In this document: in pieces, positions 1 through 64,000 of the stretch | Position numbering within the stretch: position 1 is the first letter of the stretch | Layout of the letters: each line of letters opens with the position of its first letter | Assembly: GCA_030605835.1 (NCBI GenBank) | Contig: JAUWHO010000042.1 | Location: 5,732-69,731, forward strand | DNA from: Candidatus Zixiibacteriota bacterium | GTDB taxonomy: Bacteria > Zixibacteria > MSB-5A5 > DG-27 | Length of the DNA stretch: 64,000 bases | Direction: 5' to 3' | Notes under the pieces: generated by a model | What the model was told of the DNA's origin: nothing | Database searches by the model: none | The model's input: only the letters and a program-made list of their open reading frames with translations | Translations under genes and position numbers: made by a program

Positions 1-99
1 CCTTTTGATAATCCTCCTCCCGGCCTTACTCGACATCCTCTTCCTGAAGCCGTGGTCGTTGAGCCTCTTACGATTCGAAGGTTGATAGGTTCTCTTCAT
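1..99 (-). CDS. rpmH: 50S ribosomal protein L34 (partial; gene continues past window start)
   Basis: Minus-strand ATG at 97-99 preceded by GGAG; translation [33 protein letters not shown] matches the conserved bL34 N-terminus. Not in ORF track because it is open at the window edge. Confidence 0.8.
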
Positions 100-289
100 T
101 TAACCTCAAATCTCCCTTTTGAAAGAACTTCGTTCGTGGGAATATAAAAATCCGATGTTCAAAGTCAAGCACAGAATGGTGAATAGTCCCCTACCCGGCA
201 GAATGCGAGAAGCCCCGATTTGCCGGGGCCTCTCAGCTTCTTTGATCTGATCCCGTCGTGGCTGTCGGACTCAGGTCGACGGCGACAAA

Positions 290-2332
290 TCACTTCAAAA
301 GCACCATGCGGCCAACCTGGGACTCTCCGGAAGTAGAGAGCTTGCAGTAATAGATTCCCGAAGCCACTCCATCAGCATCCCAACTCACGGAGTTCAAACC
401 CGCAGCCAGAGGGCCGTCGAGGAGAGTCGAAACCTTCTCGCCGGAGAGGTTGTATATCTCCAGTGTGACCTTCCCGGGTCGGGACAGCTCAAAGGTGATG
501 GTGGTGGAGAGGTTGAAAGGATTCGGATGATTCCCTTTGAAAGTGAAACTCGCGGGGAGGCTCAACTCCTCCTCCTGGAACCATCCCTTCAAGGTCACCC
601 AGTCGAAATCAGCCAAATCCCCCACTCCGCTCTTGGTGAAGGTGAAAAACGAGGAGTCAACCTTCACCGAGGGGTAGTCGCCGACATAAGCGATGTAAGT
701 ATACTCTCCCGCCGGCGCTCCTCCGGGAACCCGTTTCCGCATCTCAAACTGCTTGATGACTTCGTATGCCTCGAGACGAACATCGTTATAATTCAGCACC
801 GGCCCATACAGACCCATTCCGGGGACATCGACCATAGCCCAGAGGTCAACCCGCTGGTTGAAGGGGACGTTGCTTATCAGAGTGCCGTCGTACGTGAACT
901 GGCCTCCCTCGGGAGGTATCACCACCGGAGGATCGTCCGGCATTACGAGGACGCTGGCGTTGTTGGAAAAATCCAGAGTGGCGGTGAAGGCATCCTGATC
1001 GCCCAAACGGGTGTCGGTCCACAGCGGATGCACCTTACCCCCCATCGAGGTCACCCCGATGTACTCACCCAGAAGACCGGCGGTACCTAAACCGGCAGTG
1101 GGATCCGAGGAGACTGTCGAAACCCGGATGTTGGGGGTGAAGGTCAAGCCACCATCATAAGAGCGGGTGAGATAACAGTCCATATAGAGGTTGTTGGGGT
1201 CGTTCCGGCGATCAAGCCAGACCACGGTGATGATTCCCTCCTCATCGACCCAGGTCCAGGGGTGAAACTGGTCGCAACCGTTGCCGTAGGGGTCATCGTT
1301 TATGCGGATGCGATCCGACCAACTGTTACCCCCGTCGGTGGAACGCTTAAAGTACATGTCCGTCTCTCCGCCGGGACCATAATCCATATAGGCGACATAG
1401 ATGTTGCCGTTGTCGGGGCCGCCGGTGATGTCAACGTCCATCGCCGGATAGGGGAAAACTAAAATTCCGCCGTTGATGTAACCTCCGGGATCGAAGTCGG
1501 TGTTGGTCAAAACCCTCTCACTGCCGAAACTCACGCCCCCATCGGTTGAGATTGCGTAGCGGATCTGGGTGGGATAGTATGCACACCAGGCGACGTAAAG
1601 CTCTCCGCTGGGACCGACTGCCGGGACTGGCCATTGCACCCCACTCTGGTCGGACACCTGCACCGGACCGACCCAGTTTATCCCGCCGTCAGTGGAACGG
1701 CAGCACATTATTTGAGTGGAATAGAAGCGAGCCCAGACCACGTAGAGGTTTCCCTGATAGAGGCTGGTGGGGCCGCGGTCGCAGGCAATGAGCTCCTTGT
1801 CCTCGAAAACCCCGGGAACTCCGTCGATGACGGTGTAAGGTCCGCTCCAGTTCACTCCCCCATCGGTGGACTTATAAACGAAAAGACCGTTCGACTGTCC
1901 GGTGGAGTAGTAAGAGAGTATCACCGCATAGAAGTTCCCATCGACGTCAACGGTTAAACCGGGGTCGCTGTCGTATTCGTAGATTGGCTCCACAAAGCGA
2001 TGCTCCCCCCAGGTCTTGCCACCGTCGAATGAGTAACCGGCATAAACCTGACGATAGCCGAACCGGAAATCTCTCCAGATGCCTACGAGGTTGTCGGGGT
2101 TGAGGGGATTGGCTACGATCTGCTCCTCGTTATGGACCTGGCGGGTCTGGTCGAGGTTAACGCGGACGTTGAAGGGATCGTAAAAGGGTTCCAGTTCCGG
2201 GAACCCCCCTGGGTGACTCTGGATCAAATCTCCCTGCAGGACCAAAGGGAATGGACCTGGCCCTTCTCCAGCAAATGCCGTTGTGAAAAGGGACAGAAGG
2301 AATACCACCAACAGAATCTTCGTTTTTGCCAT
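290..2332 (-). CDS. Secreted BNR/Asp-box repeat protein (sialidase-like beta-propeller) with T9SS C-terminal sorting domain
   Basis: ORF track 680 aa. Signal peptide MAKTKILLVVFLLSLFTTAFA; six Asp-box motifs (STDGGKTW, STDGGVNW, STDGGINW, STDGGVSF, STDGGNSW, SYDGGLTF); C-terminus ...GIYYCKLSTSGESQVGRMVLLK typical of Por/T9SS CTD. ATG at 2330-2332 with upstream AAGGTGAGG. Confidence 0.75.
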   Translation of the reverse strand: MAKTKILLVVFLLSLFTTAFAGEGPGPFPLVLQGDLIQSHPGGFPELEPFYDPFNVRVNLDQTRQVHNEEQIVANPLNPDNLVGIWRDFRFGYRQVYAGYSFDGGKTWGEHRFVEPIYEYDSDPGLTVDVDGNFYAVILSYYSTGQSNGLFVYKSTDGGVNWSGPYTVIDGVPGVFEDKELIACDRGPTSLYQGNLYVVWARFYSTQIMCCRSTDGGINWVGPVQVSDQSGVQWPVPAVGPSGELYVAWCAYYPTQIRYAISTDGGVSFGSERVLTNTDFDPGGYINGGILVFPYPAMDVDITGGPDNGNIYVAYMDYGPGGETDMYFKRSTDGGNSWSDRIRINDDPYGNGCDQFHPWTWVDEEGIITVVWLDRRNDPNNLYMDCYLTRSYDGGLTFTPNIRVSTVSSDPTAGLGTAGLLGEYIGVTSMGGKVHPLWTDTRLGDQDAFTATLDFSNNASVLVMPDDPPVVIPPEGGQFTYDGTLISNVPFNQRVDLWAMVDVPGMGLYGPVLNYNDVRLEAYEVIKQFEMRKRVPGGAPAGEYTYIAYVGDYPSVKVDSSFFTFTKSGVGDLADFDWVTLKGWFQEEELSLPASFTFKGNHPNPFNLSTTITFELSRPGKVTLEIYNLSGEKVSTLLDGPLAAGLNSVSWDADGVASGIYYCKLSTSGESQVGRMVLLK

Positions 2333-2443
2333 GACCTCACCTTTGTGGAAGTTAGAGGAATCTCAACTGTGAGAAACTCGAATCCCGTTTTCTATGTTAA
2401 ACTCACCTCCCGATCACCAACTGCTAGTCACTGGTGAACGGTT

Positions 2444-2536
2444 ACCTGTTCCTGTTTCCTGTTTCCTGTTTCCTATCTCCTATCTCCTATCTCCTATCTC
2501 CTGTTTCCTATCCCCTGTTTCCTATGTCCTGTTTGC
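2444..2536. repeat. Tandem 7-nt repeat tract (CCTGTTT / CCTATCT units on + strand; AGGAAAC / AGGAGAT on - strand)
   Basis: Read directly: ...cctgtttcctgtttcctgtttcctatctcctatctcctatctcctatctcctgtttcc...; lies between stop of M28 peptidase gene (2541) and start of BNR gene (2332), both minus strand. Confidence 0.85.
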
Positions 2537-2540
2537 TTGC

Positions 2541-4529
2541 CTACTTCAGAAGCAGCATCCGTCTTACCTCGGAGGTCTCACCAAACGAGAACATCATAAA
2601 GTAAACCCCAGATGAGTAGTCAGCAGCATCCCAGACAACTTCTTTGATCCCTGGAGGCTGATTCTCATCGACCAAGGCTGCAACTCTCTGCCCGGCGAGG
2701 TTATAGACCTCCAGCCTCACCTCCATCTCCTCCGGCAGATAGTAGCTTATCATGGTTGAAGCGTTGAAGGGATTGGGGAAATTGCCCACCAGCCCAAAAT
2801 CTGTTGGTACGGGCGAGGTCGACTTCTCCACTTCCCATCCAGAGATCCCCGAGCTATAGCTTTCGCCAGAGCCTCCAGTTTTGGTAAAAGTGAACAGGTC
2901 GAAGTCGTAGACAGAACTCGGGTAGGTCCCGACCTTGCCGAGGTACTGATACAATCCAGCAGGGGCAGGACCGGGTACATTTTGAACCAGGTCGAACACC
3001 TGGACGTGGCCGTGGGGAGCGAGGTGGACATTCCTCATTTTCAGTGGGCCGTGAGGAGTGCCGTCGGGAAGGATCACGTCCACCCAGGCATTGAAATCCT
3101 GAGCTTGGCTGGTGGAGTTGGCCAGAGTGACGTCGAAGGTGAAACTCCCGCCCTCCGGGGGAATCACTATCGAAGGAGATTCTGGATCGAGCTCTACCCT
3201 GACGATTTTTTCGCCGAGGATTCCAGCTAAGGAAGCCATCGTCACCCCGGCCCCCTTGACAACTTCGATTCCGAAATCGGTGTCTAAGTTCCCGACGGTG
3301 TCGGCAGTGGAGTGATACCAGGGATAGAAATCGGGAGCCGACCACATCTGGGCATCAATGGAGAATATCGCCGGGAAACCGTAAACCGAGAACCAGAAAT
3401 GGTCGCTACCGTAAGTGGGGCCATCTTCGTTCAGGCGGATGGAATAGGCATCGGTGTAATCGTCGACCATCTGGGCCAGGAAGTCGCCCAGGGCTATCTC
3501 CAAGGGCTTATTACGATCGGCATAGATATTGATGTCCCAACCGTAACCCCCCTCATATGAAATCATGTCGAAGTTCAGGACGCCGATTATGCCCAGGTTG
3601 TGTTGGTAGGCCCACTCGGCATAAGCCTCGCTGCCAATAAGCCCCTGTTCCTCCCCGGTGAAGAGCACGTACTGGATGGTATAGTCGAAGGTGTAATCGC
3701 TCAAGACCGTGGCTGTCTGCAGAACCGCCGCGCTCCCGCTGGCATTATCTTCGGCTCCCGGCGCATCGTATCTGGGATTCCCGGAGGTGGCATCCATATG
3801 CCCGCAGATGATGAGAATCGAGTCGGGGAAGCTCAATCCCGGCTGAGTGCCGATAACATTTCTCCACGAGGAATAGTATTCGAAGAACTCCGCATCCAAA
3901 CCCAGATCTTCAAGGTAGTCGTAAGCCCACTCTTCGGCGGCGCGGCACGAGTCGGCGTAGGAGTACCTGGTCACAAAGGCCTGAAGCCTGTAAAGCAGGG
4001 TTCTGTAGTCGGCCTCGGTAAAACGGGCAAGGATGTCCTCCAGGAAGCCATCGCTTGACTTCAGCGGCTCTCGGGCCGAGGGTCCGGATACCTCTGGCCT
4101 GGGGAGAGGTTTCATAGGTATTCTGGTGAGGCCGAAACCGATTCTCGCGATCCTTTCAATTGCCTCCGGAGAGGCAATGATTAGGGCATTTTCACCGTCG
4201 AAGTAGTTGACAGCCACCAGCATTTCAAGAACAGGAATGGCCTCAGGAGTCACCCGCAGGAGATATAGGGCCTCTCCCGGAACCGGCGAGGGCAATCCCC
4301 GAAGTGCGAATTCCTCCAGAACCTCAGCGGAGAATGTCTCCTTCTCAAATCCCACCACGGCTTCGTCCCCGAAAAGGGCATATACCTCAAACCCCTCCTC
4401 CCAAAAAGCCACTCGGCTTTGGCCTTCAGGAACCGTGGCCACGCCGAGATTTAGATCACCGGCGACCAAAAGCGCCGCCACCGAAACCACCAAGAGTAGC
4501 GACAGGATAACTGCGAACCTCAGTCTCAT
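2541..4529 (-). CDS. Secreted M28-family zinc aminopeptidase with T9SS C-terminal sorting domain
   Basis: ORF track 2541..4808 trimmed to internal ATG (residue 94, MRLRFAVILSLLLVVSVAALLVAG signal peptide; GGAGAAGGAA upstream). M28 motifs HMDATSG...DNASG...FTGEEQGLIGS...GSDHFWF; C-terminal ...GVYFMMFSFGETSEVRRMLLLK CTD. Confidence 0.8.
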   Translation of the reverse strand: MRLRFAVILSLLLVVSVAALLVAGDLNLGVATVPEGQSRVAFWEEGFEVYALFGDEAVVGFEKETFSAEVLEEFALRGLPSPVPGEALYLLRVTPEAIPVLEMLVAVNYFDGENALIIASPEAIERIARIGFGLTRIPMKPLPRPEVSGPSAREPLKSSDGFLEDILARFTEADYRTLLYRLQAFVTRYSYADSCRAAEEWAYDYLEDLGLDAEFFEYYSSWRNVIGTQPGLSFPDSILIICGHMDATSGNPRYDAPGAEDNASGSAAVLQTATVLSDYTFDYTIQYVLFTGEEQGLIGSEAYAEWAYQHNLGIIGVLNFDMISYEGGYGWDINIYADRNKPLEIALGDFLAQMVDDYTDAYSIRLNEDGPTYGSDHFWFSVYGFPAIFSIDAQMWSAPDFYPWYHSTADTVGNLDTDFGIEVVKGAGVTMASLAGILGEKIVRVELDPESPSIVIPPEGGSFTFDVTLANSTSQAQDFNAWVDVILPDGTPHGPLKMRNVHLAPHGHVQVFDLVQNVPGPAPAGLYQYLGKVGTYPSSVYDFDLFTFTKTGGSGESYSSGISGWEVEKSTSPVPTDFGLVGNFPNPFNASTMISYYLPEEMEVRLEVYNLAGQRVAALVDENQPPGIKEVVWDAADYSSGVYFMMFSFGETSEVRRMLLLK

Positions 4530-5038
4530 CGTTCCTTCTCCTACTTGTATGTGAACGTATCTTTCATGACGATTTGCTGCAGAACGGGAGCAAACCTCAG
4601 TCAGTCTGCTCTGCGAAAGTGTATCAGGCTTGCCAGTTTCCTGCAAAAGCTTCAGATCTGCGAAGGCACTACCGAAGATACTTTCTTTTAATATAGTGAA
4701 ATAGACAGATTTTGCAAATGCTTTTGACTTCCTCGGGCCGGACATCATAGCCGCAATGAAGGCGATTAGAGGGTAATCCGGTCCTGCCGACGAAACCCGT
4801 AGAAGCACGGCTGATGGACGAAGTATGGTGTTGCAGATTCTGATGCTATAGCGTAATTTCCTGATAGGGAGGAGATGTATTCAGACGCCGGGCAGCCGAC
4901 CTCAACTGTGGAGGTCGACCCCTTGCAGGGTGAAACGGATTCACACGTTTGAGGGTGAATCGCTCCCGGGAATCGAGTTAGAACGTATAACTGTAAGGGG
5001 CTGATCCGGTATGCGACTCCAGTGATTGTGAAAACCCC

Positions 5039-6424
5039 ATGAGGCTGACCACCAAATACATACTGACCGAACTGATCGGACCTTTCCTATTCGGGTTGGC
5101 AGTGATCACCTTTGTCCTGATCATGGACTTCATCCTGGATATTCTAAACTTGATCATATCAAAGGGGCTGGACTGGAAGACCATCCTGGAGGTCTTCGCC
5201 TTAAACCTGGCCTGGATGCTGGCGCTCTCGGTCCCGATGTCGGTTCTGGTGGCGGCCCTGATGGCTTTCGGTCGGATGTCCGCGGACAACGAAATCACGG
5301 CTTTGAACGCCTGTGGAGTTCCTCTCTATCGGATAGTTGCTCCGGCTTTGCTTGCCAGCGCCGTTTTGGCGTCAGGGCTGGTATGGTTCAACAACGAAAT
5401 CCTGCCGGAGGCAAATCACCAGGCGAGGCTCTTGATGACCGACATCACCCAGAAGAAGCCGGCCTGGAACTTGGAGCCTAACGTCTTCATCGACTATTTC
5501 GAGGGGTATCACCTCCTGGTCAAGAAGGTCGACCCCCGCACCTCCAGGCTGGAAGATGTAACTATCTACGATCACAGGGAGGGTGCCCTTCCCCGGACCA
5601 TCATCGCCAAACGGGGGCGAATGGAGTTCTCCGCAGACGGCAACAATCTGCACATCTTCCTGGAGGAGGGAGAGATTCACGAACCCGACGAGGAGGACCC
5701 CACCCATTATCGTCGTCTGACCTTCAGCAAACAGACTATAAACATAACCGATGTCGGGGGAGAGCTGGTCAGGTCCTATTCCGATTATCGTGGCGACCGG
5801 GAGAAATCGAGCTCCCAGATGTTGGAGGAGAATCGCCAGAAGAGAGGCGCCCTGAACAGGTCTCGGCGAAAGATTCAGGACTACGTCAGGACCGCGGCGG
5901 GCTCAGCGTTGGAGGGCGATATCGGCCGGACCGAATCCCTCCCCCGAGCTTTTGTGGTCAATCGCCGCCGCGCCGCCACCCTGGCGCTCAACGACAATCG
6001 CAACCTGCTCAGAAAAATAGAATACGAAGCCACTCAGATGAGAAATCTGAGTCGGCAAATAAATTCCCTGAATGTGGAGGTTCACAAGAAGTATTCGATT
6101 CCAGTCGCCTGTTTGGTCTTCGTCCTCATCGGCGCGCCTCTGGGAGTGATGGCACGTCGTGGCGGGATGAGCACCGGCCTGGGATTAAGTCTCCTTTTCT
6201 TCATCCTCTACTGGGCTTTCCTCATCGGCGGAGAGGAATTAGCCGACAGACAATTCCTGAGTGCCTTCTGGGCGATGTGGAGTGCGAATTTCCTCATCGG
6301 GGCGGTGGGCATAATCCTTCTGGTGAAGTCGGTGCGGGAAACCGTGTTCATATCCTGGGAGTGGTTAGACCGCCTCACATCCAAGTTCAGGAAATCGGCC
6401 TCAGAGGATAGGGGGAGGGCTTGA
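5039..6424 (+). CDS. LptF/LptG-family permease (YjgP/YjgQ) with a long periplasmic insertion
   Basis: ORF track 461 aa; N-terminus MRLTTKYILTELIGPFLFGLAVITFVLIMDF and C-terminal TM block typical of the LPS export permease family; about 100 aa longer than usual because of a charged insert. Confidence 0.7.
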   Translation: MRLTTKYILTELIGPFLFGLAVITFVLIMDFILDILNLIISKGLDWKTILEVFALNLAWMLALSVPMSVLVAALMAFGRMSADNEITALNACGVPLYRIVAPALLASAVLASGLVWFNNEILPEANHQARLLMTDITQKKPAWNLEPNVFIDYFEGYHLLVKKVDPRTSRLEDVTIYDHREGALPRTIIAKRGRMEFSADGNNLHIFLEEGEIHEPDEEDPTHYRRLTFSKQTINITDVGGELVRSYSDYRGDREKSSSQMLEENRQKRGALNRSRRKIQDYVRTAAGSALEGDIGRTESLPRAFVVNRRRAATLALNDNRNLLRKIEYEATQMRNLSRQINSLNVEVHKKYSIPVACLVFVLIGAPLGVMARRGGMSTGLGLSLLFFILYWAFLIGGEELADRQFLSAFWAMWSANFLIGAVGIILLVKSVRETVFISWEWLDRLTSKFRKSASEDRGRA

Positions 6425-7515
6425 TGTCGCTAATAGACCGTTACCTCGCCAGGACATTTCTTTACACTCTCGGATTTGCGCTACTTGCCTTTGTCTTAGT
6501 GTTTGTGATTGTTGACCTCATCGAAAACCTGGACAAATACATCGACCATGACGCCTCCCTCAGAGATGTCTTCTATTATTACGTTTGCTTCACCCCTTTC
6601 ATCGTGGTCTTGACTCTCCCGGTGGCGATGTTGCTTTCGACCCTCTTTTCCCTCGGCACCCTGTCGAAATACAACGAGCTAACCGCCATCAAAGCCAACG
6701 GGGTTTCGCTCTATCGGATTCTCTTGCCGATCTTCGGGATTGCCTTTCTGGTGAGTCTTCTAGTGCTCTTCAGCGCCGAATATCTCATCCCCCAGGCCAA
6801 CGCCGAGAAAAGCCGAATAAAAAGCTTCAACATCGAAAAGAAACCGAGGGCGAAAGAGATCATCAGGAGCAACCTGTTCTTCGAGGGGCGGGATCACTTC
6901 TTTTATTACTTCAAGAAATATAACAGTGAGACCCAGACTGCGGAGAGGGTGGTGGTGCAGAAGATCACGGAGGGGCGTATCACAGAATCGATTGAGGCCG
7001 AAAAGATGGTGTGGACAGCCCGGGGTTGGAAGTTCGAGAAAGCCAAACGACGCCTCTTTACAGATTCACTTGGGGAGGAATCCACAGAAAGGTACGAAGA
7101 GCACGAAACCCTTCTCTACCCGGTCCTGAAGGAGACCCCGGAGGAGTTCGCCAAGAAGCAGAAAAAGCCGGACGAGATGGGCTTTTTCGACTTGCGGAGA
7201 TTCATCAAAATCAAAGAGAGTCTGGGGGAGAATACCGCCAAAGAGCTGGTGGAACTCTATCTGAAAATCACCTTCCCCTTCGTCAATTTGATCGTGGTTT
7301 TTCTGGGAGCTCCGATTGCCGCTGCTCCTCGCCGGGGGGGATTCATGCTCGGATTTGCGATTTCGCTGATTATCAGCTTCGTATATTTCGCATTGATCCG
7401 GGCGGGGCAATCGCTGGGGCAAAACCAGAAGCTGCCACCCCTCCTGGCGGCGAGTTTCGCCAACATCGTCTTCGGACTTATCGGTCTGGTGCTTCTAATC
7501 AAAGCAAAGAAATAA
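6421..7515 (+). CDS. LptF/LptG-family permease (YjgP/YjgQ)
   Basis: ORF track 364 aa; MMSLIDRYLARTFLYTLGFALLAFVLVFVIVDLIENLDKY; 4-bp overlap with upstream paralog suggests an operon. Confidence 0.7.
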   Translation: MMSLIDRYLARTFLYTLGFALLAFVLVFVIVDLIENLDKYIDHDASLRDVFYYYVCFTPFIVVLTLPVAMLLSTLFSLGTLSKYNELTAIKANGVSLYRILLPIFGIAFLVSLLVLFSAEYLIPQANAEKSRIKSFNIEKKPRAKEIIRSNLFFEGRDHFFYYFKKYNSETQTAERVVVQKITEGRITESIEAEKMVWTARGWKFEKAKRRLFTDSLGEESTERYEEHETLLYPVLKETPEEFAKKQKKPDEMGFFDLRRFIKIKESLGENTAKELVELYLKITFPFVNLIVVFLGAPIAAAPRRGGFMLGFAISLIISFVYFALIRAGQSLGQNQKLPPLLAASFANIVFGLIGLVLLIKAKK

Positions 7516-7517
7516 TA

Positions 7518-7592
7518 TAGGAAACAGGGGACCGGAGACAGGGAACAGGAAACAGGGGGCCTCAGTGAACCGTGAACTGTCAACTGTGAACT
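7518..7592. repeat. Purine-rich 7-nt repeat tract (AGGAAAC / AGACAGG / GTGAACY units on + strand)
   Basis: Begins about 3 nt after the lptG-like stop (7513-7515): aggaaacaggggaccggagacagggaacaggaaacaggg...gtgaaccgtgaactgtcaactgtgaac. Confidence 0.8.
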
Positions 7593-7880
7593 AACCGGGG
7601 TAGCCTCCTGGCCTCGGCCAGGGGGATTATTTTGAACCCGTAGAGCGGTGAATTTATCACCGCCATTTCTATGAGCCGTGACCCCCTACCCCTGGGTAGC
7701 CCAGTGGCCTCTGCCACTGGGTCGCTTGCATCAACTTGGGTGTGATGAATTCTCCGACCCCTACGGATTATCTTTCAAGGGAATCGGAAATCGCATATAG
7801 GAATCAGTGAACGCAGCATTCATTTACAATCCATGACGGTCGGTCTAACGGGTAACCGCAGAGGTTATCCTCCAGAGACA

Positions 7881-7910
7881 AAGAAAGGGCAGGGGTGTTT
7901 CCCCTGCCCT
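7881..7910 (-). terminator. Intrinsic terminator-like hairpin (distal, third copy)
   Basis: gggcaggggtgtttcccctgccc preceded on + strand by aagaaa (UUUCUU on minus-strand RNA); weakest of three copies. Confidence 0.35.
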
Positions 7911-8017
7911 TTCGATCACAAGTAAGCTGGGAGCTATCTTTATTGTTCCGTCAGGACCGAAGCGTAGCGTGTCCTGACGGTTAGTCCGAGGCGTAACCAC
8001 AGAGGTCATCCCTGGAT

Positions 8018-8049
8018 ATAAAAAAGGCAGGGGTGGTATCCCCTGCCCT
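8018..8049 (-). terminator. Intrinsic terminator (second copy)
   Basis: aaaaaaggcaggggtggtatcccctgcc on + strand = GC stem followed by UUUUUU on the minus-strand RNA. Confidence 0.5.
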
Positions 8050-8224
8050 TTCGGTCACGAATAAGTTGAGTGTTATCTCTTGTCCATGGGAACGTATTCG
8101 GCCTCCAGTGGTCCGACGTAAACTGCCCGAGGTCTGAAGATACGGTTTACTGTTCCGTCAGGACCGAAGCGTAGCGTGTCCTGACGGTTAGTCCGAGGCG
8201 TAACCACAGAGGTCATCCCTGGAT

Positions 8225-8256
8225 ATAAAAAAGGCAGGGGTGGTTTCCCCTGCCCT
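8225..8256 (-). terminator. Intrinsic terminator of citrate synthase gene (proximal copy)
   Basis: About 25 nt past the gltA stop: aaaaaaggcaggggtggtttcccctgcc on + strand, i.e. 8-bp GC stem plus U6 on the minus-strand transcript. Confidence 0.6.
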
Positions 8257-8279
8257 TTCGGTCATGTATTAGCCGAGTG

Positions 8280-9494
8280 TTATCTCTTGTCAATGGGGAC
8301 GTAGTCGGCCTCCAGTGGTCCGACGTAAACTGCCCGAGGTCTGAAGATACGGTTCTGGGGGAGATACTCAAGGACTCGAGCCACCCATCCAGCCACCCTG
8401 CTGACCGCAAAGATGGGGGTGAACATGGGAACATCGATCCCGAGAGCATAGTAGATGGTGCCGGAGTAGAAGTCGACGTTCGGGAAGATGCCCTTCTCTC
8501 CGTAAGCCTTGATGACCTCTTTCTCGATGGTGTTGGCGATCTTGTAGAGATGCCCCACGCCCTTCTTCTCGGTGATCTCCTGGGCATACTCTCCCAGTAC
8601 TTTGGCTCTGGGATCGTAAGCTTTATAAACCCGGTGCCCGAAGCCCATGAGCTTTTTCTTCTTGGCGATGGAATCCTTAACGAACTCCACTGCACCGGCT
8701 TCGTCCTTTATCGACAGAACGTCAGCCAGGGCGCGCTCGTTGGCACCACCGTGAAGCGGTCCCTTCAGGGAGGCGATTCCGGCGGTGATGGAACTGTACA
8801 GATCGCTCAGGGTGGAAGCCACCACCATGCAAGTGAAGGTGGAATTGTTCATCCCGTGGTCGGCGTGAAGGATTAAAGAAACGTCCATCACCTTTTCGAG
8901 GGTCTCGTCCGGCTTCTCCCCGGTCATCATGTAAAGGAAATTGGCGGTATGATTCAAGGAGGAGTCTGGATCCACAGGCTCTTTGCCCCCGCGTATGCGA
9001 GCCCAGGCCCCGGCGATGGTGGCCATCTGCGCCGTCAACTTCTCGCCCATTTTGTAGCTGGCCTTGATTCCCTCGGAGATCTGATCCGGCTCTCCGGAGA
9101 ACATCTTCTTTACGGTCGGCTCTGCCTCCTCATCGCAGGCTCCCAGGGCCGAGACCCCCACCTCCAGGGCACCCATGGGATGGGAATCCTTGGGCAGAAG
9201 TTTTAAAGCATCGATGACCGCCCGGGGTATGTTCCGATAGGAAACCAGCCGGGAACAGAATTCATCCAACTCCTTCTTGGTAGGGAGCTTCCCGTAGATC
9301 AACAGATAGGCAGTCTCCTCGAAGTTGGAGTGCTTGGCCAGATCGAAGATGTTATAACCCCGATAGACCAGCCAGCCCTTCTGGCCGTCCACATAACCGA
9401 TGGTGGACTCACAGGTTATGGCACCTTCCAGGCCCTTGTTGAGTTCGATGGTGACCGGCCACTCAACTTTGCCGGTGAATTTCGGTTGAGCCAT
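8280..9494 (-). CDS. gltA: Citrate synthase
   Basis: ORF track 404 aa; citrate synthase signatures LHADHG, MGFGHRVYKAYDPRA, FPNVDFYSG; full-length relative to the family. Confidence 0.9.
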   Translation of the reverse strand: MAQPKFTGKVEWPVTIELNKGLEGAITCESTIGYVDGQKGWLVYRGYNIFDLAKHSNFEETAYLLIYGKLPTKKELDEFCSRLVSYRNIPRAVIDALKLLPKDSHPMGALEVGVSALGACDEEAEPTVKKMFSGEPDQISEGIKASYKMGEKLTAQMATIAGAWARIRGGKEPVDPDSSLNHTANFLYMMTGEKPDETLEKVMDVSLILHADHGMNNSTFTCMVVASTLSDLYSSITAGIASLKGPLHGGANERALADVLSIKDEAGAVEFVKDSIAKKKKLMGFGHRVYKAYDPRAKVLGEYAQEITEKKGVGHLYKIANTIEKEVIKAYGEKGIFPNVDFYSGTIYYALGIDVPMFTPIFAVSRVAGWVARVLEYLPQNRIFRPRAVYVGPLEADYVPIDKR

Positions 9495-9627
9495 TCATCT
9501 ACCTCCTAGAGTAAGGCTACGATTGAAGTTTGTTTTCTCTTGAGCCAAACAGCCGTCAAGATTGTTACAAATTTCACATGCTCAGGTTAAAAAAAACCAG
9601 AAAACGGCTTTCCTCTTCTGTAGCGTA

Positions 9628-9657
9628 AAGATATGAAAGAGAGCCATCCCTTGTCAA
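9628..9657 (-). promoter_or_regulatory. Sigma-70-like promoter candidate for gltA
   Basis: Minus strand reads TTGACAagggatggctctctttcaTATCTT (-35 TTGACA, 18-nt spacer, -10 TATCTT) about 130 nt upstream of the gltA start. Confidence 0.4.
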
Positions 9658-9768
9658 GTGATTTCTGAGAAAATTTCGCAAAAGGGTTGTGAACATTTCC
9701 AGGGGTTACCGACTGCAATCTAGAGCGAAGCTACGACTGAAGCTGAAACTGCCAGCGTCGACGAGTAA

Positions 9769-10689
9769 TTACTCCAGCACTAAATCACGAGAGCTGTAAA
9801 TAAACCGGCGGGGGTCGGTAGGATGACCTCGATAACGAACCTCGTAGTGGAGATGGGGACCGGTGGAGTACCCGGTCGAGCCCATGCCGCCAATCAGTTG
9901 ACCCCTCCTCACCTCCTGACCCTTGCGGACGTTTATGCTGTACAGATGCCCGAAAACTGTTAAATAGTTGTAGCCGTGGTCGATCTTCACCACTTTCCCC
10001 AGGGCTCCACACCACCCAGTGAAGACCACCTTCCCGTGGGCGGGGGCATAGACCGGGGTGCCACGAGGAGCGGCAAAGTCTATACCCTGGTGGAACTGCA
10101 TCCATCCCGTGAAGGGATCCCGTTTCATCCCGAAACCCCTGCTGATGTATCCTTCGCAGGGCCTTATGGAGGGGGTGTGGTCTAAAAGCTGCTTTTTGTC
10201 TGTGACCTCCTCATAGATGTACTCTAAAGATTCGTTCTCAAACTTAATTCGGCGATAAAGCTCATCAATGTCAGAACAGATCTCCTCGAAGCTTTCTCCC
10301 CATAAAGCTCCTAAAGGCAGGGGTTGACGGTACTCACGACCGCCAACACCCAACTGGCGGATCTCCTCATCCACCTCCGGCAAGCCAAATACGGTACGGA
10401 TGGCGTTCTCTTTCTCCACCAACTTCCCCAGCTCCGACTCCAGGCTATCGATAACGCTCTTGACGCCCCCCAACTCCGAGCTCAAAAAGGAGTTCTCCGT
10501 TTCAAGCTTCGCTAATTCTGCCTCCTGAGACACCCTGTTGAAAAAGCTCCAGAATAGAAAAAGGCTCGAGACGATGAAGAGAAATAGAATCACGCCCCCG
10601 AAAGCCAGAAGGCCATAAGGGATTCTCTTTTCAAGGATCCCGCGGGAATGGTGGGAAACCAGGATTATGGAAAGATCTCTTTTGCCCAT
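9769..10689 (-). CDS. M23-family metallopeptidase (LytM domain) with N-terminal TM segment and coiled coil
   Basis: ORF track 306 aa; GIDFAAPRGTPVYAPAHGKVVF...HGYNYLTVFGHL...GSTGYSTGPHLHYEV matches the M23 HxxxD / HxH zinc site. Confidence 0.85.
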   Translation of the reverse strand: MGKRDLSIILVSHHSRGILEKRIPYGLLAFGGVILFLFIVSSLFLFWSFFNRVSQEAELAKLETENSFLSSELGGVKSVIDSLESELGKLVEKENAIRTVFGLPEVDEEIRQLGVGGREYRQPLPLGALWGESFEEICSDIDELYRRIKFENESLEYIYEEVTDKKQLLDHTPSIRPCEGYISRGFGMKRDPFTGWMQFHQGIDFAAPRGTPVYAPAHGKVVFTGWCGALGKVVKIDHGYNYLTVFGHLYSINVRKGQEVRRGQLIGGMGSTGYSTGPHLHYEVRYRGHPTDPRRFIYSSRDLVLE

Positions 10690-10738
10690 GTCAGCTCTCG
10701 GCTACACGTCCATTTCCTTATCGTTAAGATTCCTTGTG

Positions 10739-10768
10739 AACTTAATAGCAAGGGGCAATTATGTCAAG
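10739..10768 (-). promoter_or_regulatory. Sigma-70-like promoter candidate for M23 peptidase gene
   Basis: Minus strand: TTGACAtaattgccccttgctatTAAGTT (-35 TTGACA, 17-18-nt spacer, -10 TAAGTT) about 50 nt upstream of the start at 10689. Confidence 0.4.
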
Positions 10769-10918
10769 GACTTTGAGTCTATCCCGCTAACGATTCTCTC
10801 CCGGGCGCGACCCAAGAGCTTCAAGTAGAATTCAGAAACCACGCCTGCTGCTCCCTAACACTCAAACACCAACCTCTGCTCACCGCTCAGGCTTGGTTCT
10901 CTCAGTCATCTTTCTTGT

Positions 10919-12142
10919 CTATGCTGTTCTCAAGGATCCAATTATTTGGACCTTTACCCTATCCCCGGCTCGGAGGTATGGTATCTCCGGAGGCAAGACC
11001 ACCAAACCGTTAGCCTGACCCAGTGACTCCCCGGCGTTGCCATCAGATAGATTTATAGGACAGACCAAGAAGGTTCCCTCCTTTATCTTCACCTCCGCGA
11101 GAATGAAGTGCGTTAGGCCTCCCCCCCCTTTGACTTCAGCCTCCAGCTCGGCCGTCACTATCAAATGCCGGAGCTCCTGGTATCCCATCATCTTGAGGAT
11201 TGCCGGACGGATGAACTCCTCTAAGATCACGACTGCAGAAATCAAGTTGGGCGGCAATCCAAACACCAAGGTGCCATCGAAAGTGCCGAAGAACACGGAT
11301 CTTCCGGGGCGAATCCCCACCTTCCAGAACTTCAGGTCGATTCCCATCTCGTTGAGAGCTTCTCGGGCAGATTCGAAGTAGGCCGGGCTGGGTCCGGGAA
11401 GATTTATGAATATGTCGTGCTCTAATCCCTCTTCGAACTTCGGTTTCATCTCCTCCTTCACCCCGGAAACGATTCCCAGATCCACAGGGTGGGCTCCGTA
11501 TTCCTTTATTTGAGAGTGGATGATGAAGGGATTGGGGAGGCGATGCTTTCCGGGTTCGCTCTTACCCCCCAGAGGCAGAATGCCATCTCCACTAGTTATG
11601 AAGGATACTCTCGGAGGGCGATAGCATTTGACCTTGTTGACCCCTAAGAGCGCCAGGGTTCCCATGTCGGTGGTTCCGAGAACCTTGCCTCGCTGAAATA
11701 CCAAGCTGTCCTGAGGAATCTCTTCACCTTTGATCTTGACGTTTGCTCCCGACTGCGCCTCCCTGTAAACCTTCAGTCGGTTTGTCGATTCCCGGACGGT
11801 GTCATCGACGCTCACAACCGAATCAGCCCCTTCCGGCAGAGGCGCACCGGTGGGAAGCTTCAGGGCCTGTTTTCCCTTCAGAGGCTCTTCCCAAATCTCC
11901 CCGTTTCTCAACTCTCCGACCAATTCCAGAGTCACCGGGGAGCCGGAGCTGGCAGCTTTTATCGCTGCAGCTCTCAGGGCGTAACCATCGGAGGTGGAGA
12001 TACTGGAGGAGGGTATGTTCTCGGGAGCAACGATATCCTCCGCCAAAACCCGATGACTGGCTTCCAGCAAAGGGACCTCCATCTCCTCCAACACTCCCGC
12101 AGACTCTAGGACCATCTGTAACGCTCTGTCAACTGAAATCAT
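10919..12142 (-). CDS. moeA: Molybdopterin molybdenumtransferase MoeA-like protein (divergent)
   Basis: ORF track 407 aa; N-terminal ISVDRALQMVLES...EASHRVLAEDIVAPENIP...SDGYALRA follows the MoeA N-domain pattern. The rest is divergent, so the function is tentative. Confidence 0.6.
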   Translation of the reverse strand: MISVDRALQMVLESAGVLEEMEVPLLEASHRVLAEDIVAPENIPSSSISTSDGYALRAAAIKAASSGSPVTLELVGELRNGEIWEEPLKGKQALKLPTGAPLPEGADSVVSVDDTVRESTNRLKVYREAQSGANVKIKGEEIPQDSLVFQRGKVLGTTDMGTLALLGVNKVKCYRPPRVSFITSGDGILPLGGKSEPGKHRLPNPFIIHSQIKEYGAHPVDLGIVSGVKEEMKPKFEEGLEHDIFINLPGPSPAYFESAREALNEMGIDLKFWKVGIRPGRSVFFGTFDGTLVFGLPPNLISAVVILEEFIRPAILKMMGYQELRHLIVTAELEAEVKGGGGLTHFILAEVKIKEGTFLVCPINLSDGNAGESLGQANGLVVLPPEIPYLRAGDRVKVQIIGSLRTA

Positions 12143-12620
12143 CTTTCACTCCATACTAAACGTTCCCTCGAAATAGGATCTCCTCAAAAAAGCTGACTTC
12201 AAAGCTCAAATGGAATCAAGAGGTGACTCCGTTATGGAAGACCACCTTCTCATACCAGAAGTAAAAGCATCGGTCACGCTTCCGAGCGAAATAGGCAGCT
12301 ACTTAGTAGTCTCGGGAGAGAAGCTCCAGGGGAAAATGTAAATCTCTAGGCGCTGTAGTCTGGAGGGGTCGAGGTCTGATTCCTTTTGGCGGTCTGTTTG
12401 ATGTGTGGTTACCGCCTCGGCCCACAATTTCCTCTCCCTCGGAAATTTCCCCTATTATTATAGATAGCCATCCAGATGTCAAGAGAAATTTACTACAGAT
12501 TGTGTAAAAAAAATCAGATACTACAATATACATCCCGCTGATCCGTCAGTAACCGGTAATCGCCCCTTGTTCGCGGCAAAACTCACCACCAGTTGTCATC
12601 CACCCACTATTACTCTCTGA

Positions 12621-12657
12621 CCCAAAAAAAAAGGCGCAAGGTCTGAAACCTTGCGCC
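12621..12657 (-). terminator. Intrinsic terminator downstream of OmpA-family gene
   Basis: + strand aaaaaaaaaggcgcaaggtctgaaaccttgcgcc = 9-bp stem (ggcgcaagg/ccttgcgcc) followed by U9 on the minus-strand RNA, about 25 nt after the stop at 12681. Confidence 0.65.
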
Positions 12658-12680
12658 AAGTTTCTCGATTGAGAAAACCG

Positions 12681-14144
12681 CTACCTTCTGGGAACGATCT
12701 CAATCCTGCGGTTTTTCTTAGCATTCTTGTTGACAGGATCGAGGAAGTTGGTCTCGCCGTAACCGGTGGCGGTCATCCTGGCGGAGCTGATTCCCTTGCC
12801 CTGCAGATACTTCTTGACAGCATCCGCCCGCCCCTGGGAGAGTCTCTTGTTCAGACTCCTGGAACCGAGAGCGTCGGTGTAACCGTTGATGTCAATCTTA
12901 ACGTCGGTGTAAACCGCCAACCGCTCCGCAAGGTCGTCCAGCTTCATCCTGGCAGCAGCGTCTGGCTCCACCGAACGAATGGCATACTCGATGTGCAGAA
13001 CCAGAGGCTCTTCGATCGGCTTGGCCAAAGGACAACCTTTCTCATCAACCGGAGCGCCCGCGGGAGTGTCCGGGCAGCGGTCGATGCCATCGGCAACGCC
13101 GTCGTTGTCCGAGTCAATGGGGCAACCGTTCATATCAACCTTGGCTCCCCGGGGAGTCCCAGCGCACTTGTCTTTGTAATCGGGAACGCCGTCATTGTCC
13201 TCGTCGAGGGGGCAACCCTTTCTGTCGACCTTAACACCGGAGGGGGTGTTGGGGCAACGGTCGATGCCGTCATAGACTCCATCCCTATCGGAATCGATGG
13301 GGCAACCGTTGACGTCGACCTTGGCGCCTCTGGGAGTGTTGGGGCACTGGTCTAAGCCGTCGTAAACGCCGTCGCCGTCCTCGTCAAGCGGACAGCCGTT
13401 CATATCCACCATGGCGCCAATCGGGGTGTCGGGGCACATGTCCATATCGTCGTTAACCCCGTCCTTGTCGGTGTCCTTGCCTCCGCCAATGTAGTACGTG
13501 AAATTGACAGAGGGCTCAAGATAGGCGCGATAGGCTCTCCACTTCGACTCCGCCTGCTCGTCGGTCCACGCGTCATCCTTCTGGACGTACATCAGAAAGT
13601 AGTTGAAGCGCGCTCCGACGTTGATGCCAATTCTCTCAGCGACGAAGAACTCCACACCAGCTCCGCCCTTCGCAAAGAGGTCGCTGTAGCTGGCGACCTC
13701 GACGCCTCCCGGCTCGGTCTTGAGCTTCATGAAGTTGATGCCGATGCCGGCCAGAACGAACGGACGGACGTTGCTTTCAGGCATGAAATAGTACCACCCG
13801 GTAACATCCGTGAAGATGCCGGTCAGCTTCATGCTGGCATCACCACTGCTGTAAAAACTGAAGCTCTTGTCGTCGGTCCCGGTGGTGTCGTCGTAAGTGA
13901 GACCGTAGGCACCGGAGACACCCACCATGATGTTCTCGTTGAGCCCGTATTTGAACTGGACTCCACCGAGAAGTCCCATCAGAAAAGGCTCACGATTGAG
14001 CTCGGAACCGTTCAAGAGGGGGGCCCAGAAGGGACCCTTTGCGCCGACGCCAATCGATTTGGTCAAATCGAACTGCGCCCAAGCACCGCTGCTGAGAAAG
14101 GCTGCCATAAGCAGAGCAATCCCTAGATAGGTCAGTTTCTTCAC
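12681..14144 (-). CDS. OmpA-family outer membrane protein with thrombospondin type-3 calcium-binding repeats
   Basis: ORF track 487 aa; signal peptide MKKLTYLGIALLMAAFLSSGAWA; N-terminal beta-barrel-like region; repeated DxDxDGVxD...CPNTP units; C-terminal OmpA domain (...NGYTDALGSRSLNKRLSQGRADAV...NRRIEIV). Confidence 0.85.
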   Translation of the reverse strand: MKKLTYLGIALLMAAFLSSGAWAQFDLTKSIGVGAKGPFWAPLLNGSELNREPFLMGLLGGVQFKYGLNENIMVGVSGAYGLTYDDTTGTDDKSFSFYSSGDASMKLTGIFTDVTGWYYFMPESNVRPFVLAGIGINFMKLKTEPGGVEVASYSDLFAKGGAGVEFFVAERIGINVGARFNYFLMYVQKDDAWTDEQAESKWRAYRAYLEPSVNFTYYIGGGKDTDKDGVNDDMDMCPDTPIGAMVDMNGCPLDEDGDGVYDGLDQCPNTPRGAKVDVNGCPIDSDRDGVYDGIDRCPNTPSGVKVDRKGCPLDEDNDGVPDYKDKCAGTPRGAKVDMNGCPIDSDNDGVADGIDRCPDTPAGAPVDEKGCPLAKPIEEPLVLHIEYAIRSVEPDAAARMKLDDLAERLAVYTDVKIDINGYTDALGSRSLNKRLSQGRADAVKKYLQGKGISSARMTATGYGETNFLDPVNKNAKKNRRIEIVPRR

Positions 14145-14308
14145 TGATACCTCCTTATTGTGTTATTGAGAGTTTCACTAGCTTCCATCTTGTCGGCCTG
14201 AGGCTGACTGGCCTCAGGTTGTAAAGTCTTATCAATTACTCGGTTTTATCACCCCCTCGCCGGATAGTAAACTCCGTACTCTTGCCGTTTACTTCCAAAA
14301 TTCATTTG

Positions 14309-14337
14309 ATATTAAAACCTTCCCAATCCCTTGTCAA
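14309..14337 (-). promoter_or_regulatory. Sigma-70-like promoter candidate for OmpA-family gene
   Basis: Minus strand: TTGACAagggattgggaaggtttTAATAT (-35 TTGACA, 17-nt spacer, -10 TAATAT), about 160 nt upstream of the start at 14144. Confidence 0.45.
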
Positions 14338-14406
14338 CACTTTTTTTAGCTATTCCTCCTTAAAAAAATGTTTTGTGTAAGGATATTTCGGTGATTCAGC
14401 TCACAA

Positions 14407-14733
14407 TCACTGAATGTTGGCGGCAACCTTTTTCTCCAGTTGGCCCTTGGGCACTGCCCCGACTATCCGCTCCTTCTCCTGTCCATCCTTAAAGATTATC
14501 AAGGTGGGGATACTCATCACCCCGTACTGCAGCGCGGTCTTGTTATTGTTATCGACATCCAATTTTGCGAACTTCATCTTTCCGTCGTAGGATTTCGCCA
14601 GCTCCTCCACCGCCGGTGCGATCATGTGACAGGGAGCGCACCACTCCGCCCAGAAATCGACCAAGACCGGAAGCTCGCTCTTCAGGACCTCAGCCTCGAA
14701 TCTATCATCAGTAACTACAAAGGGGACCGACAA
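14407..14733 (-). CDS. trxA: Thioredoxin
   Basis: ORF track 108 aa; VLVDFWAEWCAPCHMIAP with the WCxPC active site; typical length. Confidence 0.95.
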   Translation of the reverse strand: MSVPFVVTDDRFEAEVLKSELPVLVDFWAEWCAPCHMIAPAVEELAKSYDGKMKFAKLDVDNNNKTALQYGVMSIPTLIIFKDGQEKERIVGAVPKGQLEKKVAANIQ

Positions 14734-14803
14734 TCTATACCTCCTATCGGACTACCGAAGAAACCCTTCGGAAAGTTTCAAAAACGAACCCAAAATTTCC
14801 GCA

Positions 14804-14832
14804 ACTATAAGATATTTCCTACCCCCTGTCAA
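14804..14832 (-). promoter_or_regulatory. Sigma-70-like promoter candidate for trxA
   Basis: Minus strand: TTGACAgggggtaggaaatatctTATAGT (-35 TTGACA, 17-nt spacer, -10 TATAGT) about 70 nt upstream of the trxA start. Confidence 0.45.
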
Positions 14833-14842
14833 GTGCTTTTTC

Positions 14843-16501
14843 CTATCCTGCAGGTGACCTCCGGAAAAAGACCCCTCTCGCCTCCGAGATGATAAAAAGA
14901 ACCAAGAGAATCAAGATCAGGCTGGTGACTCCGAGAACATACAACCTCTGGCAGAAGAAATCGTAACCCTGGTAGACTAAAGCCCCAATGGTGGTGAGGC
15001 CCATAAAGATTGCGGGCAACAGGGTATAGAGCCTCGGCCTTCGCAGCCCCACCAGATAGGCGGAGACGACCGTCAAAGCCAGCGCCGCCACCAGCTGATT
15101 GGCGGCCCCAAAGACCGGCCAGATGATTTTGTATCCCCCACCGGCTCCGAAATAGACGGCGAACGCTATGGTGATGGCGGTTGCCAGCCAACGGTTGTTG
15201 AAGGCTCGAACCTTCCCCCCCACCAGCTCCGACAGGATGAACCTCCCCAGACGGGTGGCGGTATCCAGGGTGGTGATCACGAAGGCGTTTAACATGATCA
15301 TCCCGAAATAGACCCCGACAATGAAGGTGAATCCGGGAACTGCGGAGGTCATTCTCCCGAAACCGGTGGCGAAGGCGACAATCGGTCCCCCACCCTCCCC
15401 CATGAGCCACTGGAGACCGAACTCCGATCTCCCCCCGGCAGGATCCCACTTCAGTGCTCCCGCGGCGATAGTTATGACTAAGGCCGCCAGCACTGCCTCC
15501 ACAACCATCGCCCCGTAACCGATCTTTTTCCCTTTGCTCTCTCTATCCAGCTGTTTGGAGGTAGTGCCCCCCGCAACCAGAGAGTGGAAACCGGAGATGG
15601 CACCGCAGGCGATGATGACGAAAAGCATCGGCCACAGGGGACCATCTCTGGAGTTGAAGCCCACGAAAGCGGGAGCGTTCAACCGGGGGTGGGCGAAAAC
15701 CAAACCGAGGTAGCCAAGCCCCAGTCCCAAAAAGAGCAGCCAGCTGGAGAGGTAATCCCGGGGCTGAAGCAGAAACCAGACCGGCAGGATGGAGGCAACC
15801 AGGGCATATATCATCAGAATGATGAACCAGAAGGCGAACGCAGAAAGCCCCAAGACCGTCTGTGGAAGCTCCACCGGGAGATTATCGCCGAGATAGAGAA
15901 GCACCGCGATCAAACCCAGTGACAACAGCGTGCCCAGAGACAGAGGCACTCCCTTGTGGTGGACCATCCAACCAAAAAGCATCGCCACGAAGATCAGACC
16001 GAAAGTGGGGATGACGATCTCGGGCTTGGAGATGAAAGTGTTAGTGGTGATGACTGCAAAGATTGCGACCACCAAAACCAGAGCTAACCAGAGGAAAACA
16101 GAGAAAATCACCCGGGAGCGACGACCCAGACTCCTCTCCGTGATCTCGGCGATGGACTTTCCCTGGCTGCGCACCGAGGCCATCAGGGCGACGTAATCGT
16201 GAACTGCTCCGATGAAGATGCTGCCTATGGCGATCCAGAGGGCCGCCGCCAGCCAGCCGAAATAGAGCACCCCCAGAAGGGGACCGACAATCGGTCCGGC
16301 CCCGGCGATGGAGGAGAAATGGTGTCCGAACAATACTGGAGTCTTGGCCGGGGAATAATCTACCCCGTCCCTTAGTTCGTGAGCCGGGGTGGGGACAGAA
16401 TCGTCAGGAACAACCAGTTTCCTCTCGATCCAGGAACCGTAGATTTTGTATCCAGCGAAAAGCCAGATTAGAAGAATCAATCCTAGGACTAAAGCGTTCA
16501 C
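14843..16501 (-). CDS. cstA: Carbon starvation protein A (CstA-family peptide/pyruvate transporter)
   Basis: ORF track 552 aa, polytopic; N-terminal KTPVLFGHHFSSIAGAGPIVGP motif characteristic of CstA; GTG start. Confidence 0.8.
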   Translation of the reverse strand: MNALVLGLILLIWLFAGYKIYGSWIERKLVVPDDSVPTPAHELRDGVDYSPAKTPVLFGHHFSSIAGAGPIVGPLLGVLYFGWLAAALWIAIGSIFIGAVHDYVALMASVRSQGKSIAEITERSLGRRSRVIFSVFLWLALVLVVAIFAVITTNTFISKPEIVIPTFGLIFVAMLFGWMVHHKGVPLSLGTLLSLGLIAVLLYLGDNLPVELPQTVLGLSAFAFWFIILMIYALVASILPVWFLLQPRDYLSSWLLFLGLGLGYLGLVFAHPRLNAPAFVGFNSRDGPLWPMLFVIIACGAISGFHSLVAGGTTSKQLDRESKGKKIGYGAMVVEAVLAALVITIAAGALKWDPAGGRSEFGLQWLMGEGGGPIVAFATGFGRMTSAVPGFTFIVGVYFGMIMLNAFVITTLDTATRLGRFILSELVGGKVRAFNNRWLATAITIAFAVYFGAGGGYKIIWPVFGAANQLVAALALTVVSAYLVGLRRPRLYTLLPAIFMGLTTIGALVYQGYDFFCQRLYVLGVTSLILILLVLFIISEARGVFFRRSPAG

Positions 16502-16536
16502 TTCTCCCTGCCGTCAAGAATTCAGCCCGGCGCTGG

Positions 16537-17121
16537 TCAGTTGGCTGAACCTTCAGCCGCAGCATCAGACGCCAGATATTCCCTTTTCCTCCGGAAGCTG
16601 CTCGCGCCGGGGCAGAAGAGACGTTGGTGGCACTGCTTACATCCCGCATGCCACTGCAGAAAACGCCGGGATATGAAGAGTATCATAAGGTAGATAGCGA
16701 AAATCAGAAGAGCCTGAAGGTCCCTCAGCCGCACTAGCTGAAGCAGACCCACGAGGAGGGGAATCATCCAGACCGGATAGAGAAAAACCGAGTATTTGAA
16801 ATTCTCCTTGAACAGTTCCTCCTTCCCTTTGGGATAGAGAAAAGATGCGACTTTGCCCCAAGAGATGTGACAGACCTTACCGTAATAGTAACATCGGGTG
16901 CAACGCGCCAGGGGGAGAATGATCGTGATCGCGATCGCCAGGTAGGAGGCATAGAAATAGGCAAGGATATTATAGAAGCCGAAGATAATATACACCGCCA
17001 TGATCCCCTCCGCCAAACCGAAAAGAGCGCGAAGGATCAAGATGGATAGTGGGTACGATTCGTTAAATCTTTCCGGAACTGGTCCTGGAAGCGATCCTTC
17101 AGAGTGTGGGATTGGCTCCAT
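16537..17121 (-). CDS. Hypothetical cysteine-rich membrane protein
   Basis: ORF track 194 aa; ATG with AGGAG 8 nt upstream; hydrophobic segments plus CTRCYYYGKVCH and HAGCKQCHQRLFCPG motifs (possible metal-binding). Confidence 0.45.
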   Translation of the reverse strand: MEPIPHSEGSLPGPVPERFNESYPLSILILRALFGLAEGIMAVYIIFGFYNILAYFYASYLAIAITIILPLARCTRCYYYGKVCHISWGKVASFLYPKGKEELFKENFKYSVFLYPVWMIPLLVGLLQLVRLRDLQALLIFAIYLMILFISRRFLQWHAGCKQCHQRLFCPGASSFRRKREYLASDAAAEGSAN

Positions 17122-17237
17122 GTCGATCTTTTTTACTCCTTCTCTTGATTGCCAAGGGGGGCTCCCCGGCTTCGCCGGGACACCCTGTCGATGGCGAAAT
17201 TTGGCTAACTATAAATCGAATGCTCACGATTGTCAAA

Positions 17238-18203
17238 TCAAAAAAGCGGGCTCCGGCGGTGAGAGACTGTGTCTGCCAGTCGAGCAACTTGACCCAGCGA
17301 ATTCAAATCGCTCAATCCCTCAACTCCGGAGAAACTCACTTTGAAGCCGGCGACCTTGTTTGCGAATTGGACCGCCTCAAAGAAATCCCCACTCACCAGG
17401 TAACTGTGAATGAAGCCGGCGGAGAAAACGTCGCCACAGCCGGTGGTGTCGACCTCCTCGGAAGATTCAGATGAATAGAATCTCTCCGTTTTTGTTTTGC
17501 TCCCTTCACGAAGGGAAGCCAGCGCTCCCCTTCGACCCAGAGTGACAATCACTCCCTCCGGGCCCAGTCGGTTCAAATCCCGCATTCTCTGGTAGCTCTC
17601 ACCGATCTTCAGATTCTCACTGCCGGTTATTATCTCCAGCTCCTTTCTGTTCAACTGCAGGTAATCGCAGCTCTTGACGTATTCTTCCCAGTTGGGCGGG
17701 CGGCGAAAGAATCTTCTCCCCTTTTTGTCTATCCCCAAGGTGAGACTGTGAAGATCGATCAGCAACCTCCCCTTCCTGCTCGAGAACATCTTCTTCAGAG
17801 TTGAAAGCGAGAGGTCTACCCCCGAGATAAAATTCACCAGAATGAAATCGCTGTCCAGGATATCCTTCATCCTCTCGAAGGAAAGAGGCGGCACTCTGCT
17901 CTTCAGGACTTCGCTCTTCTCTCCCTCCCGGGGATAGAAAAGAGTGACGTGATTGTTCTTTTTTTTGACCTTCCTGACCGCATCCAGCCGGAGATTCTTA
18001 CGTTGCCTCAACCTTGCCGAGACTTCATCGTAGACGTCATAACCGACGTTGCAGACTGGATGGATCCACGCACCTGAGCCGAACAGATATGAGAGGGCAT
18101 AGAGGTTATAAAGAATTCCGCCAAAATCCTCGATCACTCCCCCCTCGTAAAGATTAATGGTGTCCCGGTTTATGGTGCCGATTACGGCAACTTTGAACTT
18201 CAC
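17238..18203 (-). CDS. PfkB-family carbohydrate kinase (ribokinase-like; possibly heptose-phosphate kinase)
   Basis: ORF track 321 aa; PfkB signature DTTGCGDVFSAGFI near the C-terminus; GTG start overlaps the stop of the upstream heptosyltransferase gene by 4 bp. Confidence 0.75.
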   Translation of the reverse strand: MKFKVAVIGTINRDTINLYEGGVIEDFGGILYNLYALSYLFGSGAWIHPVCNVGYDVYDEVSARLRQRKNLRLDAVRKVKKKNNHVTLFYPREGEKSEVLKSRVPPLSFERMKDILDSDFILVNFISGVDLSLSTLKKMFSSRKGRLLIDLHSLTLGIDKKGRRFFRRPPNWEEYVKSCDYLQLNRKELEIITGSENLKIGESYQRMRDLNRLGPEGVIVTLGRRGALASLREGSKTKTERFYSSESSEEVDTTGCGDVFSAGFIHSYLVSGDFFEAVQFANKVAGFKVSFSGVEGLSDLNSLGQVARLADTVSHRRSPLF

Positions 18204-19240
18204 TGGCGCTGGACTTCCTTCTCTGTGGTTTTGACCAACAGAGCGGCCACAGCTTCAAAAACCCTCTCGACCGTGATCTCCCGCATACAGCGGAAGTGCC
18301 CCTCCGGGCATCTTTTAGGACCATGCTTGCTACAGGGACGGCAGTACAGGTCCTGCACTTCCACAATCTGATGTCCCTCTCCGTGGGGATAGAAACCAAA
18401 CTGCGGCACGGTGGGACCGTAAATATCGACAACCTTTGTCCCCACTGCGGAGGCCAAATGGACCGGGGCGCTGTCGTTGGAGATTAACAGACGACACTTG
18501 GAGAGAAGCGCCGCAGATTGAAGCACCGAGGCCTCTCTCGCAGCAACTAAACTCTTACCCTTGACATCTTCGGCAATTGTTTTGCAGAGGAAGCGGTCCT
18601 CCTCACCGCCGACAAAGACCACCCCACAGCGGAAATCGCTGGCAACCATATTAGCAAGCTGAGCGAACCTCTCCGGCAACCACCTTTTAGTGGGCCAGAC
18701 CGAGCCGGGGGCGATGGCAACCCAATCATCTATGTTGTCATCCAGAAACTCCGCCACCCATCTCTGATCCTCTTCGTCGGGGAAAAGCTCCGGAGGCGAT
18801 TTCACGACATCAAGTCCCAACCCCGTGAGTAGCTCTAAGACTCTTTCCACCTCGTGAGAATCCGGCCAGTAGGGAACCTCTCTGTTCAAGAAATAATAGC
18901 CGCTGCTTGAGGTGAAACCCACACGCAGGGGAATATCAGCCCCCCAGGCCAGGAAAGCGGAGCGGAGAGAGCGATGCGGAATCAAGGCATCATCGAACCT
19001 CCTTCTCTTCACTTCCTTGACCAGGCGCAACAGATTAATGACTCCCTTCTGGGTCGCTCTCTTATCGTAGGTGATTATCTCCGCCACCTGCGGATTGTTC
19101 TTGAAAACCTCGGAGGTGGACGGCAGGGTCAAAACCGCAATCTCAACCTCCGGAAGGCCCTGTTTTAAAGCCCTCACAAGAGGCGTGGTCAAGACCACAT
19201 CCCCCAGGAACGCGGTCTGGATCACCAATACTCTTTTCAT
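18200..19240 (-). CDS. Glycosyltransferase family 9 (LPS heptosyltransferase-like)
   Basis: ORF track 346 aa; MKRVLVIQTAFLGDVVLTTPLVRALK and ISNDSAPVHLASAVGTKVVDIYGPT match the GT9 ADP-heptose transferase family. Confidence 0.85.
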   Translation of the reverse strand: MKRVLVIQTAFLGDVVLTTPLVRALKQGLPEVEIAVLTLPSTSEVFKNNPQVAEIITYDKRATQKGVINLLRLVKEVKRRRFDDALIPHRSLRSAFLAWGADIPLRVGFTSSSGYYFLNREVPYWPDSHEVERVLELLTGLGLDVVKSPPELFPDEEDQRWVAEFLDDNIDDWVAIAPGSVWPTKRWLPERFAQLANMVASDFRCGVVFVGGEEDRFLCKTIAEDVKGKSLVAAREASVLQSAALLSKCRLLISNDSAPVHLASAVGTKVVDIYGPTVPQFGFYPHGEGHQIVEVQDLYCRPCSKHGPKRCPEGHFRCMREITVERVFEAVAALLVKTTEKEVQRQ

Positions 19241-20703
19241 AGAGACTCAGGCAATTTTGAGAGTAATATGTCCAGACGTGCGAGAATCTCATCCCCCTGA
19301 GCTTTGAAGAAGTTCAACTCCGTCTGGAGGCAGTCGCTCTCCACCAGAAGAAAGCTCTCCTCGCTTATCAGACCCTCTCCCTTCTGGCTTTTTGCAATTT
19401 CGAAATCCTCTTCTGAAAGCTTCAGCTGTTCTTTGTACAACTGGATTTTCCGGTTCTGCTGAGAGACTTTATTTACAAGACTCCTGAAGTTGAGATCGAA
19501 CAGCTTCTTCTCCCTCTCCAGCGCCAACTCTGAGGCCACATAGGAGGCTTCGGCGCTCTTCACTTTGGAGCTATTGGAACCGCCATCCCAGATCGGGACG
19601 GTGAAATTGATATTCACCCCCCAGCGATTTGGCTCGAAGGCGTCGAAGCTCTCGCTGGGGACATCTCCGCGCCCCAGAAGGCTATAGTTCAGACTGAGGT
19701 CGCCCTGGATGCGACCACTCTTGGCCGCCTGCTGAAGTGTTCTCTCTTTTCTCTCCAGGTCGATTTTGGCCGTTATCACCTGCACGCTGGAGTTGGAGCG
19801 CAGATGTTCGGGGACAGCAAGTTGCGACCTCAAAGCCTCCCAATCCACACGATCGTTCAGATCGATGTCACCCGGATATTCAACCTCCAGGAGGCTCAGG
19901 AATTTAACCTCCAGCTCCGCCAAGTTGTTTTCCTGCTCCAGGAGGCTCACCTCCAGGTCGGACCTCTCCGCTTGAAGGTTGAAATACTCGTCCGGTTTAA
20001 TCAGACCGGACTGCCATTTCACCTTGGCCGCTTTGACCAAAAGCTCCAGCCGGAGTAATCTCTTGCGGTCAATCTCCAGTTGCCTGCGGGCGTAAATCCA
20101 ATCGAAGTAGTTTTCATAGACCTCCCTTTCCAGATTCAGCAGATCCTGGTGGTTTTTTATCTTCGCGGATTTCAGATCCAGCTTTGCCTGATCGAGCTCT
20201 GCTCCCCAACTGGAGAAATCCAGAAGCGGTTGGGTCAGGCTTAACTGCAAACCGGTCCTGGTCTCGCGGATTTCCTCGGGGTCACGATTGTTGGTGCTGT
20301 TGTAACCATCGATTTTGCCGGAGACCTGTAGCCGTCCGCCGGTATACAGGTTCTGGGTGAGGCTGAGGGTTGCTCCGTGGTTGTAATTCGTGGCCTCATA
20401 CAGCCTCCTGCCCAGTGGTGGGATGTCGAAGAAATCGCGAACGTGGGAATAGCCCGGAGTGGAGATGTTCAAGCTCGCCTGCGGGAGAAGATATGACAGT
20501 CTGGTGGCGCGATAGGAAAGCTCCGCAGATTCCAGTTCCCGGTCGATGATCTCCTTCTCGGAGCTCCGCTGTAAAGCGAATTTCAGACAATCCTGCAGGC
20601 TCAAGACCAAGGTGGGCGCTTCCTCCTGTGGGTACGCTGCACCCTGCTGGAACATCAGTAGAACGACCAGCAGTATTACTTCGATAATATTGTACTTAGA
20701 CAT
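19237..20703 (-). CDS. TolC-like outer membrane efflux protein (OEP family)
   Basis: ORF track 488 aa; signal peptide, two long heptad-rich helical repeats typical of outer membrane factor proteins; 4-bp overlap (ATGA) with downstream GT9 gene. Confidence 0.7.
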   Translation of the reverse strand: MSKYNIIEVILLVVLLMFQQGAAYPQEEAPTLVLSLQDCLKFALQRSSEKEIIDRELESAELSYRATRLSYLLPQASLNISTPGYSHVRDFFDIPPLGRRLYEATNYNHGATLSLTQNLYTGGRLQVSGKIDGYNSTNNRDPEEIRETRTGLQLSLTQPLLDFSSWGAELDQAKLDLKSAKIKNHQDLLNLEREVYENYFDWIYARRQLEIDRKRLLRLELLVKAAKVKWQSGLIKPDEYFNLQAERSDLEVSLLEQENNLAELEVKFLSLLEVEYPGDIDLNDRVDWEALRSQLAVPEHLRSNSSVQVITAKIDLERKERTLQQAAKSGRIQGDLSLNYSLLGRGDVPSESFDAFEPNRWGVNINFTVPIWDGGSNSSKVKSAEASYVASELALEREKKLFDLNFRSLVNKVSQQNRKIQLYKEQLKLSEEDFEIAKSQKGEGLISEESFLLVESDCLQTELNFFKAQGDEILARLDILLSKLPESL

Positions 20704-20886
20704 GTCGCATTTCCTCTCACAACGCCCGACGGTGGAGGTTTGAGCTACCCGGCTTCTCGACCGTGGTGACTCCTTGCCTCCCCGAGCAGGCTTTCAATTC
20801 TCACGTATGACCGAACTTCAATCTGACCGAATTGGGTATCTTTGACGGGTCTTCTGACTCGAATACTCTCCACGTTCGCGATTAAA

Positions 20887-20920
20887 CCATTCACTATTCA
20901 CCATTCACCGTCCACCATCC
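20887..20920. repeat. CATTCAC-type 7-nt repeat tract (short copy)
   Basis: ccattcactattcaccattcaccgtccaccatcc; part of a segment (about 20846-20925) duplicated at about 21173-21300. Confidence 0.7.
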
Positions 20921-20997
20921 AGCTAGGGTGGGGGTTGAACCCCCACCCTCGAACGGGCAGGGGTACAACCCCTGCCCGAGCTTGAGCGAACCACAAT

Positions 20998-21072
20998 TCC
21001 CGTTACCTGTTACCTAGTTCCTATTTCCTAATTTCCCGTTCCCTGTTTCCTGCTCCCTGTTACCTGTCACCC
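20998..21072. repeat. Pyrimidine-rich 7-nt repeat tract (CCTGTTA / CCTATTT / CCCTGTT units)
   Basis: cccgttacctgttacctagttcctatttcctaatttcccgttccctgtttcctgctccctgttacctgtcacc, within the MacB-like/TolC-like intergenic region. Confidence 0.75.
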
Positions 21073-21210
21073 ACTTCTACGCGCGTCTCAGGGCCTCCAC
21101 TCCGCAGTGGTGTCAGGAGTTTCCTCCTGACACCTACCGTCAGGACGCCAGAGTCGCCTAAAGTGGAAACACCTGACGGCACTCGAATATTCTCCACGTT
21201 CGCGATTAAA

Positions 21211-21300
21211 TCATTCACTATTGACCATTCACCATTCACTATTCACCATTCACCATTCACTATTAACTATTCACCATTCACCAATCCCTGTCACCTGTCT
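21211..21300. repeat. CATTCAC / TATTCAC 7-nt repeat tract (GTGAATG on minus strand)
   Basis: tcattcactattgaccattcaccattcactattcaccattcaccattcactattaactattcaccattcacc..., ending at the MacB-like stop codon (21301-21303). Confidence 0.85.
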
Positions 21301-22596
21301 TCACTCGTATCTCAGCGCTTCGATGGGGTCCAATTTGGAGGCTCTCTGGGCCGGATAGAAGCCGAAGATGATCCCCACGGAGGCGGAAACTCCGACTGCC
21401 AGGACTATCGAATACAAGGATATGATGGTTCGCCAATTGGCATAATATGTGATCCCCGTCGCCAGACCCAGGCCAACCACCAATCCCACCAGGCAGCCGA
21501 GAAAGCAGATGAACAGTGCCTCCAGCAGGAATTGATAACGGATGTCTCTCTGTCTCGCACCCACCGCTCGCCTCACCCCAATCTCCCTGGTTCTTTCAAG
21601 AACGGTAGCCAGCATGATGTTCATTATGCCGATTCCCCCCACCAAGAGGGAAATCCCGGCAATTGCACCCATAACGATATTGAAGATGCGCTGGGTCTTC
21701 TGGCTTTGGCGGAGCAACGCCTCCGGAACCACCACCTGATAATCTTCCACCTGGTGGTGTCGCCTCTCTAAGATGCTCTTCAGGGCCGCTTGTGCCTTGT
21801 AAATATCTTTGTGGTCCCCAACTTGAATAGAGACCTCGTCAACCTGGCTGGGAGCTTCGAAGGTGCTTGCGGTCATCATGGTGTAACCACGCCTCCTGAT
21901 CACTCGACCTTTGGCGGCTTTATCCAGCCTCTTCATGGAGGTCTTCAGGGGAAGGTAGATTCCGGAATTGATATCCCTCACCGTGAGCCCTTCGATTTTG
22001 GTTTTGCCCACCGGTTTCTCCCCGAGAAAGCCGACGACGGTGAAATACTGATCGTCCAATTTGATCTGTTGCCCCAGGGGGTCCTCAAAAGGGAAAAGCT
22101 CCCTTTTCACTTTCGCTCCCAAAACGCAGACGCGCCGATATTCCTCTCCATCCTCTTCGGTGAAAAACTTCCCCGATTGTATCTGCAGCTCGAAGAGCTT
22201 CGCGAAATCCGGCTCGGTACCGACTACCTCAGCCTTGGTCTCGACATCTCTGTAAGTGACAATGTCCACGTCCTCCATCCTCTGAGGCACTACCGTTTCG
22301 ACCAGCGGATAGAGATTTCTGAAATTCTCGCAATCCTTCAGAGTTAGACCCTCCGAGAGGCGTCGGAGCTCCTCTGCCTTGGTCCCCTTCTCCAGCGCTT
22401 TAGCCTTTACGATGATGTTTGTCGAACCTAAGAGTCTGATCTGCTCTAAGGCGTCCTGCTTTGCTCCCTCCCCGATGGAGAGCATACCGATGACCGCTGC
22501 CACTCCGAAGATAATCCCCAACATGGTCAGGAAGGTTCGGAGCTTATGGCCCACAAGGGAGCCGATACAGATTTCAAATACCTTGGCGTATTTCAT
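21301..22596 (-). CDS. ABC transporter permease, MacB/LolE-like (FtsX domain)
   Basis: ORF track 21301..22701 trimmed to internal ATG (MKYAKVFEICIGSLVGHKLRTFLTMLGIIFGVAAV; GGAGAGG upstream), which removes the overlap with the adaptor gene; C-terminal FtsX-type 4-TM bundle. No ATPase domain in this ORF. Confidence 0.8.
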   Translation of the reverse strand: MKYAKVFEICIGSLVGHKLRTFLTMLGIIFGVAAVIGMLSIGEGAKQDALEQIRLLGSTNIIVKAKALEKGTKAEELRRLSEGLTLKDCENFRNLYPLVETVVPQRMEDVDIVTYRDVETKAEVVGTEPDFAKLFELQIQSGKFFTEEDGEEYRRVCVLGAKVKRELFPFEDPLGQQIKLDDQYFTVVGFLGEKPVGKTKIEGLTVRDINSGIYLPLKTSMKRLDKAAKGRVIRRRGYTMMTASTFEAPSQVDEVSIQVGDHKDIYKAQAALKSILERRHHQVEDYQVVVPEALLRQSQKTQRIFNIVMGAIAGISLLVGGIGIMNIMLATVLERTREIGVRRAVGARQRDIRYQFLLEALFICFLGCLVGLVVGLGLATGITYYANWRTIISLYSIVLAVGVSASVGIIFGFYPAQRASKLDPIEALRYE

Positions 22597-22615
22597 CGGA
22601 TAGATCCCGCCTCTC

Positions 22616-23899
22616 CTATCCCCCTGAACGGCGAGCTCCCCGGGGCTGTCCCCGACCTCCTTGCGGAGGCTGTTCGAAAGCACCCCTCCCTGTCTCCCCA
22701 ATCCCGGCCTCTTCCTGTTTTCTGGTTGGGTCTGTCAGGCAGATTCTCTCCTCTCCTGAAAGCCCGGAGATGATGGTCACTTCGATATCGTTTCTGGGCC
22801 CGACCTCCACCTCTTGAGGGTGGTAGCTGCCGCCCTCGGCGAGGTAAACGATCCTTCTCCCCCCTTTCTCAAAGACCGATTCGATTGGCACCCAGACTGA
22901 GTTGGGGATGGTGTCTATGATGATTTCAGTCTTGGCGGCCATGCCCGGCTTCAGGCGCTCGTCGTGGCCCTCCACCGTGACCTCGACATCAAACACCCGG
23001 ATTTTGGAATCGTATGATTTGGCCTTGGCCAGGGCTCCGATTTTGGTGACCTCTCCGTGAAAGGTCGGCTCCGGGTAGGCATCCAGCTTTATCTCCACCC
23101 TTTGTCCGGTTTTCAGCTTGCTGACGTCGACCTCGTTCACAGTGGCCTTGACCAGCATGGTGCTCAAATCCGGGAGATCGATGATCGTCTGTCCCGGCCA
23201 GGGTTGATCCCCCTCCTGCATCTTGCCTCTTTGTCCACCCTTCCACACCTCCGGAAAGACCACCAGGCCGGGAATCGGCGCCCTCACCGTCAGATTCTCG
23301 ATATCCTTTCGGGCATCATTGATCCTCTCCTCGGCTCTGTTGACCTCCACCTCCAACTTCTCGATGTCCGCACCCGAGCCCGCCAGCTCTGTGTCCACCC
23401 GCATCCGCATCAGCTCCAGCTCCCTTTCCGCCTCCCGCCTGATTACCGGGGCTTCGAACTCCTTCTCCTTGAAATTTCTCTCCGCCCTCTCCAGATCCAG
23501 TTGTAGTTGGTTTTCCTGAAGCTCTTTGTTTCTTATGGCTTTGTCCAGGTTGGCGTGCGCGATTTTAAGGTTGTCCAGATTGTCCTCCAGGATCTTCTCG
23601 GCCTCCGATTTGTCGAACTCCACCAGGAAATCACCCTTCTGAACGTAGGTCCCCTCCTCGGCCAGCCTGGTTATGGTCAACCTCCCGACGGCCCTAACCT
23701 GAGGGGCGGTAATCGAAACCGACTTCTGCGCCGCCAGCTCCCCGGACTCCACCAAGGAGATTCTGAAGACTCCACTTCTGACTTGTATGGTGGCGACGTT
23801 CAGCTCCTTCTTCGTGATCATCCCTGCAACCCAGACGATCAGAACGATCGCCACAACGACCAGCACATATATTGTCAAGCGTTTTTTCTTCAAGGCCAT
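22616..23899 (-). CDS. Efflux periplasmic adaptor subunit (HlyD/MacA-like membrane fusion protein)
   Basis: ORF track 427 aa; N-terminal TM anchor, long coiled-coil hairpin, beta-barrel region; Gly/Arg-rich tail; immediately upstream of the MacB-like permease. Confidence 0.8.
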   Translation of the reverse strand: MALKKKRLTIYVLVVVAIVLIVWVAGMITKKELNVATIQVRSGVFRISLVESGELAAQKSVSITAPQVRAVGRLTITRLAEEGTYVQKGDFLVEFDKSEAEKILEDNLDNLKIAHANLDKAIRNKELQENQLQLDLERAERNFKEKEFEAPVIRREAERELELMRMRVDTELAGSGADIEKLEVEVNRAEERINDARKDIENLTVRAPIPGLVVFPEVWKGGQRGKMQEGDQPWPGQTIIDLPDLSTMLVKATVNEVDVSKLKTGQRVEIKLDAYPEPTFHGEVTKIGALAKAKSYDSKIRVFDVEVTVEGHDERLKPGMAAKTEIIIDTIPNSVWVPIESVFEKGGRRIVYLAEGGSYHPQEVEVGPRNDIEVTIISGLSGEERICLTDPTRKQEEAGIGETGRGAFEQPPQGGRGQPRGARRSGG

Positions 23900-23903
23900 C
23901 GGA

Positions 23904-25484
23904 CTATCTCTTAATTTTTGCTAGATAAAGGACTCTTCTCAACTCTTCGATTTTCAAAATATGCGAGAAAAAGAGGAAAATCAACAGACCCGAAACCGAT
24001 ACCAGAAGGAATCTGAGCAGGGTGGCGATGAAACTCAGGCCCGGATCAAACAGGTTGACGACTCTCCCCGCGAAGATCAGAAACAGGGACATAAACAAGG
24101 AAGCCAGGAGGATCTTCACAACTGTCGGCACCAGGGAAGACCAATCGATCTTACCGATCTTTCGGTTGAAGAAATAGAGCAGGAGAGAGATATTGACCAG
24201 TGCCGCAACTGCCGTCGCCATCGCCAGCCCCGTGTAACTGAAAAACTGCATCAGGATGAGGCTCAAGATGATGTTGGAAGCGACCGCGATGGCCGCCACC
24301 ACCACCGGGGTTTTGGTGTTCTTGACGGCGTAAAAGACCTGAGAGGTGACTCGAACCGAGGCGTAGGCGAAAAGTCCGGCGCAATAGGGAATCAAAGCCC
24401 TGGTGGTGGCAAGGGTGTCAACTCCGGTGAATTCCCCTCGCTGATAGAGGAGTTTCAAAATCGGGGAGGCGAGGAATATGAGAAAGAGGCTGGAGGGAAT
24501 GGTCAAAAACAGAGCCAACTTCAAGGAATCGTAATAGGTGGAGAGCATCTTATCTCTATCTCCTAAAGCGGCCAACTCCGAAACCCTGGGCAAAGACACC
24601 GTCGCCACCGCCACCCCGAAGACCCCCAGCGGGAAGTGCATCAGACGATAGCTGTAGTTCAGGTAAGAGATACTTCCCTCCGGCAACAGAGAGGCTAAAA
24701 CAGTGTTAACGAAAATGTTGATCTGAGTCACTCCTACTCCGATCGCCGCCGGGGTCATGAGGGCGATGATTCTTCTCACCCCGGGGTCACGGAAATCCAG
24801 AATTGCTCTGTAAACGAAACCAACCCGCCTCAGAAAAGGCAGTTGCAATCCCAGCTGCCCCAGACCTCCGAGAAGCACTCCGATCGCCATCCCCACAATC
24901 GGGGGATCGAAGAAGGGGCAGATCAGAAATCCGGCCGCGATCATCCCCAGGTTGAACATCGTGGGGGCGATCGCTGGAGGACCGAAGCGGCCGAAGCAGT
25001 TCAGCGTTCCCATCACTGCCGCCGCCAACGCCACCAGGATCAGAAAGGGAAACATGATCCGGGCCATAAGAGTCGTCAACTCCGCCTGCCCGGGATGCTC
25101 CCCGAAGCCGGGTGCAATCAGTTTTACGATCAAGGGGGCCAAAACGATCCCTAAAAGGACCACCACACCGGTTGCGACCAGAAGACTGTTTAGCACCAGG
25201 TTGGTCAACCTCAAGGCGGACTCTTTTCCCCGTCTGGTCAGGTGTTCACTGAAGACCGGGACGTATGCTGACGATAAGGCTCCCTCGGCGAACAGATCCC
25301 TTAGGAGGTTGGGTATTCGGAAGGCAGCGAAAAAGGCGTCGGTATAGATTCCGGCGCCGAAAAGATAGGCGAAGACCTGTTCGCGGAGAAGCCCAAATAT
25401 CCTCGAGAGAAGAGTTCCACCGCCGACGGTCCCCACCTGTTTTGCAATGAGGTCCTCCCTGGCTTCCAGTTGATTCAAATCCAT
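23904..25484 (-). CDS. murJ: Lipid II flippase MurJ (MviN family)
   Basis: ORF track 526 aa; LSRIFGLLREQVFAYLFGAGIYTDAFFAAFRIPNLLRDLFAEGALSSAYVPVFS is the conserved MurJ N-terminus; 14-TM topology. Confidence 0.9.
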   Translation of the reverse strand: MDLNQLEAREDLIAKQVGTVGGGTLLSRIFGLLREQVFAYLFGAGIYTDAFFAAFRIPNLLRDLFAEGALSSAYVPVFSEHLTRRGKESALRLTNLVLNSLLVATGVVVLLGIVLAPLIVKLIAPGFGEHPGQAELTTLMARIMFPFLILVALAAAVMGTLNCFGRFGPPAIAPTMFNLGMIAAGFLICPFFDPPIVGMAIGVLLGGLGQLGLQLPFLRRVGFVYRAILDFRDPGVRRIIALMTPAAIGVGVTQINIFVNTVLASLLPEGSISYLNYSYRLMHFPLGVFGVAVATVSLPRVSELAALGDRDKMLSTYYDSLKLALFLTIPSSLFLIFLASPILKLLYQRGEFTGVDTLATTRALIPYCAGLFAYASVRVTSQVFYAVKNTKTPVVVAAIAVASNIILSLILMQFFSYTGLAMATAVAALVNISLLLYFFNRKIGKIDWSSLVPTVVKILLASLFMSLFLIFAGRVVNLFDPGLSFIATLLRFLLVSVSGLLIFLFFSHILKIEELRRVLYLAKIKR

Positions 25485-26006
25485 CCTTTCCCGAAAGGGA
25501 TGCTTGAGGCTAAGCTAATCCTGTCAAAGATTACGATACCCAAAATATAACTCCTCAAACCGATTGACAAGTCAATTTGCTGAGGTGCTTGACGCTGCCT
25601 GCGAGAAACGGTCTGAGTAAAAGCCGCACCTTCACAGTCATCCAAAACGACAGCAGATGTCAAATGACCTTCTACCGTTCCGCCAGGACCGGAGTCCGCC
25701 GAAGGCGGACGTGTCCTGGCGGTCACTGTTCTCGGTCAGACCTACGGCTCCTGTGAGACATGCCATTACTTCGGTCCTGACCGGACCACAGAACTTGCAG
25801 CGGAAACCCTTAGGTTTCCACAAACCAACTGAACCGTAGAGCGGTGAATTTATCACCGCCAACCTCCGGGTCGGTCGCCGCAGGCAATCCGCCTCTGGCG
25901 TGATGAACTCCGACCGCTACAGATTATCCTTTGTCCGGTCAGATCCGCACGGAAAAGAAATGGGAAACAGGATCACCCCCAAAAGGCCACAAAGCTCCCG
26001 AAAATT

Positions 26007-26034
26007 GTTGACAACTTCGAGCTGAAATGTATAT
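26007..26034 (+). promoter_or_regulatory. Sigma-70-like promoter candidate for rpsT
   Basis: TTGACAacttcgagctgaaatgTATATT (-35 TTGACA, 16-nt spacer, -10 TATATT) about 45 nt upstream of the rpsT start; a second TTGACA lies about 35 nt downstream. Confidence 0.5.
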
Positions 26035-26078
26035 TTAGCGGGTTGACAGACGAACTATGATGTGGAATAGGAGGTATT

Positions 26079-26348
26079 TTGCCGACACACAGATCTGCAG
26101 CTAAACGGGTGCGGACATCTCAGATGGCGCGGACCAGGAATAGAGCCTGGAGGTCCCGGGTCAGAGGAGTAATGAAGGACCTCAGCTCCGAGAAGGATAA
26201 ATCCAAGGCTCAGGAAACCCTGAAGGTAGTCTCCTCAGTCCTGGACAAGGCTACCCAGAAGGGGGCGATCCACCACAAAGCCGCCTCCCGAACCAAATCT
26301 CGCCTGGCGAGGCAGGTGAACGATTTGCCGGAGCCAAAAGCCGAATAG
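26079..26348 (+). CDS. rpsT: 30S ribosomal protein S20
   Basis: ORF track 89 aa; TTG start with AGGAGG upstream; MPTHRSAAKRVRTSQMARTRNRAWRSRVRGVMKD matches the bS20 N-terminus. Confidence 0.9.
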   Translation: MPTHRSAAKRVRTSQMARTRNRAWRSRVRGVMKDLSSEKDKSKAQETLKVVSSVLDKATQKGAIHHKAASRTKSRLARQVNDLPEPKAE

Positions 26349-26409
26349 CCCTATCAGTTTTAAGTGATGGAGAATCGATTTCTGAAGGGGGTTTGCTATA
26401 ATCAACGAA

Positions 26410-26787
26410 TCACCACCACAGCCTCTCCCCCACCAAAAGCAGCAGTCTCGGGTTACCCAAAATGATTTGTTTGACAACTTGGAACTTGTCCAATCCCGGG
26501 ACCGCCTTCCCACCAAGCATCCGATCCACCGCTCCGAGGATCTTTTCGAAGTCCTCGTCATCTGATTTTGCGTAAAGGTCTTGACAGAAACCGTATAGCT
26601 TTCTGTCCCTAGCCTTCCACTTCCGCCATCTCTCTGGATACTCGCCGAGATCGGCCCTCCCCTCCAGGAATTCATTTATCACCTCACCGGCGATCCTGCC
26701 GGAGAACAGGGCGTTACCGATTCCGGCATAGGTGAAGGGGTCAGCCAGGCGAATTGCATGACTTTCGAGTTTACTCTCTCGGATCCA
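26410..26787 (-). pseudogene. Truncated remnant of an FAD-dependent oxidoreductase (geranylgeranyl-reductase-like C-terminal fragment)
   Basis: Frame is open from the stop at 26788-26790 (inside the serpin 3' end) to 26410; ...LADPFTYAGIGNALFSGRIAGEVINEFLEG resembles the C-terminal motif of GGR-type flavoproteins, but the N-terminal FAD-binding part is absent. ORF track lists only the GTG-initiated 90 aa. Confidence 0.35.
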
Positions 26788-27973
26788 TTACGCGACCGAG
26801 AAACAGGATGCTGTTCGAACGGAGGTCACGAATCAGAAACAGAAACGGATGATCCGCCCGGAAAACGGGTTGTCGTGGCGGAGCCGCGGTGAGGCCCACC
26901 ACAACACCCGTGGCGGCGGCGGCTTCGGTGCCCTCCTCGTTGACCTCGACAAAGGCTTTGTGCAGGACCGCAGTAATGAAGAGATCCTTCTTGCCGCTCA
27001 TGCCGGAGAAATCGGCCTTGTCCTCATCGAAAGCATCGGTCATCCCCATGGACTTGAGAACCTCGGCCAGGCTGAACTCGGAGGTCATTTTGAATTTCGG
27101 CAGAGCGACGATGACCTCTTGCTTAGTGAGTCCCGTCAGCCACTTCGCCAGATTTTCGCGGTTGAGCAATTTCTCGAAATCTGTTATCGCATCCGTTTCC
27201 TTGGGAAGCAAAACAACCATCGACAAATCATCTCCGAGGTAGGGTATCTCCAGACCCTGTAAATGGTCGGTCTCCGTGTAGTTGAAATCCGCGGTCCGAT
27301 GCATCGTGGGGACCTGGACTTTCTCGCCGCTCACAAGCGTGAAGGCAGCAGGTCGGGTCATCTCCTCTTCAAACTGAGACTCCCAGAAACCCTTAAAGTA
27401 TATGGCGTTGGTCAAGACCAGCCGGGTCAGGCGATCCAGCACTCCCGGCTTGATAAGTTCCTTGATCTTGTCCTCGGTTTCCCTCTCAACCCAGGTGTTG
27501 ATTGTCTGACGAGCAGTTTCAGTCGACCCGATGAAGTCAAGCTCGCTGAGCCCGGCACCGTAATTCTCCTTGGTGAGGTTGAGGAATGTTTCGAGAAACT
27601 CATAACCTCTCTGACCCCACAAGGCATTAGCGACGCTAAGCTGGTAGCCTCGTTCCCCCTCTCCCGTCTCCAGTTGATCGAGCAGTTCCCGAAAGGCCGG
27701 ATGCAGACGTTTCTGCTCTAAGTCGAAATGCAAGACCTCGGCCATCTGTTTCTCGGTGCTGCCTCGAGCCCCGGCATAGGTCATCGCCAGTGCGGTCGAG
27801 ATGCTGTGAGGTGAGAAAAACAGGTTCCCATCTCTGTTCTTCAGCTCGGCGTATAGGTCGAGCGCAAACGCATTATTCCCCTGTACCATCATCTCCCCGT
27901 CGGCGGTCGCAGATCCAGTCGCCATTTGAGTGAGAGCCATGGAAACCAATAGGAACGTTTGAATTATTCCCAT
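26771..27973 (-). CDS. Serpin (serine protease inhibitor), probably secreted
   Basis: ORF track 400 aa; FSPHSISTALAMTYAGARG, NAIYFKGFWESQF, hinge/reactive-centre loop EEGTEAAAATGVV and C-terminal FRADHPFLFLIRD serpin signature; strong AAGGGAGG upstream of ATG. Confidence 0.9.
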   Translation of the reverse strand: MGIIQTFLLVSMALTQMATGSATADGEMMVQGNNAFALDLYAELKNRDGNLFFSPHSISTALAMTYAGARGSTEKQMAEVLHFDLEQKRLHPAFRELLDQLETGEGERGYQLSVANALWGQRGYEFLETFLNLTKENYGAGLSELDFIGSTETARQTINTWVERETEDKIKELIKPGVLDRLTRLVLTNAIYFKGFWESQFEEEMTRPAAFTLVSGEKVQVPTMHRTADFNYTETDHLQGLEIPYLGDDLSMVVLLPKETDAITDFEKLLNRENLAKWLTGLTKQEVIVALPKFKMTSEFSLAEVLKSMGMTDAFDEDKADFSGMSGKKDLFITAVLHKAFVEVNEEGTEAAAATGVVVGLTAAPPRQPVFRADHPFLFLIRDLRSNSILFLGRVMDPRE

Positions 27974-28217
27974 TTCAACCTCCCTTTCCTTAAGACATGT
28001 CTTTAGACAATAGAATTATACGCCCGAGTGGGGCTTTCAATAACGTTGACCCGACGGTCTCAGCTTGTACGGGGTTGACATAAACAGTCGTGAGACACCG
28101 AATCAGGAAGTCCGTTCGGCGGAATTGCGACGAGGCAATTATCACAGCATACAGATTGCTTTCAAAGCCAGCTTGAAGATGATGTTTTCGGGGATGGCTC
28201 CCACTCAACAGGAGGTC

Positions 28218-29345
28218 TCACTCCTCTAACATTTCAACATTCGCTCTGGGGATGATCGCTTTCTCGCCGTTCTCGAACTCCACCTCTAACACCCTGGCAC
28301 GGGATTCCGATTCCAGTTCCTGCAGTGGAGAGGGCAGATCCGAGACCTTCCCTAACCTGCCGAAATAGGGTTGCCGGATCGCCCGCACCGGACTGCCGAC
28401 CGTCAGTCCCGGATTTTCGGCTGCCTCCGCAGCCTCCGATTCAGAGATATCCCCCTTCAGGAGAACGACCACCTCCGGACGGATAACTCCGGCGCGTATT
28501 TGAGTGGCGCCGTTGATGCAGGCCAGTTGTCCCTCCCTGGATTTCAGGAGATTGAAGGTCCTCTCCGCCATCATCATTTCTCCGAAGCCCTCGGTAACCA
28601 CTAAGGTAACACCCAGCTCCTCGGAACCGGTGATGGCCACTCCCAAATCGTGGCCCAAAAAATCGCGCAGATCCTTGTCATCGAAACCACCGACAACCAC
28701 CCCTCTGGCTCCCACCGCTACCGCTTTGTTGATAGCCCCGGCGGTGACCAGGCTGCCTCCTACCACAACCTTCCCCCGGCAGCTCTCGTCAATCTCTTTG
28801 TCGGTGAGGACCGCTTTATTATCGGGGGAGACCATCTTCACCTCCCCGAAAGTCTCTCCACCGATCCCGAAGATCCCTTGGACAAAGGAGCCCCAGGTCT
28901 TGACCTCCACCCCCTCTTCGGGGAAGATCTCCGTCACCTCACCTCTGAGGTAGGCTTTGACCTCCACCGGCACCGGCGCACCCCTCAGAAGCACCTGTCC
29001 GGTGATAGAAGATATGTTCTCGACGCTTCCCGAGATCTTGGCTTTGCAGGTGGAGGTGAAAAGTCCGAAGAAGCTCTTGGTTTTGGCGATAACCTCCCCC
29101 TCTTCCACAGCCTCCCCCCTCTTTTTGGTCATACATTCGGGGACATCTTCTGGGGGAACTCCCAGAATATTGGCGACGTTCACCGGCTCGACATTCCCCG
29201 GGAGATGAGTCCGCGCCACCACCGTATCCGGCTCCACCTTATCGCCGACCTTAACAACCACTTCGCCCTTAAGCGGCAGAATCCTCCTCTTGGTAATCAG
29301 CATCCTATCAGTGACTTTCAGTCCCGGAGTGTATGCATGTGCCAT
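28218..29345 (-). CDS. Hypothetical protein (Gly/Val-rich; function unknown)
   Basis: ORF track 375 aa, ATG start; no family recognised by eye. Confidence 0.4.
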   Translation of the reverse strand: MAHAYTPGLKVTDRMLITKRRILPLKGEVVVKVGDKVEPDTVVARTHLPGNVEPVNVANILGVPPEDVPECMTKKRGEAVEEGEVIAKTKSFFGLFTSTCKAKISGSVENISSITGQVLLRGAPVPVEVKAYLRGEVTEIFPEEGVEVKTWGSFVQGIFGIGGETFGEVKMVSPDNKAVLTDKEIDESCRGKVVVGGSLVTAGAINKAVAVGARGVVVGGFDDKDLRDFLGHDLGVAITGSEELGVTLVVTEGFGEMMMAERTFNLLKSREGQLACINGATQIRAGVIRPEVVVLLKGDISESEAAEAAENPGLTVGSPVRAIRQPYFGRLGKVSDLPSPLQELESESRARVLEVEFENGEKAIIPRANVEMLEE

Positions 29346-29645
29346 AGGTTAACCTCGCCTATTCCAAATGATATCTGTCCTCCGCTTGCCTCTGCCCCTC
29401 GCCCACGTTTCCCCTTTACGATTTCGTCAAGAACTCCACAAGCAATTCGCAATTCATCTTCCTAATATAACGGCGAATCCTTCGCTGTCAACTGAAAGCT
29501 GACTCAGTAACGACAGCGCTTATGTCCTTGACATGAGTTCTGAGGAGCGGGTATATTTGAGATTTGGAGAGTATAGATGACGACCCTCTCGCTCAAGGGG
29601 ACCCGTTTTTGGCGGTGATCATTTGCAGAGGAGTGGAAGCCGAAG

Positions 29646-31328
29646 GTGCAGATTAGATCGGATCTCTTGCTGCCTCTTATCAGGATAGACCAGCATCGAA
29701 GACTGGATTTCCTGGATTTTTCGGGAAAACCGCTGACCTGGTTTGTAATCGGTCTTATCCTACATACCATCGGATTGATATATGTACATTTCTCCCCGGA
29801 TTCGATGCACTTCGTTGACCTCGGGCGGAACTTCGCCCGCGGCCTGGGGCTGGTCACATATAGCCAGAATCTCACTTCAGAATCGATTCCGGACTGGATA
29901 ACGTTCTTCCCACCCCTTTATCCGGTCCTGCTATCAATCGGATTCAAGCTTGGGATGGGAGCCGCCGGGGCGGCCCGCATAGTTTCCCTCACCAGTTTTG
30001 TGATCATTTTCCTATCGGTATATGCATTTGGAAGAAGACTGGTGTCACGAGAGCTTGGGGTGCTCGCCACGGCGTTGTGGGTGATATTGGTGAGCAGGTG
30101 GTCAATCTCCCTGTATGCATGGAGTGATCCACCCTTTGTTGCCTTTTCCCTTCTGTCACTTCTGGTGATGATGAAATCGCTCCAGAAGGAAGAGCATCTC
30201 GTCTATTACTTCGCCCTTGCAGGTCTCCTCAGCGGGCTTGCGGCCTCAACTCGTCTCATCGGCGGGACGTTACTTCCCTGCGGGATTTTGGCTGCCATTC
30301 TCAGTGCCTTTAGGTCTGACAGAGACCGCAAAAGACTATGGTGCGCTGTTAAACTCACCGCGGCGCTCTTGATCGGTTTCATTGTGCCAATGTCGACGTG
30401 GATGATATACAACCGCGTCATGGCCGGATACTTCATGAAAGCACTGAGGATCCCCTCGGAAACAAGTCTGTTCACAAACGTCGCCACCATGACAAAAGGT
30501 ATCTTTTTTGACCTCTGGCCGGTGTTTGCCCTAACGCTCATGACATACCTTTTGGTAGGTGGACTCTCGCTTAAAGGATTTCTAAGTTATTTCCCTGGAA
30601 AAGGCCGGCTGTCCGAAGGGCTCAGGAAGGATATGCTGCTGATAATGTCTTGCTGGATCATCTGTTACTGCGGTCTTCTAATCGTTATAGCCAGCATCGT
30701 GGACATTTATGACATGCGATATCTGAATACAAGACTATTCGTGCCGGTCTACCCATTTCTAATAGTCATCCTGTCGGCAGTGGCTTACCTCACCTACTCA
30801 TCACGATTCAAAGCCTCCCGAATTCCAAGAGTTATCTATACCACTTTTTTTCTGATCGCACTTCTTCTAGCGGGGAAACATCTCTCCTCAGAGATCAAGC
30901 TTTACAGAGAATTGGATTTCGGGAACTGCGAACTCTATGAATGGATAGGTGAGGAGACGAACCCAGACGATCTCTTCATCGGGCGCCGGGTCTGGCACGT
31001 CCGCTTTTACACCGGGCGACCGGTTTTGGGCTCAGGTTATCCGGAGATGCCCCCGTTGATTCCTGAAGCGGTGACGGGATTCTTGAAGAGATTTGAAAAA
31101 AACTACAAGGACGCCTATTTTGTTCTCAGACTGGAGCGGGGCGAGAAGTTCTCACTTGAAGATCTGGAGGCTTACCAGCGAGCGGGATTCGATTTGCACC
31201 GATGTGGGGTTTTCGACTCTTACGAGAAGGAAGTTGAAGTCTATCAAATTGTGAAAATCAGCCACGGGATAACTTCACCAAGCTCGTTGGAATCTCCGCA
31301 AACTCAAGCTGTCTTGAAAGGGAGTTAA
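29646..31328 (+). CDS. Membrane glycosyltransferase, GT39/GT83-like (ArnT/PMT family); start uncertain
   Basis: ORF track 560 aa (first codon GTG); polytopic N-terminal region with FPPLYPVLLSIGF motif and a large C-terminal soluble domain. Confidence 0.55.
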   Translation: MQIRSDLLLPLIRIDQHRRLDFLDFSGKPLTWFVIGLILHTIGLIYVHFSPDSMHFVDLGRNFARGLGLVTYSQNLTSESIPDWITFFPPLYPVLLSIGFKLGMGAAGAARIVSLTSFVIIFLSVYAFGRRLVSRELGVLATALWVILVSRWSISLYAWSDPPFVAFSLLSLLVMMKSLQKEEHLVYYFALAGLLSGLAASTRLIGGTLLPCGILAAILSAFRSDRDRKRLWCAVKLTAALLIGFIVPMSTWMIYNRVMAGYFMKALRIPSETSLFTNVATMTKGIFFDLWPVFALTLMTYLLVGGLSLKGFLSYFPGKGRLSEGLRKDMLLIMSCWIICYCGLLIVIASIVDIYDMRYLNTRLFVPVYPFLIVILSAVAYLTYSSRFKASRIPRVIYTTFFLIALLLAGKHLSSEIKLYRELDFGNCELYEWIGEETNPDDLFIGRRVWHVRFYTGRPVLGSGYPEMPPLIPEAVTGFLKRFEKNYKDAYFVLRLERGEKFSLEDLEAYQRAGFDLHRCGVFDSYEKEVEVYQIVKISHGITSPSSLESPQTQAVLKGS

Positions 31329-31352
31329 CAGATTCATTGATTAAGAGCTCTA

Positions 31353-32558
31353 TTAAACAGCCTTTGGTCTTATCCAAGCATATATCTTAAGCAGAGCCGC
31401 CGCCACCAGCATCATCTCCAGAGGGATAAGAGGCATCCGATAGCGGTATAACCCCAACATTAACACATGCACCACCGAGAAGTATCCACAAATAAGGAGG
31501 AAAATAGGCAGTCTCCGCCAGTAGAAGATAACGCCGAGGAGAAAAAAGAGGAAAATCAGAGTTTCGAAGAAAGCCCAACTCTTGATGAGGAGAGGTTTGG
31601 AGTCCGCAAGCTCCCCGAACTCGGTGGAATTCCACTCCCCCCAGAATTTCCCCATCCAGAAACGCCGGAACTTTTTGGGCCACAAACCCATAATTTGAAG
31701 GGGGTGTTCTTTAATATTTCTTAAAGCATCCTCAATTAGAACCTCATCCACTTCTATCTGGGTCTTTTGATCTTTGACCACCTCCCACATCGGGGGATAA
31801 CGTAAACCTACCCAGTTACCGTCGGCGGAGAGGTCGTTCCCGGGCCAGAGCACAAATCCCAGACCGATGTTGACCGGGATGAACCTGTGAAACTGCAGGT
31901 AATTTCTGAGAGTCCAGGGCGAGACCACCAAATAAGCCACCACAACGTACAGAATTGAAAAAGTGACAGTCTTTTTACTTATCCCCTTTGAAATTAGAAG
32001 ATAAATCCCGTAGAGGGGAGGCAAAAGTAAAAGGACGCTTTTCAACAAGGAGGCGATCCCGGTCACGACTCCGACCAAGACTGCACTAGTAAGCTTCAGA
32101 CTTTTAGCCGATGAAGAAAGCAAATAATAGATGACCACCAGGTAAAGCACGAGCATTATGTCGAGGTAAATAAAATGTTCATATATGGTGAAGGGAAGAT
32201 AAAAAACTATAAGGGCTAAACTTAAAAGAGCGGTTTTCTCATCAAAAATTCTTCTTGCGATTAAAAAAATTATATACCCACTTAAACAGGTCATCAACGA
32301 CTGCAGAATGAAAACTAGAATGTGTGTTTCTCCAAACAGGAGAAAGATCCCCGCCAGAAAGAAGGGATATATGGGCCCTCTGAAGATTGTCGGTTTGCCG
32401 TCGGCATCGATAAAGCCCTCCCCAGAAACCAAAGAGTTGGCTATATGGACGTAACCGACGGCATCGTCCTCGATGACGGTGGGAAAGAAGACGTGGAAGC
32501 CGAGCTTCAGGATAAAGCCCACCAACAATATGATTGCAACTTTGTGGTTAAACTTCAA
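31353..32558 (-). CDS. Membrane glycosyltransferase, GT39/GT83-like (ArnT/PMT family)
   Basis: ORF track 401 aa (TTG start); polytopic; ...ADGKPTIFRGPIYPFFLAGIFLLFG loop motif typical of polyprenyl-phosphate-sugar-dependent transferases. Confidence 0.6.
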   Translation of the reverse strand: MKFNHKVAIILLVGFILKLGFHVFFPTVIEDDAVGYVHIANSLVSGEGFIDADGKPTIFRGPIYPFFLAGIFLLFGETHILVFILQSLMTCLSGYIIFLIARRIFDEKTALLSLALIVFYLPFTIYEHFIYLDIMLVLYLVVIYYLLSSSAKSLKLTSAVLVGVVTGIASLLKSVLLLLPPLYGIYLLISKGISKKTVTFSILYVVVAYLVVSPWTLRNYLQFHRFIPVNIGLGFVLWPGNDLSADGNWVGLRYPPMWEVVKDQKTQIEVDEVLIEDALRNIKEHPLQIMGLWPKKFRRFWMGKFWGEWNSTEFGELADSKPLLIKSWAFFETLIFLFFLLGVIFYWRRLPIFLLICGYFSVVHVLMLGLYRYRMPLIPLEMMLVAAALLKIYAWIRPKAV

Positions 32559-32582
32559 GTCCCAAAGGATCCTTCGGAGAAG

Positions 32583-33302
32583 CTATTTCTTGCCCGCCGT
32601 TCGCCGGAGGCGACCTGCTCCTGGCAGAAGACGATATTTTATCAAGGTAAATATCGCCTTCAGACCATCACGCCAGTTGACTTTCTTTCCCTCTTTGAAG
32701 GAACGAGGGAAGTATTTGATCGGCACCTCCTCGATCCGGTAGCCAGCTCTCAACAGCTTGGCGGTGACTTCTGGTTCCCACTCGAAACCATCCCCCTCAA
32801 TCTTCAGCTTGCTTATGACCTCCCTCCTGAAGGCTTTGTAACAGGTGGGCTCATCCGTAAGTCTGGAGGAAAACAGCAGGTTTGCGATCTTTGTGATTAG
32901 AACTCCCCCCAAATAATATCTGAAGTAGGAATGTCGTTTCTCCTTTTCCAGGTTTCTAGAACCGTAGACGACCTCAACCCCATCGGCTTTGAATTTGTCC
33001 AATATGGGAATGAAGTCCTGAGGGTCGTACTCCAAATCGGCATCTTGAACGATCACCACCTCCCCGGTGGCAACCTTCAAGCCGGACCTAAAGGCTCTCC
33101 CCTTGCCGTAATTTCGGGGGTGATTTATCAGTTTGATGTTGTGCCGCTCGGTGAGCTCTCGAAGAATCTCGGGCGAACGGTCGCTGGAGCCATCGTTCAC
33201 CACAATTATCTCCTTCTCCACCGGAACCTGAGAGACCCTCAAAAGCAGCGCTTCGATCGTCTTCTCTTCGTTGTAACAGGGGATAATTACGGACAGCTTC
33301 AA
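32583..33302 (-). CDS. Glycosyltransferase family 2 (polyprenyl-phosphate sugar synthase-like, GtrB/DPM1-type)
   Basis: ORF track 239 aa; LSVIIPCYNEE, VVNDGSSD, VIVQDADLEY, VYGSR motifs of GT2 synthases; 24 bp upstream of the GT39-like gene. Confidence 0.85.
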   Translation of the reverse strand: MKLSVIIPCYNEEKTIEALLLRVSQVPVEKEIIVVNDGSSDRSPEILRELTERHNIKLINHPRNYGKGRAFRSGLKVATGEVVIVQDADLEYDPQDFIPILDKFKADGVEVVYGSRNLEKEKRHSYFRYYLGGVLITKIANLLFSSRLTDEPTCYKAFRREVISKLKIEGDGFEWEPEVTAKLLRAGYRIEEVPIKYFPRSFKEGKKVNWRDGLKAIFTLIKYRLLPGAGRLRRTAGKK

Positions 33303-33369
33303 AGGAGTGACGCCTATTTACAGAGTGTATCCTATACTCCCACTAACCCCGTGTAGCTTTCTTGGAGAA

Positions 33370-35211
33370 TCAGAATTCCTCTAATGCCTCTTTGGGGTAG
33401 ACATCGAGCTCGGTCATCCACTCCTTGAGCTTTCCCACCCGTTCTGAGGCTTCCCTGGGGAGCTTGAAGGGGCGACCGCGCCCGTCTAAGACGATGCCCA
33501 CCACACCCCCGGAAAGCTCCAGTTCCCACTTACTCCCTTTGCCCCTTCCGATGTCGAAGCCCCTTTCGGGATCCAGCATCGCCTTGGCTTTCAAGGGCAG
33601 ATCCTTCTCATCGAACCCCAGGGGGATCAGTTTCATCTCCCCATATGTGAGCTTCCCCTCCGCTATCTGTCCGGTGGGCAACTCGATCCGATAGCCGAGC
33701 ATATCCTTCCCCTCCTTGCCCTCGCCGGCAGGTGCGACGCAGGTTCCCAGATGAATAAGGCAGTCCTTCCTGAAGACCTCCAGAGCCGCCTGAGGGTGGA
33801 CTTCAGAAAGTACTCCCAACTGCGGCATCATGAAGATCGAATCGACCGCCAGACGGGTGACCCCCTCCGGGAGGAAGCCGTCTATGAGCATCATCGCCGC
33901 CTGCTGGCGCCGGGGGGCGTGAGACAACACCCCTCCACTGCCGATCAGCATATCCAAAGACATCATATTCACCAGGGTCTGACCGGAGATTGTTTGCTCG
34001 AAAGCGTCGGCGATGGTTCTCTGTTGCTGCACGCCTTTGAGCATGGTGGCAAAGGATTTATGTTGGATGAAAGCCAACCTCAAAGCCTCCTTGGCAATGG
34101 CCTGTTCGAAGATCAACTCCTCCAACATCTGCGGGATGGTGGTAGGTCGAATCATCTTGTTTTTGATCCGATTTCTCAAATCCCGCTCATCCATGTCGAA
34201 GGGAACCCACCTCATCACGTTGGGAAGACCAGTCTCCGCGAAGACGTTGGAGACCGAGTAGCTCATCCCCAGATTGGCGGAGACGGTGCGATTGAATATA
34301 CCCTGGAAAACCGAGAAAATGTCGGTGGTGGCACCTCCGATATCCACTCCCACCACTTCGATCCCCTCCTCGTCGGCGATACGTTTCATGATCATTCCCA
34401 CCGCCCCCGGGGTGGGCATAATGGGAGCATCAGTCCAGGTCATCAGCTTGCTGTAGCCGGGAGCCTGGGCCATAACATGTTCCATGAAGAGATCGTGGAT
34501 CTTCTCCCTGGCAGGGAGGAGATTCTCTCGCTCCAGCACCGGGCGGATATTCTCGACTATGTCTAAGGAGACTTTTCCATCGAGGGTCTCTTTGATCGCT
34601 TTCCGGGCTTCAATGTTGCCGGCGTATATGACCGGCAGTTGGTATCCGCTTCCCAGGCGGGGTCTGGGATCTGCGGCGGAAACCAACTCCGCCAACTCCA
34701 CCACGTGGGTGGTGGTGCCGCCGTCAATCCCACCGGAGAGGAGAATCATGTCCGGCCTTAAGTGACGGATGCGTTCGATCTGCTGGTGAGGAAGTCTCTT
34801 GTCGTTGGAGGCGATAACGTCCATGACGATGGCGCCGGCACCCAGGGCGGCTCGCTCGGCGCTCTCGGCGGTCATGGAGCGAACCACTCCCGCCACCATC
34901 ATCTGAAGCCCTCCTCCGGCGGAGGAGGTCGAGATGTAGATATCGCTTCCTTCATTGCCATCAGTGGCTTCGAGAATCTTGCCTTTTTCGTCCAGGAGTT
35001 TTCTGCCGGAGAGCTCCTCCACCTCCCCGACGGCATTCAGAACCCCCATGGTGACATCCTCGAAGGGAGCTTCGACCGTTGTCGGAGCCTCCCCCCTGAC
35101 GATAAGACGGTATTCGCCGTCCCGTTTCTCGATCAGAATCGCCTTGGTGGTAGTGGAACCGCAATCGGTTGCCAGGATTACGTTAATATCTTCAGGTCTT
35201 ATCTCTTTCAC
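33370..35211 (-). CDS. ASKHA-superfamily ATPase (GlmL/MutL-like)
   Basis: ORF track 613 aa (GTG start); phosphate-1 motif ILATDCGSTTTKA and phosphate-2 motif GVDIGGATTDIFSV, indicating an actin/Hsp70-like ATPase fold; exact family not certain. Confidence 0.5.
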   Translation of the reverse strand: MKEIRPEDINVILATDCGSTTTKAILIEKRDGEYRLIVRGEAPTTVEAPFEDVTMGVLNAVGEVEELSGRKLLDEKGKILEATDGNEGSDIYISTSSAGGGLQMMVAGVVRSMTAESAERAALGAGAIVMDVIASNDKRLPHQQIERIRHLRPDMILLSGGIDGGTTTHVVELAELVSAADPRPRLGSGYQLPVIYAGNIEARKAIKETLDGKVSLDIVENIRPVLERENLLPAREKIHDLFMEHVMAQAPGYSKLMTWTDAPIMPTPGAVGMIMKRIADEEGIEVVGVDIGGATTDIFSVFQGIFNRTVSANLGMSYSVSNVFAETGLPNVMRWVPFDMDERDLRNRIKNKMIRPTTIPQMLEELIFEQAIAKEALRLAFIQHKSFATMLKGVQQQRTIADAFEQTISGQTLVNMMSLDMLIGSGGVLSHAPRRQQAAMMLIDGFLPEGVTRLAVDSIFMMPQLGVLSEVHPQAALEVFRKDCLIHLGTCVAPAGEGKEGKDMLGYRIELPTGQIAEGKLTYGEMKLIPLGFDEKDLPLKAKAMLDPERGFDIGRGKGSKWELELSGGVVGIVLDGRGRPFKLPREASERVGKLKEWMTELDVYPKEALEEF

Positions 35212-35387
35212 ATAATACCTCTGGAGAATATTTCCTTCATCTCAAGTTCAATTCATATGTCACCAGGCTCCGGGGCAGACTCACTCCGACAGCAAGGTTC
35301 ACTTGCTGAAAGTGACGCTCAGAAGGCACCCTCGCCGCCATCCTTCAAACCGAAAGCCGGCAACAGAACTCCCCTGCCACAAAAGCT

Positions 35388-36191
35388 CTATGGAAATCTC
35401 TTTCTGTTTTCGTTCTCCTCCTTCTCAGGAGCCGAACTCTCTTCGTCGCTTTTGCCCTCACCCTCCGCCGGCGAAGAAGACTCCTCCACCTTATCCCCCG
35501 GACTTCCAGTGAAAGTGTACGATTCTCGGGGAGTAGAAGGTCCTTGGCCTGGTGTTTGGGAACCGCCGCCTTCCGATGGTGAGTGATACGGCGAGTAAGT
35601 CCTCTCCCCGCCTGGCCGACTTGGCGAACCGTAATCGTTGCGGTAAGTGCGAGTGTAATCCTGTTCCTCCGCTCGGCGCGGTCTGCTTCTGATCTTCTCG
35701 AAGTGGCCTCGCATCTCTCGCAGATTTACGAAGTGGTGTCCGACCGCGTTTCTCAACTCCAGGGCGGTCATGGTGTCGACCGCGACCACCATCACCTTCT
35801 TGCCCCGGCTCCGCAAGAGCTCCACTGCTCGTTCGAAGTCGCCATCCCCGGAAAAAAGTATGGCGGTATCATAATGGTTGATGGTGTTGAAGATATCGAT
35901 GACGATTTCGACGTCGAGGTTGGATTTGACCACCTCCCGGCCACTCTTGCGGTCCCACATGCTTTTTATCTTTTTGATGCGGACGGTGAAGCCCATCCTC
36001 ATCAAGGCTTTGAAGAAATCCTCCCTCTCGGAACCGAAGTCGCCATCGTAACCGGTGTAATAAAAAGCATTAACTAATTCCTTCCCTTTTGTGAAATACT
36101 GCAGGATCTTGTTGTACTCGAAATGCCATCCTAACTCTCTTTGAGAATAGAACATGTTGGAGCCGTCGACGAATATTGACACTTTCTCCAT
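35388..36191 (-). CDS. NYN-domain (LabA-like, PIN-like) protein with disordered Ser/Pro/Gly/Glu-rich tail
   Basis: ORF track 267 aa; IFVDGSNMFYSQ...AILFSGDGDFERAVELLRSRGKKVMVVA matches the NYN/LabA core; strong GGAGGT SD. Confidence 0.8.
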   Translation of the reverse strand: MEKVSIFVDGSNMFYSQRELGWHFEYNKILQYFTKGKELVNAFYYTGYDGDFGSEREDFFKALMRMGFTVRIKKIKSMWDRKSGREVVKSNLDVEIVIDIFNTINHYDTAILFSGDGDFERAVELLRSRGKKVMVVAVDTMTALELRNAVGHHFVNLREMRGHFEKIRSRPRRAEEQDYTRTYRNDYGSPSRPGGERTYSPYHSPSEGGGSQTPGQGPSTPRESYTFTGSPGDKVEESSSPAEGEGKSDEESSAPEKEENENRKRFP

Positions 36192-36327
36192 TTTACCTTA
36201 CCTCCGGTAACTCAGACATTAGCTTCGCGGGTTTCATAGTTTTTCAGTTTGTCTTTTATGATCTCTCCTTTCTTATCTCTCTCTGATTGTGATGAGTGAT
36301 TTCAGAAATCACCTGGATTTCCAGAGG

Positions 36328-36735
36328 TCACTCCATTCCCAGGAGCCTCTTGAATGAGAAACTCCTCTTTTCAGTTTTCCTCAAAAGCTTCGCCTCCTTC
36401 TTTCTCTTTTTTTCCTCCTCGTAGGCTTCGGCGTCGAACTTCTCAATCCTCTGGAGCAGTCTCTCGACATTCTCCCTTCTCTCCATCATCTGTTGAAACT
36501 CGCTATACTCCGGAAGGTTGAACAGAGCGTGCACGAACGGCTCGAAGAAGACCATCACCTGGCTGCCGAGGTAACTTAAAGGCTTAACCGATTCCAAGAA
36601 CATGATCGCCGGCACCGCCATCTTCCACTGCACCACCTTCTTAGAGATCTTGTCTAAGATTTCCTCCTGCTTGGGGCTGAGCGTCTCCTCTATCTCTTTT
36701 TGGTCGCTGCCGAAGAAGAACGGTCCTTTAAGCAT
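36328..36735 (-). CDS. Hypothetical protein
   Basis: ORF track 135 aa; ATG with AAAGAGG upstream; 8-bp overlap with the upstream ORF. Confidence 0.4.
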   Translation of the reverse strand: MLKGPFFFGSDQKEIEETLSPKQEEILDKISKKVVQWKMAVPAIMFLESVKPLSYLGSQVMVFFEPFVHALFNLPEYSEFQQMMERRENVERLLQRIEKFDAEAYEEEKKRKKEAKLLRKTEKRSFSFKRLLGME

Positions 36736-37138
36736 CCTCTTTTTCCATTTTCTCTTTTATAAAGCTCAAAACCGCCTCTTTGTTCCCTTCGAAGCGTATG
36801 TAAACCCCCCGGAACGATTCCAGCCGGGAGGGACGCGGGAAGGGACTTAAGAGCACCCCGTTCTTGTCGGGGTAATAACTTCGATAGGAAGTCCAGCTTT
36901 TCTCCATAGATCTGAAGACATAACTGACCTTCACATTGTCCTCGGTCAACTCATACCTGGTTGGGAGATAGAACGGAGACAGCGAACCCAACATTATGAC
37001 GACCGACAGCACTAAAAAAAGCACACTGTTTGTGATAATATATACAACTGCCCACAGAATCACAAGAAAAACTGAGACCAAAACCGACTTGCGCAGGTTC
37101 CTTTTGACCGGATGCGAGACCCAGCTTAGCTTCTCCAC
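36728..37138 (-). CDS. Hypothetical membrane protein
   Basis: ORF track 136 aa; two predicted TM helices (VLVSVFLVILWAVVYIITNSVLFLVLSVVIMLG). Confidence 0.4.
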   Translation of the reverse strand: MEKLSWVSHPVKRNLRKSVLVSVFLVILWAVVYIITNSVLFLVLSVVIMLGSLSPFYLPTRYELTEDNVKVSYVFRSMEKSWTSYRSYYPDKNGVLLSPFPRPSRLESFRGVYIRFEGNKEAVLSFIKEKMEKEDA

Positions 37139-37141
37139 CGG

Positions 37142-37432
37142 TTATTTCTCCGCCGAGGGCCTGCCCGAGGCAGACGAGGGTGGATCCGACTCCGTCGGAG
37201 ATCCCCTCTGTTTCTCGAACTCCTTCTCGTCCTTGTATCTCTCCTGTCTGACCTTGTTTAAGAGTTCCCAGAACTCCTTGGGGTCGATGATCTTTTTTTC
37301 GACCAGGAGACGAACCAGAGTCTCCTGAGCCAGATTGGTGGATAAGACCAACTCCTCGTAGCTCACCTCTCTTACGGTGTCCCCCATAACTACTTTGAGG
37401 AGTGGCCTTTTACCTTGAGTTTCAGCTGACAT
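37142..37432 (-). CDS. Hypothetical protein
   Basis: ORF track 96 aa; ATG with AAGGAAG upstream; first of three tightly packed small ORFs. Confidence 0.4.
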   Translation of the reverse strand: MSAETQGKRPLLKVVMGDTVREVSYEELVLSTNLAQETLVRLLVEKKIIDPKEFWELLNKVRQERYKDEKEFEKQRGSPTESDPPSSASGRPSAEK

Positions 37433-37576
37433 AGTCTTCCTTACTTAATTGACCTTCTTTTGAGAACTACCCGGAGGCCCGCAAAGGGCGCCTTTTCGTT
37501 ATGACTTCTGAGTTGCCCTATTTCAGTTGGACTTCTGTGCGAATACGTTCTCCCCTGCTGCCAGGTCGTGGTCAGC

Positions 37577-39481
37577 TCACTTCAACTTCTGCCAGCTATT
37601 TCCCTGGATTCGATATATCCTCATCCCCTGGTTTTCCCCGGTGCTCTTGTCGAAGCGAATCTTGCCGGTGACGCCGCTGTAACTGGAGGTTTTCTTCAGA
37701 TATTCGTTCACCTTCTCCGGAATGACGGCTCCGGATGCAAATGCCTTCAAGAGGAGCTTGGCACAATCGTACGACAGAGCCGCCACCCAGTCGGGTGATT
37801 CCCCATATTTCTCCCGGTACTTCTTAGAAAAAGAGAACCACCGGGAATCGTCCTGGTCCTCAATGAAATGACAACAGAAAACGGCATCCTGAACATAATC
37901 CCTCGAAGGCCTCAAAACCTCCAGATCGCTGAACCCCTCCAGACCCAAGAGTTGAGTCTTGATGATTGAGAAGGCCACCTGGGGGGTGATGAGGTTCAAA
38001 TCCTCCGGATATCCCAGAATGAAAAGTCCCCTCAAATAGACCGGCCACTCCTCCGGCGGGAGAGTATCTCCTCTATCGTCGAAGAAGATGGAGCTGTCCA
38101 GCTCTCCCTTTTCCCACATGGTTTGGGTTTTGTCTATCAGGATTTCGCGAATCTGGCCCAACGGTTCTTTGAAGTCGGTCTGTCCGGGGGCATAGTAGAG
38201 CTCTTTGAGAACTTTCCCTCCTGACTTCTCTACCTCCTCCTTGAAGGCCGTCGACACCTTAGGTCCGTGGGAATCATCGGGAACCAGAGTAGCAAACTCC
38301 TTGATCTTGAGAGAGCGAACCGCATAGGAGGCCAGCCCTCTGGCCATACTCTCAGAGCTAGGGGAAAGCTGGTAGACGTAATCGCTGAGGCCGGCGATGC
38401 CGGCCTCGGAAGCGGTAGGAGTGATGACCGGGAAACGGTGACAGTCGGCGTTGACGGCGACTCCCACCGCGGTCTCGCTCCTCAAAGGTCCGATGATCGC
38501 CGCCACCTCGTCCTCCTGCACCAAAGCTCTCATGGCAAGGGCGGCAGCGACCGCCTCTCCTTTGGTATCCTCGATTGCCAATTCAACCTGCCCAAGCTCA
38601 GGATTGGACTTATCTGCAAGCGCCAGTTTTATCCCCCTGACCATGCTGTTGCCGTAGTCGGCGAAGGGTCCTGAAAGCGGTGCCAACACTCCCATAACCA
38701 GGTGAGTTGTGACCGTCTTTCTTGCGACCTCTAACAGCTTTTCCGCCTGCGGCCCTTTGACGTCCCCCGGAGAGAGGACCAAAAAGCGCTCCAGGCTCCT
38801 TATCGCCCGCCGCGATTGCCCGGCCTCCAACTCTCTTCTACCCTTGTGGAAGAAAACCTCCCCGAGAAGCTTGCCTCGATGTTGCCAGCTTAACCTCTCC
38901 AACTCCTCCAGAGTCAGATGTTTTTCCAAAAGGGGCAGAAACGATTGACAGGCACGGTCACGGTCACTCCTTCTTTCGGCCAGCTCGAAGCCCCGCAGGT
39001 AGTTCAGGGTGGACTCTAAGGGTTCGCCTCTCAGGAAGGCGACATCACCCAGGAGAATGTAAGCCACCCCGCGATAGGATGATTGGGGGAATTGTTCCAG
39101 CAACCCCTTCAATCCCCTCTCGGCGGAGTCGTACTTCCCCAACCGCAAGCGGCATTTGGAGGCCATTATCATAAAGCCGGTATAATGCCTGTCGGTGGGG
39201 AAAGTCGCCAGGAGATACTCAAATCTCTCCAGGGCGGGCTGATATTCTCCGTCGCCATATAGCTCCCGGGCTTGCTTCAAAACCTCCTTTGAGCTCTCAC
39301 CCAGGTAGTCCGAAAGGCCCTGGGAAGAACAGAGATTAAAGGTGAGAAGGCTGATTACAACTGAGATAAGAAGTGAGGCCAACCTGTGGGCGTGGGGCCT
39401 TGAACTTCTCAATTCATACATCTTTTGACATATCCGTGAGGCCACCGACCTTCCGCAGCCCTTTTTAGTTTTCGGGCTCAA
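37577..39481 (-). CDS. TPR-repeat plus type-I periplasmic-binding-fold protein (LpoA-like architecture); start uncertain
   Basis: ORF track 634 aa; N-terminal hydrophobic anchor, TPR-like helical region, C-terminal domain resembling Leu/Ile/Val-binding proteins. Alternative ATG at 39421. Confidence 0.55.
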   Translation of the reverse strand: MSPKTKKGCGRSVASRICQKMYELRSSRPHAHRLASLLISVVISLLTFNLCSSQGLSDYLGESSKEVLKQARELYGDGEYQPALERFEYLLATFPTDRHYTGFMIMASKCRLRLGKYDSAERGLKGLLEQFPQSSYRGVAYILLGDVAFLRGEPLESTLNYLRGFELAERRSDRDRACQSFLPLLEKHLTLEELERLSWQHRGKLLGEVFFHKGRRELEAGQSRRAIRSLERFLVLSPGDVKGPQAEKLLEVARKTVTTHLVMGVLAPLSGPFADYGNSMVRGIKLALADKSNPELGQVELAIEDTKGEAVAAALAMRALVQEDEVAAIIGPLRSETAVGVAVNADCHRFPVITPTASEAGIAGLSDYVYQLSPSSESMARGLASYAVRSLKIKEFATLVPDDSHGPKVSTAFKEEVEKSGGKVLKELYYAPGQTDFKEPLGQIREILIDKTQTMWEKGELDSSIFFDDRGDTLPPEEWPVYLRGLFILGYPEDLNLITPQVAFSIIKTQLLGLEGFSDLEVLRPSRDYVQDAVFCCHFIEDQDDSRWFSFSKKYREKYGESPDWVAALSYDCAKLLLKAFASGAVIPEKVNEYLKKTSSYSGVTGKIRFDKSTGENQGMRIYRIQGNSWQKLK

Positions 39482-39506
39482 TAGCAGTAAAAGAGGGGAG
39501 CTTCAC

Positions 39507-40001
39507 CTAAAGAGAATATTTCCCAAAATCCTCGGGATTGATCCTTCTCAATCTGTCTCGCAAGCTTTCGGAATCCGGCAGACCGCTTTTCTCTTTCTCT
39601 TCCTTGGATAGGCTGAAGAGGGCGTCGTTGACATAAATGGGGGCCTTGGTCTTCAGAGCCACCGCCAGAGAATCGGAGGGTCTGGCGTCGATATCGAAGA
39701 CCTTGCTGTTGATCTCCAGATATATTTTGGCGTAGAAGGTGGAGTCTACTAAATCAGTGACCTCTATCTTCTTGATTTTCCCCCCCATGGTCTTAACCAT
39801 GGTGGCAATGAGGTCGTGGGTCAGAGGTCTTTTGGAGGCTAACCCGGAAAGCTCCATGCTTATCGCCCAGGCCTCGAAGTGTCCGATCCAGATGGGCAGA
39901 AGTTTGTCGGAGTTCACCGGGGAGAGTATCACCACCGGGGAGTTGGTGGAGACATCCAGCGCCAGCCCGTTTATTTGGGCTTTGACCATTTTCTTTTTCA
40001 T
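39507..40001 (-). CDS. Bifunctional nuclease family protein (DUF151)
   Basis: ORF track 164 aa; LPIWIGHFEAWAI...LTHDLIATM core resembles the DUF151 nuclease domain. Confidence 0.7.
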   Translation of the reverse strand: MKKKMVKAQINGLALDVSTNSPVVILSPVNSDKLLPIWIGHFEAWAISMELSGLASKRPLTHDLIATMVKTMGGKIKKIEVTDLVDSTFYAKIYLEINSKVFDIDARPSDSLAVALKTKAPIYVNDALFSLSKEEKEKSGLPDSESLRDRLRRINPEDFGKYSL

Positions 40002-40117
40002 AATCTGCCGTCTCAGAAGGTATATCGACTTCCCATTGAATCCAATTCTAACTCAGTCAGTTCCTCTCTCTCCAGATCAAGATACGGTCGGTTCTGGTGG
40101 CAAGCAAGAGGATTTTG

Positions 40118-40579
40118 CTAAGCCTCCCTTTCAGGTGGCTTTTTGACCACCCACACCTTCAGATTGGCGATCACCTCCGATTCTACCTTCACCCCAACGG
40201 TGTAAACCCCTAAAGCTTTGAGGGGCTCCTCCAGAAGGATTCGTCGCCGGTCGATCTTAAAGCCCTTCTCGGTCAAAAGCTCGGCGATGGTGGAGGAGGT
40301 CACCGACCCGAAGACCTTATCCTCCTCTCCCACCAACACTTCCGCGGTGCAGGAGATCTTCTCCAACTTTTCTTTGATCCTCTCGGCCTCTCGTTTCTTC
40401 TTATTATCGTGCAGCCTCTTCTGTTTTTTCACCTCCTCGATGGCCCGGATGGTTCCTCTTTTGGCCTCGATCGCCAGATTCCGCGGCAGAAGATAATTCC
40501 TCCCGTACCCATCTTTGACGGTGATGACGTCGCCGCAGTTGCCCAGGGTGGCAATGTCCTCTTTCAGTATCACTTTCAT
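40118..40579 (-). CDS. rplI: 50S ribosomal protein L9
   Basis: ORF track 153 aa; MKVILKEDIATLGNCGDVITVKDGYGRNYLLPRNLA matches the bL9 N-domain; GAGGAAAA SD. Confidence 0.95.
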   Translation of the reverse strand: MKVILKEDIATLGNCGDVITVKDGYGRNYLLPRNLAIEAKRGTIRAIEEVKKQKRLHDNKKKREAERIKEKLEKISCTAEVLVGEEDKVFGSVTSSTIAELLTEKGFKIDRRRILLEEPLKALGVYTVGVKVESEVIANLKVWVVKKPPEREA

Positions 40580-40600
40580 ATCTTTTCCTCAACCAAAAAG

Positions 40601-41527
40601 TCAGGCCGAAACCGCGACTCCACTCTTCAGTTTCCTGAAATCGAACCAGGAGTCGAAAAGTCCCAGCACTCCCAGCAGAACTAAAGATAGCACCTGCCCC
40701 AGAAATATCAAGAGGTAAAAAAGGAGTTTGAGGAGTCTGGATACATTCAATTTCACCAGAAAGAACTCCGCCACCGAAAAACCCACGAAGAAATACAGAC
40801 CGGCGCTGAAAGCCAGAAGGTTGTGACCCACTATCCTCATGCCGGGGTTGTGCAAGAGCGAAAAGATCGCCCCTAACAGGACCATCCCCAGGAAGTAGTC
40901 GCTCAACCTCCAGCGGGAGAAGTGGGGGAGGGCCGGGATATGGTAGCCCACCTTTGACCCCAATTTGCAGGAGAGGAAATAGGCCACGGTCAGATTGAAG
41001 AGGACCGATAGCAACAAAAGCGAGGGCAAAAGTTCCACCAGTATCCTCCCGAAGTTCTTAAGATCGGAGGTCAGCCCCTCCAGCAACTCTTGACTCTGCC
41101 CCATCTCTCTGGCCTGTAGTGCGAATTCGTCCACCCACGCCTCTATCGTCAAGGAAAGAGAGGTGGAGACCTCGGAATAAGCGGTCATAAACAGCGCGAC
41201 TAAAACCAGCACCGGGATAAGCCCCCAGAAAATGGCTCGAAATCCTCCCCCGCGGCTGCGCACCAGATACCCAATCAGAAGCGCCGGCAAGCATATCGAC
41301 AGAAGAAACGTGGTCGACTGAGGCAGACCCTGAAATAGCATGAGTTCGAGGGCCACAAAACCACCCACACCCACTGCCAGTGTCGGCCGAAAATTGGCGG
41401 CCAGAAAAATGAGCGCGGCCGCGCTCAGGATCCCCCATACGTAATTTAGGAACAGTAGATCGCACAGAGGACCGTAGAGGACAACCACCGCGGCTGCCAC
41501 AAGAGCGATTCGGCTCTTAGAACCCAA
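40601..41527 (-). CDS. DUF2232-family membrane protein (YybS-like)
   Basis: ORF track 308 aa, polytopic; TTG start with AAGGAGG upstream; sits between rpsR and rplI as yybS does in Firmicutes. Confidence 0.5.
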   Translation of the reverse strand: MGSKSRIALVAAAVVVLYGPLCDLLFLNYVWGILSAAALIFLAANFRPTLAVGVGGFVALELMLFQGLPQSTTFLLSICLPALLIGYLVRSRGGGFRAIFWGLIPVLVLVALFMTAYSEVSTSLSLTIEAWVDEFALQAREMGQSQELLEGLTSDLKNFGRILVELLPSLLLLSVLFNLTVAYFLSCKLGSKVGYHIPALPHFSRWRLSDYFLGMVLLGAIFSLLHNPGMRIVGHNLLAFSAGLYFFVGFSVAEFFLVKLNVSRLLKLLFYLLIFLGQVLSLVLLGVLGLFDSWFDFRKLKSGVAVSA

Positions 41528-41564
41528 ATGGAATCTAACCTCCTTTTGGCCCCGAGGGGTTTAT

Positions 41565-41846
41565 TTACCGAAAGCTCTCGGAGGTGTAAGGCAGAAGCCC
41601 CAGGTGTCGTCCGCGTTTGATGGCGACCGTCAACTGCCTCTGATGACGGGCGCAGCTGCCGGAAATCCGCCGCGGAATGATCTTGCCGCGATCAGATACA
41701 AACCTCCGGATCATCCTCTCGTCTTTGTAATCGATAACGTCGATCTTGTTCTCGCAGAAGCGACAGATCTTTCTCCTCCTGTAGTCGACACTGAAGGAGC
41801 TTTTTCTCTGCTTTCTCGTCGTTCTATCCGTTCTCGGCCTTCTCAT
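41565..41846 (-). CDS. rpsR: 30S ribosomal protein S18
   Basis: ORF track 93 aa; ...[60 protein letters not shown] matches bS18. Confidence 0.95.
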
Positions 41847-42034
41847 CTCTCACCTCGAAAACCTAAACATATCCAAAACTACTGTCGGAATCCTCCCCCT
41901 GCTCCTGAGAAGGACTGGGAAATCCCATTCCGGACAGGTGACCTCAGACATCTCTGCCAGTTACATCCGAACCACTCACCACTAACCAGAAACTGCGATG
42001 ATACGGCCTTGGACACAGCTTTCTTGACAAACCT

Positions 42035-42457
42035 TCATCGCTCGTCATCGGCCTGCGGCTGGCTCGCCTCCGGCGGAGAGCTCGAAGCCTCCTCCTTCTC
42101 AGGTGCGGCGACCCGTTCTTTGGTCTCCTCCCTGGCAGGAGCCTCCGGAGTTGCAGCCGGGCGCTCCTTGAGCGGCAGCGACAGCACCGTCAGATACCTC
42201 AGCACCTGCTCGTTCAGTTTGTAGAATGACTCTAACTCCCGGGGCAGTTTTTGGGGAGCAGAGAAGCGGATGTGGACGTAATACCCCTGGCGGCGTTTCT
42301 TAAGCAGGTAAGCGAACCTCTTGATTCCCCACATCTCGACCTTGGTGACTTCTCCGCCGCCTGCGGCAATTGTCTCTTCAACCCTCTGTATCTCTCTGGT
42401 AAGGGCTTCCTCTTCTAAGCCGGCGTCTAAAACGAAAGTGGTTTCGTATTCTCTCAA
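42035..42457 (-). CDS. rpsF: 30S ribosomal protein S6
   Basis: ORF track 42035..42481; I place the start at the in-frame TTG (residue 9) because GGGAGGTGA lies 4-5 nt upstream and the product then begins MREYETTFVL like bS6; acidic C-terminal tail. Confidence 0.85.
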   Translation of the reverse strand: MREYETTFVLDAGLEEEALTREIQRVEETIAAGGGEVTKVEMWGIKRFAYLLKKRRQGYYVHIRFSAPQKLPRELESFYKLNEQVLRYLTVLSLPLKERPAATPEAPAREETKERVAAPEKEEASSSPPEASQPQADDER

Positions 42458-42523
42458 CTGTTCACCTCCCTTCGGCCTCATCCGGCTCCGCCTCGGGTGC
42501 GGAGCAGGGAAGTTTGGGGTTAT

Positions 42524-43114
42524 TTATGCTTCGTCGTTCACATCTTCAGTGTCGCGATTATATAAGTTCATCGCCTCTTCCAGACCGGATTCTATGACCT
42601 TTATTATGGCCTCATATGCTCTCAGAACCATCGCCTTCGCTGAAGGGATCTCCTCCTCGGTGAAGTCTCTGAGAACGTATTCCTCCAGAGACAATCCCGG
42701 CTGTGGAAGACCAACGCCCATCCGAAGTCTGGGAAAATCCTCCGTCTCCATATCGGTGATTACAGACCTCAGACCCTTGTGTCCACCGTCGGAACCGGAG
42801 GCGCGGAGCCGAATTTTGCCTAGGGGTAAGTTAGTGTCGTCACACACGACTATAACCTGTCCGAGATCGATTCCGAACTCCTCACAGAAGCTTCTAAGCG
42901 CTTCCCCGCTCAGGTTCATGTAGGTTGAAGGTTTCAGAACGTGAATCTCCCTTTGGGCGATCTGGATCTCCGCTAACTCGTAAAGTTTGTCTTTCTTCTC
43001 GAAACTGCCACCCCTCTTTTCACAGAGGTAATCGGCAACGACGAAACCTAAGTTGTGACGATTGTCTCGATGTTTTCTTCCCGGGTTGCCCAACCCGACG
43101 ACAGCTTTCACCAT
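42524..43114 (-). CDS. pth: Peptidyl-tRNA hydrolase
   Basis: ORF track 196 aa; VVGLGNPGRKHRDNRHNLGF and ...GSDGGHKGLRS motifs of Pth. Confidence 0.95.
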   Translation of the reverse strand: MVKAVVGLGNPGRKHRDNRHNLGFVVADYLCEKRGGSFEKKDKLYELAEIQIAQREIHVLKPSTYMNLSGEALRSFCEEFGIDLGQVIVVCDDTNLPLGKIRLRASGSDGGHKGLRSVITDMETEDFPRLRMGVGLPQPGLSLEEYVLRDFTEEEIPSAKAMVLRAYEAIIKVIESGLEEAMNLYNRDTEDVNDEA

Positions 43115-43422
43115 TTAGATGCAGAATGAAACCTCACCACCAAGCCACAAGTTCGCAAAAGATATGACTGCACTTGCAGCTGTCAAGCCTTTTCTCACCT
43201 CCCTCAGTTTCGATTTCGTTAGATGATCTCAACTCTTTAGGGAAGAGAAGAATTGTTGCCGGATTCAATGAATTAGCGTATTATATAGTAAGCGAAGGAG
43301 GGAGCCGTTTGTGGTTATCGTGAGTTCCGGCATAAACTCGAAGCCCCGGAAAAATGAAATTCCGAAAAGAGGAGGACAAAAGGGATCAAAAACGTAAACT
43401 TGAGGAACTGGAGGGAGTATAG

Positions 43423-44535
43423 ATGAAACCAAAATCGGTGGTGCTACTGTCCGGCGTTTTGTTCATTTTGCTCTGGGGAGGAAAGGCATCCTGGAGCAGG
43501 GAAGGCCGCACCGTTCTTTATGCAACCAAAATCTACAACAACAGGGAGCTAACCACTGCAGACGCCTCCTGGATTGCCTCCCACGCTGACCTTCTAGTCA
43601 CTGACGGTTCTGGGGACAGTTTCGCACAGCAGATGAAGTCCGAAAACCCAGACCTCAAGATGTTCCGGTATTTTGTGAGTTGCGTCGTCAGCGATGGCAA
43701 GCGCCCCTTCGGCACCGTTATCGGGTATAAGGAACTCAGCATCAAACATCCCGACTGGTTCCTTACCGACTCCGGAGGTGAGAGAATTAAGCTCAGCCCC
43801 GAACGTTATCTAATCGATCCCAAATCAGAGGGTTGGCCAGAATACTGGTTGAAGCAAGTCCTGAAAGTTACTTCCGGTCTGCCTTACGATGGGGTTCACG
43901 GAGACGTTGCCCATACCGACATCGGTCGTTTCGTTCCTCAGGCAAAACACCGCTTTCCCCACGAGGAGGACTTTCACGGAGTACAGGAGAGATTCCTGGC
44001 AGCCCTCCACGAAGGACTTAACAGAAAAGGGAAGCTCTTAATTCTGAACAATTTTACGATGGGCTCCAGCACCGATCCCGACTACCTCCTGAACACTCGC
44101 ATCCACAATTGTGACGGCTTTAACCAGCAGGGCGTTGTCATGAAGTGGCGCAATCAGCCGGAGCATCGCTTCGTCAACGAAAAGCATCTGGTCCGGACTA
44201 TGGAGATCGTCGAGGAATCCGCTCGCCGCCAAAAGATCGTGATGCTGGGAATGCAGCCATCTCCTGATAGGAGGGAGATCGCCTATTGTGTCGGCTGTTA
44301 CCTTCTGATGAAGAACGACCCCTGGGTCTATCTCAACATCGATTGGGCGGGGAAATATGAACATATGCGCCGGCTCTTTCGAGAATATGGCGACATCATA
44401 AATGCCGACTACGGAGTTCCGGTGGGGCCCCGCTACAAGGAAAAGAATCTGTGGAAGAGAAAATACTCAAAGGGGCTTGTGGTGGTCGACCCCATCAAGC
44501 ATACCTTTGATTTTATCCCTGAAACTAAGTATTGA
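43423..44535 (+). CDS. Secreted hypothetical protein (possible glycoside-hydrolase-like TIM-barrel fold)
   Basis: ORF track 370 aa; GGAGGGAG SD; signal peptide MKPKSVVLLSGVLFILLWGGKASW; family assignment is a guess. Confidence 0.45.
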   Translation: MKPKSVVLLSGVLFILLWGGKASWSREGRTVLYATKIYNNRELTTADASWIASHADLLVTDGSGDSFAQQMKSENPDLKMFRYFVSCVVSDGKRPFGTVIGYKELSIKHPDWFLTDSGGERIKLSPERYLIDPKSEGWPEYWLKQVLKVTSGLPYDGVHGDVAHTDIGRFVPQAKHRFPHEEDFHGVQERFLAALHEGLNRKGKLLILNNFTMGSSTDPDYLLNTRIHNCDGFNQQGVVMKWRNQPEHRFVNEKHLVRTMEIVEESARRQKIVMLGMQPSPDRREIAYCVGCYLLMKNDPWVYLNIDWAGKYEHMRRLFREYGDIINADYGVPVGPRYKEKNLWKRKYSKGLVVVDPIKHTFDFIPETKY

Positions 44536-44601
44536 ACTTTCCGGAGTAAAGCCGACACAATCCTTAGGTCCTCGGTTAAAATTGCAGGGAAAATTCATAC
44601 C

Positions 44602-46740
44602 TCACCAGAGATATCCCATGGCCTTCAGTTTCTCCATAGTCTGAGGATCAAACTCTGATTCCTCTCCAAAGCCTGCACCCCCTAAGGAATCTATGAAGTC
44701 TTCGCACCTGGACTTGATTCTCAGGTACTCCTCCCTTTCTTCCCACAAATTGACCTTCTCCCCGGGATCTCGCGCCAGATTGTAAAGCTCTTCCTCGCTC
44801 CCCCCATCCTCGTACCGGTTGAGGATGAATTTTAGGCTATCCTGTATGATGCAATACATCCGATGCCAGATGCCACCCTCGATCCTCTCACTGAATATGA
44901 GGCCATGTCTGTTGCCGCTCTCGCTGCGGATAAGAGGCAACAGGCTTTCTCCCTGCATCTCCGTTGTGAGGTCCGCTCGACCGAGAAAGTCCAGAACAGT
45001 GGGAGCTATATCGATGATGTTCACCGGGCTCTCGACAACCCGGGGGGTGATGCCGGATCCCTGCGGAAACTTCACAAGCAGGGGAACGTGGATCAATTCC
45101 TGATACAGGGACTGTCCATGTCCCCATTTGAAGTGTTCCAGGAACTCCTCTCCGTGGTCGGAGGTGATTATTACAAGGGAGTTATCCCAGAACCCGCTGT
45201 TCCTCAGAGATTCAAAAAGGTGGCCCAGTTCCCGATCCAGACTCTCAATCCCCTGTCGGTAACGAGACAACATATCTGCCAAGTCCTCCGGCTCCACCTC
45301 CAGCTTGGTGTTTCCCGAATGAAGCTGCTCCAGAAGGGAATACCACGCCAGTCTCCTGCTTCCGGGATAAATCCCTCCAAGAAAACTGTCGTCATCATAA
45401 TAGGGGTAGTGAGCTTCGTTGAAGTGGACATATAGAAACAGCGGGGAATCCTGAGAGTTTGGCAACGAATCTAAGATCTTTAGAGTCAACCTGCCGTGAC
45501 CCAAGTCGTAAGCACGCAGGCAGGTGAGAATGATCTTCTGAGGCATATACGGCATCCACCGGTAGAGAGCGAAGTTGCTGGAAACGTAGAACCGGATGAG
45601 GGCATAGTAGCGGTCGAATCCCTGCGCAAAAAGGGCTCCCGTGACGATGTGGTTCTCCGTAAAGCCCACGGTCCGATAGCCGTTCTCAGCTAGCATCTCC
45701 GGAAGGGTGTGGAGAGCCAACTGAGATTTGCTGGATTCCCTCCTGGCGGTTGTCGAGTAGAGGGAAGAAAGTATCGAGCGGGTTGCTGGCAGGGTCCAGC
45801 TTGAAGGGGAATAGGCCTGCGCGAAGACTACAGACTCCGAAAAAAGTGCGGTCAGATTGGGAGCAACTTCCTCCCCCTGATCCCACAGCTGGTCCGCCCG
45901 AAAGGTATCGAGGACAAAGAGGAAGATGTCAGGCTTCTCTGTGGAATTAGACCCTGCGTGAGACCTTATGGCATATTTGTCCGGAGAATGAGGGTTAAAA
46001 CGCTCAGCCAAGACAAAGCAATACCCCATAGCCAACAAGACGAAGACCGTGACCGAGAGTTTATTCCTTCTGGAAAGGGTGAAAGCCGGGGGAGAAAAGT
46101 ACCGTGTCAACCTCCCGGAGATAATCCTCACCAGAGGGAATCCCAAAAGAAAAACCCCAAGCCAGGCCGAAGCAAAAAGTAGACGCTGAGGCCAGTCAAA
46201 AGAATCTCTGATAAAACCCACGTCCATACTGAAGGTCCAAATCACCAGTAGGGCTAAGAATATGATACTACCTTGAAAAAATTCGACGATGCCAACCGCG
46301 GAGGTCCTTTTTCTCAGCCAAAATCTCCACGCCGCCGAGAGAACTAAGAGTGAGGCAATCGCAAGAATGCCGTAGCTGATGCCCATCGGAACACCAGGAA
46401 ACAGGCGAGCTATTGGCAGATAAATCGCCTCCGTCACGTAAGCCACAGCAATCACGGTCGAGGGAAAAAGGATCCCGAAGAACGTTAGATCAGTCGTTCG
46501 CTTCCCTGCAGAAATCAGATACCCAGCTATCCCAGAGAATAATGCGAAGAGAACACCCAACAACAAATAGAGTAGCCCGAAGAACAAGAGCGCCAACAGG
46601 AAATATTCATCCCAGATGATTACCCCCTGAATGAGGCTGATGAAAATCTCCACCAAGAAGGCAAACAGAAGAAGGGAGAGAGAAACCTTTAGTTCAAATT
46701 TGAAGAATTCAGAAAAACTCAAGGATCTCTGACTAGCCAT
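44602..46740 (-). CDS. Membrane-anchored sulfatase-like enzyme (alkaline phosphatase superfamily; LtaS/EptA-like architecture)
   Basis: ORF track 712 aa; about 250-aa polytopic N-terminus, then IFLFVLDTFRADQ...SWTLPATRS...VIITSDHGEEF motifs of the sulfatase/phosphotransferase core. Confidence 0.7.
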   Translation of the reverse strand: MASQRSLSFSEFFKFELKVSLSLLLFAFLVEIFISLIQGVIIWDEYFLLALLFFGLLYLLLGVLFALFSGIAGYLISAGKRTTDLTFFGILFPSTVIAVAYVTEAIYLPIARLFPGVPMGISYGILAIASLLVLSAAWRFWLRKRTSAVGIVEFFQGSIIFLALLVIWTFSMDVGFIRDSFDWPQRLLFASAWLGVFLLGFPLVRIISGRLTRYFSPPAFTLSRRNKLSVTVFVLLAMGYCFVLAERFNPHSPDKYAIRSHAGSNSTEKPDIFLFVLDTFRADQLWDQGEEVAPNLTALFSESVVFAQAYSPSSWTLPATRSILSSLYSTTARRESSKSQLALHTLPEMLAENGYRTVGFTENHIVTGALFAQGFDRYYALIRFYVSSNFALYRWMPYMPQKIILTCLRAYDLGHGRLTLKILDSLPNSQDSPLFLYVHFNEAHYPYYDDDSFLGGIYPGSRRLAWYSLLEQLHSGNTKLEVEPEDLADMLSRYRQGIESLDRELGHLFESLRNSGFWDNSLVIITSDHGEEFLEHFKWGHGQSLYQELIHVPLLVKFPQGSGITPRVVESPVNIIDIAPTVLDFLGRADLTTEMQGESLLPLIRSESGNRHGLIFSERIEGGIWHRMYCIIQDSLKFILNRYEDGGSEEELYNLARDPGEKVNLWEEREEYLRIKSRCEDFIDSLGGAGFGEESEFDPQTMEKLKAMGYLW

Positions 46741-46816
46741 TTTCTGTGCTCTTCGAACTCAGCGGGCAGAGACAATCCAGTTCGGTCAGGATGAGATGAA
46801 ACAAAATCAGACGACC

Positions 46817-48145
46817 TCAGAACCTAACCTTCTGCTCTATCACTCTCACCAAGTCCGGGATCTTCTCTCTGGTCTGAAGCATCGAATCCCGTTCCCGCAC
46901 GGTGACGGTTTCATCCTCCAAGGTTTGAGAATCGATGGTGAGGCAATATGGGGTTCCGGCTTCGTCCATCCGGCGGTAACGTCTGCCGACGGCGGCGGAT
47001 TCGTCGTAGAAGCATTTGAAGTGCACTTTCAGCTCGTGATAAATCTTTAAGGCCACCTCCGGCATTCCGTCACGTTTCACCAGGGGAAAGACCGCCACCT
47101 TGATGGGCGCAATCTTGGGGTCGAGGCGTAACACCACTCTCTTTTCATCCCGCACCACCTCCTCATGGTAGGCGTCGGCCAGACAGACCAGGGCAGTTCG
47201 GTCAACCCCGGCGGAGGTTTCAATTATATAAGGAATGAAACGCTTCTTCTCCTCGGTGGAGAAGTAGGAAAGATCCTTGCCGGAGAATTTCTTGTGCTGC
47301 ACCAAATCGTAGTCGGTGCGGTTGTGAATCCCCTCGATCTCCTTCCACCCGAAGGGGAAGTCATACATAATGTCGTAAGCGGCCTTGGCGTAGTGAGGTA
47401 ATTCCTCCTGGGTGTGCTGGTGCCAGCGCAGGCTCTCCTCTCTTATTCCGATGTCAAGATACCACTGCATCCGCTCACCGCGCCAATACTGCAGCCACTT
47501 CTCGTCCTCCTCCGGCTTGACGAAATACTGCATCTCCATCTGTTCAAACTCCCGGGAACGGAAGATGAAATTGCCAGGAGAAATCTCGTTCCTGAAGGCT
47601 TTCCCTATCTGGGCAATCCCGAACGGAATCTTCTGCCTGGAAGGTCCCTGGACATTGAGGAAATTGACGTAGATCCCCTGGGCGGTTTCGGGGCGCATGT
47701 AAACGACCGCGGAATCGTCCTCCACCGGACCCATGAAGGTCTTAAACATCAGATTGAACTGTCGGGGTTCAGTCAGTTCCCCGCCGCAGTTGGGACATCT
47801 GTCTTTATCCATCTCGTCAGCTTTGAAACGGAGCTTGCATTTCTTGCAATCGACCAGAGGGTCGGTGAAGCCCTCCACATGCCCGGAGGCCTCCCAGACT
47901 TTGGGATGCATAAGAATAGCGGCATCAACCCCCTCGATGTCGTCCCGTTTCTGGGTCATGCTCTTCCACCAGTGGTCCTTGATGTTCCTCTTCAGCTCCA
48001 CTCCCAGGGGGCCATAATCCCAGCAGGAGGCTATGCCGCCGTATATCTCCGAGGAGGGGAAGACAAACCCACGCCGCTTGGCGAGCGACACCAGCTTGTC
48101 CATTATCTCTTCCGGCCTAATCTCTACGCTCTGAACTTCGGACAT
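46817..48145 (-). CDS. glyQS: Glycine--tRNA ligase (alpha2 dimeric type)
   Basis: ORF track 442 aa; class II aaRS motifs and CxxC...CxxC insertion; full length. Confidence 0.9.
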   Translation of the reverse strand: MSEVQSVEIRPEEIMDKLVSLAKRRGFVFPSSEIYGGIASCWDYGPLGVELKRNIKDHWWKSMTQKRDDIEGVDAAILMHPKVWEASGHVEGFTDPLVDCKKCKLRFKADEMDKDRCPNCGGELTEPRQFNLMFKTFMGPVEDDSAVVYMRPETAQGIYVNFLNVQGPSRQKIPFGIAQIGKAFRNEISPGNFIFRSREFEQMEMQYFVKPEEDEKWLQYWRGERMQWYLDIGIREESLRWHQHTQEELPHYAKAAYDIMYDFPFGWKEIEGIHNRTDYDLVQHKKFSGKDLSYFSTEEKKRFIPYIIETSAGVDRTALVCLADAYHEEVVRDEKRVVLRLDPKIAPIKVAVFPLVKRDGMPEVALKIYHELKVHFKCFYDESAAVGRRYRRMDEAGTPYCLTIDSQTLEDETVTVRERDSMLQTREKIPDLVRVIEQKVRF

Positions 48146-48184
48146 GTTAATCTCAAATTGAATCGCGGTTATCTGCCTGCGGCG

Positions 48185-48961
48185 CTACCTGACTCTGTCG
48201 CCCGCCACCTTCTCCATGAACTCAAAACTCTTCAAGTCCAATTTATCTCCCAGATGATACTTCCAGAAAGCCGGCAGGACTCTGCGGATCTCTTCCTTCT
48301 CGGAACGTGTCAGGTTGATCCTGGAGAGGTTTTCACTCCTCCCTCTTTGAAGGAGGCTCACCTTCCCTGCGGTGCTTTTGGACAACTTATGATAGAATTC
48401 GGCCCCGATTGAGCAATTCCTGCAAACCAGACCTCCATCGGCGGCGCTGAAGAGAACTTCATCCTCCTCGGCCATCTTTCGACACTTAACACAGCTTGAG
48501 AAGTCCGGACGATACCCCAAGATCTCAAGCAGCCTCAAAACGAAGTGCCAGAAATGGACCGCCACTCTCCCGGAGGCGCTGTCCTCAATCCCTTTCAGAG
48601 CTCCCAACAGGCTGGCGAAAAGCTGAGCTTGAGCTTCCTCTCCGGAGGTGGCCTTATCCACCAGTTCACAGGCCCCGCAGGCCGCCGTCCACTTCGGAAG
48701 CTCTGCCTTGGTTTTGGGGAAATCGTTCAGAATATCGGTGGAGGAGAGGTAGTCGATCTCCTTCCCCTCCCTTCGATAGATCACCGCCAGGATGTGATTA
48801 CAGACCTCCAAGTCGGCGCCGAACCTGCTTCCCGGCTTTAAGGCTCCCTTGGCCACAACTGTCAGCTTCCCGAATCTATCGGTATAGAGATTGACGATTT
48901 TCGAGGTCTCCCTGAGTCTGCCCGCCTTCAGGACAATCCCTTCGGACTTGACCAATCCCAT
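48185..48961 (-). CDS. recO: DNA repair protein RecO
   Basis: ORF track 258 aa; N-terminal OB-fold region, C-terminal zinc finger CVKC...CRNC. Confidence 0.8.
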   Translation of the reverse strand: MGLVKSEGIVLKAGRLRETSKIVNLYTDRFGKLTVVAKGALKPGSRFGADLEVCNHILAVIYRREGKEIDYLSSTDILNDFPKTKAELPKWTAACGACELVDKATSGEEAQAQLFASLLGALKGIEDSASGRVAVHFWHFVLRLLEILGYRPDFSSCVKCRKMAEEDEVLFSAADGGLVCRNCSIGAEFYHKLSKSTAGKVSLLQRGRSENLSRINLTRSEKEEIRRVLPAFWKYHLGDKLDLKSFEFMEKVAGDRVR

Positions 48962-48967
48962 TCGAGG

Positions 48968-49348
48968 TTATCTCTTCACTTCGGAGGCTTTTCTGCCGGA
49001 GGCGGATCCAACTCCGTCGGACTCGAAGCGGTAAATGATGGCGCCTTTCTCCGCGAGACCGTATTTCCTGATTGCCACTCGGCGCAGATATTCGGGGTCG
49101 CCTAAGAGCATCTCTCTCTCCAACCACAAATCCAGACTCCTCACCCGCGCCTGGTTCGTCTGTGCTTCTATGTTGGACTTCTGCACCTTCAGGTCCCAGA
49201 TGCGCAGGAAACCGTATTCGCCCCCGAAGAAGTAAATAATCCATACTGCCACTGCGACCATAATGACGAGTCGCCTCACCCATCTCACCAGCCCACTGGA
49301 GTTAGCCCCCCGGCTCTTCTTTCTGCGATAACGGTTCTTTCTGGCCAC
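48968..49348 (-). CDS. Septum formation initiator family protein (FtsB/DivIC-like)
   Basis: ORF track 126 aa; basic N-terminus, single TM, coiled coil, conserved-looking C-terminal YGLAEKGAIIYRF. Confidence 0.6.
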   Translation of the reverse strand: MARKNRYRRKKSRGANSSGLVRWVRRLVIMVAVAVWIIYFFGGEYGFLRIWDLKVQKSNIEAQTNQARVRSLDLWLEREMLLGDPEYLRRVAIRKYGLAEKGAIIYRFESDGVGSASGRKASEVKR

Positions 49349-49353
49349 CGCTA

Positions 49354-50676
<1,323 letters not shown>

Positions 50677-50840
50677 CTAAAGGCTGCTGAGCTCAGGAGT
50701 CTAATTTACACCTTATGTTTTCTATTTCAAGACTTTTTTCCTGACTTATCGTTGTGGCGTCGGATGCCCACATCCGACGCAAGCTCCCCGTTGAACCCCT
50801 CAGCTCGGGCGGGAGTTGCACTCCCGCCCGCACAACCCCC

Positions 50841-50910
50841 GTTCGTCACGGACGCCCTCGTCCGTGACGTTTCTCGGGTACAGGACAAGGCGTCCTATAC
50901 CAACAGTGGG
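50841..50910. repeat. About 70-bp two-hairpin palindromic element (copy 1)
   Basis: gttcgtcacggacgccctcgtccgtgacgtttctcgggtacaggacaaggcgtcctataccaacag: hairpin gtcacggacg/cgtccgtgac then aggac/gtcct; near-identical copy at about 54764-54835. Confidence 0.8.
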
Positions 50911-51044
50911 GAGAAACACTCACAGCCCGCCAATGGCGGGTAAACACATGAAACGAATGAAACGGATCGGCATCTGCTTAATCCGCTTAGTCTGCTTGCC
51001 CGCCTCAGGCGGGCTGTGAATAACCCCTGTATCCTGCTTGCCGT

Positions 51045-52034
51045 CTACTTCTTTTTGCGGTGTAGCTTGACGAAACCTGCCTCCTCCCCCAGCGGTTCCG
51101 CATCGAACCCCTCTTCTTCGAGGTAATCGACGAACTCCAGAAATCCATGCACCACGTAAATTTTCCTGGGCTTTGCCTTCTTGGCGTAGCTCATAAGCTC
51201 TGTGAAATCGGCATGGTCGGAGAGGGGTAAAACCTCGTCGGCGTCGTACCTGTACATAGTGCTTCGGTTCAGAGCCCAGCCGGTGAGGAGGAGTTTCTTT
51301 CTTTTCTTTATGGCGTCCAGGGGCTTCCAGCGGGAAAGATGCGGAGGCACCAGCACCACCCCCAAGCCCGCACTTCCGGGCCGCCACTGGTCGTAGTTAC
51401 CGAACTTCACCCCGAACTCCTGGTAAATCTCGGCGATCTCGTAGATCGCCTTGTGGACTGAGAGATCGAATCCAGCATCGCCTAAAAGCTTCATCGTCTC
51501 CTGAGCCTTGCCGAGAGAGTATGCCATCACAATCGGAACCTCCCCCCGATCCCTGGTATCCTTCACCCAGTCCACGATCTTCTGATGGGTCTCGGCAGTT
51601 TCCGGGAAGACATATTCAGGCAAGCCGTAAGTAGATTCCATGATGAGGATATCACACTCTTTGATCTCCGCCGGGGGACAGGTCAGTGACTCTCGCAGCT
51701 TCAAATCGCCGGTGTAGACAATCTTTGTGCCTCTATACTCGATCAGAACCTGGGAGGAGCCTAAAATATGTCCGGCGGGGAAAAGCTCGATGGTTGCCCC
51801 TCGAAGCTTCAGAGGTTTGCCATATTCCAGCGCCTCGGTTTCGACATTCCCCTTTCGGAGAGCGAATAGCTTCGCAGTCTCCGGAGTGGCGATGATCTTT
51901 CTGTGATTGACGATGTGGTCGGCGTGAGCGTGGGAGATGACACTGAGGTCAACTTTCCGCTCGGCATCCAGCCACAACTCTAGCTCGGGGAGATATAACC
52001 CCCTGTTATGTTGAATCTCGACTTCAGTGCTCAT
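51045..52034 (-). CDS. MBL-fold metallo-hydrolase, beta-CASP-like (RNA/DNA processing exonuclease family)
   Basis: ORF track 329 aa; metallo-beta-lactamase motif VISHAHADH plus downstream D/H residues; resembles ligase-associated or mRNA 3'-end processing exonucleases. Confidence 0.65.
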   Translation of the reverse strand: MSTEVEIQHNRGLYLPELELWLDAERKVDLSVISHAHADHIVNHRKIIATPETAKLFALRKGNVETEALEYGKPLKLRGATIELFPAGHILGSSQVLIEYRGTKIVYTGDLKLRESLTCPPAEIKECDILIMESTYGLPEYVFPETAETHQKIVDWVKDTRDRGEVPIVMAYSLGKAQETMKLLGDAGFDLSVHKAIYEIAEIYQEFGVKFGNYDQWRPGSAGLGVVLVPPHLSRWKPLDAIKKRKKLLLTGWALNRSTMYRYDADEVLPLSDHADFTELMSYAKKAKPRKIYVVHGFLEFVDYLEEEGFDAEPLGEEAGFVKLHRKKK

Positions 52035-52038
52035 CGAG

Positions 52039-52530
52039 TCATCCTAACTTATAGCCGATTTTGCGCAAAAAGCTCTTCCGCGCCTCCACATCCTTTGGAG
52101 TCTCGATTCCCTTCGGAGCAAAGCCATCGATGACTCCGAGGACTCCCCGTCCCAGCTCGGTTTCGGCGACAATGACTTCCACCGGGTTGGCGGTGGCGCA
52201 GAACAGGCCCACCACCTCCGGACAGGCCTTCAAGGCATGCATGATGTTGATGGGAAAGGCTTCCCTTATGATGATTACGAAGCTGTGTCCGCAGCCGATT
52301 CTTTGGGCGTTCTCTTCGGCCTTCTTTTTCAGCTCCGCATCGTTCCCCTCGGAGCGGACCAGACACTCTTGCGAGGCTTCACAAAATGCCAATCCAAACT
52401 TGATGCCCGGCACCGAGCTTATGAGCAGTTCGTACAGATCCTCCGCGGTCTTGATGAAATGGGTCTGGCCGATTATTACATTCGCCCCCTCCGGTATTTC
52501 CACCTTTACGGTCTTGAGTTCCATTCGCAC
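52039..52530 (-). CDS. Adenosine-specific kinase family protein (small conserved protein)
   Basis: ORF track 163 aa; [29 protein letters not shown]...[15 protein letters not shown]...IGYK resembles the adenosine-specific kinase family from memory; unverified. Confidence 0.5.
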
Positions 52531-52675
52531 CTCCGGGAAAATTCGATTTCACAGTTCGAGAATGAGTATACGCGTTTCTCCCGAGGCAGTAAAGAGATTT
52601 TGTAGCGAGGGGAGTCCTGTTGTAAGAGTGGGGATTGATGGTTTGTGGAGTTGGGAGACAGGGAAAAGAGGCTGA

Positions 52676-53257
52676 TTAAAGAGCGCTGATGAGAATCTGC
52701 ATGACAATTCCGCTGCAGAGAATCACCATCAGATTGTCGTCGACCTTGGTGGAGGCAGCTTCGGCCACGGTGGCCACCCCCGCCCCGATGAATCCCACCT
52801 TAAGGGGCAAACCGGGGATGAGGAGTGCCACCACCATGCAGATGCCCAGACAGGCCAGGCTGCCCTCAACGGATTTGTGGCTGTAATGTATCCGCCCCCA
52901 CCTTTTCCCCACCAGAGCGGCGGCGATGTCTCCGAAGATGATAAAGGCGATGGCGGCCACCGCCACGATCTTATCGAAAATCGCTATGGCGACAAGGGAG
53001 GTCACCAGAAGGTATGTCCCCCCGGTGAAGTGGCCTTCTTCGTGGTCTCTCAGAATCGGACCGATCAGCTTCTTCTGCACCCCGTAGCCGAACCAGTGGT
53101 TAAACCTCATCAAATCTAAAAAGAGGGAGACCGCCGCTATGGGCGCCAGGATGAAAAGGGCAAACTCCTTCGACACGAAGAAATATATGATCGGAATGGA
53201 CAGGGAGACAAAGTGCACCCCCTTTCTCATACTCTCTCTGAGGAACGACAACGCCAT
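52676..53257 (-). CDS. Polyprenol/diacylglycerol kinase-like membrane protein (CTP-dependent DGK1/SEC59/VTE5 family); start uncertain
   Basis: ORF track 52676..53617 trimmed to internal ATG (MALSFLRES...): the upstream 120 codons overlap GC-rich palindromic repeats and look non-coding. FGDIAAALVGKRWGRIHY motif. Confidence 0.5.
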   Translation of the reverse strand: MALSFLRESMRKGVHFVSLSIPIIYFFVSKEFALFILAPIAAVSLFLDLMRFNHWFGYGVQKKLIGPILRDHEEGHFTGGTYLLVTSLVAIAIFDKIVAVAAIAFIIFGDIAAALVGKRWGRIHYSHKSVEGSLACLGICMVVALLIPGLPLKVGFIGAGVATVAEAASTKVDDNLMVILCSGIVMQILISAL

Positions 53258-53657
53258 TTGTGACCGGCCCAACTTGCTTACAGCATGTGCCCGCCGGTCA
53301 AGAAACCAGGTTGGCGGATGAATATCAAGTAGATTCTGTGAAGTAACTCCGGAGGTGGAAAGCGGTCTGATCTGTTTAATCCAACTGCTCGTCTCCCACC
53401 GCAGGTGGGTCGCGTACGGGCGTGGGGCGGTCTGTGAACCGTAAACTGTCAACGGTGAGCAAATCGCCGGTAGCGCCGCGACCTCCCACCGGAGGTGATT
53501 CGCCTCTGGCGACCGGCGGACTGACAATGCAATTCCTCGCGCGTAGGTCGAGGGATTCATCTTCTCAAAACAGATGCGAACAGGTCGGACATTTCCCACG
53601 ATCCCATACGAGTCCACACCACCGAATGGACCTGCTCGACAAGCCTTCGAGGAATCT

Positions 53658-53690
53658 CCCTGTCTACTACCTACTATCTACTACCTACTG
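53658..53690. repeat. CTACTAC / CTACTGT 7-nt repeat tract
   Basis: ccctgtctactacctactatctactacctactg, overlapping the last codons and stop (53685-53687) of the ORF ending at 53685. Confidence 0.8.
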
Positions 53691-54107
53691 TTCTTTAGAA
53701 AATTTCTCGTCCAGCGATTTCTTCATATTCGGTGAGGCTTTCCTACCTACGGCCGCCTGGGCCGCTCTCCGGGCCGTCTCCTCAGAGACCCCGGTGATTC
53801 TCCTGATCTCATCCACAGCGACATCAAGCCACTCCAGCCAGGGCTTGTCTGGATATTTCATGGAGAGGTAATCGGTAACATCATCGGCGATGATCAAAAG
53901 GTGCTCCGCGACGTTCTTGTTCGTATTCGACTTCAGCGTAGGCACCAAGAATTTCTTGCTCAACCACGCAAGCACTGTCAGAGACACGAGTCCGATAATT
54001 TCCATTAGAGACTCCTTCAAAACCGGAACAACCTCATCTGAAACCCCAGCGTGAGCCGTCCCGGCAAAACAGAATAACAACGCTACTGCACAGATTATCT
54101 GCTTCAT
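53685..54107 (-). CDS. Small secreted/membrane-associated hypothetical protein
   Basis: ORF track 53685..54143 trimmed to third ATG (MKQIICAVALLFCFAGTAHA signal peptide; GGAGG 7 nt upstream); one further hydrophobic helix. Confidence 0.45.
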   Translation of the reverse strand: MKQIICAVALLFCFAGTAHAGVSDEVVPVLKESLMEIIGLVSLTVLAWLSKKFLVPTLKSNTNKNVAEHLLIIADDVTDYLSMKYPDKPWLEWLDVAVDEIRRITGVSEETARRAAQAAVGRKASPNMKKSLDEKFSKEQ

Positions 54108-54141
54108 CATCATCCTCCAGGTAGAGAGAGCTTGTTCCCCC

Positions 54142-54206
54142 ATTTCCTATTTCCTATTTCCTATTTCCTGTCTACTGTCTACTGTCTACTACCTACTACC
54201 TACTAA
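54142..54206. repeat. CCTATTT / CTACTGT / CTACTAC 7-nt repeat tract
   Basis: catttcctatttcctatttcctatttcctgtctactgtctactgtctactacctactacctactaacc; overlaps the last 5 codons (LVGSR) and stop of the M15 peptidase gene. Confidence 0.85.
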
Positions 54207-54590
54207 CCTTGGCACTTGGATATGTATATGTTCTCCTCTGCCAACATCGTGATGAATGAAGCGGATTCCCCAATCTCCATACCAGTATTCGATCCAGTTC
54301 TGTTGTTCTAAGATTTCCTCAGCGGTAAAGCCGCGGCTGCGCAAATCCACGGCTCCACAGGGAGAGTCGAGGTGTCTGCTCGGCTTCAGGTAACCGTAGA
54401 TTTCTCTTTGTCGTTCGGGGGTTCTCCTCACCTCCGTAACGACCAGGTTCTTCCCAGCGGTGCGAGAAACGAAACCCGCTAACTCCAAGATCATCCCCCG
54501 CAGCCGCGCGTCCATCCCCCGGTGGGAATAGAACTGCTCTTCCAGTGCGGGCCTCTTGAATAGTAATCCCATTTTCTTAAAGGTAAACAA
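54189..54590 (-). CDS. Peptidase M15-like (zinc D-Ala-D-Ala / L-Ala-D-Glu peptidase fold; endolysin-like)
   Basis: ORF track 133 aa (TTG start, AAAGGGGA upstream); [13 protein letters not shown] and GEHIHIQV resemble the H-x-D / E-x-x-H zinc ligands of M15 peptidases; no signal peptide. Confidence 0.5.
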
Positions 54591-54630
54591 TTTCCCAAAT
54601 CCCCTTTTGGGTGGAAGGGAGCGGGGTGGC

Positions 54631-54733
<103 letters not shown>

Positions 54734-54763
54734 CTTTCAACGGGAAGGAGGATTCACGACCCT

Positions 54764-54835
54764 GTTCGTCATGGACGCCCTCGTCCGTGACGTTTATCAG
54801 GTATAGGATGAGGGCATCCTATACCAACAGGGCGA
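54764..54835. repeat. About 70-bp two-hairpin palindromic element (copy 2)
   Basis: gttcgtcatggacgccctcgtccgtgacgtttatcaggtataggatgagggcatcctataccaacag; flanked on both sides by 7-nt repeat tracts. Confidence 0.8.
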
Positions 54836-54840
54836 GGTGG

Positions 54841-54875
54841 CCCTGTTCCCTGTCTCCTATCTCCTGTTTCCCGTT
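54841..54875. repeat. CCTGTTC / CTATCTC 7-nt repeat tract
   Basis: ccctgttccctgtctcctatctcctgtttcccgtt, ending 3 nt before the stop (54878) of the upstream minus-strand gene. Confidence 0.8.
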
Positions 54876-54877
54876 TT

Positions 54878-56050
54878 TCACCAGGTGAGCTGCCAGCTAC
54901 TCTGCTGTGGCACCGTCACCTTCTTGCGCAGCACCGCTCCGGAAGAATGGTAGATGATGAACTCATACTGGGTGTCGTCAGGTGTCAAAACTGCGTTGGG
55001 ATAAAGGTCCAGATACCAGTATCCTGAGGTGTCGCTGGTAGTGGATTGATGGTATGGCGATATAATGGTCGATTCGTAACGTAACGGCACCCGGTTTATC
55101 TTTGCGGAGATAGTGATAGCCGCCAGGCCCTCACCGGCGAGGCCGTATATCCATCCGTATACCCGGCAGAGTTCAGGCTCGGGTGGCTCCCCGGGATCGA
55201 ATGTCGTCGCCCAGACGGTATCATTGACGCTTCCGGCGACAATGAGGGTATCGGGCAGGGGAGTGAACACCTGCCCCGCCTTCCAGGACCAGAGCTTGTA
55301 GGTGCCGGGGTCGAGTGAGAATATCGCTTTCCCCTCTGAATCGGTGTAGGCTCGGGCCGCGGTGGCATTCTCGGAGTCGTTCATAACCCGTATGAAGGCC
55401 GCCTGTATTGCAGTGGTGTCCTCGATCGTGAAGGCGTATAACGAGCAGGCATAAGCGCCACCGCCCGTTATTGTGACCACTTCGCCATATATCAAGCTCA
55501 CAGTGTCGCGGACAATTGCAAGCATACCCTCCTCTCGCTCGATGCTGTCGGAGGTGACCTCGGCGATCTGAGAGATACTGCCAGAGGAGACCAGAGCGCT
55601 GTCACCTTTGGCGAAGAGACCTCCTTCGACCACCTGATAATTGCCGGAGAAGCCCGGATAGCCGGAGCCCCGGAAACAGACCCGGTCGAGGGTATACTGT
55701 CCGGCATCACCGTTGGCGTTTGAAGCTTTGACCCGGTATTCGAAATATCCCAGACGCAACTTCCGGATGGCGTTATCAGAGCCTTTCCAGGTGACGGAAT
55801 CAAACAGGCTCTCTCGGTAGAAACGCAGAATCAGAATGCTATCCGGATCGGCGAGATTGCCGGTGACGCCATTGCTGAGAGTGGTGAAGTTGATCCTGAC
55901 GGTGTCGGCGGGAGAGTTCCCGTTGCCGTAAATACCGTAGTATTCGGCGCTACTCACTTTGTGAAGAAACAATGCCAAACAGATAGTCAGGGTGACCAAC
56001 AAGAGCTTCGAGGTGAAACTCTCTTTGTGGGCGAAAACTGACCTCTTCAT
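54878..56050 (-). CDS. Secreted hypothetical protein
   Basis: ORF track 54878..56074 trimmed to ATG at residue 9 (MKRSVFAHKESFTSKLLLVTLTICLALFL; AGGGGA 8 nt upstream); no family recognised. Confidence 0.45.
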   Translation of the reverse strand: MKRSVFAHKESFTSKLLLVTLTICLALFLHKVSSAEYYGIYGNGNSPADTVRINFTTLSNGVTGNLADPDSILILRFYRESLFDSVTWKGSDNAIRKLRLGYFEYRVKASNANGDAGQYTLDRVCFRGSGYPGFSGNYQVVEGGLFAKGDSALVSSGSISQIAEVTSDSIEREEGMLAIVRDTVSLIYGEVVTITGGGAYACSLYAFTIEDTTAIQAAFIRVMNDSENATAARAYTDSEGKAIFSLDPGTYKLWSWKAGQVFTPLPDTLIVAGSVNDTVWATTFDPGEPPEPELCRVYGWIYGLAGEGLAAITISAKINRVPLRYESTIISPYHQSTTSDTSGYWYLDLYPNAVLTPDDTQYEFIIYHSSGAVLRKKVTVPQQSSWQLTW

Positions 56051-56119
56051 TGTCAATCCCCTATCGCAAATCAAAAAGGTTAGCTTCTGTCTTCGGGAAT
56101 GGAGTTATCGTAGAATTAG

Positions 56120-56944
56120 CTACGGCAAGTCCGGGGAGCGCAGATAACCGATTTTTCGGACGAAGCGGTTGAGGAGGCGGTATGCCTCCATCTGATAGCT
56201 GTTAGCTAAGACACTCCACGATTCGGCTAAAGCTCCGGCGGTGCTGTTGCGGGGCGAGAGGGAAGCGGCCTCCCCCGCCTTGATACGACAGAGTATCGCC
56301 ACCGCCAGATAGGTCTCCGCGGTCACCAGCGCCTGGTCGGTAGAATCGCCGTATTGTTCGTCGATGTACTTGACCACCTTGTCGGCGGCTTCGGTGATGG
56401 CGTTGGCAATTACATCATCGTTTAAGAACCCGTATTCCACGGAGTAATCCACTAAAACCCATTGCCCCTCCTCGATGACGCCGCTCGGCTCCCTGGTGAT
56501 CAGAGCGGTGGTGTAATTGATCTTGTAATCCTGATCCCTTTGGTAGATCCGGTAGTATAGATACCACACCGTCACCGTCGCGCCTCCGGGAATCGAACCG
56601 GTGGTGTTTCGCTTGATAGTCCCGTCATCGTAGTCAACGCTGTAATCGACATTCTCCTGGTAGATGGTGTTCATGGAGCTGTTGTCGGCCACCACCACGC
56701 TGTCGTATATCAGCTCCTGATCCGGAAGGGAGATCTGTTCTAGGAGTCCGAAGCTCCCCTCAAACTGCACCGGCTCATTCATCTCTTTGGCCTTCACCTT
56801 CTCGGAGGCCGGCAGCAGGTTTCCCATTTTCAACCGGCAACTCTTCCCGCTTGCGAGGTGTAAAGGCTCATTCTCTATATCTTCAGAGCCGAGGTGGTGT
56901 TCTATAAGATGTTTTTTCACCAATACGATATTTGTGAAGGCCAT
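56120..56944 (-). CDS. Hypothetical protein
   Basis: ORF track 274 aa; ATG with AAGAGAGG upstream. Confidence 0.4.
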   Translation of the reverse strand: MAFTNIVLVKKHLIEHHLGSEDIENEPLHLASGKSCRLKMGNLLPASEKVKAKEMNEPVQFEGSFGLLEQISLPDQELIYDSVVVADNSSMNTIYQENVDYSVDYDDGTIKRNTTGSIPGGATVTVWYLYYRIYQRDQDYKINYTTALITREPSGVIEEGQWVLVDYSVEYGFLNDDVIANAITEAADKVVKYIDEQYGDSTDQALVTAETYLAVAILCRIKAGEAASLSPRNSTAGALAESWSVLANSYQMEAYRLLNRFVRKIGYLRSPDLP

Positions 56945-57002
56945 AGCCAGACCTCTCTTGAATCTTCGTTATTGCTCAAAAAGGGTAGCAGGTTATACAG
57001 AG

Positions 57003-57371
57003 CTAGCTCATCTCGACTACCCACAGGTCCACCAATCCAGTCTTGGAGGCCTCATCTTTAGCGATCCTGAATCCGGTCTGGTTTTCAGAGCCCACCTGGA
57101 AACAGCGGACCTCGTTTTTGGCAAGGATGATAACCTTGGGGTTTGCGATTGTATCCGGAAGCGGGTTCCCCTTGTAATCGAAAAGATCGCTGTAGCTCAC
57201 CTCCTGGTTTAAGCCTCCCAGGAAGGCTCGACCGAGGAGGATCCTCTTGGCGCCGGAAGCCGATTCAGTGAAGACGATCGAAGCCTCCACACTGAAGTAG
57301 TCCCCCCAGACTCTGAAATTCTTGACCAGCCAGCTTTTGTGTCCACGAAGGTAGTCTAAGGTGATGTTCAT
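57003..57371 (-). CDS. Hypothetical protein
   Basis: ORF track 122 aa; ATG start. Confidence 0.35.
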   Translation of the reverse strand: MNITLDYLRGHKSWLVKNFRVWGDYFSVEASIVFTESASGAKRILLGRAFLGGLNQEVSYSDLFDYKGNPLPDTIANPKVIILAKNEVRCFQVGSENQTGFRIAKDEASKTGLVDLWVVEMS

Positions 57372-57458
57372 CTCAAACCTCGAAATTCTTTTGGAGCGGA
57401 AAGTTCACGCACTTCTCCGTTCACAGATAGCTGCCTGCCCGCTAATTGGCAGGCGGGC

Positions 57459-58895
57459 TCAACCGTCAACGACGTTGATGTAGTCGGCGTCGGAGATGGC
57501 GGTGATCTGACTTCCCACCGGCGCCACGTTGAAGGGGGTGGCGGTCTTGGCCCGCACCCAGTATTTGGTCTCTCCATTGACGCTCTTGATCTGCCAGTCC
57601 GAGGGAGACGAGTGCAAGTCCTCCCACAGATAGACGATGAAGTTGCCGGTGAAGTGATAGGCGCCGGAGTAAGGGGTGAAATCCTGCCAACTGCTACCGT
57701 TCCAGTACTGCCATTCCACCGTCCCGATGGTGCCGCCGGTCGAGAGAATGGCGTGCACCACGCTGAACGGTGCCTCCATCCCTAAATACAGAGTATCGTT
57801 GAGGTCCTTCACTAACGCCCCGGAGGTGGGGTGATAGACATCCGCGGAGGTGGTATCGCCGGCCTCGGTGGTGCGGTCTTCGTATTTGCTGGGGGCATCG
57901 TCATCGTAACAGAAGACCTTGTCAAACAACCCCAGGGCTATCTCCAACGGCTCCGAAGATGAAAAGCTGTCCCCGGACTTATAGTTGTAGTGAAGTCGAT
58001 CCTGAAGAGTTCCGTAATTCTTGGTGAAGAACACATAGGGCGTCACCCCAAAATACCTCAGGGCTGGGGAGCCGCTGTCCTCGAACTCAACCAGATGAAG
58101 TCCCGACCAGGCTCCGCCGTCGTATTCCTTGAAGCAGATTCCACCGACGGTGGGAGCTTTGAAGGCCACCCCAACTCTGTTTTCGGGACTGCTGTCGGAG
58201 GAGAACTGATCGTTGATGTAGCTGCTCATATAGATGCCGACTTCATCCTCCCAACTCCCACCAGTCAGCGGACGGCAACGATAGGCCAAATACGAGCGGT
58301 TGTAGGTGTATATGCAGAAGAGCTTGTTCAGGGCGATCACCAGAGAGCTGTAGCAAGGGTATGCGTAACCGGAGGTGAGGGCCTCGCCGGGATCGTTGGG
58401 GCCCTCTCCCCAGGTGAGACCATCGTCGACGGAGGATTTCACGTGCAGATAATGGCTCGCCTCCGGGGGAGCCACGAAGTAACTCCAGGCCACCCACAGT
58501 TTCCCCCCTTCCTCCCCTATTATGACCGGATAGTAGTTGTCCTGCTGGTCACAGATTGTGACCGGGCTTCCCCCAGACCACTCCCCGGCACCGAAGGTGA
58601 GCTTCACAAACTTGAGATCCATGTTGGTTTGCGCGGTGAAGACAAGATACAGGTTGCTGTCGGTGTCCATGAATGCCGAGAAAGGCTGGTTGGCGCTGCC
58701 ACTCGTTACGGTTGTCGACTCTGACCAGGAGGTGTAGGGCGGGTCCGACCAGCTGTACGCGATGGTGTTGGCGTCTTTGCAGTAGAGGGCAATCAGGCGG
58801 TCAGTGAAGTCGCCGTTCTTCACCCGGAAGAGCTTCCTCTGCGGCGATATCCCGGTGCCGTAAAAGGAGGTGACGGTATCAATCAGTCTCTGCAT
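57459..58895 (-). CDS. Hypothetical protein with an Asp-box (BNR) motif
   Basis: ORF track 478 aa; ATG with CAGGAGAAG upstream; SSVDDGLTWGEG Asp-box; Trp/Tyr/Ser-rich, consistent with a beta-rich carbohydrate-binding or structural protein. Confidence 0.4.
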   Translation of the reverse strand: MQRLIDTVTSFYGTGISPQRKLFRVKNGDFTDRLIALYCKDANTIAYSWSDPPYTSWSESTTVTSGSANQPFSAFMDTDSNLYLVFTAQTNMDLKFVKLTFGAGEWSGGSPVTICDQQDNYYPVIIGEEGGKLWVAWSYFVAPPEASHYLHVKSSVDDGLTWGEGPNDPGEALTSGYAYPCYSSLVIALNKLFCIYTYNRSYLAYRCRPLTGGSWEDEVGIYMSSYINDQFSSDSSPENRVGVAFKAPTVGGICFKEYDGGAWSGLHLVEFEDSGSPALRYFGVTPYVFFTKNYGTLQDRLHYNYKSGDSFSSSEPLEIALGLFDKVFCYDDDAPSKYEDRTTEAGDTTSADVYHPTSGALVKDLNDTLYLGMEAPFSVVHAILSTGGTIGTVEWQYWNGSSWQDFTPYSGAYHFTGNFIVYLWEDLHSSPSDWQIKSVNGETKYWVRAKTATPFNVAPVGSQITAISDADYINVVDG

Positions 58896-58949
58896 GATAG
58901 CTTCTCCTGAGGAGGTGGGGCGGGAGACTCACTCCCGCCCTCGCTGCTC

Positions 58950-60059
58950 TTAACTCCAGGTTATGTCCAAAACCTTGCTGGCGTCCTCGACGATCTTGGC
59001 GTAGGCCACGGATTCGGAGATGACCGCCTCCTCGATCTTCTGCTCCACCACCTTGTCGTATTCCACTAAAAGCGGCTGCGAGAAGACCTCCTCCATGGCG
59101 AAACGGTTGTCCAATCCTAAGATGTAATCGCTGGGGATCTCGTCACACCTCACCAAGCTGGTGCCCAAAGGAGAGATGATCTCTCCGGTCTTCTGGAACT
59201 TGAACCCCGCCATGGGGTCTTTGAACTCCTCCATGGTCAGGATGGTGCGAATCTGGTCCTTGTGGCAGATCAGGGTGTTGAGCTCGAAGGGATAGAGTTC
59301 GTTCCAGAATTTGATGAGGTCGTCGTAGTCTAAGGTGCCGGAGACGTCGGTGTTTATCACCTCCGCGGGGTTGGAGTTGCCGTCGCCGCTTATGATAGTG
59401 TTGACCAGAAGGGCGTTCTTGTCCTGCTGCAGCCGGAAGCCCAAATACCACAAGAGGACTTTGAATTGGGCGGTGGTGCGATAGCGCAACGCCTTGTATG
59501 AGGCCTTCAAGGTCAAGCCGTAATCCGGTATGACGATGGTGTGTTTCTGTTCCGCCACGATGACGGAGGGAAGCTCCGCGGCATCTCCGACCGGACGCAG
59601 GGAGAGCTCGGTGTCGGTGGCGGAGGTGTCGATGAAGAACGGCGTATAGCGGCTGCTGTTGATGATAGTGGAGCTTGCCACCAGGCGATTCAGCTCCGGG
59701 CGCATCTTCTGCCCCCTGCGGATCTCCCGCATGATGAACTCCGGCAACAGGCCCGGGGCCTCCCGGTAGAAAAGCTCCACCGCGGAGGGATTCTTGCCGG
59801 CGGTCTTGATTCCGGCGATCGCCAGCTGCCGCTCGAAGGCATCCAGGGGGGAGTCTGCTTGACTGGGGTCGTAGTTCTCGGACTCCAAAAGCTCGCTGAC
59901 AGTCATTCCCCGAGACTGTGCCTCCAGGTAAGTATCTCTGTCGATCTTGAGCTGTTTGGCCCGGGAGAGATCGACATACCTTTGAGGCTCTCTCTGTTTG
60001 ATCTCATCCTCGACCGAGAGGACCCGACCGTAATTATCTGCAAATTCAGCTAAGTTCAT
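58950..60059 (-). CDS. Putative phage major-capsid-like protein (tentative)
   Basis: ORF track 369 aa; size and position (after protease-like, scaffold-like and DUF2190-like ORFs) fit a capsid gene; no motif confirmed by eye. Confidence 0.3.
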   Translation of the reverse strand: MNLAEFADNYGRVLSVEDEIKQREPQRYVDLSRAKQLKIDRDTYLEAQSRGMTVSELLESENYDPSQADSPLDAFERQLAIAGIKTAGKNPSAVELFYREAPGLLPEFIMREIRRGQKMRPELNRLVASSTIINSSRYTPFFIDTSATDTELSLRPVGDAAELPSVIVAEQKHTIVIPDYGLTLKASYKALRYRTTAQFKVLLWYLGFRLQQDKNALLVNTIISGDGNSNPAEVINTDVSGTLDYDDLIKFWNELYPFELNTLICHKDQIRTILTMEEFKDPMAGFKFQKTGEIISPLGTSLVRCDEIPSDYILGLDNRFAMEEVFSQPLLVEYDKVVEQKIEEAVISESVAYAKIVEDASKVLDITWS

Positions 60060-60195
60060 ATTCTGTTCTCCTCACCGGAGGCTATAAAAAAGCCTCCGGC
60101 TGAAAAAGTTGTCAGTTTGCCGGCCTCAGCTTGACTTGTGGCAGGCAGGATGATATGAGCATTCCCGAATGATCGCAGTGGGAAGCTCGAACGGT

Positions 60196-60618
60196 TTAGT
60201 TCAATATGAGGGTGACCTCAGTGGAGCCGTGAACCGCGATGACGGTGCCCCGGGCGACGTTTCCGCCGGCGGGGTCATTGCCCGCCAGGGCTGGGGCCTG
60301 CTTGACACTGCCGTCGCCATCGACCACCACTCTACCCCCCAACCCCGGCACCGTTGCGGTGGCAGGCAATGTGGCCACGCCTCCCACCTGCACCGTGGCG
60401 ACGCGTTTGCCTTGATCGGCATCGGTCAGGGTCAAATCCGCCAGCTTCCCTAAGAGAACGTCTCCATCGCTGCCGAAACTGACTTCGTAATCGTCGCTGA
60501 TGGCGACCGCTTTTCCGATGTCTTCGTCCTTGAGGTCGTCAACATCTCCGGTCTGATGGATTTCGAAGGTGGCGAAGACCGCCCCCACGTTTTCTAAGTT
60601 CTGATCTCTAACGCTCAT
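60196..60618 (-). CDS. DUF2190-like small Gly/Val/Ala-rich protein (phage head-associated family; tentative)
   Basis: ORF track 140 aa; ...GKLADLTLTDADQGKRVATVQVGGVATLPATATVPGLGGRVVVDGDG pattern resembles DUF2190 from memory. Confidence 0.35.
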   Translation of the reverse strand: MSVRDQNLENVGAVFATFEIHQTGDVDDLKDEDIGKAVAISDDYEVSFGSDGDVLLGKLADLTLTDADQGKRVATVQVGGVATLPATATVPGLGGRVVVDGDGSVKQAPALAGNDPAGGNVARGTVIAVHGSTEVTLILN

Positions 60619-60864
60619 TTCCGTCTCCTATTCTGAGTTATTCTCTGTCCTATCGTTGAGCGGCGACAACGCCGCCTGAAACTGTCAGGCAGGAATGCCT
60701 GACCTGTCATTTCGGTCAGGCAGCAATGTCCGGCCTATTCCTAATATTACATCCCTAATAGGCTGGGCTTTTCCGCCGGGGACTGCCCGAGGCAGTCAAG
60801 CGGATCAGCCTCTGGCTGACCAGCCCAGCGCTCAAATATGCGTGGAGCAGCAATGCCAGACCCT

Positions 60865-61266
60865 TTATTTGAATTCAGATGTGGTGAGGTAATCATCTTC
60901 GGTCAGTTCTTCCTGGTGTGACCCTGGTCGATTCGGCAGACACCGATTGAACTCTGAGGTCACCTCTTTTTTCAGCAACTTCAGATCCTCGTAACTGAGA
61001 TCCTGGCTGTCTAAAAGCTTGGTGATCATGGAGGCCGAGGTGGTCTCCCCTTTCACCTTCGTGATGGCGGAGAGCATCCTTCTCACCTCGTTCTTCACAT
61101 CCTCGGTGATTCTGACAGCTAAGGAGCTTTTTTCGCGAAGATCCACGAGCGCTTCCTTGGCCATCTCCAAATCCGAGATCAGGGCATCGAAGTCGATCAA
61201 ATCCAGGCTTTCAGCTTTTAGAAACCTGGTGTAATCTCCAAGCCTTTCAGCGATATCTTTGGACAT
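60865..61266 (-). CDS. Acidic coiled-coil protein (scaffold-like; tentative)
   Basis: ORF track 133 aa; predicted mostly helical, highly charged (E/D/K-rich). Confidence 0.3.
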   Translation of the reverse strand: MSKDIAERLGDYTRFLKAESLDLIDFDALISDLEMAKEALVDLREKSSLAVRITEDVKNEVRRMLSAITKVKGETTSASMITKLLDSQDLSYEDLKLLKKEVTSEFNRCLPNRPGSHQEELTEDDYLTTSEFK

Positions 61267-61302
61267 TTATTCCTCCACTATGCCGCAACAATCCTCTCAT
61301 TC

Positions 61303-61352
61303 CCCTACCTACTACCTACTCACCACTAACCACTCACCACTCACCACTCACC
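61303..61352. repeat. CTACCTA / CACTCAC 7-nt repeat tract
   Basis: cccctacctactacctactcaccactaaccactcaccactcaccactcacc; overlaps the last codons (GEW) and stop of the 98-aa ORF and precedes the next gene's start. Confidence 0.85.
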
Positions 61353-61637
61353 TTTCCTGGTTTGATATTCGATTTTCATCAACCGAGTGTTGATCTGTTC
61401 CCTGAACTCGAAGAACTCCTCCTTGGTGATGAATTTGCTGTTCAGGAGCACCTCGATGTTGGACAGTCTTTTGTCCAGCTGGTCGACGTTGGCGGCTTCG
61501 GCTTTGTTTGCGAGGTCAAGCCTTATGCCACCTATGGTGGTGTAGTAGGCCGCCAGAACTCCGCAAACCGTGACCAGAAAGGCAACCGCGAACTGTAACA
61601 GTTCCCTTTTGCCCAGGAACTTGACGTTATTCTTCAT
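61341..61637 (-). CDS. Small membrane-anchored coiled-coil protein
   Basis: ORF track 98 aa; N-terminal TM helix LLQFAVAFLVTVCGVLAAYYTTIGGI then heptad-rich region. Confidence 0.35.
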   Translation of the reverse strand: MKNNVKFLGKRELLQFAVAFLVTVCGVLAAYYTTIGGIRLDLANKAEAANVDQLDKRLSNIEVLLNSKFITKEEFFEFREQINTRLMKIEYQTRKGEW

Positions 61638-62706
61638 CTTGAGATTTCATTCTGTAAAAAAGCCAGCGGAATTTTTTGTTGATGATTATCTTCCGGAAGC
61701 GGAAATCCCCGCTCAGGTGTGGAGACAGAAACTGTATCTCCATTAGGTCCCGATTAAGACGGGTAGGTGCTATCTCTTCCGGAGGAATAGTAATATCTTC
61801 GACCGGAATCTCATCCTTTTGTTGCCCCGGTCTGCCGTCCTGCAAACACAAGTCTGCCAGGAAGCATCTGCCCTGTCTGATTCTCTCTTCATATCCGGAG
61901 GGCAGAGCGAACTGATATCTATTCCCGTTGACGGAGAAGGAGAAACGGAATCTCTTGTCCTCTTCTTTCGGGACTTGACCCGGCGGCTTTTGACCCAGGT
62001 AGCCCTGCAGCGAGAAGAAATCTAGCTCCTTGGTGATCCTGGTATTTGGAGTGGCGCCGCGGTAAACTAAAGAGGTCTCCAGAATCTTTTCAACGCCACG
62101 GTAGTTGAAATAAGCGGTCTGGAGCTCACCCGAGGGGCCTCGATACTTACGGAAGGGTATATGTTTGCATTCTCGTATATCCTCTCCGCAGATGCTGCAC
62201 TCCGGGGTGGTGAAGCTGAAGCTGATGGAACACTCCTTGTAGACGCCGGAATCGATGTTGGTTTTTAAGTCTTCCCCCTCCTTGGTCCCTTTGGCCCAGT
62301 AGAAATAGACCTTCACCCAGGAGGTGACCTCTCCCTTTGGGGAGCTATTCGCCCTCTCCACCACCGCGTGGAAATTTCTCGCCACTGGAAGCTTTTCTTT
62401 GGAATGACCGACCATCACCGGGGTGTCGACAAGCAGTGCCGCGATGCGATCGTGCTCCTCCGGAGGGAAGCGGCCGCCGCAGTTGTTCACCGAGTCGGAG
62501 ACTATATACATGGCCCGGATATGAACCTCCCCGTTTTTCACCGGGCGGGGTGGCCGGATGCGTCTGTTTATGAGGTTTATCAGTTCCTCCTCTTTGGAGG
62601 GGCTTTTCGTTCCCGCCTCTAAACGTGCTTTTAGCTTACCGTTCAACTGTGTCAATTTCGCCTCCAAGTGTCTCTCCACCCTATACCCTCTCTTCAGAAA
62701 CAGCAT
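61627..62706 (-). CDS. Putative prohead serine protease-like protein (HK97 gp4 / S78-like core with C-terminal extension; tentative)
   Basis: ORF track 359 aa; ...TPVMVGHS...(about 55 aa)...EGEDLKTNIDSGVYKECSISFSF has His-then-Ser spacing and context similar to caudoviral prohead proteases; start codon uncertain. Confidence 0.35.
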   Translation of the reverse strand: MLFLKRGYRVERHLEAKLTQLNGKLKARLEAGTKSPSKEEELINLINRRIRPPRPVKNGEVHIRAMYIVSDSVNNCGGRFPPEEHDRIAALLVDTPVMVGHSKEKLPVARNFHAVVERANSSPKGEVTSWVKVYFYWAKGTKEGEDLKTNIDSGVYKECSISFSFTTPECSICGEDIRECKHIPFRKYRGPSGELQTAYFNYRGVEKILETSLVYRGATPNTRITKELDFFSLQGYLGQKPPGQVPKEEDKRFRFSFSVNGNRYQFALPSGYEERIRQGRCFLADLCLQDGRPGQQKDEIPVEDITIPPEEIAPTRLNRDLMEIQFLSPHLSGDFRFRKIIINKKFRWLFYRMKSQDEE

Positions 62707-62868
62707 ACAATCGATGGTGTTTTCCCGCAGTGCTGTCGGGAGTTTCCTCCCGTCAGAAACAGTCAGGCCTATGGCGCGAATGCGTTTCCGCTACAGTCGA
62801 ATAGACTGGGCTTTGGAGCCGAGCGGGGGGCTGCTGCACGGGTGGTGCCACGTCGCCACAAACAGCTA

Positions 62869-62990
62869 GGGTGGGGGTTGAACCCCCACCCTCAGGCGGG
62901 CAGAAGATATCCGCCCTGGCGGAGGCCAGGGAGCTACCCATGTGGATTTCGTTCCCAGCGGGGTAGCCCAGTGGCCTCTGCCACTGGGTA
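62869..62990. repeat. Cluster of GC-rich palindromic elements shared with other intergenic regions
   Basis: gggtgggggttgaacccccaccc (also at about 20926-20948) and gggtagcccagtggcctctgccactggg (also at about 7693-7722), copies identical over 26-30 bp. Confidence 0.8.
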
Positions 62991-63117
62991 TGGTATTTCT
63001 TTGCGCCCGGCAAAAGGCAAGGAGGTGGAGTCTAACAATCCCCTATCTACTGTTTGCTGGCTCTGGAAACCTAAGGGTCAGACACCTCGTTTGAGACTCC
63101 CCGTCCGATACCCAAAA

Positions 63118-63216
63118 GGTCACGGATGAGGGCATCCGTGACAAACAGGTTGACTCCGGAGTACGAACGCCCCGGCTATGCCTTCCTGTTCCCTGTTCCC
63201 TGTTTCCTGTCTCCTG
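63118..63216. repeat. Hairpin element (gtcacggatgagggcatccgtgac) followed by CCTGTTC-type 7-nt repeats
   Basis: Variant of the two-hairpin element plus ccttcctgttccctgttccctgtttcctgtctcctg. Confidence 0.75.
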
Positions 63217-63511
63217 AAAACCAGGCGCAGAGGAAACCAACCTCCTCCCGTGAATTGCATCCATCTTCAGAAACAGCATACAATCGGTGGTATTTTTGGT
63301 GTTCATTTCCCATACAGAATATGCAATCGTATTCCTACCGACCTGCCTGTGAGAAGAAGGGTGAAAAGATTTTCATTGGGGTTAAAAAACACACAGCTCT
63401 GTCTCTCCTAACTTCATCTATAACACAGGTTTATCTTGATGGTGGAAAGCCAGGGCGCTGGCACGTTCCTTGCTGAAAAAGGAGCTCGAATTAGAAAATG
63501 AGGAGTTATCG

Positions 63512-64000
63512 ATGAAAAGAATCTACCTACTTTCGTTCGCTCTGGGGACTTTGCTGTTCTTCGGTTCCCCGCTATACGCGTTCAATTTTCAGTATTACGA
63601 TTTCGGGAGCGATCCTTTCACAGCGGACAACAACACCAGCCCGATATGTTATCCCCATGGGATCGGGTATCAGCCCTCGCCGGGTGATAACCCTCAATGG
63701 GAGGGGGGCGAGAAGTTCGACTACGAGGGGCTCTTCGCCCAGGTTGATATGAATTACATCAATGTGGCGGTCACCTCCTCCTTCGGGGACATTGCTCACT
63801 CCACCGGCTGGAATCAGGATTATGCCGCTGGGGACCTTTTCTTCAGCTTCCAGGGGGACGACCGGCTGTTTGCGGTGGACATCACCGATGCCACCCTGTG
63901 GGAGGTGGACACCTGGTTGGGGATTACCGATCGTCCCGGCACCTATTATGACTATCCGGACATCCGGAACCAGATCGGGCCCTGGGCGATTGAGACCGGC
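63512..64000 (+). CDS. Secreted hypothetical protein (partial; continues past window end)
   Basis: ATG preceded by AAAATGAGGAG; translation MKRIYLLSFALGTLLFFGSPLYAFNFQYYDFGSDPF... is open for 163 codons to the window edge; signal peptide; not in ORF track because no stop in window. Confidence 0.6.
   Translation, partial: MKRIYLLSFALGTLLFFGSPLYAFNFQYYDFGSDPFTADNNTSPICYPHGIGYQPSPGDNPQWEGGEKFDYEGLFAQVDMNYINVAVTSSFGDIAHSTGWNQDYAAGDLFFSFQGDDRLFAVDITDATLWEVDTWLGITDRPGTYYDYPDIRNQIGPWAIETG

Follow-up and report, generated by a model that had tools for sequence, protein, structure and literature searches.

In a 64-kb stretch of DNA from Candidatus Zixiibacteriota (the whole stretch analysed, hereafter the window), the end of the citrate synthase gene gltA was present in two near-identical tandem copies. 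A unit of 207 nt that held the gene's 3' end, a predicted terminator and a second hairpin was repeated head to tail, and an older partial copy lay beyond it. We consider this array to be probably (at about 0.65) a young, strain-specific tandem duplication of 207 bp that arose by illegitimate joining together with allelic recombination, was near-neutral in its effect and was nested on an older duplication of ~140 bp. Structural variants of this sort are known; this one is specific to the strain and sits in a hot spot for rearrangements and islands.

The repeated end of gltA

Tandem Repeats Finder reported an array at 7939-8354 with a period of 207, 2.0 copies, 95% matches, 0% indels and a score of 762. 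A repeat search paired the two full copies (A and B in Table 1) at 95% identity, head to tail and in exact register. Together with a three-way alignment it also recovered a third, weaker set of matches at 7881-7939 (73-76%) and 7834-7870 (78%), which belonged to a partial copy C that ran on into the ancestral downstream sequence. The two programs thus confirmed the proposal of the earlier note that the 3' end of gltA had been duplicated in tandem along with its terminator, and its count of two full copies plus a partial third was right as well. The unit, however, was 207 nt long rather than about 206, and the array extended over about 7834-8354 when all three copies were taken together, instead of 7851-8348. 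On the gltA strand each unit consisted of the last 70 nt of gltA and the TAA codon, a 25-nt spacer, the terminator hairpin with its T-run, segment D and a hairpin that we call H2. The 207-nt unit and the H2, terminator and D motifs had no other site in the 64-kb window (0 were expected from shuffles), and the window contained no other long-period near-identical tandem repeat.

Table 1. Genes, repeat copies, hairpins and joints at the gltA-lptG locus (positions in the window; a slash marks a joint)
Feature	Position	Strand	Remarks
lptF	5039..6424	+	upstream of lptG
lptG	6421..7515	+	convergent with gltA; neighbour across the spacer
Partial copy C	7834..7938	-	relic of the last two codons, TAG-like stop, spacer, T_C, segment D2; 73-79% to A/B
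T_C, older predicted terminator copy	7883..7913	-	13-bp stem, 5-nt loop, interrupted U-run UUUGUCUCUG; -30.3 kcal/mol
Repeat copy B, distal, full length	7939..8145	-	orphaned gltA tail 8073-8145, TAA at 8073-8075, T_B, D, H2
H2, copy B	7948..7980	-	same motif as H2 of copy A
T_B, duplicate predicted terminator	8022..8051	-	tail UUUUUUAUAU; -22.4 kcal/mol, z = -4.0
Variable patch, copy B	8038..8097	-	codons E and M; spacer AACTTATTCGTG; allele of L169 and L081
47-aa ORF	8073..8216	-	covers D, H2 and the orphan tail
A/B junction, sole novel joint	8140..8152	-	...GGAACAGTAAA/CCGTATC...
Repeat copy A, gene-proximal	8146..8352	-	real gltA tail, 3' spacer, T_A, D, H2
H2, copy A	8155..8187	-	perfect 10-bp hairpin, 13-nt loop, no U-run; -23 kcal/mol
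T_A, predicted intrinsic terminator of gltA	8229..8258	-	12-bp stem, 6-nt loop, then UUUUUUAUAU; -24.2 kcal/mol, z = -4.1
Variable patch, copy A	8245..8304	-	9 of 10 A/B differences; codons D and I; spacer GGCTAATACATG
gltA, citrate synthase, 404 aa, intact	8280..9494	-	Pfam PF00285 (Citrate_synt), E=5.9e-134

The final 70 nt and the stop codon of the functional gltA lay in copy A. The encoded GltA was 100% identical to a public protein from a 110-kb NCBI contig (P0132), and exact look-ups of GltA and of the 47-aa ORF spanning the A/B junction returned no match. As the earlier note had described, lptG and gltA were convergent; the spacer between them measured 764 nt, and lptG had terminator-like hairpins of its own at 7604-7625 and 7645-7663. 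The neighbours at this locus were lptF, lptG, an M23 peptidase and MoeA.

Each of the three copies contained a predicted terminator. On the gltA strand the hairpin read GAAAGGGCAGGGG-loop-CCCCTGCCTTT followed by a T-run; the stem GGCAGGGG-N6-CCCCTGCC occupied 8233-8254 and 8026-8047 and was followed by TTTTTTATAT on the minus strand. Folded as RNA, all three hairpins had z values of about -4, with energies from -22 to -30 kcal/mol, and a U-rich tract came after each of them, the third being interrupted. They had the predicted make-up of Rho-independent terminators, namely a stable GC-rich stem-loop and a U-tract downstream of a stop codon, in line with the suggestion of the earlier note that three consecutive terminators stand between the two genes. 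A terminator scanner flagged T_C only; it missed T_A and T_B because extension of their stems uses up the U-run through A-U pairs, and these two were assessed by direct folding.

The second hairpin that had been noticed inside each full unit was H2, with the sequence CCGTCAGGAC-N13-GTCCTGACGG followed by AACAGTAAA. It had an RNA folding energy of -20 to -23 kcal/mol. Since its 3' arm was the reverse complement of the native D sequence (CCGTCA...), a fold-back template switch during the older duplication is suggested as the origin of H2.

It could be supposed that the array was selected for a function, with T_A, T_B, T_C and H2 forming an insulator between gltA and lptFG, or with a small RNA or peptide encoded in the repeat. 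Three strong hairpins, a terminator stem that was invariant across strains and the retention of the older duplication of the module in several strains would be compatible with this, as would the 47-aa ORF across D, H2 and the orphan tail. We nevertheless find such a function quite improbable: copy B was found in a single assembly, strains with one terminator exist (L081, L162, L093 and L171), H2 was not followed by a U-run, and the ATG of the ORF was ATA in copy C and had no spaced Shine-Dalgarno sequence. A structured RNA in segment D was rejected, as there was no Rfam match and no covariation beyond the terminator stem. With E values of up to 10 allowed, positions 7400-8500 gave only sub-threshold noise in Rfam (best score 21.1 bits, where the gathering score is 51). 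RNAalifold on 11 sequences including segment D recovered the invariant terminator stem and nothing else, and it counted 0 compensatory pairs. A word-index protein search with the 47-aa ORF as query, which was too short for the method, yielded zero candidates. The most likely effect of the duplication would be a near-neutral one, i.e., redundant termination between convergent genes, and the 47-aa ORF should be left out of annotations.

Related strains and the unstable gltA-lptG spacer

We compared the window with 14 loci from the same species-level group that were collected from metagenome contigs and from the 90% GltA protein cluster and whose gltA genes had 89-97% nucleotide identity. Beyond this group, the best species-representative matches in a GTDB scan were Zixibacteria MAGs with 70-71% amino-acid identity or less and unrelated downstream DNA.

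A number of different arrangements were found after gltA in the related loci. In L081 and L162/L163, a single terminator and segment D were followed by lptG. L164 had copy A, H2, the old copy C and then lptG, which corresponded to the window minus one 207-nt unit. Copy A, H2 and the C terminator were also present in L082 and L166, where a cargo island encoding a T9SS-tail protein came next, followed by the motif GGATTGT[AG]AATGAAT and, where the contig continued, by lptG. The same order was observed in L161, with an island for a 294-aa protein and two small HTH proteins before the GGATTGT[AG]AATGAAT motif and a contig that stopped before lptG. In L093 and L171, an island came immediately after one terminator, and the contigs ended before its right boundary; the L093 cargo was a defence-like protein of 936+ aa matching PD-Lambda-4_A (E=2e-20). 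Finally, L169 contained copy A and H2 fused directly to TGATAT-GGATTGT, which we regarded as a deletion scar.

Copy B was absent from all 14 related loci, and the 21-mer across the A/B junction was absent from all 171 loci that were fetched. Alignment of the window with L164, L081 and L169 showed a clean indel of 207 nt, so the close relatives held the unduplicated state that is expected for a tandem segmental duplication. When compared across strains, as the earlier note had proposed, the number of copies varied from one, to one plus partial C, to two plus partial C, and the last state was seen in the window only among the compared loci. Since copy C was shared with L164, L082, L161 and L166 and copy B with none, the older A/C duplication is widespread, and that of 207 nt has so far been seen in the window alone. 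Judged by its sequence, copy C is much older than the A/B duplication and common to other strains. The lack of copy B in 14 related assemblies also points to a duplication of an ordinary kind, limited to one strain and placed at an unstable spot, and not to a new type of element.

An assembly artefact would leave copy B in one assembly as well. In this case, two co-occurring strains would have been laid in tandem, or a single copy expanded, in a metagenome-assembled contig. The A/B differences exactly matched strain polymorphisms, two strains of the species (L081 and L082) did co-occur in one metagenome (Ga0209979), and the exact look-ups of the junction-spanning ORF were empty. Moreover, 7 of the 14 public contigs stopped <=320 nt after gltA, which suggests that assemblers struggle at this locus. 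We consider an artefact unlikely all the same. A de Bruijn graph needs k-mers that span the joint GGAACAGTAAA/CCGTATC in the reads, and the flanks of this joint share only 2-5 nt. In addition, neither Ns nor a contig-end signature were present, the copies were in exact register, their longest identical run of 94 nt was resolvable by 150-nt reads, and nowhere else in the window did a long-period near-identical tandem repeat appear.

The A/B joint, CAGTAAA/CCG as compared with CAGAA/CCGTATC in gltA, had a short microhomology CAG(T)AA of 2-5 nt, and the sequence spanning it on the minus strand was GGAACAGTAAACCGTATCTTC. Two further joints were found at the same place in the relatives: the older A/C joint of L164, L082, L161 and L166 (GGAACAGTAAAG/ATAGC) and the scar joint of L169 (GGAACAGTAAAG/TGATAT). 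The three different junctions fell within 5 nt of one another, 5-10 nt 3' of H2. Palindromes are linked to rearrangement breakpoints. The cargo between the terminator and GGATTGT differed from strain to strain, the L082/L166 and L161 islands carried unrelated cargo in the same slot but shared a conserved right end (~80 nt), and L082 showed extra local duplications in the part of the spacer towards lptG. The gltA-lptG spacer is a hot spot for both rearrangement and cargo islands.

Such clustering might also be expected from site-specific recombination, in which a hairpin-binding recombinase or transposase would act at H2 and CAGTAAA, or in which elements targeting the gltA 3' end would have left att-site duplications. 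The three independent junctions within 5 nt beside a perfect hairpin would fit this explanation, and so would the shared slot and ~80-nt right end of the L082/L166 and L161 islands, the L093/L171 cargo placed straight after the terminator and the defence-like nature of one cargo. However, the copies abutted with zero DNA between them, the repeats did not flank cargo and T2 was one-sided, no integrase or transposase was seen around the locus in the window or in those parts of the islands that the contigs covered, and the right-end motif of the islands was not in the window. H2 was likewise confined to the locus, with two copies in 64 kb, five orthologous occurrences among the 171 fetched loci (L082, L161, L164, L166 and L169) and 0 in viral contigs. 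We therefore hold site-specific recombination to be very improbable. Two related candidates were rejected. Att-site duplication was discarded because the copies abut, the repeat is one-sided in the island-bearing relatives and no integrase was seen; a dispersed mobile repeat (MITE, REP or IS200/IS605-like end) was discarded because the unit, H2, the terminator and D were found at the gltA locus only, in the window, the 171 loci and the viral contigs alike.

A bolder version would make H2 with CAGTAAA(G) a dedicated recombination site at the gltA end that is repeatedly cut and joined by a hairpin-recognising enzyme, and we give it hardly any credence. If it were true, the nested orphan tails, the L169 scar and the exchange of islands sharing the 80-nt end would all be covered by one site, and the locus would hold a small integrase-less cassette-exchange system anchored on the terminator of a housekeeping gene.

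Alleles of the two copies and the proposed origin

The duplication read as a strain-specific event was further characterized by the differences between its two copies. There were ten of them, at unit positions 49, 55, 61, 79, 80, 83, 86, 88, 108 and 203, and nine fell in 60 nt around the stop codon, a clustering with a simulated P of about 0.0015; A and B shared uninterrupted identical stretches of 48 and 94 nt. This pattern agreed with the suggestion that the duplication was recent or that gene conversion had occurred. In copy B the orphan tail ended in ...VYVGPLEAEYVPMDKR and a stop codon, as compared with ...VYVGPLEADYVPIDKR and a stop codon at the real end of GltA; it was indeed in frame, with conservative changes only, as had been claimed.

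At all nine clustered sites, both states occurred in the functional gltA ends of other strains. The orphan tail is still in frame because its differences are polymorphisms of real gltA ends, and the conservative changes are evidently standing functional alleles and not the drift or decay of a pseudo-copy. Moreover, as both states of the clustered differences are carried by functional genes, another allele probably took part through recombination. Silent cassette switching of the GltA C-terminus was also thought of and dismissed, since a switch that affects two conservative residues of a housekeeping enzyme seemed implausible.

The assignment of the alleles indicated which copy may be the older resident. 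Copy B differed from L169 at 2 of 120 nt and shared with it a loop variant, and L169 was the closest locus by nucleotide identity (97.2%). Similarly, the nearest GltA proteins, P0125 (99.3%) and P0127 (99.0%), had the B-type end ...AEYVPMDKR; they differed from GltA of the window at three or four residues, two of which were these C-terminal substitutions. Copy A had the spacer of L170 and the D/I codons of the L164 and L093 group. Thus, the native tail seems to be the distal copy B, and the proximal copy A seems to bear an imported patch. At position 203, copy A had the consensus G and copy B a private A, which is expected if copy A was imported. Copy B resembled the nearest relatives and the alleles of copy A were those of other lineages, with the reservation that the source contigs may be strain mosaics. 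Contigs from metagenomes can be in-silico mosaics of co-occurring strains. Therefore, the fine-scale mosaic of alleles and their assignment to A and B may be partly artificial.

We propose that the new joint would have formed by illegitimate recombination at the 2-5-nt microhomology, immediately 3' of the perfect 10-bp H2. Since A and B bear different population alleles, DNA from a donor with another allele of the gltA tail would have taken part. In a one-step route, recombination would have relied on homology at the gltA side and on an illegitimate joint at the opposite side, so that a new tail was brought in and the native tail (copy B) was displaced downstream; such a displacement would account for the consensus G in A and the private A in B at position 203. 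In a two-step route, a slippage duplication would have been followed by a short conversion tract. The one-step and two-step routes predict an identical sequence. By either route, GltA would remain intact but have D/I instead of E/M close to its C-terminus, and the locus would gain an orphan tail that is not translated and an additional terminator.

Comparison with known systems and implications

Tandem duplication by microhomology or strand slippage belongs to the spontaneous rearrangements of bacterial chromosomes (cf. PMC3411829 and PMC8639346). The gltA array resembled such events in its head-to-tail copies without a spacer, its single novel joint with very short microhomology, the position of the breakpoint at the base of a perfect hairpin, and its absence in close relatives. 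Unlike the products of plain slippage, the two gltA copies were not identical, and the 60-nt patch was a second population allele, which slippage does not produce.

Strings of orphaned 3' regions have been described at rhs, CDI and T6SS loci, for which homology-facilitated illegitimate recombination was proposed (PMC5361080). The gltA locus would show the same displacement in that the conserved gene body would have received a new 3' end and the old one would have moved downstream, and in that repeated events would have formed a nested string with A as the newest and proximal copy and C as the oldest and distal one, one side being homologous and the other illegitimate. In contrast to those loci, gltA encodes a housekeeping enzyme, the displaced piece comprised 23 codons that were nearly synonymous in function, there was no toxin or immunity cargo and no evident selective benefit, and the donor would be a conspecific allele and not a divergent module.

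The array could also be compared with tandem Rho-independent terminators between convergent genes, since GC-rich stem-loops with U-tracts stood in series from 25 nt past the stop codon and an upstream A-tract was predicted to give partial bidirectionality. It differed from them in that the predicted stacking at gltA was a by-product of the tail duplication and varied between strains.

Chromosomal hot spots for accessory and defence islands sit between conserved core genes. The gltA-lptG spacer was similar, with constant flanks (the gltA terminator on one side and GGATTGT[AG]AATGAAT with lptG beyond it on the other) and strain-dependent cargo, which in the relatives was the T9SS-tail protein, the PD-Lambda-4_A-like protein or the small HTH proteins with the 294-aa protein. 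The window differed in having duplicated modules only and no cargo.

For the organism, the duplication does not imply a change in GltA function or in central metabolism. In practice, the locus is one at which metagenome assemblies made from short reads of this lineage are often interrupted. More generally, an in-frame pseudo-tail with conservative changes need not imply selection, and here it probably represents the import of standing alleles. The orphaning of 3' ends, which is familiar from toxin loci, can also happen silently at a housekeeping gene next to an island hot spot.

Cargo islands and contig breaks downstream of gltA

In related public metagenome contigs, the gltA terminator was followed by cargo that differed between loci (Table). 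One type (L082 and L166) encoded a secreted protein with a T9SS tail. In L161, a 294-aa protein was accompanied by a pair of small HTH proteins, and the L093 cargo encoded a product of 936+ aa with a match to PD-Lambda-4_A, a defence candidate (E=2e-20). The right limit of the slot, GGATTGT[AG]AATGAAT, was visible in L082, L161, and L166, and the islands at these three loci shared a conserved right end of ~80 nt (...CACAGCAGATTAAACGG...TCTCATAA.TGATAT). In contig L169 (1600-1669), TGATAT-GGATTGT directly abutted H2, the perfect 10-bp hairpin of the repeat unit. This joint resembled the product of a deletion at a microhomology (TAA(A)G) that would have taken out copy C, the older partial gltA-tail copy, together with a cargo island.

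The site 3' of gltA was also a recurrent assembly break point in this lineage: half of the public contigs carrying this gltA (7/14) ended <=320 nt past its stop codon, and several of these seven ends fell within the gltA terminator or H2.

Small dispersed elements and heptamer arrays

A small dispersed element in the window consisted of GGGTAGCC followed by a 10-bp stem-loop, in which the stems of the copies differed through compensatory changes. One copy (7691-7721) was also present in L082 and was missing in L081 and L164, and therefore represented an insertion/deletion polymorphism. A separate hairpin, CCGTAGAGCGGTGAATTTATCACCGC, was terminator-like when read on the lptG strand, and its second site in the window was also intergenic; in L082 this hairpin and its flanks were tandemly duplicated (6714-6747 and 6866-6899).

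Heptamer tandem arrays occupied several intergenic sites of the window, with the units GTTTCCT (x13.6), AGGAAAC/GTGAACT, CATTCAC (x10), and CTGTCTA (x11). In relatives, the array adjoining lptG had a different number of copies (L081 3119-3159; L082 6943-6969). Similar direct repeats of heptamer units have been reported between genes in Beggiatoaceae (PMC4679880).

Coordinates of features in the window and in related contigs
Feature	Locus	Position	Remark
GGGTAGCC + stem-loop	window	7595-7625; 7691-7721; 62917-62942 (-); 62958-62983 (+)	
Hairpin CCGTAGAGCGGTGAATTTATCACCGC	window	7636-7663; 25830-25861	
Heptamer arrays	window	2441-2534; 7519-7592; 21212-21283; 54639-54735; 63185-63216	intergenic
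ORF, 47 aa	window	8073..8216 (-)	
ORF, 54 aa	window	7845..8009 (-)	
Cargo slot	L082	4405-6552	
Cargo slot	L166	about 5413-7694	
Cargo slot	L161	about 1716-3283	
Cargo	L093	from 850	contig ends before any right boundary
Cargo	L171	from about 5265	contig ends before any right boundary
Contig end after gltA	L163, L165, L167, L168, L169, L170, L171		

Open reading frames within the repeat

Both short ORFs in the repeat had an ATG start within segment D, the part of the unit 3' of the gltA terminator, and continued through H2 into the orphan tail (the gltA end in copy B) or into copy C. These ORFs are by-products of the duplication, and their annotation as genes is unwarranted.

Follow-up and report, generated by a model that had tools for sequence, protein, structure and literature searches.

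A ~0.97 kb deletion beside a pre-existing serpin gene has very probably left a pseudogene stub of a geranylgeranyl reductase (GGR)-type flavoprotein gene in a Zixibacteria sub-lineage, with the serpin itself apparently intact and likely a secreted inhibitor. The serpin would thus adjoin only the last quarter of GGR, the rest having been lost in a deletion of about 1 kb. Both the intact and the truncated states have been sampled and the junction is mapped to within a few bases, which makes this a cleanly resolved deletion. The window, by which we mean the whole 64 kb stretch of DNA that was analysed, contains the following genes around the junction:

23904-25484 (-): murJ (lipid II flippase; PF03023, E=5.9e-122), the second anchor of the ancestral block
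26079-26348 (+): rpsT (ribosomal protein S20; PF01649, E=1.5e-21), convergent with the remnant and anchor of the GGR-rpsT-MurJ block
26410-26751 (-): GGR pseudogene fragment, which retains codons 281-393 and the original stop of the ancestral gene for a 393-aa flavoprotein
26771-27973 (-): serpin coding sequence, full length at 400 aa, with stop TAA at 26771-26773
28218-29345 (-): p375, a conserved 375-aa protein that is the upstream neighbour of the serpin and has no Pfam match above threshold

The frame downstream of the serpin

The frame that follows the serpin (26410-26787, minus strand) has 125 open codons (26413-26787) and then a TGA (26410-26412). A preliminary description of this DNA had read its product as the C-terminal ~125 aa of a GGR-type FAD oxidoreductase, in a frame closed by a stop within the serpin 3' end. 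The identity and the stop were borne out, the latter being a TAA (26788-26790) located 15 nt before the serpin stop codon, such that the serpin and remnant frames overlap by 17 nt. The length held only in part, as all 125 codons are open but only 113 of them (26413-26751) are derived from GGR; the first 12 consist of the serpin 3' end and spacer.

Direct family scans of the 125-aa frame were weak, with no match in Pfam and marginal ones to NCBIfam TIGR02023 (E=0.004) and PDB 3oz2 (E=0.0065), and homology to GGR was subsequently established by a profile search of 1.8 billion representative proteins. A profile of full-length relatives matches the frame at E=1.7e-31 over positions 277-388 of 394 only, and blastp aligns it with 393-aa GGRs of Zixibacteria at approximately E=1e-25. 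Against residues 275-393 of the intact GGR from the related locus L106, the frame is 74% identical at the amino acid level without gaps (blastp E=1e-64).

With respect to the GGR/digeranylgeranylglycerophospholipid reductase family (PF22578 plus FAD_binding_3; PDB 3OZ2), the stub corresponds to the C-terminal 113 residues and sits at the locus of an intact member, but lacks ~72% of the protein. It starts inside the last FAD-binding element and retains, by homology, the C-terminal helical domain. The GxGxxG motif, which reads VVVGAGPAGS in the intact L106 protein, is absent, and the PF22578 catalytic domain, found at ~174-257 in full-length relatives, lies within the deleted part and is not found in the stub. 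At the position of the GDAA motif, L106 has GDAARLVDP and the window has SHAIRLADP, where SHAI is spacer from the left of the junction. Since the stub has the means for neither FAD binding nor catalysis, it does not count as a functional family member but as a fragment of a pseudogene. No displaced N-terminal piece of GGR and no paralogue were found in the 64 kb window using tblastn and hmmsearch in six frames, which recovered positions 277-388 only.

A word-indexed search did return short homologues of 80-111 aa, all of which share the same upstream stop and the same junction. We therefore rejected the idea that they form an independent small-protein family: they are orthologous copies of one truncated frame, and the reading of this frame as a remnant stands. 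Several assemblies carry an NCBI or JGI coding sequence annotation at the stub, called a "hypothetical protein" or "flavin-dependent dehydrogenase" of 90-108 aa. These calls correspond to the pseudogene stub, and it is chiefly for annotation that the locus is of consequence.

Synteny in relatives and the deletion junction

An intact oxidoreductase occupies the same locus in related genomes. The gene order in L106 is p375, serpin (81% identical to that of the window), an intact 393-aa GGR, rpsT on the other strand, and MurJ; among close relatives, this is the only complete GGR seen. More distant Zixibacteria (L096, L097, L098 and L100) possess a GGR of 390-393 aa followed by rpsT on the opposite strand and MurJ. 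In L103 and DG_27 (L101), the serpin is located immediately 5' of a GGR whose N-terminus is present and whose contig ends within the gene, and in L105 the serpin likewise adjoins a GGR with its N-terminus. As L106 has both the serpin and an intact GGR, the serpin was upstream of an intact GGR before the deletion.

This arrangement bears on the proposal of the preliminary description that the serpin, perhaps horizontally acquired, interrupted GGR by insertion or took the place of its 5' part. The serpin does abut the truncation point, with the two frames overlapping, and 80 other genomes have p375 homologues without a serpin nearby; the serpin was therefore gained or relocated sometime in the ancestry of the clade. 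In these 80 genomes (p375 identity 59-76%), none of serpin, GGR, rpsT or MurJ occurs within 10 kb of p375, which closes a conserved block of its own. However, the neighbour of the same serpin is an intact GGR in L106, and in L103, DG_27 and L105 it is a GGR whose N-terminus is present. In addition, ~19 nt of the original spacer still lie 3' of the window serpin, and no 5' fragment of GGR was found upstream of the serpin. The composition of the serpin is also typical of the window (GC 0.545, GC3 0.671, codon-usage distance at the 49th percentile of window genes), and there is therefore no sign of recent transfer. The serpin locus is syntenic in relatives, and we regard its insertion into GGR as very improbable; a recent horizontal acquisition is not supported by composition. 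Nothing that could mark an integration site was found: a tRNA search over the full window and an Rfam search of 22000-32000 both came back empty. Synteny anchored on p375 showed only the end of its separate block, and the informative loci came through homologues of GGR and the serpin.

The deletion itself is delimited by two blastn blocks, in which window 29249-26763 corresponds to L106 1-2468 and window 26751-26007 to L106 3446-4191. The right block starts at window 26751, equivalent to L106 3446 and to GGR codon 281. Two features mark the junction:

26752-26770 (-): retained original spacer of 19 nt, which aligns to spacer sequence 3' of the serpin stop in L106 and of serpin B in DG_27
26745-26751 (-): deletion junction with the microhomology CGCCTGG, from a three-way alignment that sets the window against the spacer and GGR codons 266-299 of L106

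The junction comparison sets the spacer (...CGACGCGG / CGGCGTGG) against GGR (...GCCCGCCTGG). The window and all of its relatives are metagenome-assembled, and one contig, L094, diverges abruptly near its end; a chimera, in which a serpin contig was fused to mid-GGR sequence, could in principle create such a junction. Eleven contigs, drawn from nine other samples or assemblies (L001-L006 and L091-L095; NCBI, JGI, ENA and Logan), nonetheless carry the identical junction and differ by 6-13% in the sequence around it, and the likelihood of an assembly artefact is negligible.

The deletion reading suggests the following course of events. The ancestral order in the clade would have been p375, a secreted serpin, a 393-aa GGR-family flavoprotein, rpsT on the opposite strand and murJ. 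In the sub-lineage of the window, a single deletion of ~0.97 kb at a short microhomology would have removed most of the serpin-GGR spacer together with GGR codons 1-280, which encode both motifs (GxGxxG for FAD binding, and GDAA) as well as the catalytic domain. What would have remained of GGR, its last 113 codons, is a dead stub directly after the serpin stop, and it drifts about as fast as the adjacent spacers. For isoprenoid or lipid saturation, the loss of this GGR copy in the sub-lineage could matter only in the absence of a paralogue elsewhere in the genome.

Coding status of the stub

We considered whether the short frame is a real gene in which the C-terminal helical domain of GGR is kept as a protein of ~90-110 aa, with translation initiated at the GTG at 26682, at a TTG used by relatives, or through coupling with the serpin. 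Such a gene would accord with the coding sequence annotations of NCBI and JGI, with the 113 GGR codons being open in the window and in most relatives, with pairwise Nei-Gojobori (NG86) dN/dS values of 0.26-0.50 rather than 1, and with a stub that is less variable in most comparisons than the 61-nt spacer 3' of it (L003 and L095 being the exceptions). The synonymous excess is not significant, however, in a permutation test that controls for base composition and mutation spectrum: 31 synonymous events were observed where neutrality predicts 26.6 (sd 4.0; P=0.16), whereas pieces of rpsT, the serpin and murJ of the same size gave P<=0.0007. Premature in-frame stops have arisen independently in L006 (TGG to TGA) and L092/L093 (GGA to TGA), and indels of 1 nt near the 3' end of the stub shift the frame in four lineages (L006, L092, L004/L005 and L091).

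Nor do the window and its relatives have a start codon in common. The TTG "start" of relatives is Leu286 of the intact GGR and reads TTC in the window, and the window GTG at 26682 is GTC in all relatives; no Shine-Dalgarno-like sequence lies at a usable distance from the start candidates. The frame moreover begins within the last FAD-binding element, without GxGxxG, GDAA or the catalytic domain. On this evidence, a real small gene is improbable.

Divergence of the stub per site (0.07-0.12) is close to that of the flanking spacers. Constraint suggested by the dN/dS values was set aside following the controlled permutation test and this per-site comparison with spacers: the stub evolves near-neutrally, and purifying selection on the frame has been lost. 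Given the intact syntenic orthologue, the near-neutral change and the lack of a conserved start, the stub is a pseudogene left by the deletion. Weak residual constraint may persist, or the time since the deletion may have been short, as dN/dS is below 1, changes at the three codon positions (22/25/40) are somewhat more frequent at the third, the adjacent spacer is the more variable, and all 113 codons remain open in the window.

Our terminator scan found no terminator-like site from the serpin stop to the stub, and the stub is therefore probably co-transcribed as part of the 3' region of the serpin mRNA. A programmed frameshift that would fuse the serpin to the stub was ruled out, as the serpin has a normal C-terminus for its family and the stub is decaying.

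The locus resembles bacterial deletion pseudogenes formed by illegitimate recombination at microhomologies in being truncated in place at the ancestral locus, its microhomology junction, the lack of a start signal, near-neutral change, and stops and frameshifts in sister lineages. The sole unusual point is that the stub is retained at full length in every lineage sampled. The locus is an ordinary pseudogene formed by genome decay beside a typical bacterial serpin.

The serpin and its reactive-centre loop

The preliminary description had also predicted a full-length serpin with an intact reactive-centre loop (RCL) and a signal-peptide-like N-terminus, and the sequence bears out the first two and shows a hydrophobic N-terminus. 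The 26771-27973 product matches PF00079 (Pfam Serpin; MEROPS I4) at E=6.9e-130 over positions 2-370 of 370. At E<=1e-3 it matches 210 serpin chains in the PDB, the closest being chloropin (8gxv_A; E=1.5e-100 over residues 34-398), and at E<=1e-30 over 8000 proteins in the database match, with Planctomycetota and WOR-3 represented at 57-64% identity. Over all pairs, the NG86 dN/dS of the serpin is 0.18-0.34, typically ~0.2, and the permutation test gives a clear excess of synonymous changes. Purifying selection thus acts on the serpin. The following elements were read from the sequence of the gene and the spacer upstream of it:

28138-28165 (-): second sigma-70-like site from the promoter scan, TTGAAA-16-GATAAT, a consensus match only
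28015-28020 (-): TATAAT box between p375 and the serpin, which by consensus match may be the -10 element of a promoter belonging to the serpin
27979-27984 (-): Shine-Dalgarno sequence GGGAGG, 5 nt 5' of the serpin ATG
27902-27973 (-): signal-peptide-like N-terminus, residues 1-24 (MGIIQTFLLVSMALTQMATGSATA)
26870-26938 (-): RCL, E346-Q368, with hinge EEGTEAAAA (P17-P9, residues 346-354)
26888-26890 (-): P1 codon of the predicted P1-P1' pair T362-A363, placed by hinge counting and alignment to chloropin

GGGAGG is kept in every orthologous locus aligned. TATAA is unchanged among ten aligned loci (down to 81% identity), with the sixth base being T in nine and C in L103; the box and the sigma-70-like site are candidate promoters on the basis of their match to consensus. 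Taken with the full-length matches, the canonical inhibitory hinge and the excess of synonymous changes, the conserved TATAAT box and Shine-Dalgarno sequence make the serpin look functional.

The N-terminal segment MGIIQTFLLVSMALTQMATGSATA has a hydrophobic core of 12 residues and a small-residue A-T-A motif (A-x-A-like), which are kept in orthologues. Its putative n-region has no basic residues in the window allele, and serpin paralogue B of DG_27 has a basic one (MNRIQWFLVVSLVLAQVATA). The crystallised chloropin chain (8gxv_A) aligns only from serpin residue 34 onward, starting at its own residue 8. Given this export-signal-like N-terminus, the serpin is probably secreted.

The inhibitory serpin hinge, through which the loop can insert, has the motif ExGTEAAAA (PMC8233489, PMC10090351), and EEGTEAAAA is unchanged in all 12 orthologues and paralogues. 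Chloropin, from Chlorobium limicola (PDB 8GXV), is a secreted inhibitory serpin with a signal peptide and an Arg-Ser P1-P1' that inhibits thrombin and KLK7 (PMC10090351). It shares the ExGTEAAAA hinge with the window serpin, is its best structure match and comes from the same FCB superphylum; its experimentally determined P1 Arg aligns with T362. The window RCL is of normal length, one residue shorter than that of chloropin, and P1-P1' is Thr-Ala in the window and Lys-Ser in sister alleles in place of Arg-Ser; the Zixibacteria serpin is known from sequence. The window serpin is most likely a suicide-substrate inhibitor of extracytoplasmic serine proteases, a putative activity and target class that we infer from these features.

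The prokaryotic "hub-like" serpins (Spence et al. 2021, PMC8233489) offer a further comparison, resembling the window serpin in an environmental uncultured lineage, an inhibitory hinge, an N-terminal transport peptide (putative in the window) and the absence of a GC anomaly. In contrast to these, the Zixibacteria gene comes in one copy or in tandem duplicate, and its alleles are recombinant. No report of a serpin from Zixibacteria was found in the literature searched, and this group now joins the environmental bacterial phyla that have hinge-competent, putatively secreted serpins.

Serpins occur in the clade as a single gene or as a tandem A/B pair. Recombination has made their alleles mosaic, P1 is either Thr or Lys (Lys-Ser at P1-P1' in sister alleles), and P3-P1' reads ALKS or GLTS in the alleles of relatives. 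A broader reading would be that the serpin locus of environmental Zixibacteria is a recombination hot spot under diversifying selection, at which A/B swaps of whole gene bodies and Thr-Lys exchange at P1 retarget the inhibitor against proteases of competitors or predators. The GGR stub would then be kept as a conserved 3' UTR, homology arm or small protein, a role that would account for its survival in every lineage sampled. We consider this reading unlikely next to the loss of GGR by deletion beside a typical serpin; the allele mosaicism and P1 variation are open to biochemical testing. An origin of the window's single serpin by collapse of a tandem A/B pair is unnecessary, since the outgroups L103 and L106 each carry a single serpin whose 3' end is B-like, as in the window.

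A serpin gene abutting a C-terminal reductase remnant

The minus-strand frame downstream of the serpin gene is open over 125 codons in translation of 26410-26799; it ends at a TGA (26410-26412) and, as the preliminary description had it, is closed upstream by a stop inside the serpin 3' end (TAA, 26788-26790). Family scans of this frame were weak (TIGR02023, E=0.004; PDB 3oz2, E=0.0065), and a Pfam scan gave no match. A profile search against 1.8 billion representative proteins matched it to the last ~100 residues of 390-400 aa proteins bearing GGR_cat (PF22578) and FAD-binding domains, and blastp aligned it with residues 272-393 of 393-aa members at 36-43% identity (about E=1e-25). With a profile of this geranylgeranyl-reductase (GGR) family, six-frame translation of the 64 kb window yielded a match solely to profile positions 277-388, at the same site, and neither an N-terminal GGR fragment nor a GGR paralogue. 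Identification of the frame as the C-terminal remnant of a GGR-type oxidoreductase is thus borne out, with 113 of its 125 codons derived from GGR; the SHAI that stands where GDAA would be is spacer sequence.

Features of the locus
26771-27973, minus strand: serpin open reading frame, 400 aa (Pfam PF00079 match)
5 nt upstream of the serpin ATG, minus strand: Shine-Dalgarno sequence GGGAGG (sequence reading)
26752-26770, minus strand: retained start of the old serpin-GGR spacer (three-way alignment)
28218-29345 and 33370-35211: apparent module of p375 (a 375-aa protein; minus strand, upstream neighbour of the serpin) and a PF13941 homologue

The serpin is full length, as first described: PF00079 covers it end to end (profile positions 2-370 of 370, E=6.9e-130), and 210 solved serpin chains match it, the top one being 8gxv_A (E=1.5e-100), the entry for chloropin, an inhibitory serpin that Chlorobium limicola secretes (PMC10090351). 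Residues 346-354 read EEGTEAAAA, the P17-P9 hinge, a motif accepted as a mark of inhibitory serpins (PMC8233489; PMC10090351). Hinge counting and the chloropin alignment alike predict T362-A363 as P1-P1'; these residues align with the Arg-Ser mapped experimentally in chloropin. The supposed signal peptide stands as a likeness read from sequence, residues 1-24 being hydrophobic with a small-residue motif at their end. The ~20 neighbouring genes scanned (~14.8-35.2 kb) have envelope, efflux and housekeeping functions, with no protease gene among them.

Ancestral arrangement and truncation of the reductase gene

The locus is a deletion pseudogene adjoining a typical environmental bacterial serpin. 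We had initially proposed that the serpin was inserted into, or replaced, the 5' part of the oxidoreductase gene, a model that comparison with relatives does not support. An intact oxidoreductase does occur at this locus: in four more distant Zixibacteria (L096, L097, L098 and L100), a full-length GGR (390-393 aa) occupies the remnant's position, followed by rpsT on the opposite strand and then MurJ. The decisive contig is L106, which has p375, a serpin sharing 81% identity with that of the window, an intact 393-aa GGR, rpsT and MurJ; residues 275-393 of its GGR align with the window frame without gaps at 74% identity, and both end in LWW-stop. A GGR N-terminus (211 aa, to the contig end) also lies 21 nt after the serpin in the relative L103, and one follows a tandem serpin pair in DG_27 (L101) and L105, so the serpin lay directly upstream of an intact GGR before the truncation. 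In L097 (1787-1963) and L100 (5784-6008), the beginning of the intact GGR is overlapped by a gene for a small 4Fe-4S ferredoxin (58-74 aa), which L106 and L096 lack; the ferredoxin could be the electron donor to the reductase.

Two blastn blocks between the window and L106 (29249-26763 to L106 1-2468, and 26751-26007 to L106 3446-4191) indicate that the window is without ~0.97 kb, namely GGR codons 1-280 together with the greater part of the 145-nt spacer. In the three-way alignment, GGR sequence restarts at 26751, at codon R281. A CGCCTGG motif at the junction is similar to both parental sequences, which suggests that the junction formed at microhomology.

The close matches to the window are all metagenome-assembled Zixibacteria. 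The order serpin, short frame and opposite-strand rpsT is common to 11 contigs (L001-L006 and L091-L095) from nine other samples or assemblies, with 87-94% DNA identity around the junction. All 11 have one and the same junction sequence, which excludes an assembly artefact and shows the short homologues of the frame (80-111 aa) to be orthologous copies of a single truncated frame rather than a separate small-protein family.

p375 forms the end of a gene block conserved over Zixibacteria and neighbouring phyla. In none of 80 genomes whose p375 is 59-76% identical did a serpin, GGR, rpsT or MurJ lie within 10 kb of it, so the linkage of p375 with the serpin-GGR-rpsT-MurJ block is specific to the clade of the window, DG_27, L103 and L106; it predates the deletion.

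Coding status of the remnant

Some constraint on the remnant is indicated by its Nei-Gojobori dN/dS (0.26-0.50) and by its changes per codon position (22/25/40). Against this, when every observed substitution type was reassigned to random sites of the same base, 31 synonymous events were observed versus 26.6 expected neutrally (sd 4.0, P=0.16); rpsT, serpin and murJ pieces of the same length gave P<=0.0007, so the test has power. Premature stops occur in L006 (TGG to TGA) and in L092 and L093 (GGA to TGA), and 1-nt indels lie near the 3' end in L006, L092, L004/L005 and L091. Starts are not conserved: the TTG called as a start in relatives encodes Leu286 in the intact protein and has TTC as its counterpart in the window, and the GTG at 26682 in the window's own annotation reads GTC in every relative. 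Divergence per site (0.07-0.12) is akin to that of adjacent spacers and 0.5-1 times that of p375/MurJ fourfold-degenerate sites. The evidence against constraint is the stronger, and we conclude that the remnant is a pseudogene, on which weak residual constraint may act.

Serpin alleles and surrounding genes

The serpin itself is under purifying selection, with synonymous changes strongly in excess and dN/dS of 0.18-0.34 over pairs (typically about 0.2). Nothing in its composition suggests the recent horizontal acquisition first entertained (GC 0.545; GC3 0.671; codon usage at the 49th percentile among window genes). Database matches at E<=1e-30 exceed 8000 proteins, identity declining gradually from 98% to about 57%; among them are proteins of the Zixibacteria DG_27 (68%) and of Planctomycetota and WOR-3 (57-64%).

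Divergence at the serpin is far above that of the flanks: between the window and L001, its dS is 0.82, versus 0.15-0.32 for the remnant, rpsT and murJ. The serpin has mosaic alleles: in that of L001, nucleotides 241-1020 are of the DG_27 serpin-B type and both ends A-type. DG_27-type Zixibacteria (L101 6739-9197; L102; L104; L105) carry serpins A and B in tandem, 71% identical in DNA and very different in their RCLs (GLTSAPPSQ in A, MEKGAVGQRPP in B). The body of the L001 serpin shares 95-99% identity with type B, a sign of recent recombination across lineages. L004 and L005, from one metagenome (Ga0209979), show no differences across the remnant, rpsT and murJ and diverge at the serpin (dS 0.25) and p375 (dS 0.17), so a recombination breakpoint in these co-existing strains lies at the 3' end of the serpin or close to it. 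At P3-P1', the window and L004/L005 have GLTA, serpin A of DG_27 and L103 have GLTS, and L091, L092, L001 and L106 have ALKS. The mosaic alleles and P1 variation are a secondary point, open to experimental testing.

murJ and rpsT, which are divergently transcribed, are separated by a spacer (25485-26078) of 594 bp; its length is ~730 bp in L106 and just 58-262 bp in L096, L098 and L100. It shows 0.05-0.08 differences per site, mostly below the fourfold-degenerate sites of flanking genes, except in L092 and L095 (~0.19). It gave no Rfam match or tRNA, and may harbour an undescribed RNA or small gene.

p375 matches no Pfam family, and is 59-76% identical over Zixibacteria and genomes labelled Calditrichaeota, Planctomycetota, Eisenbacteria, Edwardsbacteria and others. 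It comes after a same-strand homologue of the PF13941 'MutL protein' (glutamate-mutase-associated) in 68 of 80 loci, and the two look like a conserved two-gene module. In L091 (576-1680), p375 is called as two genes (100 and 251 aa); tblastn locates the interruption between residues 63 and 70, and it reflects either a frameshift or an error in sequencing. Between a GT2 gene and p375 lie two PMT_2-family glycosyltransferase genes (29646-31328, plus strand, GC 0.499; 31353-32558, minus strand, GC 0.455), in whose place L092 and DG_27 have a short-chain dehydrogenase gene; the low GC and this presence/absence difference suggest recent replacement or insertion.

Follow-up and report, generated by a model that had tools for sequence, protein, structure and literature searches.

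Do five neighbouring genes, for an actin/Hsp70-fold ATPase, a NYN-domain protein and three small proteins, make up one system, and what might such a system do? The genes lie within a 64,000-nucleotide stretch of DNA (hereafter, the window), and an earlier note had described them as one co-directional cluster upstream of glycosyltransferase genes, with no named system to match. The genome from which the window derives is Zixibacteria-like.

A conserved module that extends beyond the cluster

An ORF check of the window recovered all five ORFs on the minus strand and at the coordinates reported before (Table 1). The small genes are as tightly packed as had been described, with a 3 nt gap between p96 and p136 and an 8 nt overlap between p136 and p135; larger spacers separate p135 from the NYN gene (136 nt) and the NYN gene from the ATPase gene (176 nt). 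The GT2 and GT39-like genes do occur downstream in the same orientation. The boundaries drawn around the cluster (33370-37432) did not hold up, as the ATPase's most constant partner, a 375-aa protein that we call p375, is encoded ~ 4 kb outside them.

Table 1. Features of the module and of the insertions within it, in window coordinates
Feature	Position	Strand	Basis
p96, 96 aa, small soluble protein, accessory first gene	37142..37432	-	ORF and positional homologues
p136, 136 aa, membrane protein with N-terminal hydrophobic hairpin	36728..37138	-	ORF and hydropathy
p135, 135 aa, small helical protein, Lys/Glu-rich tail	36328..36735	-	ORF and homologues
NYN (LabA-like, PIN-like nuclease) protein, 267 aa, low-complexity tail	35388..36191	-	PF01936
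GlmL/MutL-family ASKHA ATPase, long form, 613 aa	33370..35211	-	Pfam PF13941 match
Glycosyltransferase island between ATPase and p375	29646..33302	mixed	Pfam
GT2	32583-33302	-	Pfam
PMT_2 (GT39-like)	31353-32558	-	Pfam
PMT_2, second	29646-31328	+	Pfam
Mirror promoter match, 5' of divergent PMT_2	29528-29557	+	consensus match
Sigma-70-like promoter match TTGACA-16-TATATT, 11/12 positions, 5' of p375	29464..29491	-	consensus match only
p375, 375 aa, constant ATPase partner	28218..29345	-	locus comparison

Comparison of ~ 165 related loci, with phylum labels that are those given by the submitters of metagenome-assembled genomes (MAGs) and may in some cases be wrong, defines a conserved core of p136, p135, a long GlmL-type ASKHA ATPase and p375. 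To this core p96 is added mainly in Zixibacteria and in a few other lineages. The module is strongly conserved, ancient and uncharacterised, and is spread across Zixibacteria and many other bacterial phyla; we found no literature on it. In the genome of the window it is broken up by two lineage-specific insertions, the NYN gene and a GT2/PMT_2 island. Locus comparison demonstrates the composition, conservation and linkage of the module as well as this insertion history. Of the five-gene combination proposed earlier, the ATPase and the small proteins belong together, whereas the NYN protein is not a component. The check suggested at the time, neighbourhood conservation across genomes, divides the genes in this way: co-occurrence is kept for the ATPase and small genes but not for the NYN gene. 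That the ATPase and small proteins correspond to no named system still stands.

Gene p136 directly precedes p135 in 67 of 67 p135-seeded loci, and in 24 of 28 the ATPase gene is downstream of p135 and co-directional with it. The end of p135 is ≤ 450 bp before the ATPase start, with no gene between, in 31 of 68 loci, and in 50 of 56 the p375 gene follows the ATPase gene at a distance of at most 2.2 kb. At least 15 loci with other phylum labels have the ATPase and small genes as immediate neighbours. Both p136 and p135 are immediately 5' of the ATPase in loci labelled Gemmatimonadota, Eisenbacteria, Fibrobacterota, Sumerlaeota, Deltaproteobacteria and CSSED10-310, and p135 alone was detected upstream of it in Fermentibacteria, Cloacimonadota, Edwardsbacteria and WOR-3 loci. 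Gaps or overlaps between genes are 3-22 nt in L086 and L087, and the order differs in L083 and L084, with p135 and p136 after p375. In ~ 60% of well-flanked ATPase loci, p135 and p136 are missing within 10 kb. Ignavibacteria-type loci instead encode a secreted, C-terminally anchored protein of ~ 250 aa between the ATPase and p375. This protein and p135 are mutually exclusive (both in 0 loci, secreted protein only in 26, p135 only in 32).

The ATPase and p375

The ATPase scores 434.4 bits against the Pfam MutL family (PF13941, 6e-130, residues 12-484, profile positions 1-450 of 450; gathering threshold 27 bits), which places it in the broad family at full-length coverage, and the earlier domain call is borne out. 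Within this ASKHA core the phosphate-1 (DxGxTxxK), phosphate-2 (DxGGxTxD) and adenosine (GxGG) motifs are intact. Residues 485-613 form a less conserved C-terminal extension (~ 130 aa). The motifs ATDCGSTTTK, VGVDIGGATTD and GSGGvLSHAP are ≥ 97% conserved in 74 sequences, and 73 homologues, spread over at least 10 phylum labels, share 67-94% identity with the ATPase of the window (median 77%). Relative to the window, L058, L059 and L063 have ATPase identities of 69-70%, p375 identities of 55-57% and ribosomal protein L9 identities of 44-46%. Conservation of the ATPase far exceeds that of ribosomal protein L9 from the same loci, a pattern that points to strong purifying selection.

Three domains are recognized in p375: an N-terminal barrel-sandwich hybrid, a middle α/β domain of the swivelling β/β/α type, and a C-terminal KOW/SH3-like barrel. 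The family has many invariant Gly-rich loops, including QGIFGIGGE, TEGFG and NGATQIRAGVIRPE. There is no invariant His or Cys in the family alignment, which argues against a phospho-histidine carrier, and p375 lacks the conserved phospho-acceptor His of the phosphohistidine (swivel) domain of PEP-utilising enzymes. Scores against Pfam Biotin_lipoyl (14.4-17.8 bits) are below the cut-off of 22.1; position 90 is commonly, though not invariably, a Lys, and p375 has no EAMKM-type motif. Matches to the N-terminal region of NqrA/RnfC, where a barrel-sandwich hybrid is also followed by an α/β domain, are domain-level only and below Pfam cut-offs. The rmsd across the whole chain is around 10 Å, p375 is without Fe-S or flavin motifs, and its KOW-like barrel replaces the C-terminal parts of NqrA/RnfC. 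Two database proteins, P0316 (995 aa) and P0411 (1003 aa), combine the ATPase and p375 in a single chain, although these may be artefacts of gene calling or assembly. In L083, a third apparent ATPase–p375 fusion was an artefact of ORF calling; the two genes are separated there by 14 nt.

The small proteins

Homologues with shared motifs recur across many genomes in an unchanged order (identities of 23-60% for p136, 28-72% for p135 and 37-61% for p96), which marks the small ORFs as genuine genes rather than chance occurrences. No Pfam or NCBIfam family was matched by p96, and neither p136 nor p135 has a match in Pfam, NCBIfam or, by sequence, the PDB. The expectation that one of the small proteins is membrane-embedded is supported for p136. 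A Kyte-Doolittle hydropathy scan identified a single long hydrophobic stretch (residues ~ 14-60) that fits a two-helix hairpin, and no classical transmembrane segment in p96 or p135. Along with a conserved domain that is predicted to be cytoplasmic, p136 has the motifs FFLPTxYxL and GVLLSPFxxPSRLExFRG, and p135 carries the invariant amphipathic segment PAIxFLESxKPLxFxGSQ…FFxP. In p96, a conserved core motif (LxLSNNLAQEALVxLLxKK..P.E) is followed by a variable tail; homologues occupy the same position in Zixibacteria loci, L058, L059 and L074. Of 39 well-flanked loci, five have p96 no more than 10 kb from the ATPase, and most Zixibacteria loci seeded with p135 contain it as well.

A possible membrane-associated ATPase complex

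Elsewhere, the module adjoins one to three tandem four-gene membrane cassettes containing DUF6754. A cassette occurs within 10 kb of the ATPase or p375 in 24 of 39 well-flanked loci, and where ~ 10 kb of the same contig separates these two genes, it is p375 that keeps the cassettes as neighbours. All recurrent neighbour families are membrane or secreted proteins, and there is no recurrent soluble enzyme partner.

Our preferred reading, to which we give about an even chance of being correct, is that the module encodes an uncharacterised, membrane-associated ATPase–p375 complex. We infer that the ATPase and p375 would form an obligate cytoplasmic complex, and that the two-helix p136 and amphipathic p135 would tether it to the inner membrane; the hydrophobic hairpin of the former and invariant segment of the latter are the basis for proposing membrane association. 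By binding and hydrolysing ATP, the ASKHA core may perform conformational work, as in ATPases of the GlmL/DdrA/EutA and Hsp70 types, presumably with no phospho-histidine relay involved. The likely clients or effectors would be the four-protein DUF6754 membrane cassettes, beside which the module lies in most other genomes. We count against this reading both the absence of p135 and p136 from ~ 60% of well-flanked ATPase loci and the absence of a DUF6754 cassette from the window, as searched by tblastn with two cassette sets.

Alternatively, the ATPase and p375 could form a soluble metabolic enzyme that depends on ATP, like those of the hydantoinase/oxoprolinase/acetone-carboxylase type. A small substrate would then be activated with ATP by the ASKHA subunit, p375 would perform or guide the second step, and the membrane proteins would be substrate transporters. 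We view this as unlikely, though the most probable of the alternatives. The degree of conservation is typical of central enzymes, Pfam Hydantoinase_A weakly matches the ATPase around its phosphate-2 motif, and the invariant Gly-rich motifs of p375 would also be compatible with an enzyme active site. Glycine-cleavage genes and a lipoate ligase occur beside the module, and L001 has an adjacent sodium:solute symporter. However, only one group of 6-8 loci (labelled Eisenbacteria, or unlabelled) has the glycine-cleavage neighbourhood, a search around the genes turned up no riboswitches or other metabolite-sensing RNAs, and both the lack of an invariant His or Cys in p375 and the membrane or secreted nature of the recurrent neighbours speak against such an enzyme.

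The pairing of the ATPase with small membrane proteins also recalls PilM–PilN, FtsA–FtsN and GspL–GspM, in which actin-fold proteins are docked to small bitopic membrane proteins. The genetic logic appears to be shared, in that an ASKHA-fold protein is encoded beside small, possibly tethering membrane proteins, and no sequence relationship between these systems and the module was detected. An actin-like filament former, anchored to the membrane via p136 and p135 in the manner of FtsA, MreB–RodZ or PilM–PilN, would be in keeping with the ASKHA fold, intact nucleotide motifs, actin-like levels of conservation and the small membrane partners encoded immediately upstream. We nonetheless judge it improbable: the ATPase is a member of the GlmL/hydantoinase branch, which is not known to polymerise, and its obligate 375-aa partner is without counterpart in known bacterial actins.

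Still less probable is a role for the ATPase as a GlmL/MutL-type chaperone that reactivates a coenzyme-B12-dependent mutase, which is what NCBI and JGI names ('glutamate mutase L', 'methylaspartate mutase') suggest. The end-to-end PF13941 match favours this assignment, as does a parallel with known reactivases. In diol/glycerol dehydratase reactivase, an Hsp70-like ATPase is coupled to a swiveling domain, and ATP hydrolysis switches the binding partner (PMC7674605). The ASKHA ATPase of the module is likewise paired with a protein that has a swivelling-type domain, sometimes in one chain, although the likeness to DdrA/GdrA-type α subunits is a resemblance only. The swivelling-type domain is here on a separate protein with barrel-sandwich and KOW-like domains, and the genes near the module include neither a dehydratase nor a mutase client. 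Furthermore, the ATPase reaches about half or less of the two NCBIfam equivalog cut-offs (232.5 vs 475 bits for GlmL, NF040745; 226.2 vs 600 bits for Or-4, NF040744), also falls below the TIGR01319 subfamily cut-off (166.7 vs 204.05 bits), and exceeds the family profile in length by ~ 150 aa. Genes for B12-binding proteins or mutases occur neither in the Pfam-annotated neighbourhoods of the module nor among the recurrent neighbour families of 85 loci; the ATPase is coupled to p375, p136, p135 and DUF6754 cassettes instead.

Insertions in the window's lineage

The GT2/GT39 genes are an insertion that splits the ATPase from p375, not a downstream target. A GT2 between these two genes is restricted to the close relatives L004, L005, L007, L090 and L155, and none of 39 well-flanked loci has one in that position. 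Consensus promoter matches precede p375 and the divergent PMT_2 gene (Table 1), and promoter-like sites in the region are not in excess (10, vs a shuffled expectation of 7.3 ± 2.4).

The NYN gene is lineage-specific, stand-alone cargo in the gap between p135 and the ATPase, and is outside the conserved module. It occurs in only six loci of close relatives and in only 3 of 80 p135-seeded loci, and none of the 39 well-flanked loci seeded with the ATPase has it. In other Zixibacteria, the same gap holds at least 32 alternative, unrelated cargo families, among them DJ-1, PG_binding with an M15 peptidase, cation-efflux (CDF), MNT/HepT, HNH, PEMT, IS200-like Y1_Tnp and SIR2_2. That the NYN RNase, the ATPase and the small membrane proteins nevertheless form one system, for example for defence or with a toxin-like role, is the least credible of the alternatives: it is consistent with the co-directional, tight packing in the window and five close-relative loci, with domain-level matches of the NYN protein to the NYN and HEC-09 profiles of PADLOC-DB 2.0 and with the MNT/HepT, SIR2-like or HNH genes that sometimes occupy the gap, but runs against the distribution of the NYN gene, the loci in which p135 abuts the ATPase, the lack of PADLOC-DB 2.0 matches for the ATPase, p96, p136, p135 and p375, and the housekeeping-like conservation of the ATPase, which is unlike that of defence genes.

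As for the NYN protein itself, the match to its PADLOC namesake covers the C-terminal half of the profile only (149-304 of 310), whereas the LabA-like nuclease profile PF01936 is matched as a whole (110.9 bits, cut-off 24.2; 1e-31; residues 3-155), in agreement with the earlier domain call. By inspection, the acidic motifs FVDGSN, LDVEIVID and SGDGDF are kept in this predicted nuclease, which differs from LabA-like relatives in its long, low-complexity tail rich in Ser, Pro, Gly and Glu.

Conservation of the gene neighbourhood

The five ORFs drawn together by the earlier note, a GlmL/MutL-type ASKHA ATPase, a NYN-domain (PIN-like RNase-type) protein and three small proteins named here by length in aa (p96, p136 and p135), are all present on the minus strand, and Pfam agrees with both domain assignments. 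The GT2 gene and the PMT_2/GT39-like gene do lie beyond the ATPase on the same strand. The tight packing described for the small ORFs is confirmed, with 3 nt between p96 and p136 and an 8-nt overlap of p136 and p135; the NYN and ATPase genes follow larger spacers of 136 and 176 nt, respectively. The small protein thought to be membrane-embedded is p136, in which residues 14-60 form a single long hydrophobic stretch that fits a two-helix hairpin; no classical transmembrane segment was found in p96 or p135. For the three small proteins, a Pfam search at E ≤ 10 produced only noise, and PDB sequence and profile searches with the ATPase, p136, p135 and p375 (a 375-aa protein encoded further downstream) gave nothing significant. 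No riboswitch or leader was detected by an Rfam scan of the region and six distant loci.

Genes of the region and other window genes discussed in the text
Feature	Position	Strand	Assignment
murJ	23904-25484		
MacB–HlyD–outer-membrane row	19237-23899	-	MacB_PCD+FtsX permease, HlyD-family adaptor, outer-membrane efflux protein
Serpin	26771-27973	-	full-length, PF00079, 7e-130
p375, 375 aa	28218-29345	-	4-kb-distant ORF outside the earlier-noted region
Second PMT_2 gene	29646-31328	+	Pfam
PMT_2/GT39-like GT-C enzyme	31353-32558	-	Pfam
GT2	32583-33302	-	Pfam
ATPase, 613 aa	33370-35211	-	Pfam MutL/GlmL PF13941, 6e-130, residues 12-484
NYN protein, 267 aa	35388-36191	-	Pfam PF01936, 1e-31
p135	36328-36735	-	ORF call; no Pfam match
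p136	36728-37138	-	ORF call; no Pfam match
p96	37142-37432	-	ORF call; no Pfam match
634-aa protein	37577-39481	-	N-terminal TPR/BamD-like repeats, C-terminal Peripla_BP_6
BFN domain gene	39507-40001		bifunctional nuclease domain
rplI	40118-40579		
308-aa protein	40601-41527	-	polytopic membrane protein
rpsR	41565-41846		

A scan of one genome per species recovered at least 584 ATPase relatives, of which the best 80, 66-83% identical to the window protein, were taken with 10-kb flanks; every window protein was searched against these loci. Phylum names used here are the submitters' labels on the fetched loci, and those of the best 80 include Zixibacteria, Ignavibacteria, Calditrichaeota, GN15, Gemmatimonadota, Eisenbacteria, Fermentibacteria, Fibrobacterota, Sumerlaeota, Cloacimonadota, Edwardsbacteria, WOR-3, Poribacteria, CSSED10-310 and one Deltaproteobacteria MAG. 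Of 56 loci in which enough sequence was available, 50 encode p375 downstream of the ATPase at a distance of ≤ 2.2 kb, usually across a gap of 12-150 bp. Genes for p136 and p135 sit directly upstream of the ATPase in ~20 loci labelled other than Zixibacteria, and in two loci (L083 and L084) they are placed after p375; that the linkage persists when the order changes favours a functional tie over inheritance alone. p96 is found mostly in Zixibacteria, and also in L058, L059 and L074.

The reciprocal scan of metagenome contigs was seeded with a 9-sequence p135 alignment, a 25-sequence version being too divergent, and its best 80 loci are all Zixibacteria-like. p136 adjoins p135 in 67/67 of the p135-seeded loci, and of the 28 with ≥ 5.9 kb of flank, 24 have the ATPase downstream in the same orientation. 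p136–p135–ATPase–p375 is a conserved module, joined by p96 in some lineages. The proposal of an unnamed system holds in that there is no named match, but its membership and boundaries differ from those first suggested, with p375 in and NYN out.

Insertions in the window genome

Operon-level conservation analysis distinguished genuine module members from the cargo that occupies a variable insertion gap. NYN and GT2 occur in 0/39 of the well-flanked ATPase-seeded loci (≥ 8 kb on each side); among all ATPase-seeded loci they are confined to close relatives of the window (L004, L005 and L007), and NYN is found in 3/80 p135-seeded loci. In 31/68 loci p135 and the ATPase are separated by ≤ 450 bp, and the remaining 37 carry extra genes in this gap, nearly all co-directional and from at least 32 unrelated families (for example, L108:8423-9848, L119:6381-7514 and L111:7178-7768, among the Zixibacteria loci L089-L168). 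Such diversity makes the gap a variable insertion site, with NYN one alternative among many, and from its gene content we read it as an insertion hotspot. The cargo includes a MNT-type nucleotidyltransferase with HepT toxin (toxin–antitoxin), an HNH endonuclease, a SIR2-like protein, an IS200-like transposase and PEMT, plus housekeeping-type genes: DJ-1/PfpI (17 loci), PG_binding with peptidase M15 (8 loci) and a cation-efflux (CDF) protein (6 loci, as many as have NYN).

Judged by its sequence, NYN is apparently an intact LabA-like nuclease, and its sole tie to the neighbouring genes is a domain-level PADLOC match. Given its absence from the well-flanked loci and its place among many gap occupants, NYN is not a module component, and a joint RNase–ATPase system is unlikely.

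The GT2/PMT_2 genes are an insertion between the ATPase and p375. The gene order is ATPase–GT2–SDR–p375 in DG_27, a close Zixibacteria relative, and ATPase–GT2–p375 in L007. The window genome thus carries two lineage-specific insertions, NYN and GT2/PMT_2. The divergent 300-bp region ahead of the window p375 has a sigma-70-like match of 11/12 on each strand, and this consensus match suggests that p375 may have its own promoter there; site counts in the promoter and terminator scan of the region are not above shuffled expectation.

A long MutL-family ATPase not assigned to GlmL

The closest matches to the ATPase come from candidate division Zixibacteria; the nearest named one (94% identity) is from bin DG_27, and an exact-sequence look-up returned no identical record. 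In an alignment of 74 sequences, mean column identity is 0.86 over the ASKHA core and 0.63 over the less conserved C-terminal extension (residues 485-613). All three nucleotide-binding motifs (ATDCGSTTTK, VGVDIGGATTD and GSGGvLSHAP) are invariant. The protein is ~70% identical between loci of different phylum labels. In L058, L059 and L063, identity to the window is 69-70% for the ATPase, 55-57% for p375 and 44-46% for ribosomal protein L9. The ATPase is far above L9 in the same loci, which reflects constraint, not recent transfer. Both ATPase and p375 are under strong constraint.

Every source names the ATPase a glutamate-mutase accessory protein, without evidence. Its bit scores miss the curated thresholds of GlmL (232 against 475), Or-4 (226 against 600) and TIGR01319 (167 against 204), and neither the annotated neighbourhoods nor the recurrent neighbour families include a B12 mutase gene. 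There is thus no support for the public names ‘glutamate mutase L’ and ‘methylaspartate mutase’; the latter label is unfit for metabolic reconstruction of these phyla, and a role as a B12-enzyme reactivase is unlikely. We do not assign the ATPase to GlmL; within the Pfam MutL family it forms a distinct long subfamily, in a previously undescribed gene context.

The partner protein p375

p375 is near-constant in length (371-378 aa in nearly all complete-ORF loci). Its profile matches 3,480 clusters at E ≤ 1e-3 among 1.84 billion cluster representatives, and, counted at E ≤ 1e-30, the family has at least 1,057 clusters at 50% identity. The family is unnamed, and sources that name p375 call it hypothetical or, wrongly, NusG. 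The JGI label ‘transcription antitermination factor NusG’ is found on homologues P0160, P0161, P0176, P0179 and others, evidently because of a C-terminal KOW-like barrel. Some homologues carry a precomputed PF25984 match, and our Pfam scan of P0160 gave none.

An AF2 model built from 50 diverse sequences reached a pLDDT of 84.3 (25 close homologues gave 60.6, too poor for use). It has an N-terminal barrel-sandwich hybrid resembling those of NqrA, RnfC and biotin carrier proteins, a middle domain of the swivelling β/β/α type, with resemblance to rifampin phosphotransferase, Enzyme I, the pyruvate kinase C-terminal domain, RraA and HMG/CHA aldolase, and a C-terminal KOW/SH3-like barrel. Foldseek against the PDB found no match at E ≤ 1e-3 and none over the whole chain. 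There is no invariant His or Cys across the family, so p375 is not a phospho-histidine carrier.

In P0316 and P0411 (~1,000 aa), ATPase and p375 form one chain. These could be calling or assembly artefacts, and the loss of the p375 start Met in P0316 favours a real fusion. An apparent fusion in L083 was rejected: the ATPase TAG stop lies 14 nt before the p375 GTG start, and the long ORF is an ORF-calling artefact, a read-through in another frame.

Linked membrane cassettes and a possible function

The module is frequently linked to DUF6754 cassettes. Beside ATPase–p375, 24/39 well-flanked loci have a four-gene membrane cassette in one to three tandem copies, either downstream or upstream and divergent. 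On one contig that separates ATPase from p375 by ~10 kb, the cassettes adjoin p375. The first gene (~410 aa) encodes a signal peptide, DUF6754 (PF20539) between two transmembrane helices and, judged by eye and with no Pfam match, a putative periplasmic FN3-like domain. The others encode a polytopic protein (~213 aa), a protein with terminal transmembrane helices (~289 aa) and a second polytopic protein (~219 aa). None of the four families carries an annotation, and hhalign found no relationship among them or with p135, p136 or p375. The copies, one to three or more under many phylum labels, are paralogous (L003:13497-21845, L087:9267-16310, L088:9402-17128 and many other loci). The 64-kb window has no DUF6754 cassette.

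In Ignavibacteria-type loci p135 and p136 are not nearby, and a ~250-aa secreted protein is encoded between ATPase and p375. It has a signal peptide, the conserved motif NYVSFxGxFYIxYPDDWxQVDY and, at the C terminus, an anchor helix that bears a basic tail, and its carriers are Ignavibacteria- or Calditrichota-type (L014, L021, L023, L026, L029-L056 and L079; for example, L041:6304-7086). No fetched locus has both this protein and p135; 26 have only the former and 32 only the latter.

On the preferred reading, ATPase and p375 would form an obligate complex that p136 and p135 hold at the membrane, and ATP-driven conformational work would act on the DUF6754-type membrane complexes. A more tentative reading makes the module the cytoplasmic engine of an undescribed ancient membrane machine of the FCB group (Fibrobacterota–Chlorobiota–Bacteroidota) and allied phyla. 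Its parts would be the ATPase in its long GlmL-type form, p375 with its barrel-sandwich, swivel and KOW domains, and p136 and p135 as small membrane adaptors, which the secreted anchored protein replaces in Ignavibacteria-type genomes. One ATPase–p375 pair could then serve several paralogous four-protein DUF6754 complexes in transport or an envelope process, much as MceG and the ECF energising module each serve several membrane modules. The nearest mechanistic analogues are ASKHA chaperone-type ATPases; in the B12-enzyme reactivases, for instance, an Hsp70-like ATPase acts together with a swiveling domain (PMC7674605). Docking of actin-fold proteins to small membrane proteins offers a second analogy. 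The main rival, a soluble ATP-dependent enzyme with the linked membrane proteins as transporters serving it, seems rather improbable.

The module is widespread, highly constrained and unstudied; literature searches on DUF6754, GlmL-like proteins and related subjects found nothing relevant. Once shown, the function of ATPase–p375 would extend to thousands of genes from lineages that are for the most part uncultured (Zixibacteria, Ignavibacteria, Calditrichota, Eisenbacteria, Fibrobacterota, Cloacimonadota and others), and would probably explain the DUF6754 cassette arrays too.

Other neighbouring genes

In a group of Eisenbacteria-labelled or unlabelled loci, gcvT-gcvH-gcvPA-gcvPB directly precede the module, with lipoate-protein ligase adjoining (L086:723-5821; L087:990-5296 and 16380-17125). 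p375 has a lipoyl/biotinyl-like barrel-sandwich domain; this neighbourhood (6-8 loci) is probably lineage synteny and less probably a functional hint. By inspection, a Tol-Pal-like set (TolQ/ExbB-like, ExbD/TolR-like and TolA/TonB-like proteins, a ~440-aa protein and lipoproteins) is encoded upstream of the ATPase in L014 (3999-9217, minus strand) and, depending on the gene, in 13-19 other Ignavibacteria-type loci.

The gene for the 634-aa protein, whose architecture recalls LpoA-type lipoproteins, is ahead of p96 in the window and many Zixibacteria loci, but in only 4/39 loci overall. The 308-aa protein, whose DG_27 homologue has DUF2232, is encoded inside the rpsF–rpsR–rplI cluster, between rpsR and rplI, and the BFN domain gene is next after this cluster. 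Serpins are uncommon in bacteria; one is encoded directly downstream of p375, with a counterpart region at L004:14924-17334 and two serpins in tandem in DG_27. The MacB-type ABC permease, HlyD-family adaptor and outer-membrane efflux protein encoded in a row downstream of murJ form an ordinary tripartite efflux cluster.

Follow-up and report, generated by a model that had tools for sequence, protein, structure and literature searches.

Inverted hairpin doublets in the intergenic spacers of Zixibacteria, a likely new family of REP-type repeats

A short sequence able to fold into two hairpins occurs upstream of an enolase gene in a 64,000-nt stretch of a Candidatus Zixiibacteriota contig (the whole of which is hereafter called the window), and a closely similar sequence lies among unrelated genes some 4 kb away, which raises the question of what kind of element this is and how it came to be dispersed. 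The first-pass annotation of the window described a conserved two-hairpin element of about 70 bp in at least three copies and considered that it could be a REP- or MITE-like mobile element or a regulatory RNA. Searching the window for the first hairpin (GTCACGGAYG-N4-CRTCCGTGAC, at most three mismatches) returned exactly three sites, at 50845-50868, 54768-54791, and 63119-63142, whereas no match was obtained in 100 dinucleotide-preserving shuffles of the window. These sites belong to three loci of one repeat family, at 50836-50909 (copy A), 54759-54833 (copy B), and 63075-63151 (copy C), in agreement with the number of copies first described. Copies A and B were 87% identical over 54 nt without gaps and approximately 85% identical over the ~74-nt element (counted from the alignment rows), close to the original estimate of 85-90% over about 70 bp. 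In addition, a covariance model of the repeat unit (R1), run over the whole window with filters off, recovered five full units and nothing else above 17 bits.

Each locus is composed of two units, termed U1 and U2. In copy A, U1 (50836..50870, plus strand; R1 53.1 bits, E 1e-16) has the tail CCCCCGTT and the hairpin C-GTCACGGACG-CCCT-CGTCCGTGAC-G with a perfect 11-bp stem, and the inverted U2 (50876..50909, minus strand; 39.6 bits) has the tail CACTGTT and the hairpin GGTATAGGAC-GCCTT-GTCCTGTACC, in which one G.T pair on the unit strand appears as a C.A mismatch on the plus strand (ggtacaggac/gtcctatacc). In copy B, U1 (54759..54793, plus strand; 48.2 bits) is identical to that of the ortholog L043 in the Zixibacteria MAG K_1_bin.48 and contains one G.T pair (GTCAT/GTGAC), the T of which is thus also present in the orthologous copy of this close relative; the perfect first hairpin initially ascribed to the element therefore holds for copy A and not for copy B. 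The inverted U2 of copy B (54799..54833, minus strand; 46.3 bits) forms GGTATAGGATG-CCCT-CATCCTATACC with a perfect 11-bp stem (ggtataggatg/catcctatacc), and the second hairpins first proposed for both copies were recovered, that of copy A with its single mismatch. Copy C, first listed as a variant at about 63118-63142, is not a bare single hairpin; it was found to consist of a U1 of the 'T' subtype on the minus strand, in the orientation canonical for the family (63117..63151, GTCACGGATG-CCCT-CATCCGTGAC; 37.5 bits, identical in the K_1_bin.48 ortholog L041), followed by a diverged partner U2 (63075..63112, minus strand) made up of GGTATCGGACGGGGAGTC and the ~18-nt insertion TCAAACGAGGTGTCTGAC. 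This partner went undetected by R1 and aligns with a composite form in L041, L052, L084, and L030 of DG_27. Moreover, an extra hairpin module of the AGCCGGGGC...CTCCGGAG type (63154..63179, minus strand) adjoins the U1 tail of copy C, and a module of the same type also lies 5' of U1 in L041, L052, L076, and L077, a mosaic read from the sequences. A related hairpin, GCGTCGGATG-CCCA-CATCCGACGC, with a perfect 10-bp stem (50757..50780), shares the spacer of copy A and is kept in L019 and L186; it has the stem top CGGATG/CATCCG in common with the units and gave only a partial R1 match (16.2 bits, 50760-50777).

Copy A occupies the 383-nt spacer between a metallo-beta-lactamase (MBL)/RMMBL gene (51045-52034, minus strand) and the enolase gene (49354-50661, minus strand); as had been proposed, it lies upstream of enolase, at a distance of 175 nt from the start codon. 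Copy B lies between two genes without a Pfam match, in a block (52676-62706) of co-oriented ORFs, mostly without Pfam or PHROG match. The initial description of this block as phage-like is borne out for one gene, which encodes a major head protein (58950-60059; phrog_3922, E 3e-63), and not for nine other ORFs tested, which had no functionally annotated match. Synteny with K_1_bin.48 holds for the parts of the block that its contigs cover (about 54.4-57.7 kb and 61.4-64.0 kb), and the colonization of the block's spacers by hairpin repeats and heptamers of the host points to a prophage remnant that has long been resident or to a capsid-derived system.

Other repeats also populate the window. 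Heptamers in tandem (CCTGTTT, CCTATCT, CTGTCTA, CATTCAC, and others) occupy numerous intergenic spacers, including those at 2441-2534, 7519-7592, 20886-21283, 53664-53689, 54142-54205, 54639-54735, 61305-61352, and 63183-63216, and are reminiscent of the STRR heptamers known from heterocystous cyanobacteria. Between 50 and 64 kb, where ORFs were mapped, the pyrimidine-rich strand of the arrays is the one opposite the genes. The lengths of the arrays differ between the window and K_1_bin.48 by multiples of 7, and such arrays are common only in the lineage of K_1_bin.48, DG_27, and the window. Small G+C-rich hairpin repeats of at least four more families (CAGCTAGGGTGGGGGTTGAACCCCCACCCT, CGGGCAGGGGTACAACCCCTGCCCG, GGTGTCAGGAGTTTCCTCCTGACACC, and CCCGCC-N-GGCGGG) were located at 20920-20978, 62863-62903, 50801-50830, 58913-58940, 21102-21144, 62725-62767, 50925-50941, and 50998-51016, and several of them appear as indels of 19-32 nt when the window is compared with its 95%-identical relative. 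Furthermore, a 207-nt segment is tandemly duplicated at 7939-8354 (95% identity), with a AAAAAGGCAGGGGTGGT.TCCCCTGCCCTTTC hairpin in each copy, and four tandem 90-nt repeats (64-70% identical) occupy an apparent coding sequence at 13030-13469, to which a 57-nt stretch at 41718-41774 is related; these repeats probably belong to a repeat-domain protein.

The multi-locus alignment revealed a repeating unit of approximately 35 nt, in which an 11-bp G+C-rich hairpin with a C-rich loop is preceded by a pyrimidine-rich tail whose last three bases are an invariant GTT (unit consensus YYYYYGTT-S-GT(C/A)A...). U1 reads C-GTCACGGAYG-CCCT-CRTCCGTGAC-G, and U2, on the other strand, reads G-GTAWCGGAC(A/G)-CCYY-(Y)GTCCGWTAC-C, with the short form GGTAWCGGAC-CCYY-GTCCGWTACC. 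As U1 and the reverse complement of U2 can be aligned as one family, the two-hairpin element is two inverted copies of a single ~35-nt unit, with the tails pointing outward and a spacer of 3-12 nt between them. Strict doublets of this form (n = 26, spacers 3-12 nt) held 52 of the 81 units analysed, and approximately 12 more doublets had a composite or decayed partner. Most of the apparent singletons likewise proved to have a partner that was split by an insertion or had decayed, and only one pair of neighbours among the 81 units was arranged tail to tail. The partners of a doublet are always slightly unlike, with a GTCAC stem facing a GTAWC stem, indicating that each folds on itself rather than with the other into one long palindrome.

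This was examined by scoring both a model of two local hairpins and a model of one long hairpin on the 26 doublets, with 500 shuffles as a control. Under the two-hairpin model, 92% of the positions were paired and 11 pairs were altered on both sides, and none of the 500 shuffles matched the observed pairing or covariation. Taken singly, the hairpins (stem 11 bp, loop 3-5 nt) were 96-99% paired, with compensatory changes. Since U1 was collected with a palindromic pattern and U2 with a hairpin finder, these percentages are inflated and the changes on both sides are the meaningful part. Two of the variable pairs were not forced by the search pattern, namely the closing pair, which swaps from C-G to G-C (19 versus 4), and the Y-R pair (CG 18, UA 6, UG 2, CA 0). 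U2 stems also vary among lineages by compensatory pairs (GTAAC, GTATC, GTATAGG, and GTAGAGG). The single long hairpin of REPIN style was rejected, with only 75% pairing, covariation no better than in the shuffles, and two positions mismatched in 26 of 26 doublets; given the better fit of two hairpins, the partners are to be regarded as systematic heterodimers, a state which has been suggested to shield dimers from cleavage as long palindromes (PMC3733652). An outer helix formed by the two tails was also rejected, as its 76% pairing was explained by column composition and reached by 123 of 500 shuffles. As single-stranded DNA, copies A and B folded into two hairpins on either strand (z -4.4 to -8.8), with the whole doublet of copy B reaching -28.1 kcal/mol (z -8.8). 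The unpaired parts, namely the spacer and the loops beyond their C-richness, were not conserved.

A scan for the first hairpin across one genome per species returned at least 99 stretches. Among the stretches listed, about half were isolated palindromes within genes of Actinomycetota, Proteobacteria, and other phyla, with no common flank, and the other half, with extended flanks in common, came from Candidatus Zixiibacteriota MAGs, five MAGs labelled 'uncultured Ignavibacteria', and one contig binned as Heimdallarchaeota. On the fetched loci, R1 separated approximately 75 true units with a tail (36-55 bits) from the chance palindromes of other phyla (at most 31 bits), and units were recognized in at least 10 Zixibacteria MAGs and at least five MAGs labelled Ignavibacteria, the GC content of unit-bearing genomes ranging from 0.39 to 0.55. 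The Ignavibacteria label may be loose, as the nearest named relative of one protein from these MAGs is from Zixibacteria (62% identity). The Heimdallarchaeota-binned contig (L044; JBHIFL010000222.1, 1872 nt), which carries three to four units beside a methyladenine glycosylase gene, is probably a mis-binned fragment of Zixibacteria. K_1_bin.48, which matches the window at 95% identity over ~4 kb and at 90-97% across the available segments, has at least 15 contigs that carry one site or more, and CSMAG_2715 has four doublets within 8 kb; REPs typically exceed 100 copies per genome. A cyanobacterial origin of the window, to which the heptamer arrays had initially pointed, was rejected on account of the match with K_1_bin.48. 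Although 82% of the fetched DNA was coding, 77 of the 81 units lay outside crude ORFs, and the four exceptions were at the ends of contigs or in questionable ORFs composed of repeats. Of the spacers containing U1, 23 were unidirectional, 8 convergent, and 4 divergent; within the unidirectional group, the unit shared the strand of the genes in 7 cases and lay on the opposite one in 16. The flanking genes were unrelated and of housekeeping type (Tpt1, GNAT, ArsR, tricorn protease, methyladenine glycosylase, and others). A phage or plasmid origin was considered and rejected, as the exact pattern had no match in IMG/VR and blastn found none in phage or plasmid collections.

Several loci retain traces of how the family multiplies. 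A U2 split after GGTAACGGA by TTCATCCTGA and a CCCCCGCC...GGCGGGGG hairpin was found in L007 and L086 of one MAG and in L071 of another, with a short form of the same composite in L038. Similarly, the ~18-nt insertion TCATACGAGCCGTATGGC interrupts U2 in copy C of the window, L041, L052, L084, and L030 of DG_27, and the U2 that carries it is often preceded by another hairpin module beside U1. The simplest explanation for one and the same internal insertion at separate loci is that the composite itself was copied. Regarding persistence, copies B and C are conserved in K_1_bin.48, and in the rearranged enolase spacer of this MAG a 38-nt stretch with U2 of copy A is absent, two 19-nt hairpins of other families also being indels. 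Relatives of this spacer were fetched from metagenomes through enolase homologues rather than through the repeat (enolase identities 99%, 90%, and 86%). In L187 and L188 (enolase 90% identical), a doublet occupies the same site between the MBL and enolase genes, decayed to 28 and 26 bits in a lineage-specific manner, with a 15-nt insertion in U1 and with U2 present, and in L186 (enolase 99% identical) U1 is followed by tandem half-unit copies. The shared site in L187 and L188 indicates that the insertion is older than the divergence of these lineages and that U2 was lost in K_1_bin.48. Among the relatives reached through enolase homologues, orthologous copies were found and no clean pair of filled and empty sites, and no record was found for the window's own enolase or a 398-aa protein, both sought for strain-level filled and empty sites. 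As the one unit-sized indel represents a loss in K_1_bin.48 rather than a gain, these comparisons yielded no instance of recent transposition. Judged from the aligned loci, the family has been copied as doublets and larger mosaics, passed on by vertical descent, and worn down by small indels. Between its MBL and enolase genes, K_1_bin.48 also has an additional 694-aa TPR gene on the minus strand (L019, 4091-6175) that the window does not have, and the junctions of this gene lie in hairpin- and heptamer-rich spacer (window 50870-51026 compared).

These observations make it likely that the element is a doublet of a REP-type unit and represents a new REP/BIME/REPIN-like family, dispersed intergenically in Zixibacteria and close relatives. 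The REP-like mobile reading offered by the first-pass annotation is in keeping with a repeat that is multi-copy, extragenic, palindromic, arranged in inverted doublets, and marked by signs of copying, and the further copies and the covariation on which that annotation had made its reading depend both exist.

No transposase was found near the copies at ~55 loci (~340 kb), and no locus contained a gene-sized insert bracketed by U1 and U2. ORFs bracketed by units in L070, L084, and L046 were considered as hidden transposases and proved to be ordinary genes (GNAT, TPR, ArsR, and others). A motif search detected a RAYT (Y1_Tnp, HFHLL...YIHYNP) in L057 (5539-6050), in a MAG that has this repeat family, with GTAG REPs of the GTAGGTCGGG type on both sides; a truncated U2 (CTTTCGTTGGTAACG) abuts the upstream REP, a contact (5454-5468) that we read as incidental. 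The same upstream REP also carries a nested CCCGCCAAAGCGGG hairpin. Two named RAYTs of Zixibacteria, P0040 and P0085, likewise have GTAG REPs as neighbours and not U1 or U2. Besides 426 RAYT homologues, 80 metagenome loci of one RAYT clade and five further loci were collected, and the U1/U2 unit was absent from these 85 loci (288 kb of fragments). Within the sample reached, the doublets would seem to have no cognate RAYT of the kind expected for a REPIN. As to the GTAG REPs themselves, identical copies (GTAGCCCAGTGGCCTCTGCCACTGGG / GGGTAGCCCAGTGGCCTCTGCCACTGGGT) occur in the window at 7694-7722 and 62961-62989, with a variant at 7598-7626, and are of the type that flanks RAYT genes in Zixibacteria MAGs (L057, L182, and L185); in L187 and L188, one GTAG REP copy has a nested CCCGCCGAAGGCGGG hairpin in its loop.

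These results bear directly on the possibility that the family is a classical REPIN, moved by a RAYT that these genomes encode, with the link missed through fragmentary assemblies. The existence of Y1_Tnp RAYTs in Zixibacteria, one of them in a unit-bearing MAG with a truncated U2 against its upstream REP, and the REPIN-like architecture of the doublet are in its favour. Nevertheless, it appears unlikely, as each of the three Zixibacteria RAYTs inspected lies between GTAG REPs of another sequence, the window has a GTAG REP family of its own, the units are missing from the 85 sampled RAYT loci, and the doublet, with its two never-pairing positions, does not behave as one long hairpin.

The main rival to a REP-type replicator is a host binding site, in which the palindrome would be recognized by a conserved host protein (a dimeric regulator, a nucleoid or topology factor, or an RNA-binding protein) and its copies would be kept by selection. 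The 24-nt palindrome is almost invariant in genomes of widely differing GC content, a near-identity stronger than is usual for REPs and one that could reflect binding of a host protein; orthologous copies persist between relatives, and the search for a transposase was negative. However, the compensatory changes preserve the hairpin rather than its sequence (from GTCAC to GTAAC, GTATC, GTATAGG, and GTAGAGG), composites with insertions inside the stem have been propagated at several loci, and the sites lie beside unrelated genes, including in convergent spacers where no promoter is expected. Selection for such a binding site is therefore considered improbable as the origin of the family.

The MITE-like reading of the first-pass annotation, in which the units would be the terminal inverted repeats of a derivative of an insertion sequence with a DDE transposase elsewhere, could account for ends formed by ~30-nt inverted repeats and for a short, non-coding, dispersed element, but is very improbable, because no target-site duplication of 3-8 bp was detected at 13 assumed boundaries in the 26 doublets (at most 2 matches versus 0-0.6 expected), single units and larger mosaics exist as well, and neither a transposase around the copies nor a bracketed gene-sized insert was found. 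Its regulatory-RNA alternative, a structured cis-regulatory or small RNA (riboswitch-like leader, attenuator, or intrinsic terminator) acting on the neighbouring gene, is equally remote: it draws on the strong secondary structure conserved with covariation and on the position of copy A between two co-oriented genes, upstream of enolase, but the units commonly lie in both orientations to transcription, occupy convergent and divergent spacers beside unrelated neighbours, show no T-tract of an intrinsic terminator, have loops and spacers that are not conserved apart from C-richness, and have no Rfam match, either in the whole window at the gathering score or on the element at E ≤ 1 (50600-55000).

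For a REP-type replicator, the absence of target-site duplications in the doublets tested, the reliance on hairpins, and the parallel with IS200/IS605 and REPINs lead us to infer that new copies would arise via a single-stranded DNA hairpin intermediate, which would be handled in trans by a putative HUH/Y1 (RAYT-like) enzyme that recognizes hairpins. Judging from where they lie and from what other REPs do, copies that are transcribed probably serve as passive stem-loop barriers or as processing sites at transcript ends, and not as a dedicated regulator. It is also conceivable, though doubtful, that the family is a long-lived intragenomic replicator independent of RAYTs, a hairpin heterodimer preserved nearly base by base throughout a candidate phylum and nesting with other mini-hairpins, spreading via another hairpin-specific enzyme or by template switching during replication or repair, or else the recruited recognition site of a conserved host factor; if either were true, transposase-less REPs would gain a tractable second example outside Proteobacteria.

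REP- and REPIN-type repeats have been studied almost entirely in Proteobacteria, and a literature search for Zixibacteria together with REP, REPIN, or RAYT found no paper linking them. The hairpin-doublet family of Zixibacteria is thus previously undescribed, and it is of the same general kind as the REPs and REPINs of E. coli and Pseudomonas, whether selfish or structural. It extends the phenomenon of transposase-less REPs to an uncultivated phylum of the FCB group and adds a second REP family without a linked transposase. In practical terms, the repeats explain intergenic breaks of MAG contigs in this lineage, with contig ends lying within ~35 nt of a copy in L036, L186, and L044 and ~220-260 nt from one in L077 and L054, and the 35-nt R1 model provides a sensitive means of attributing contigs to the lineage, as exemplified by the 1.9-kb contig binned as Heimdallarchaeota. 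No new principle is revealed: the family is new and well supported, and its kind is familiar.

Among known systems, the SDRs of Nostocaceae are similar in being very small hairpin repeats that occur among tandem heptamer arrays and nest in one another. As reportedly described by Elhai and colleagues in 2008, SDRs are single units of 21-27 nt and not inverted doublets. They also differ in host phylum and sequence, and the heptamer arrays found here are confined to one sublineage, so that the association is not general; SDRs are also mentioned in PMC5861425 and PMC3116915. Of the features of the REP class, the Zixibacteria unit shows the extragenic location and the imperfect palindrome of 20-40 nt that forms a stem-loop. 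Members of the GTAG-tagged REP superfamily have an unpaired GTAG at one end of the palindrome, which the consensus of the Zixibacteria unit does not contain.

The CGTC-tagged REPs of Alphaproteobacteria are among the closest known kinds. According to their description (PMC3733652), they have no associated transposase, occur mainly as dimers and often as heterodimers, and are alike across many species, and their cognate gene has likewise not been found; how transposase-less REPs spread is named there as an open question. The same source defines them by an unpaired CGTC (or TGTC/CCTC) tag, an 8-9 bp stem starting with A-T pairs, a 4-5 nt loop, and a CCA tail. U1 starts with CGTC, U2 alone ends in CCA, and the 3-5 nt loop fits. 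However, CGTC is present in U1 only and is paired with the 3' GACG instead of forming an unpaired tag, U2 starts with GGTA, the stem has 11 bp rather than 8-9 bp and lacks two starting A-T pairs, a conserved pyrimidine-GTT tail is added, and the host phylum is outside those reported. In detail, therefore, the Zixibacteria unit does not fit the published CGTC definition.

The REPINs and BIMEs of Pseudomonas, E. coli, and others (PMC3116915, PMC2817692) are likewise among the closest kinds. REPINs have been described as replicating doublets (PMC3116915), and PMC3733652 describes REPs that occur as dimers or heterodimers as well as families lacking a transposase. Like these repeats, the Zixibacteria family consists of a short, extragenic, multi-copy palindrome that occurs mostly in inverted pairs with a short spacer, with singlets that look like remnants, and it shares with them vertical inheritance, decay, the absence of target-site duplications, and mosaics with other hairpins. 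In contrast, the unit has no GTAG tag and no unit-flanked RAYT was found, the RAYTs that are present bearing another REP. The partners of the doublet fold separately and not as one long hairpin, and the unit keeps its sequence in many species whose GC content differs.
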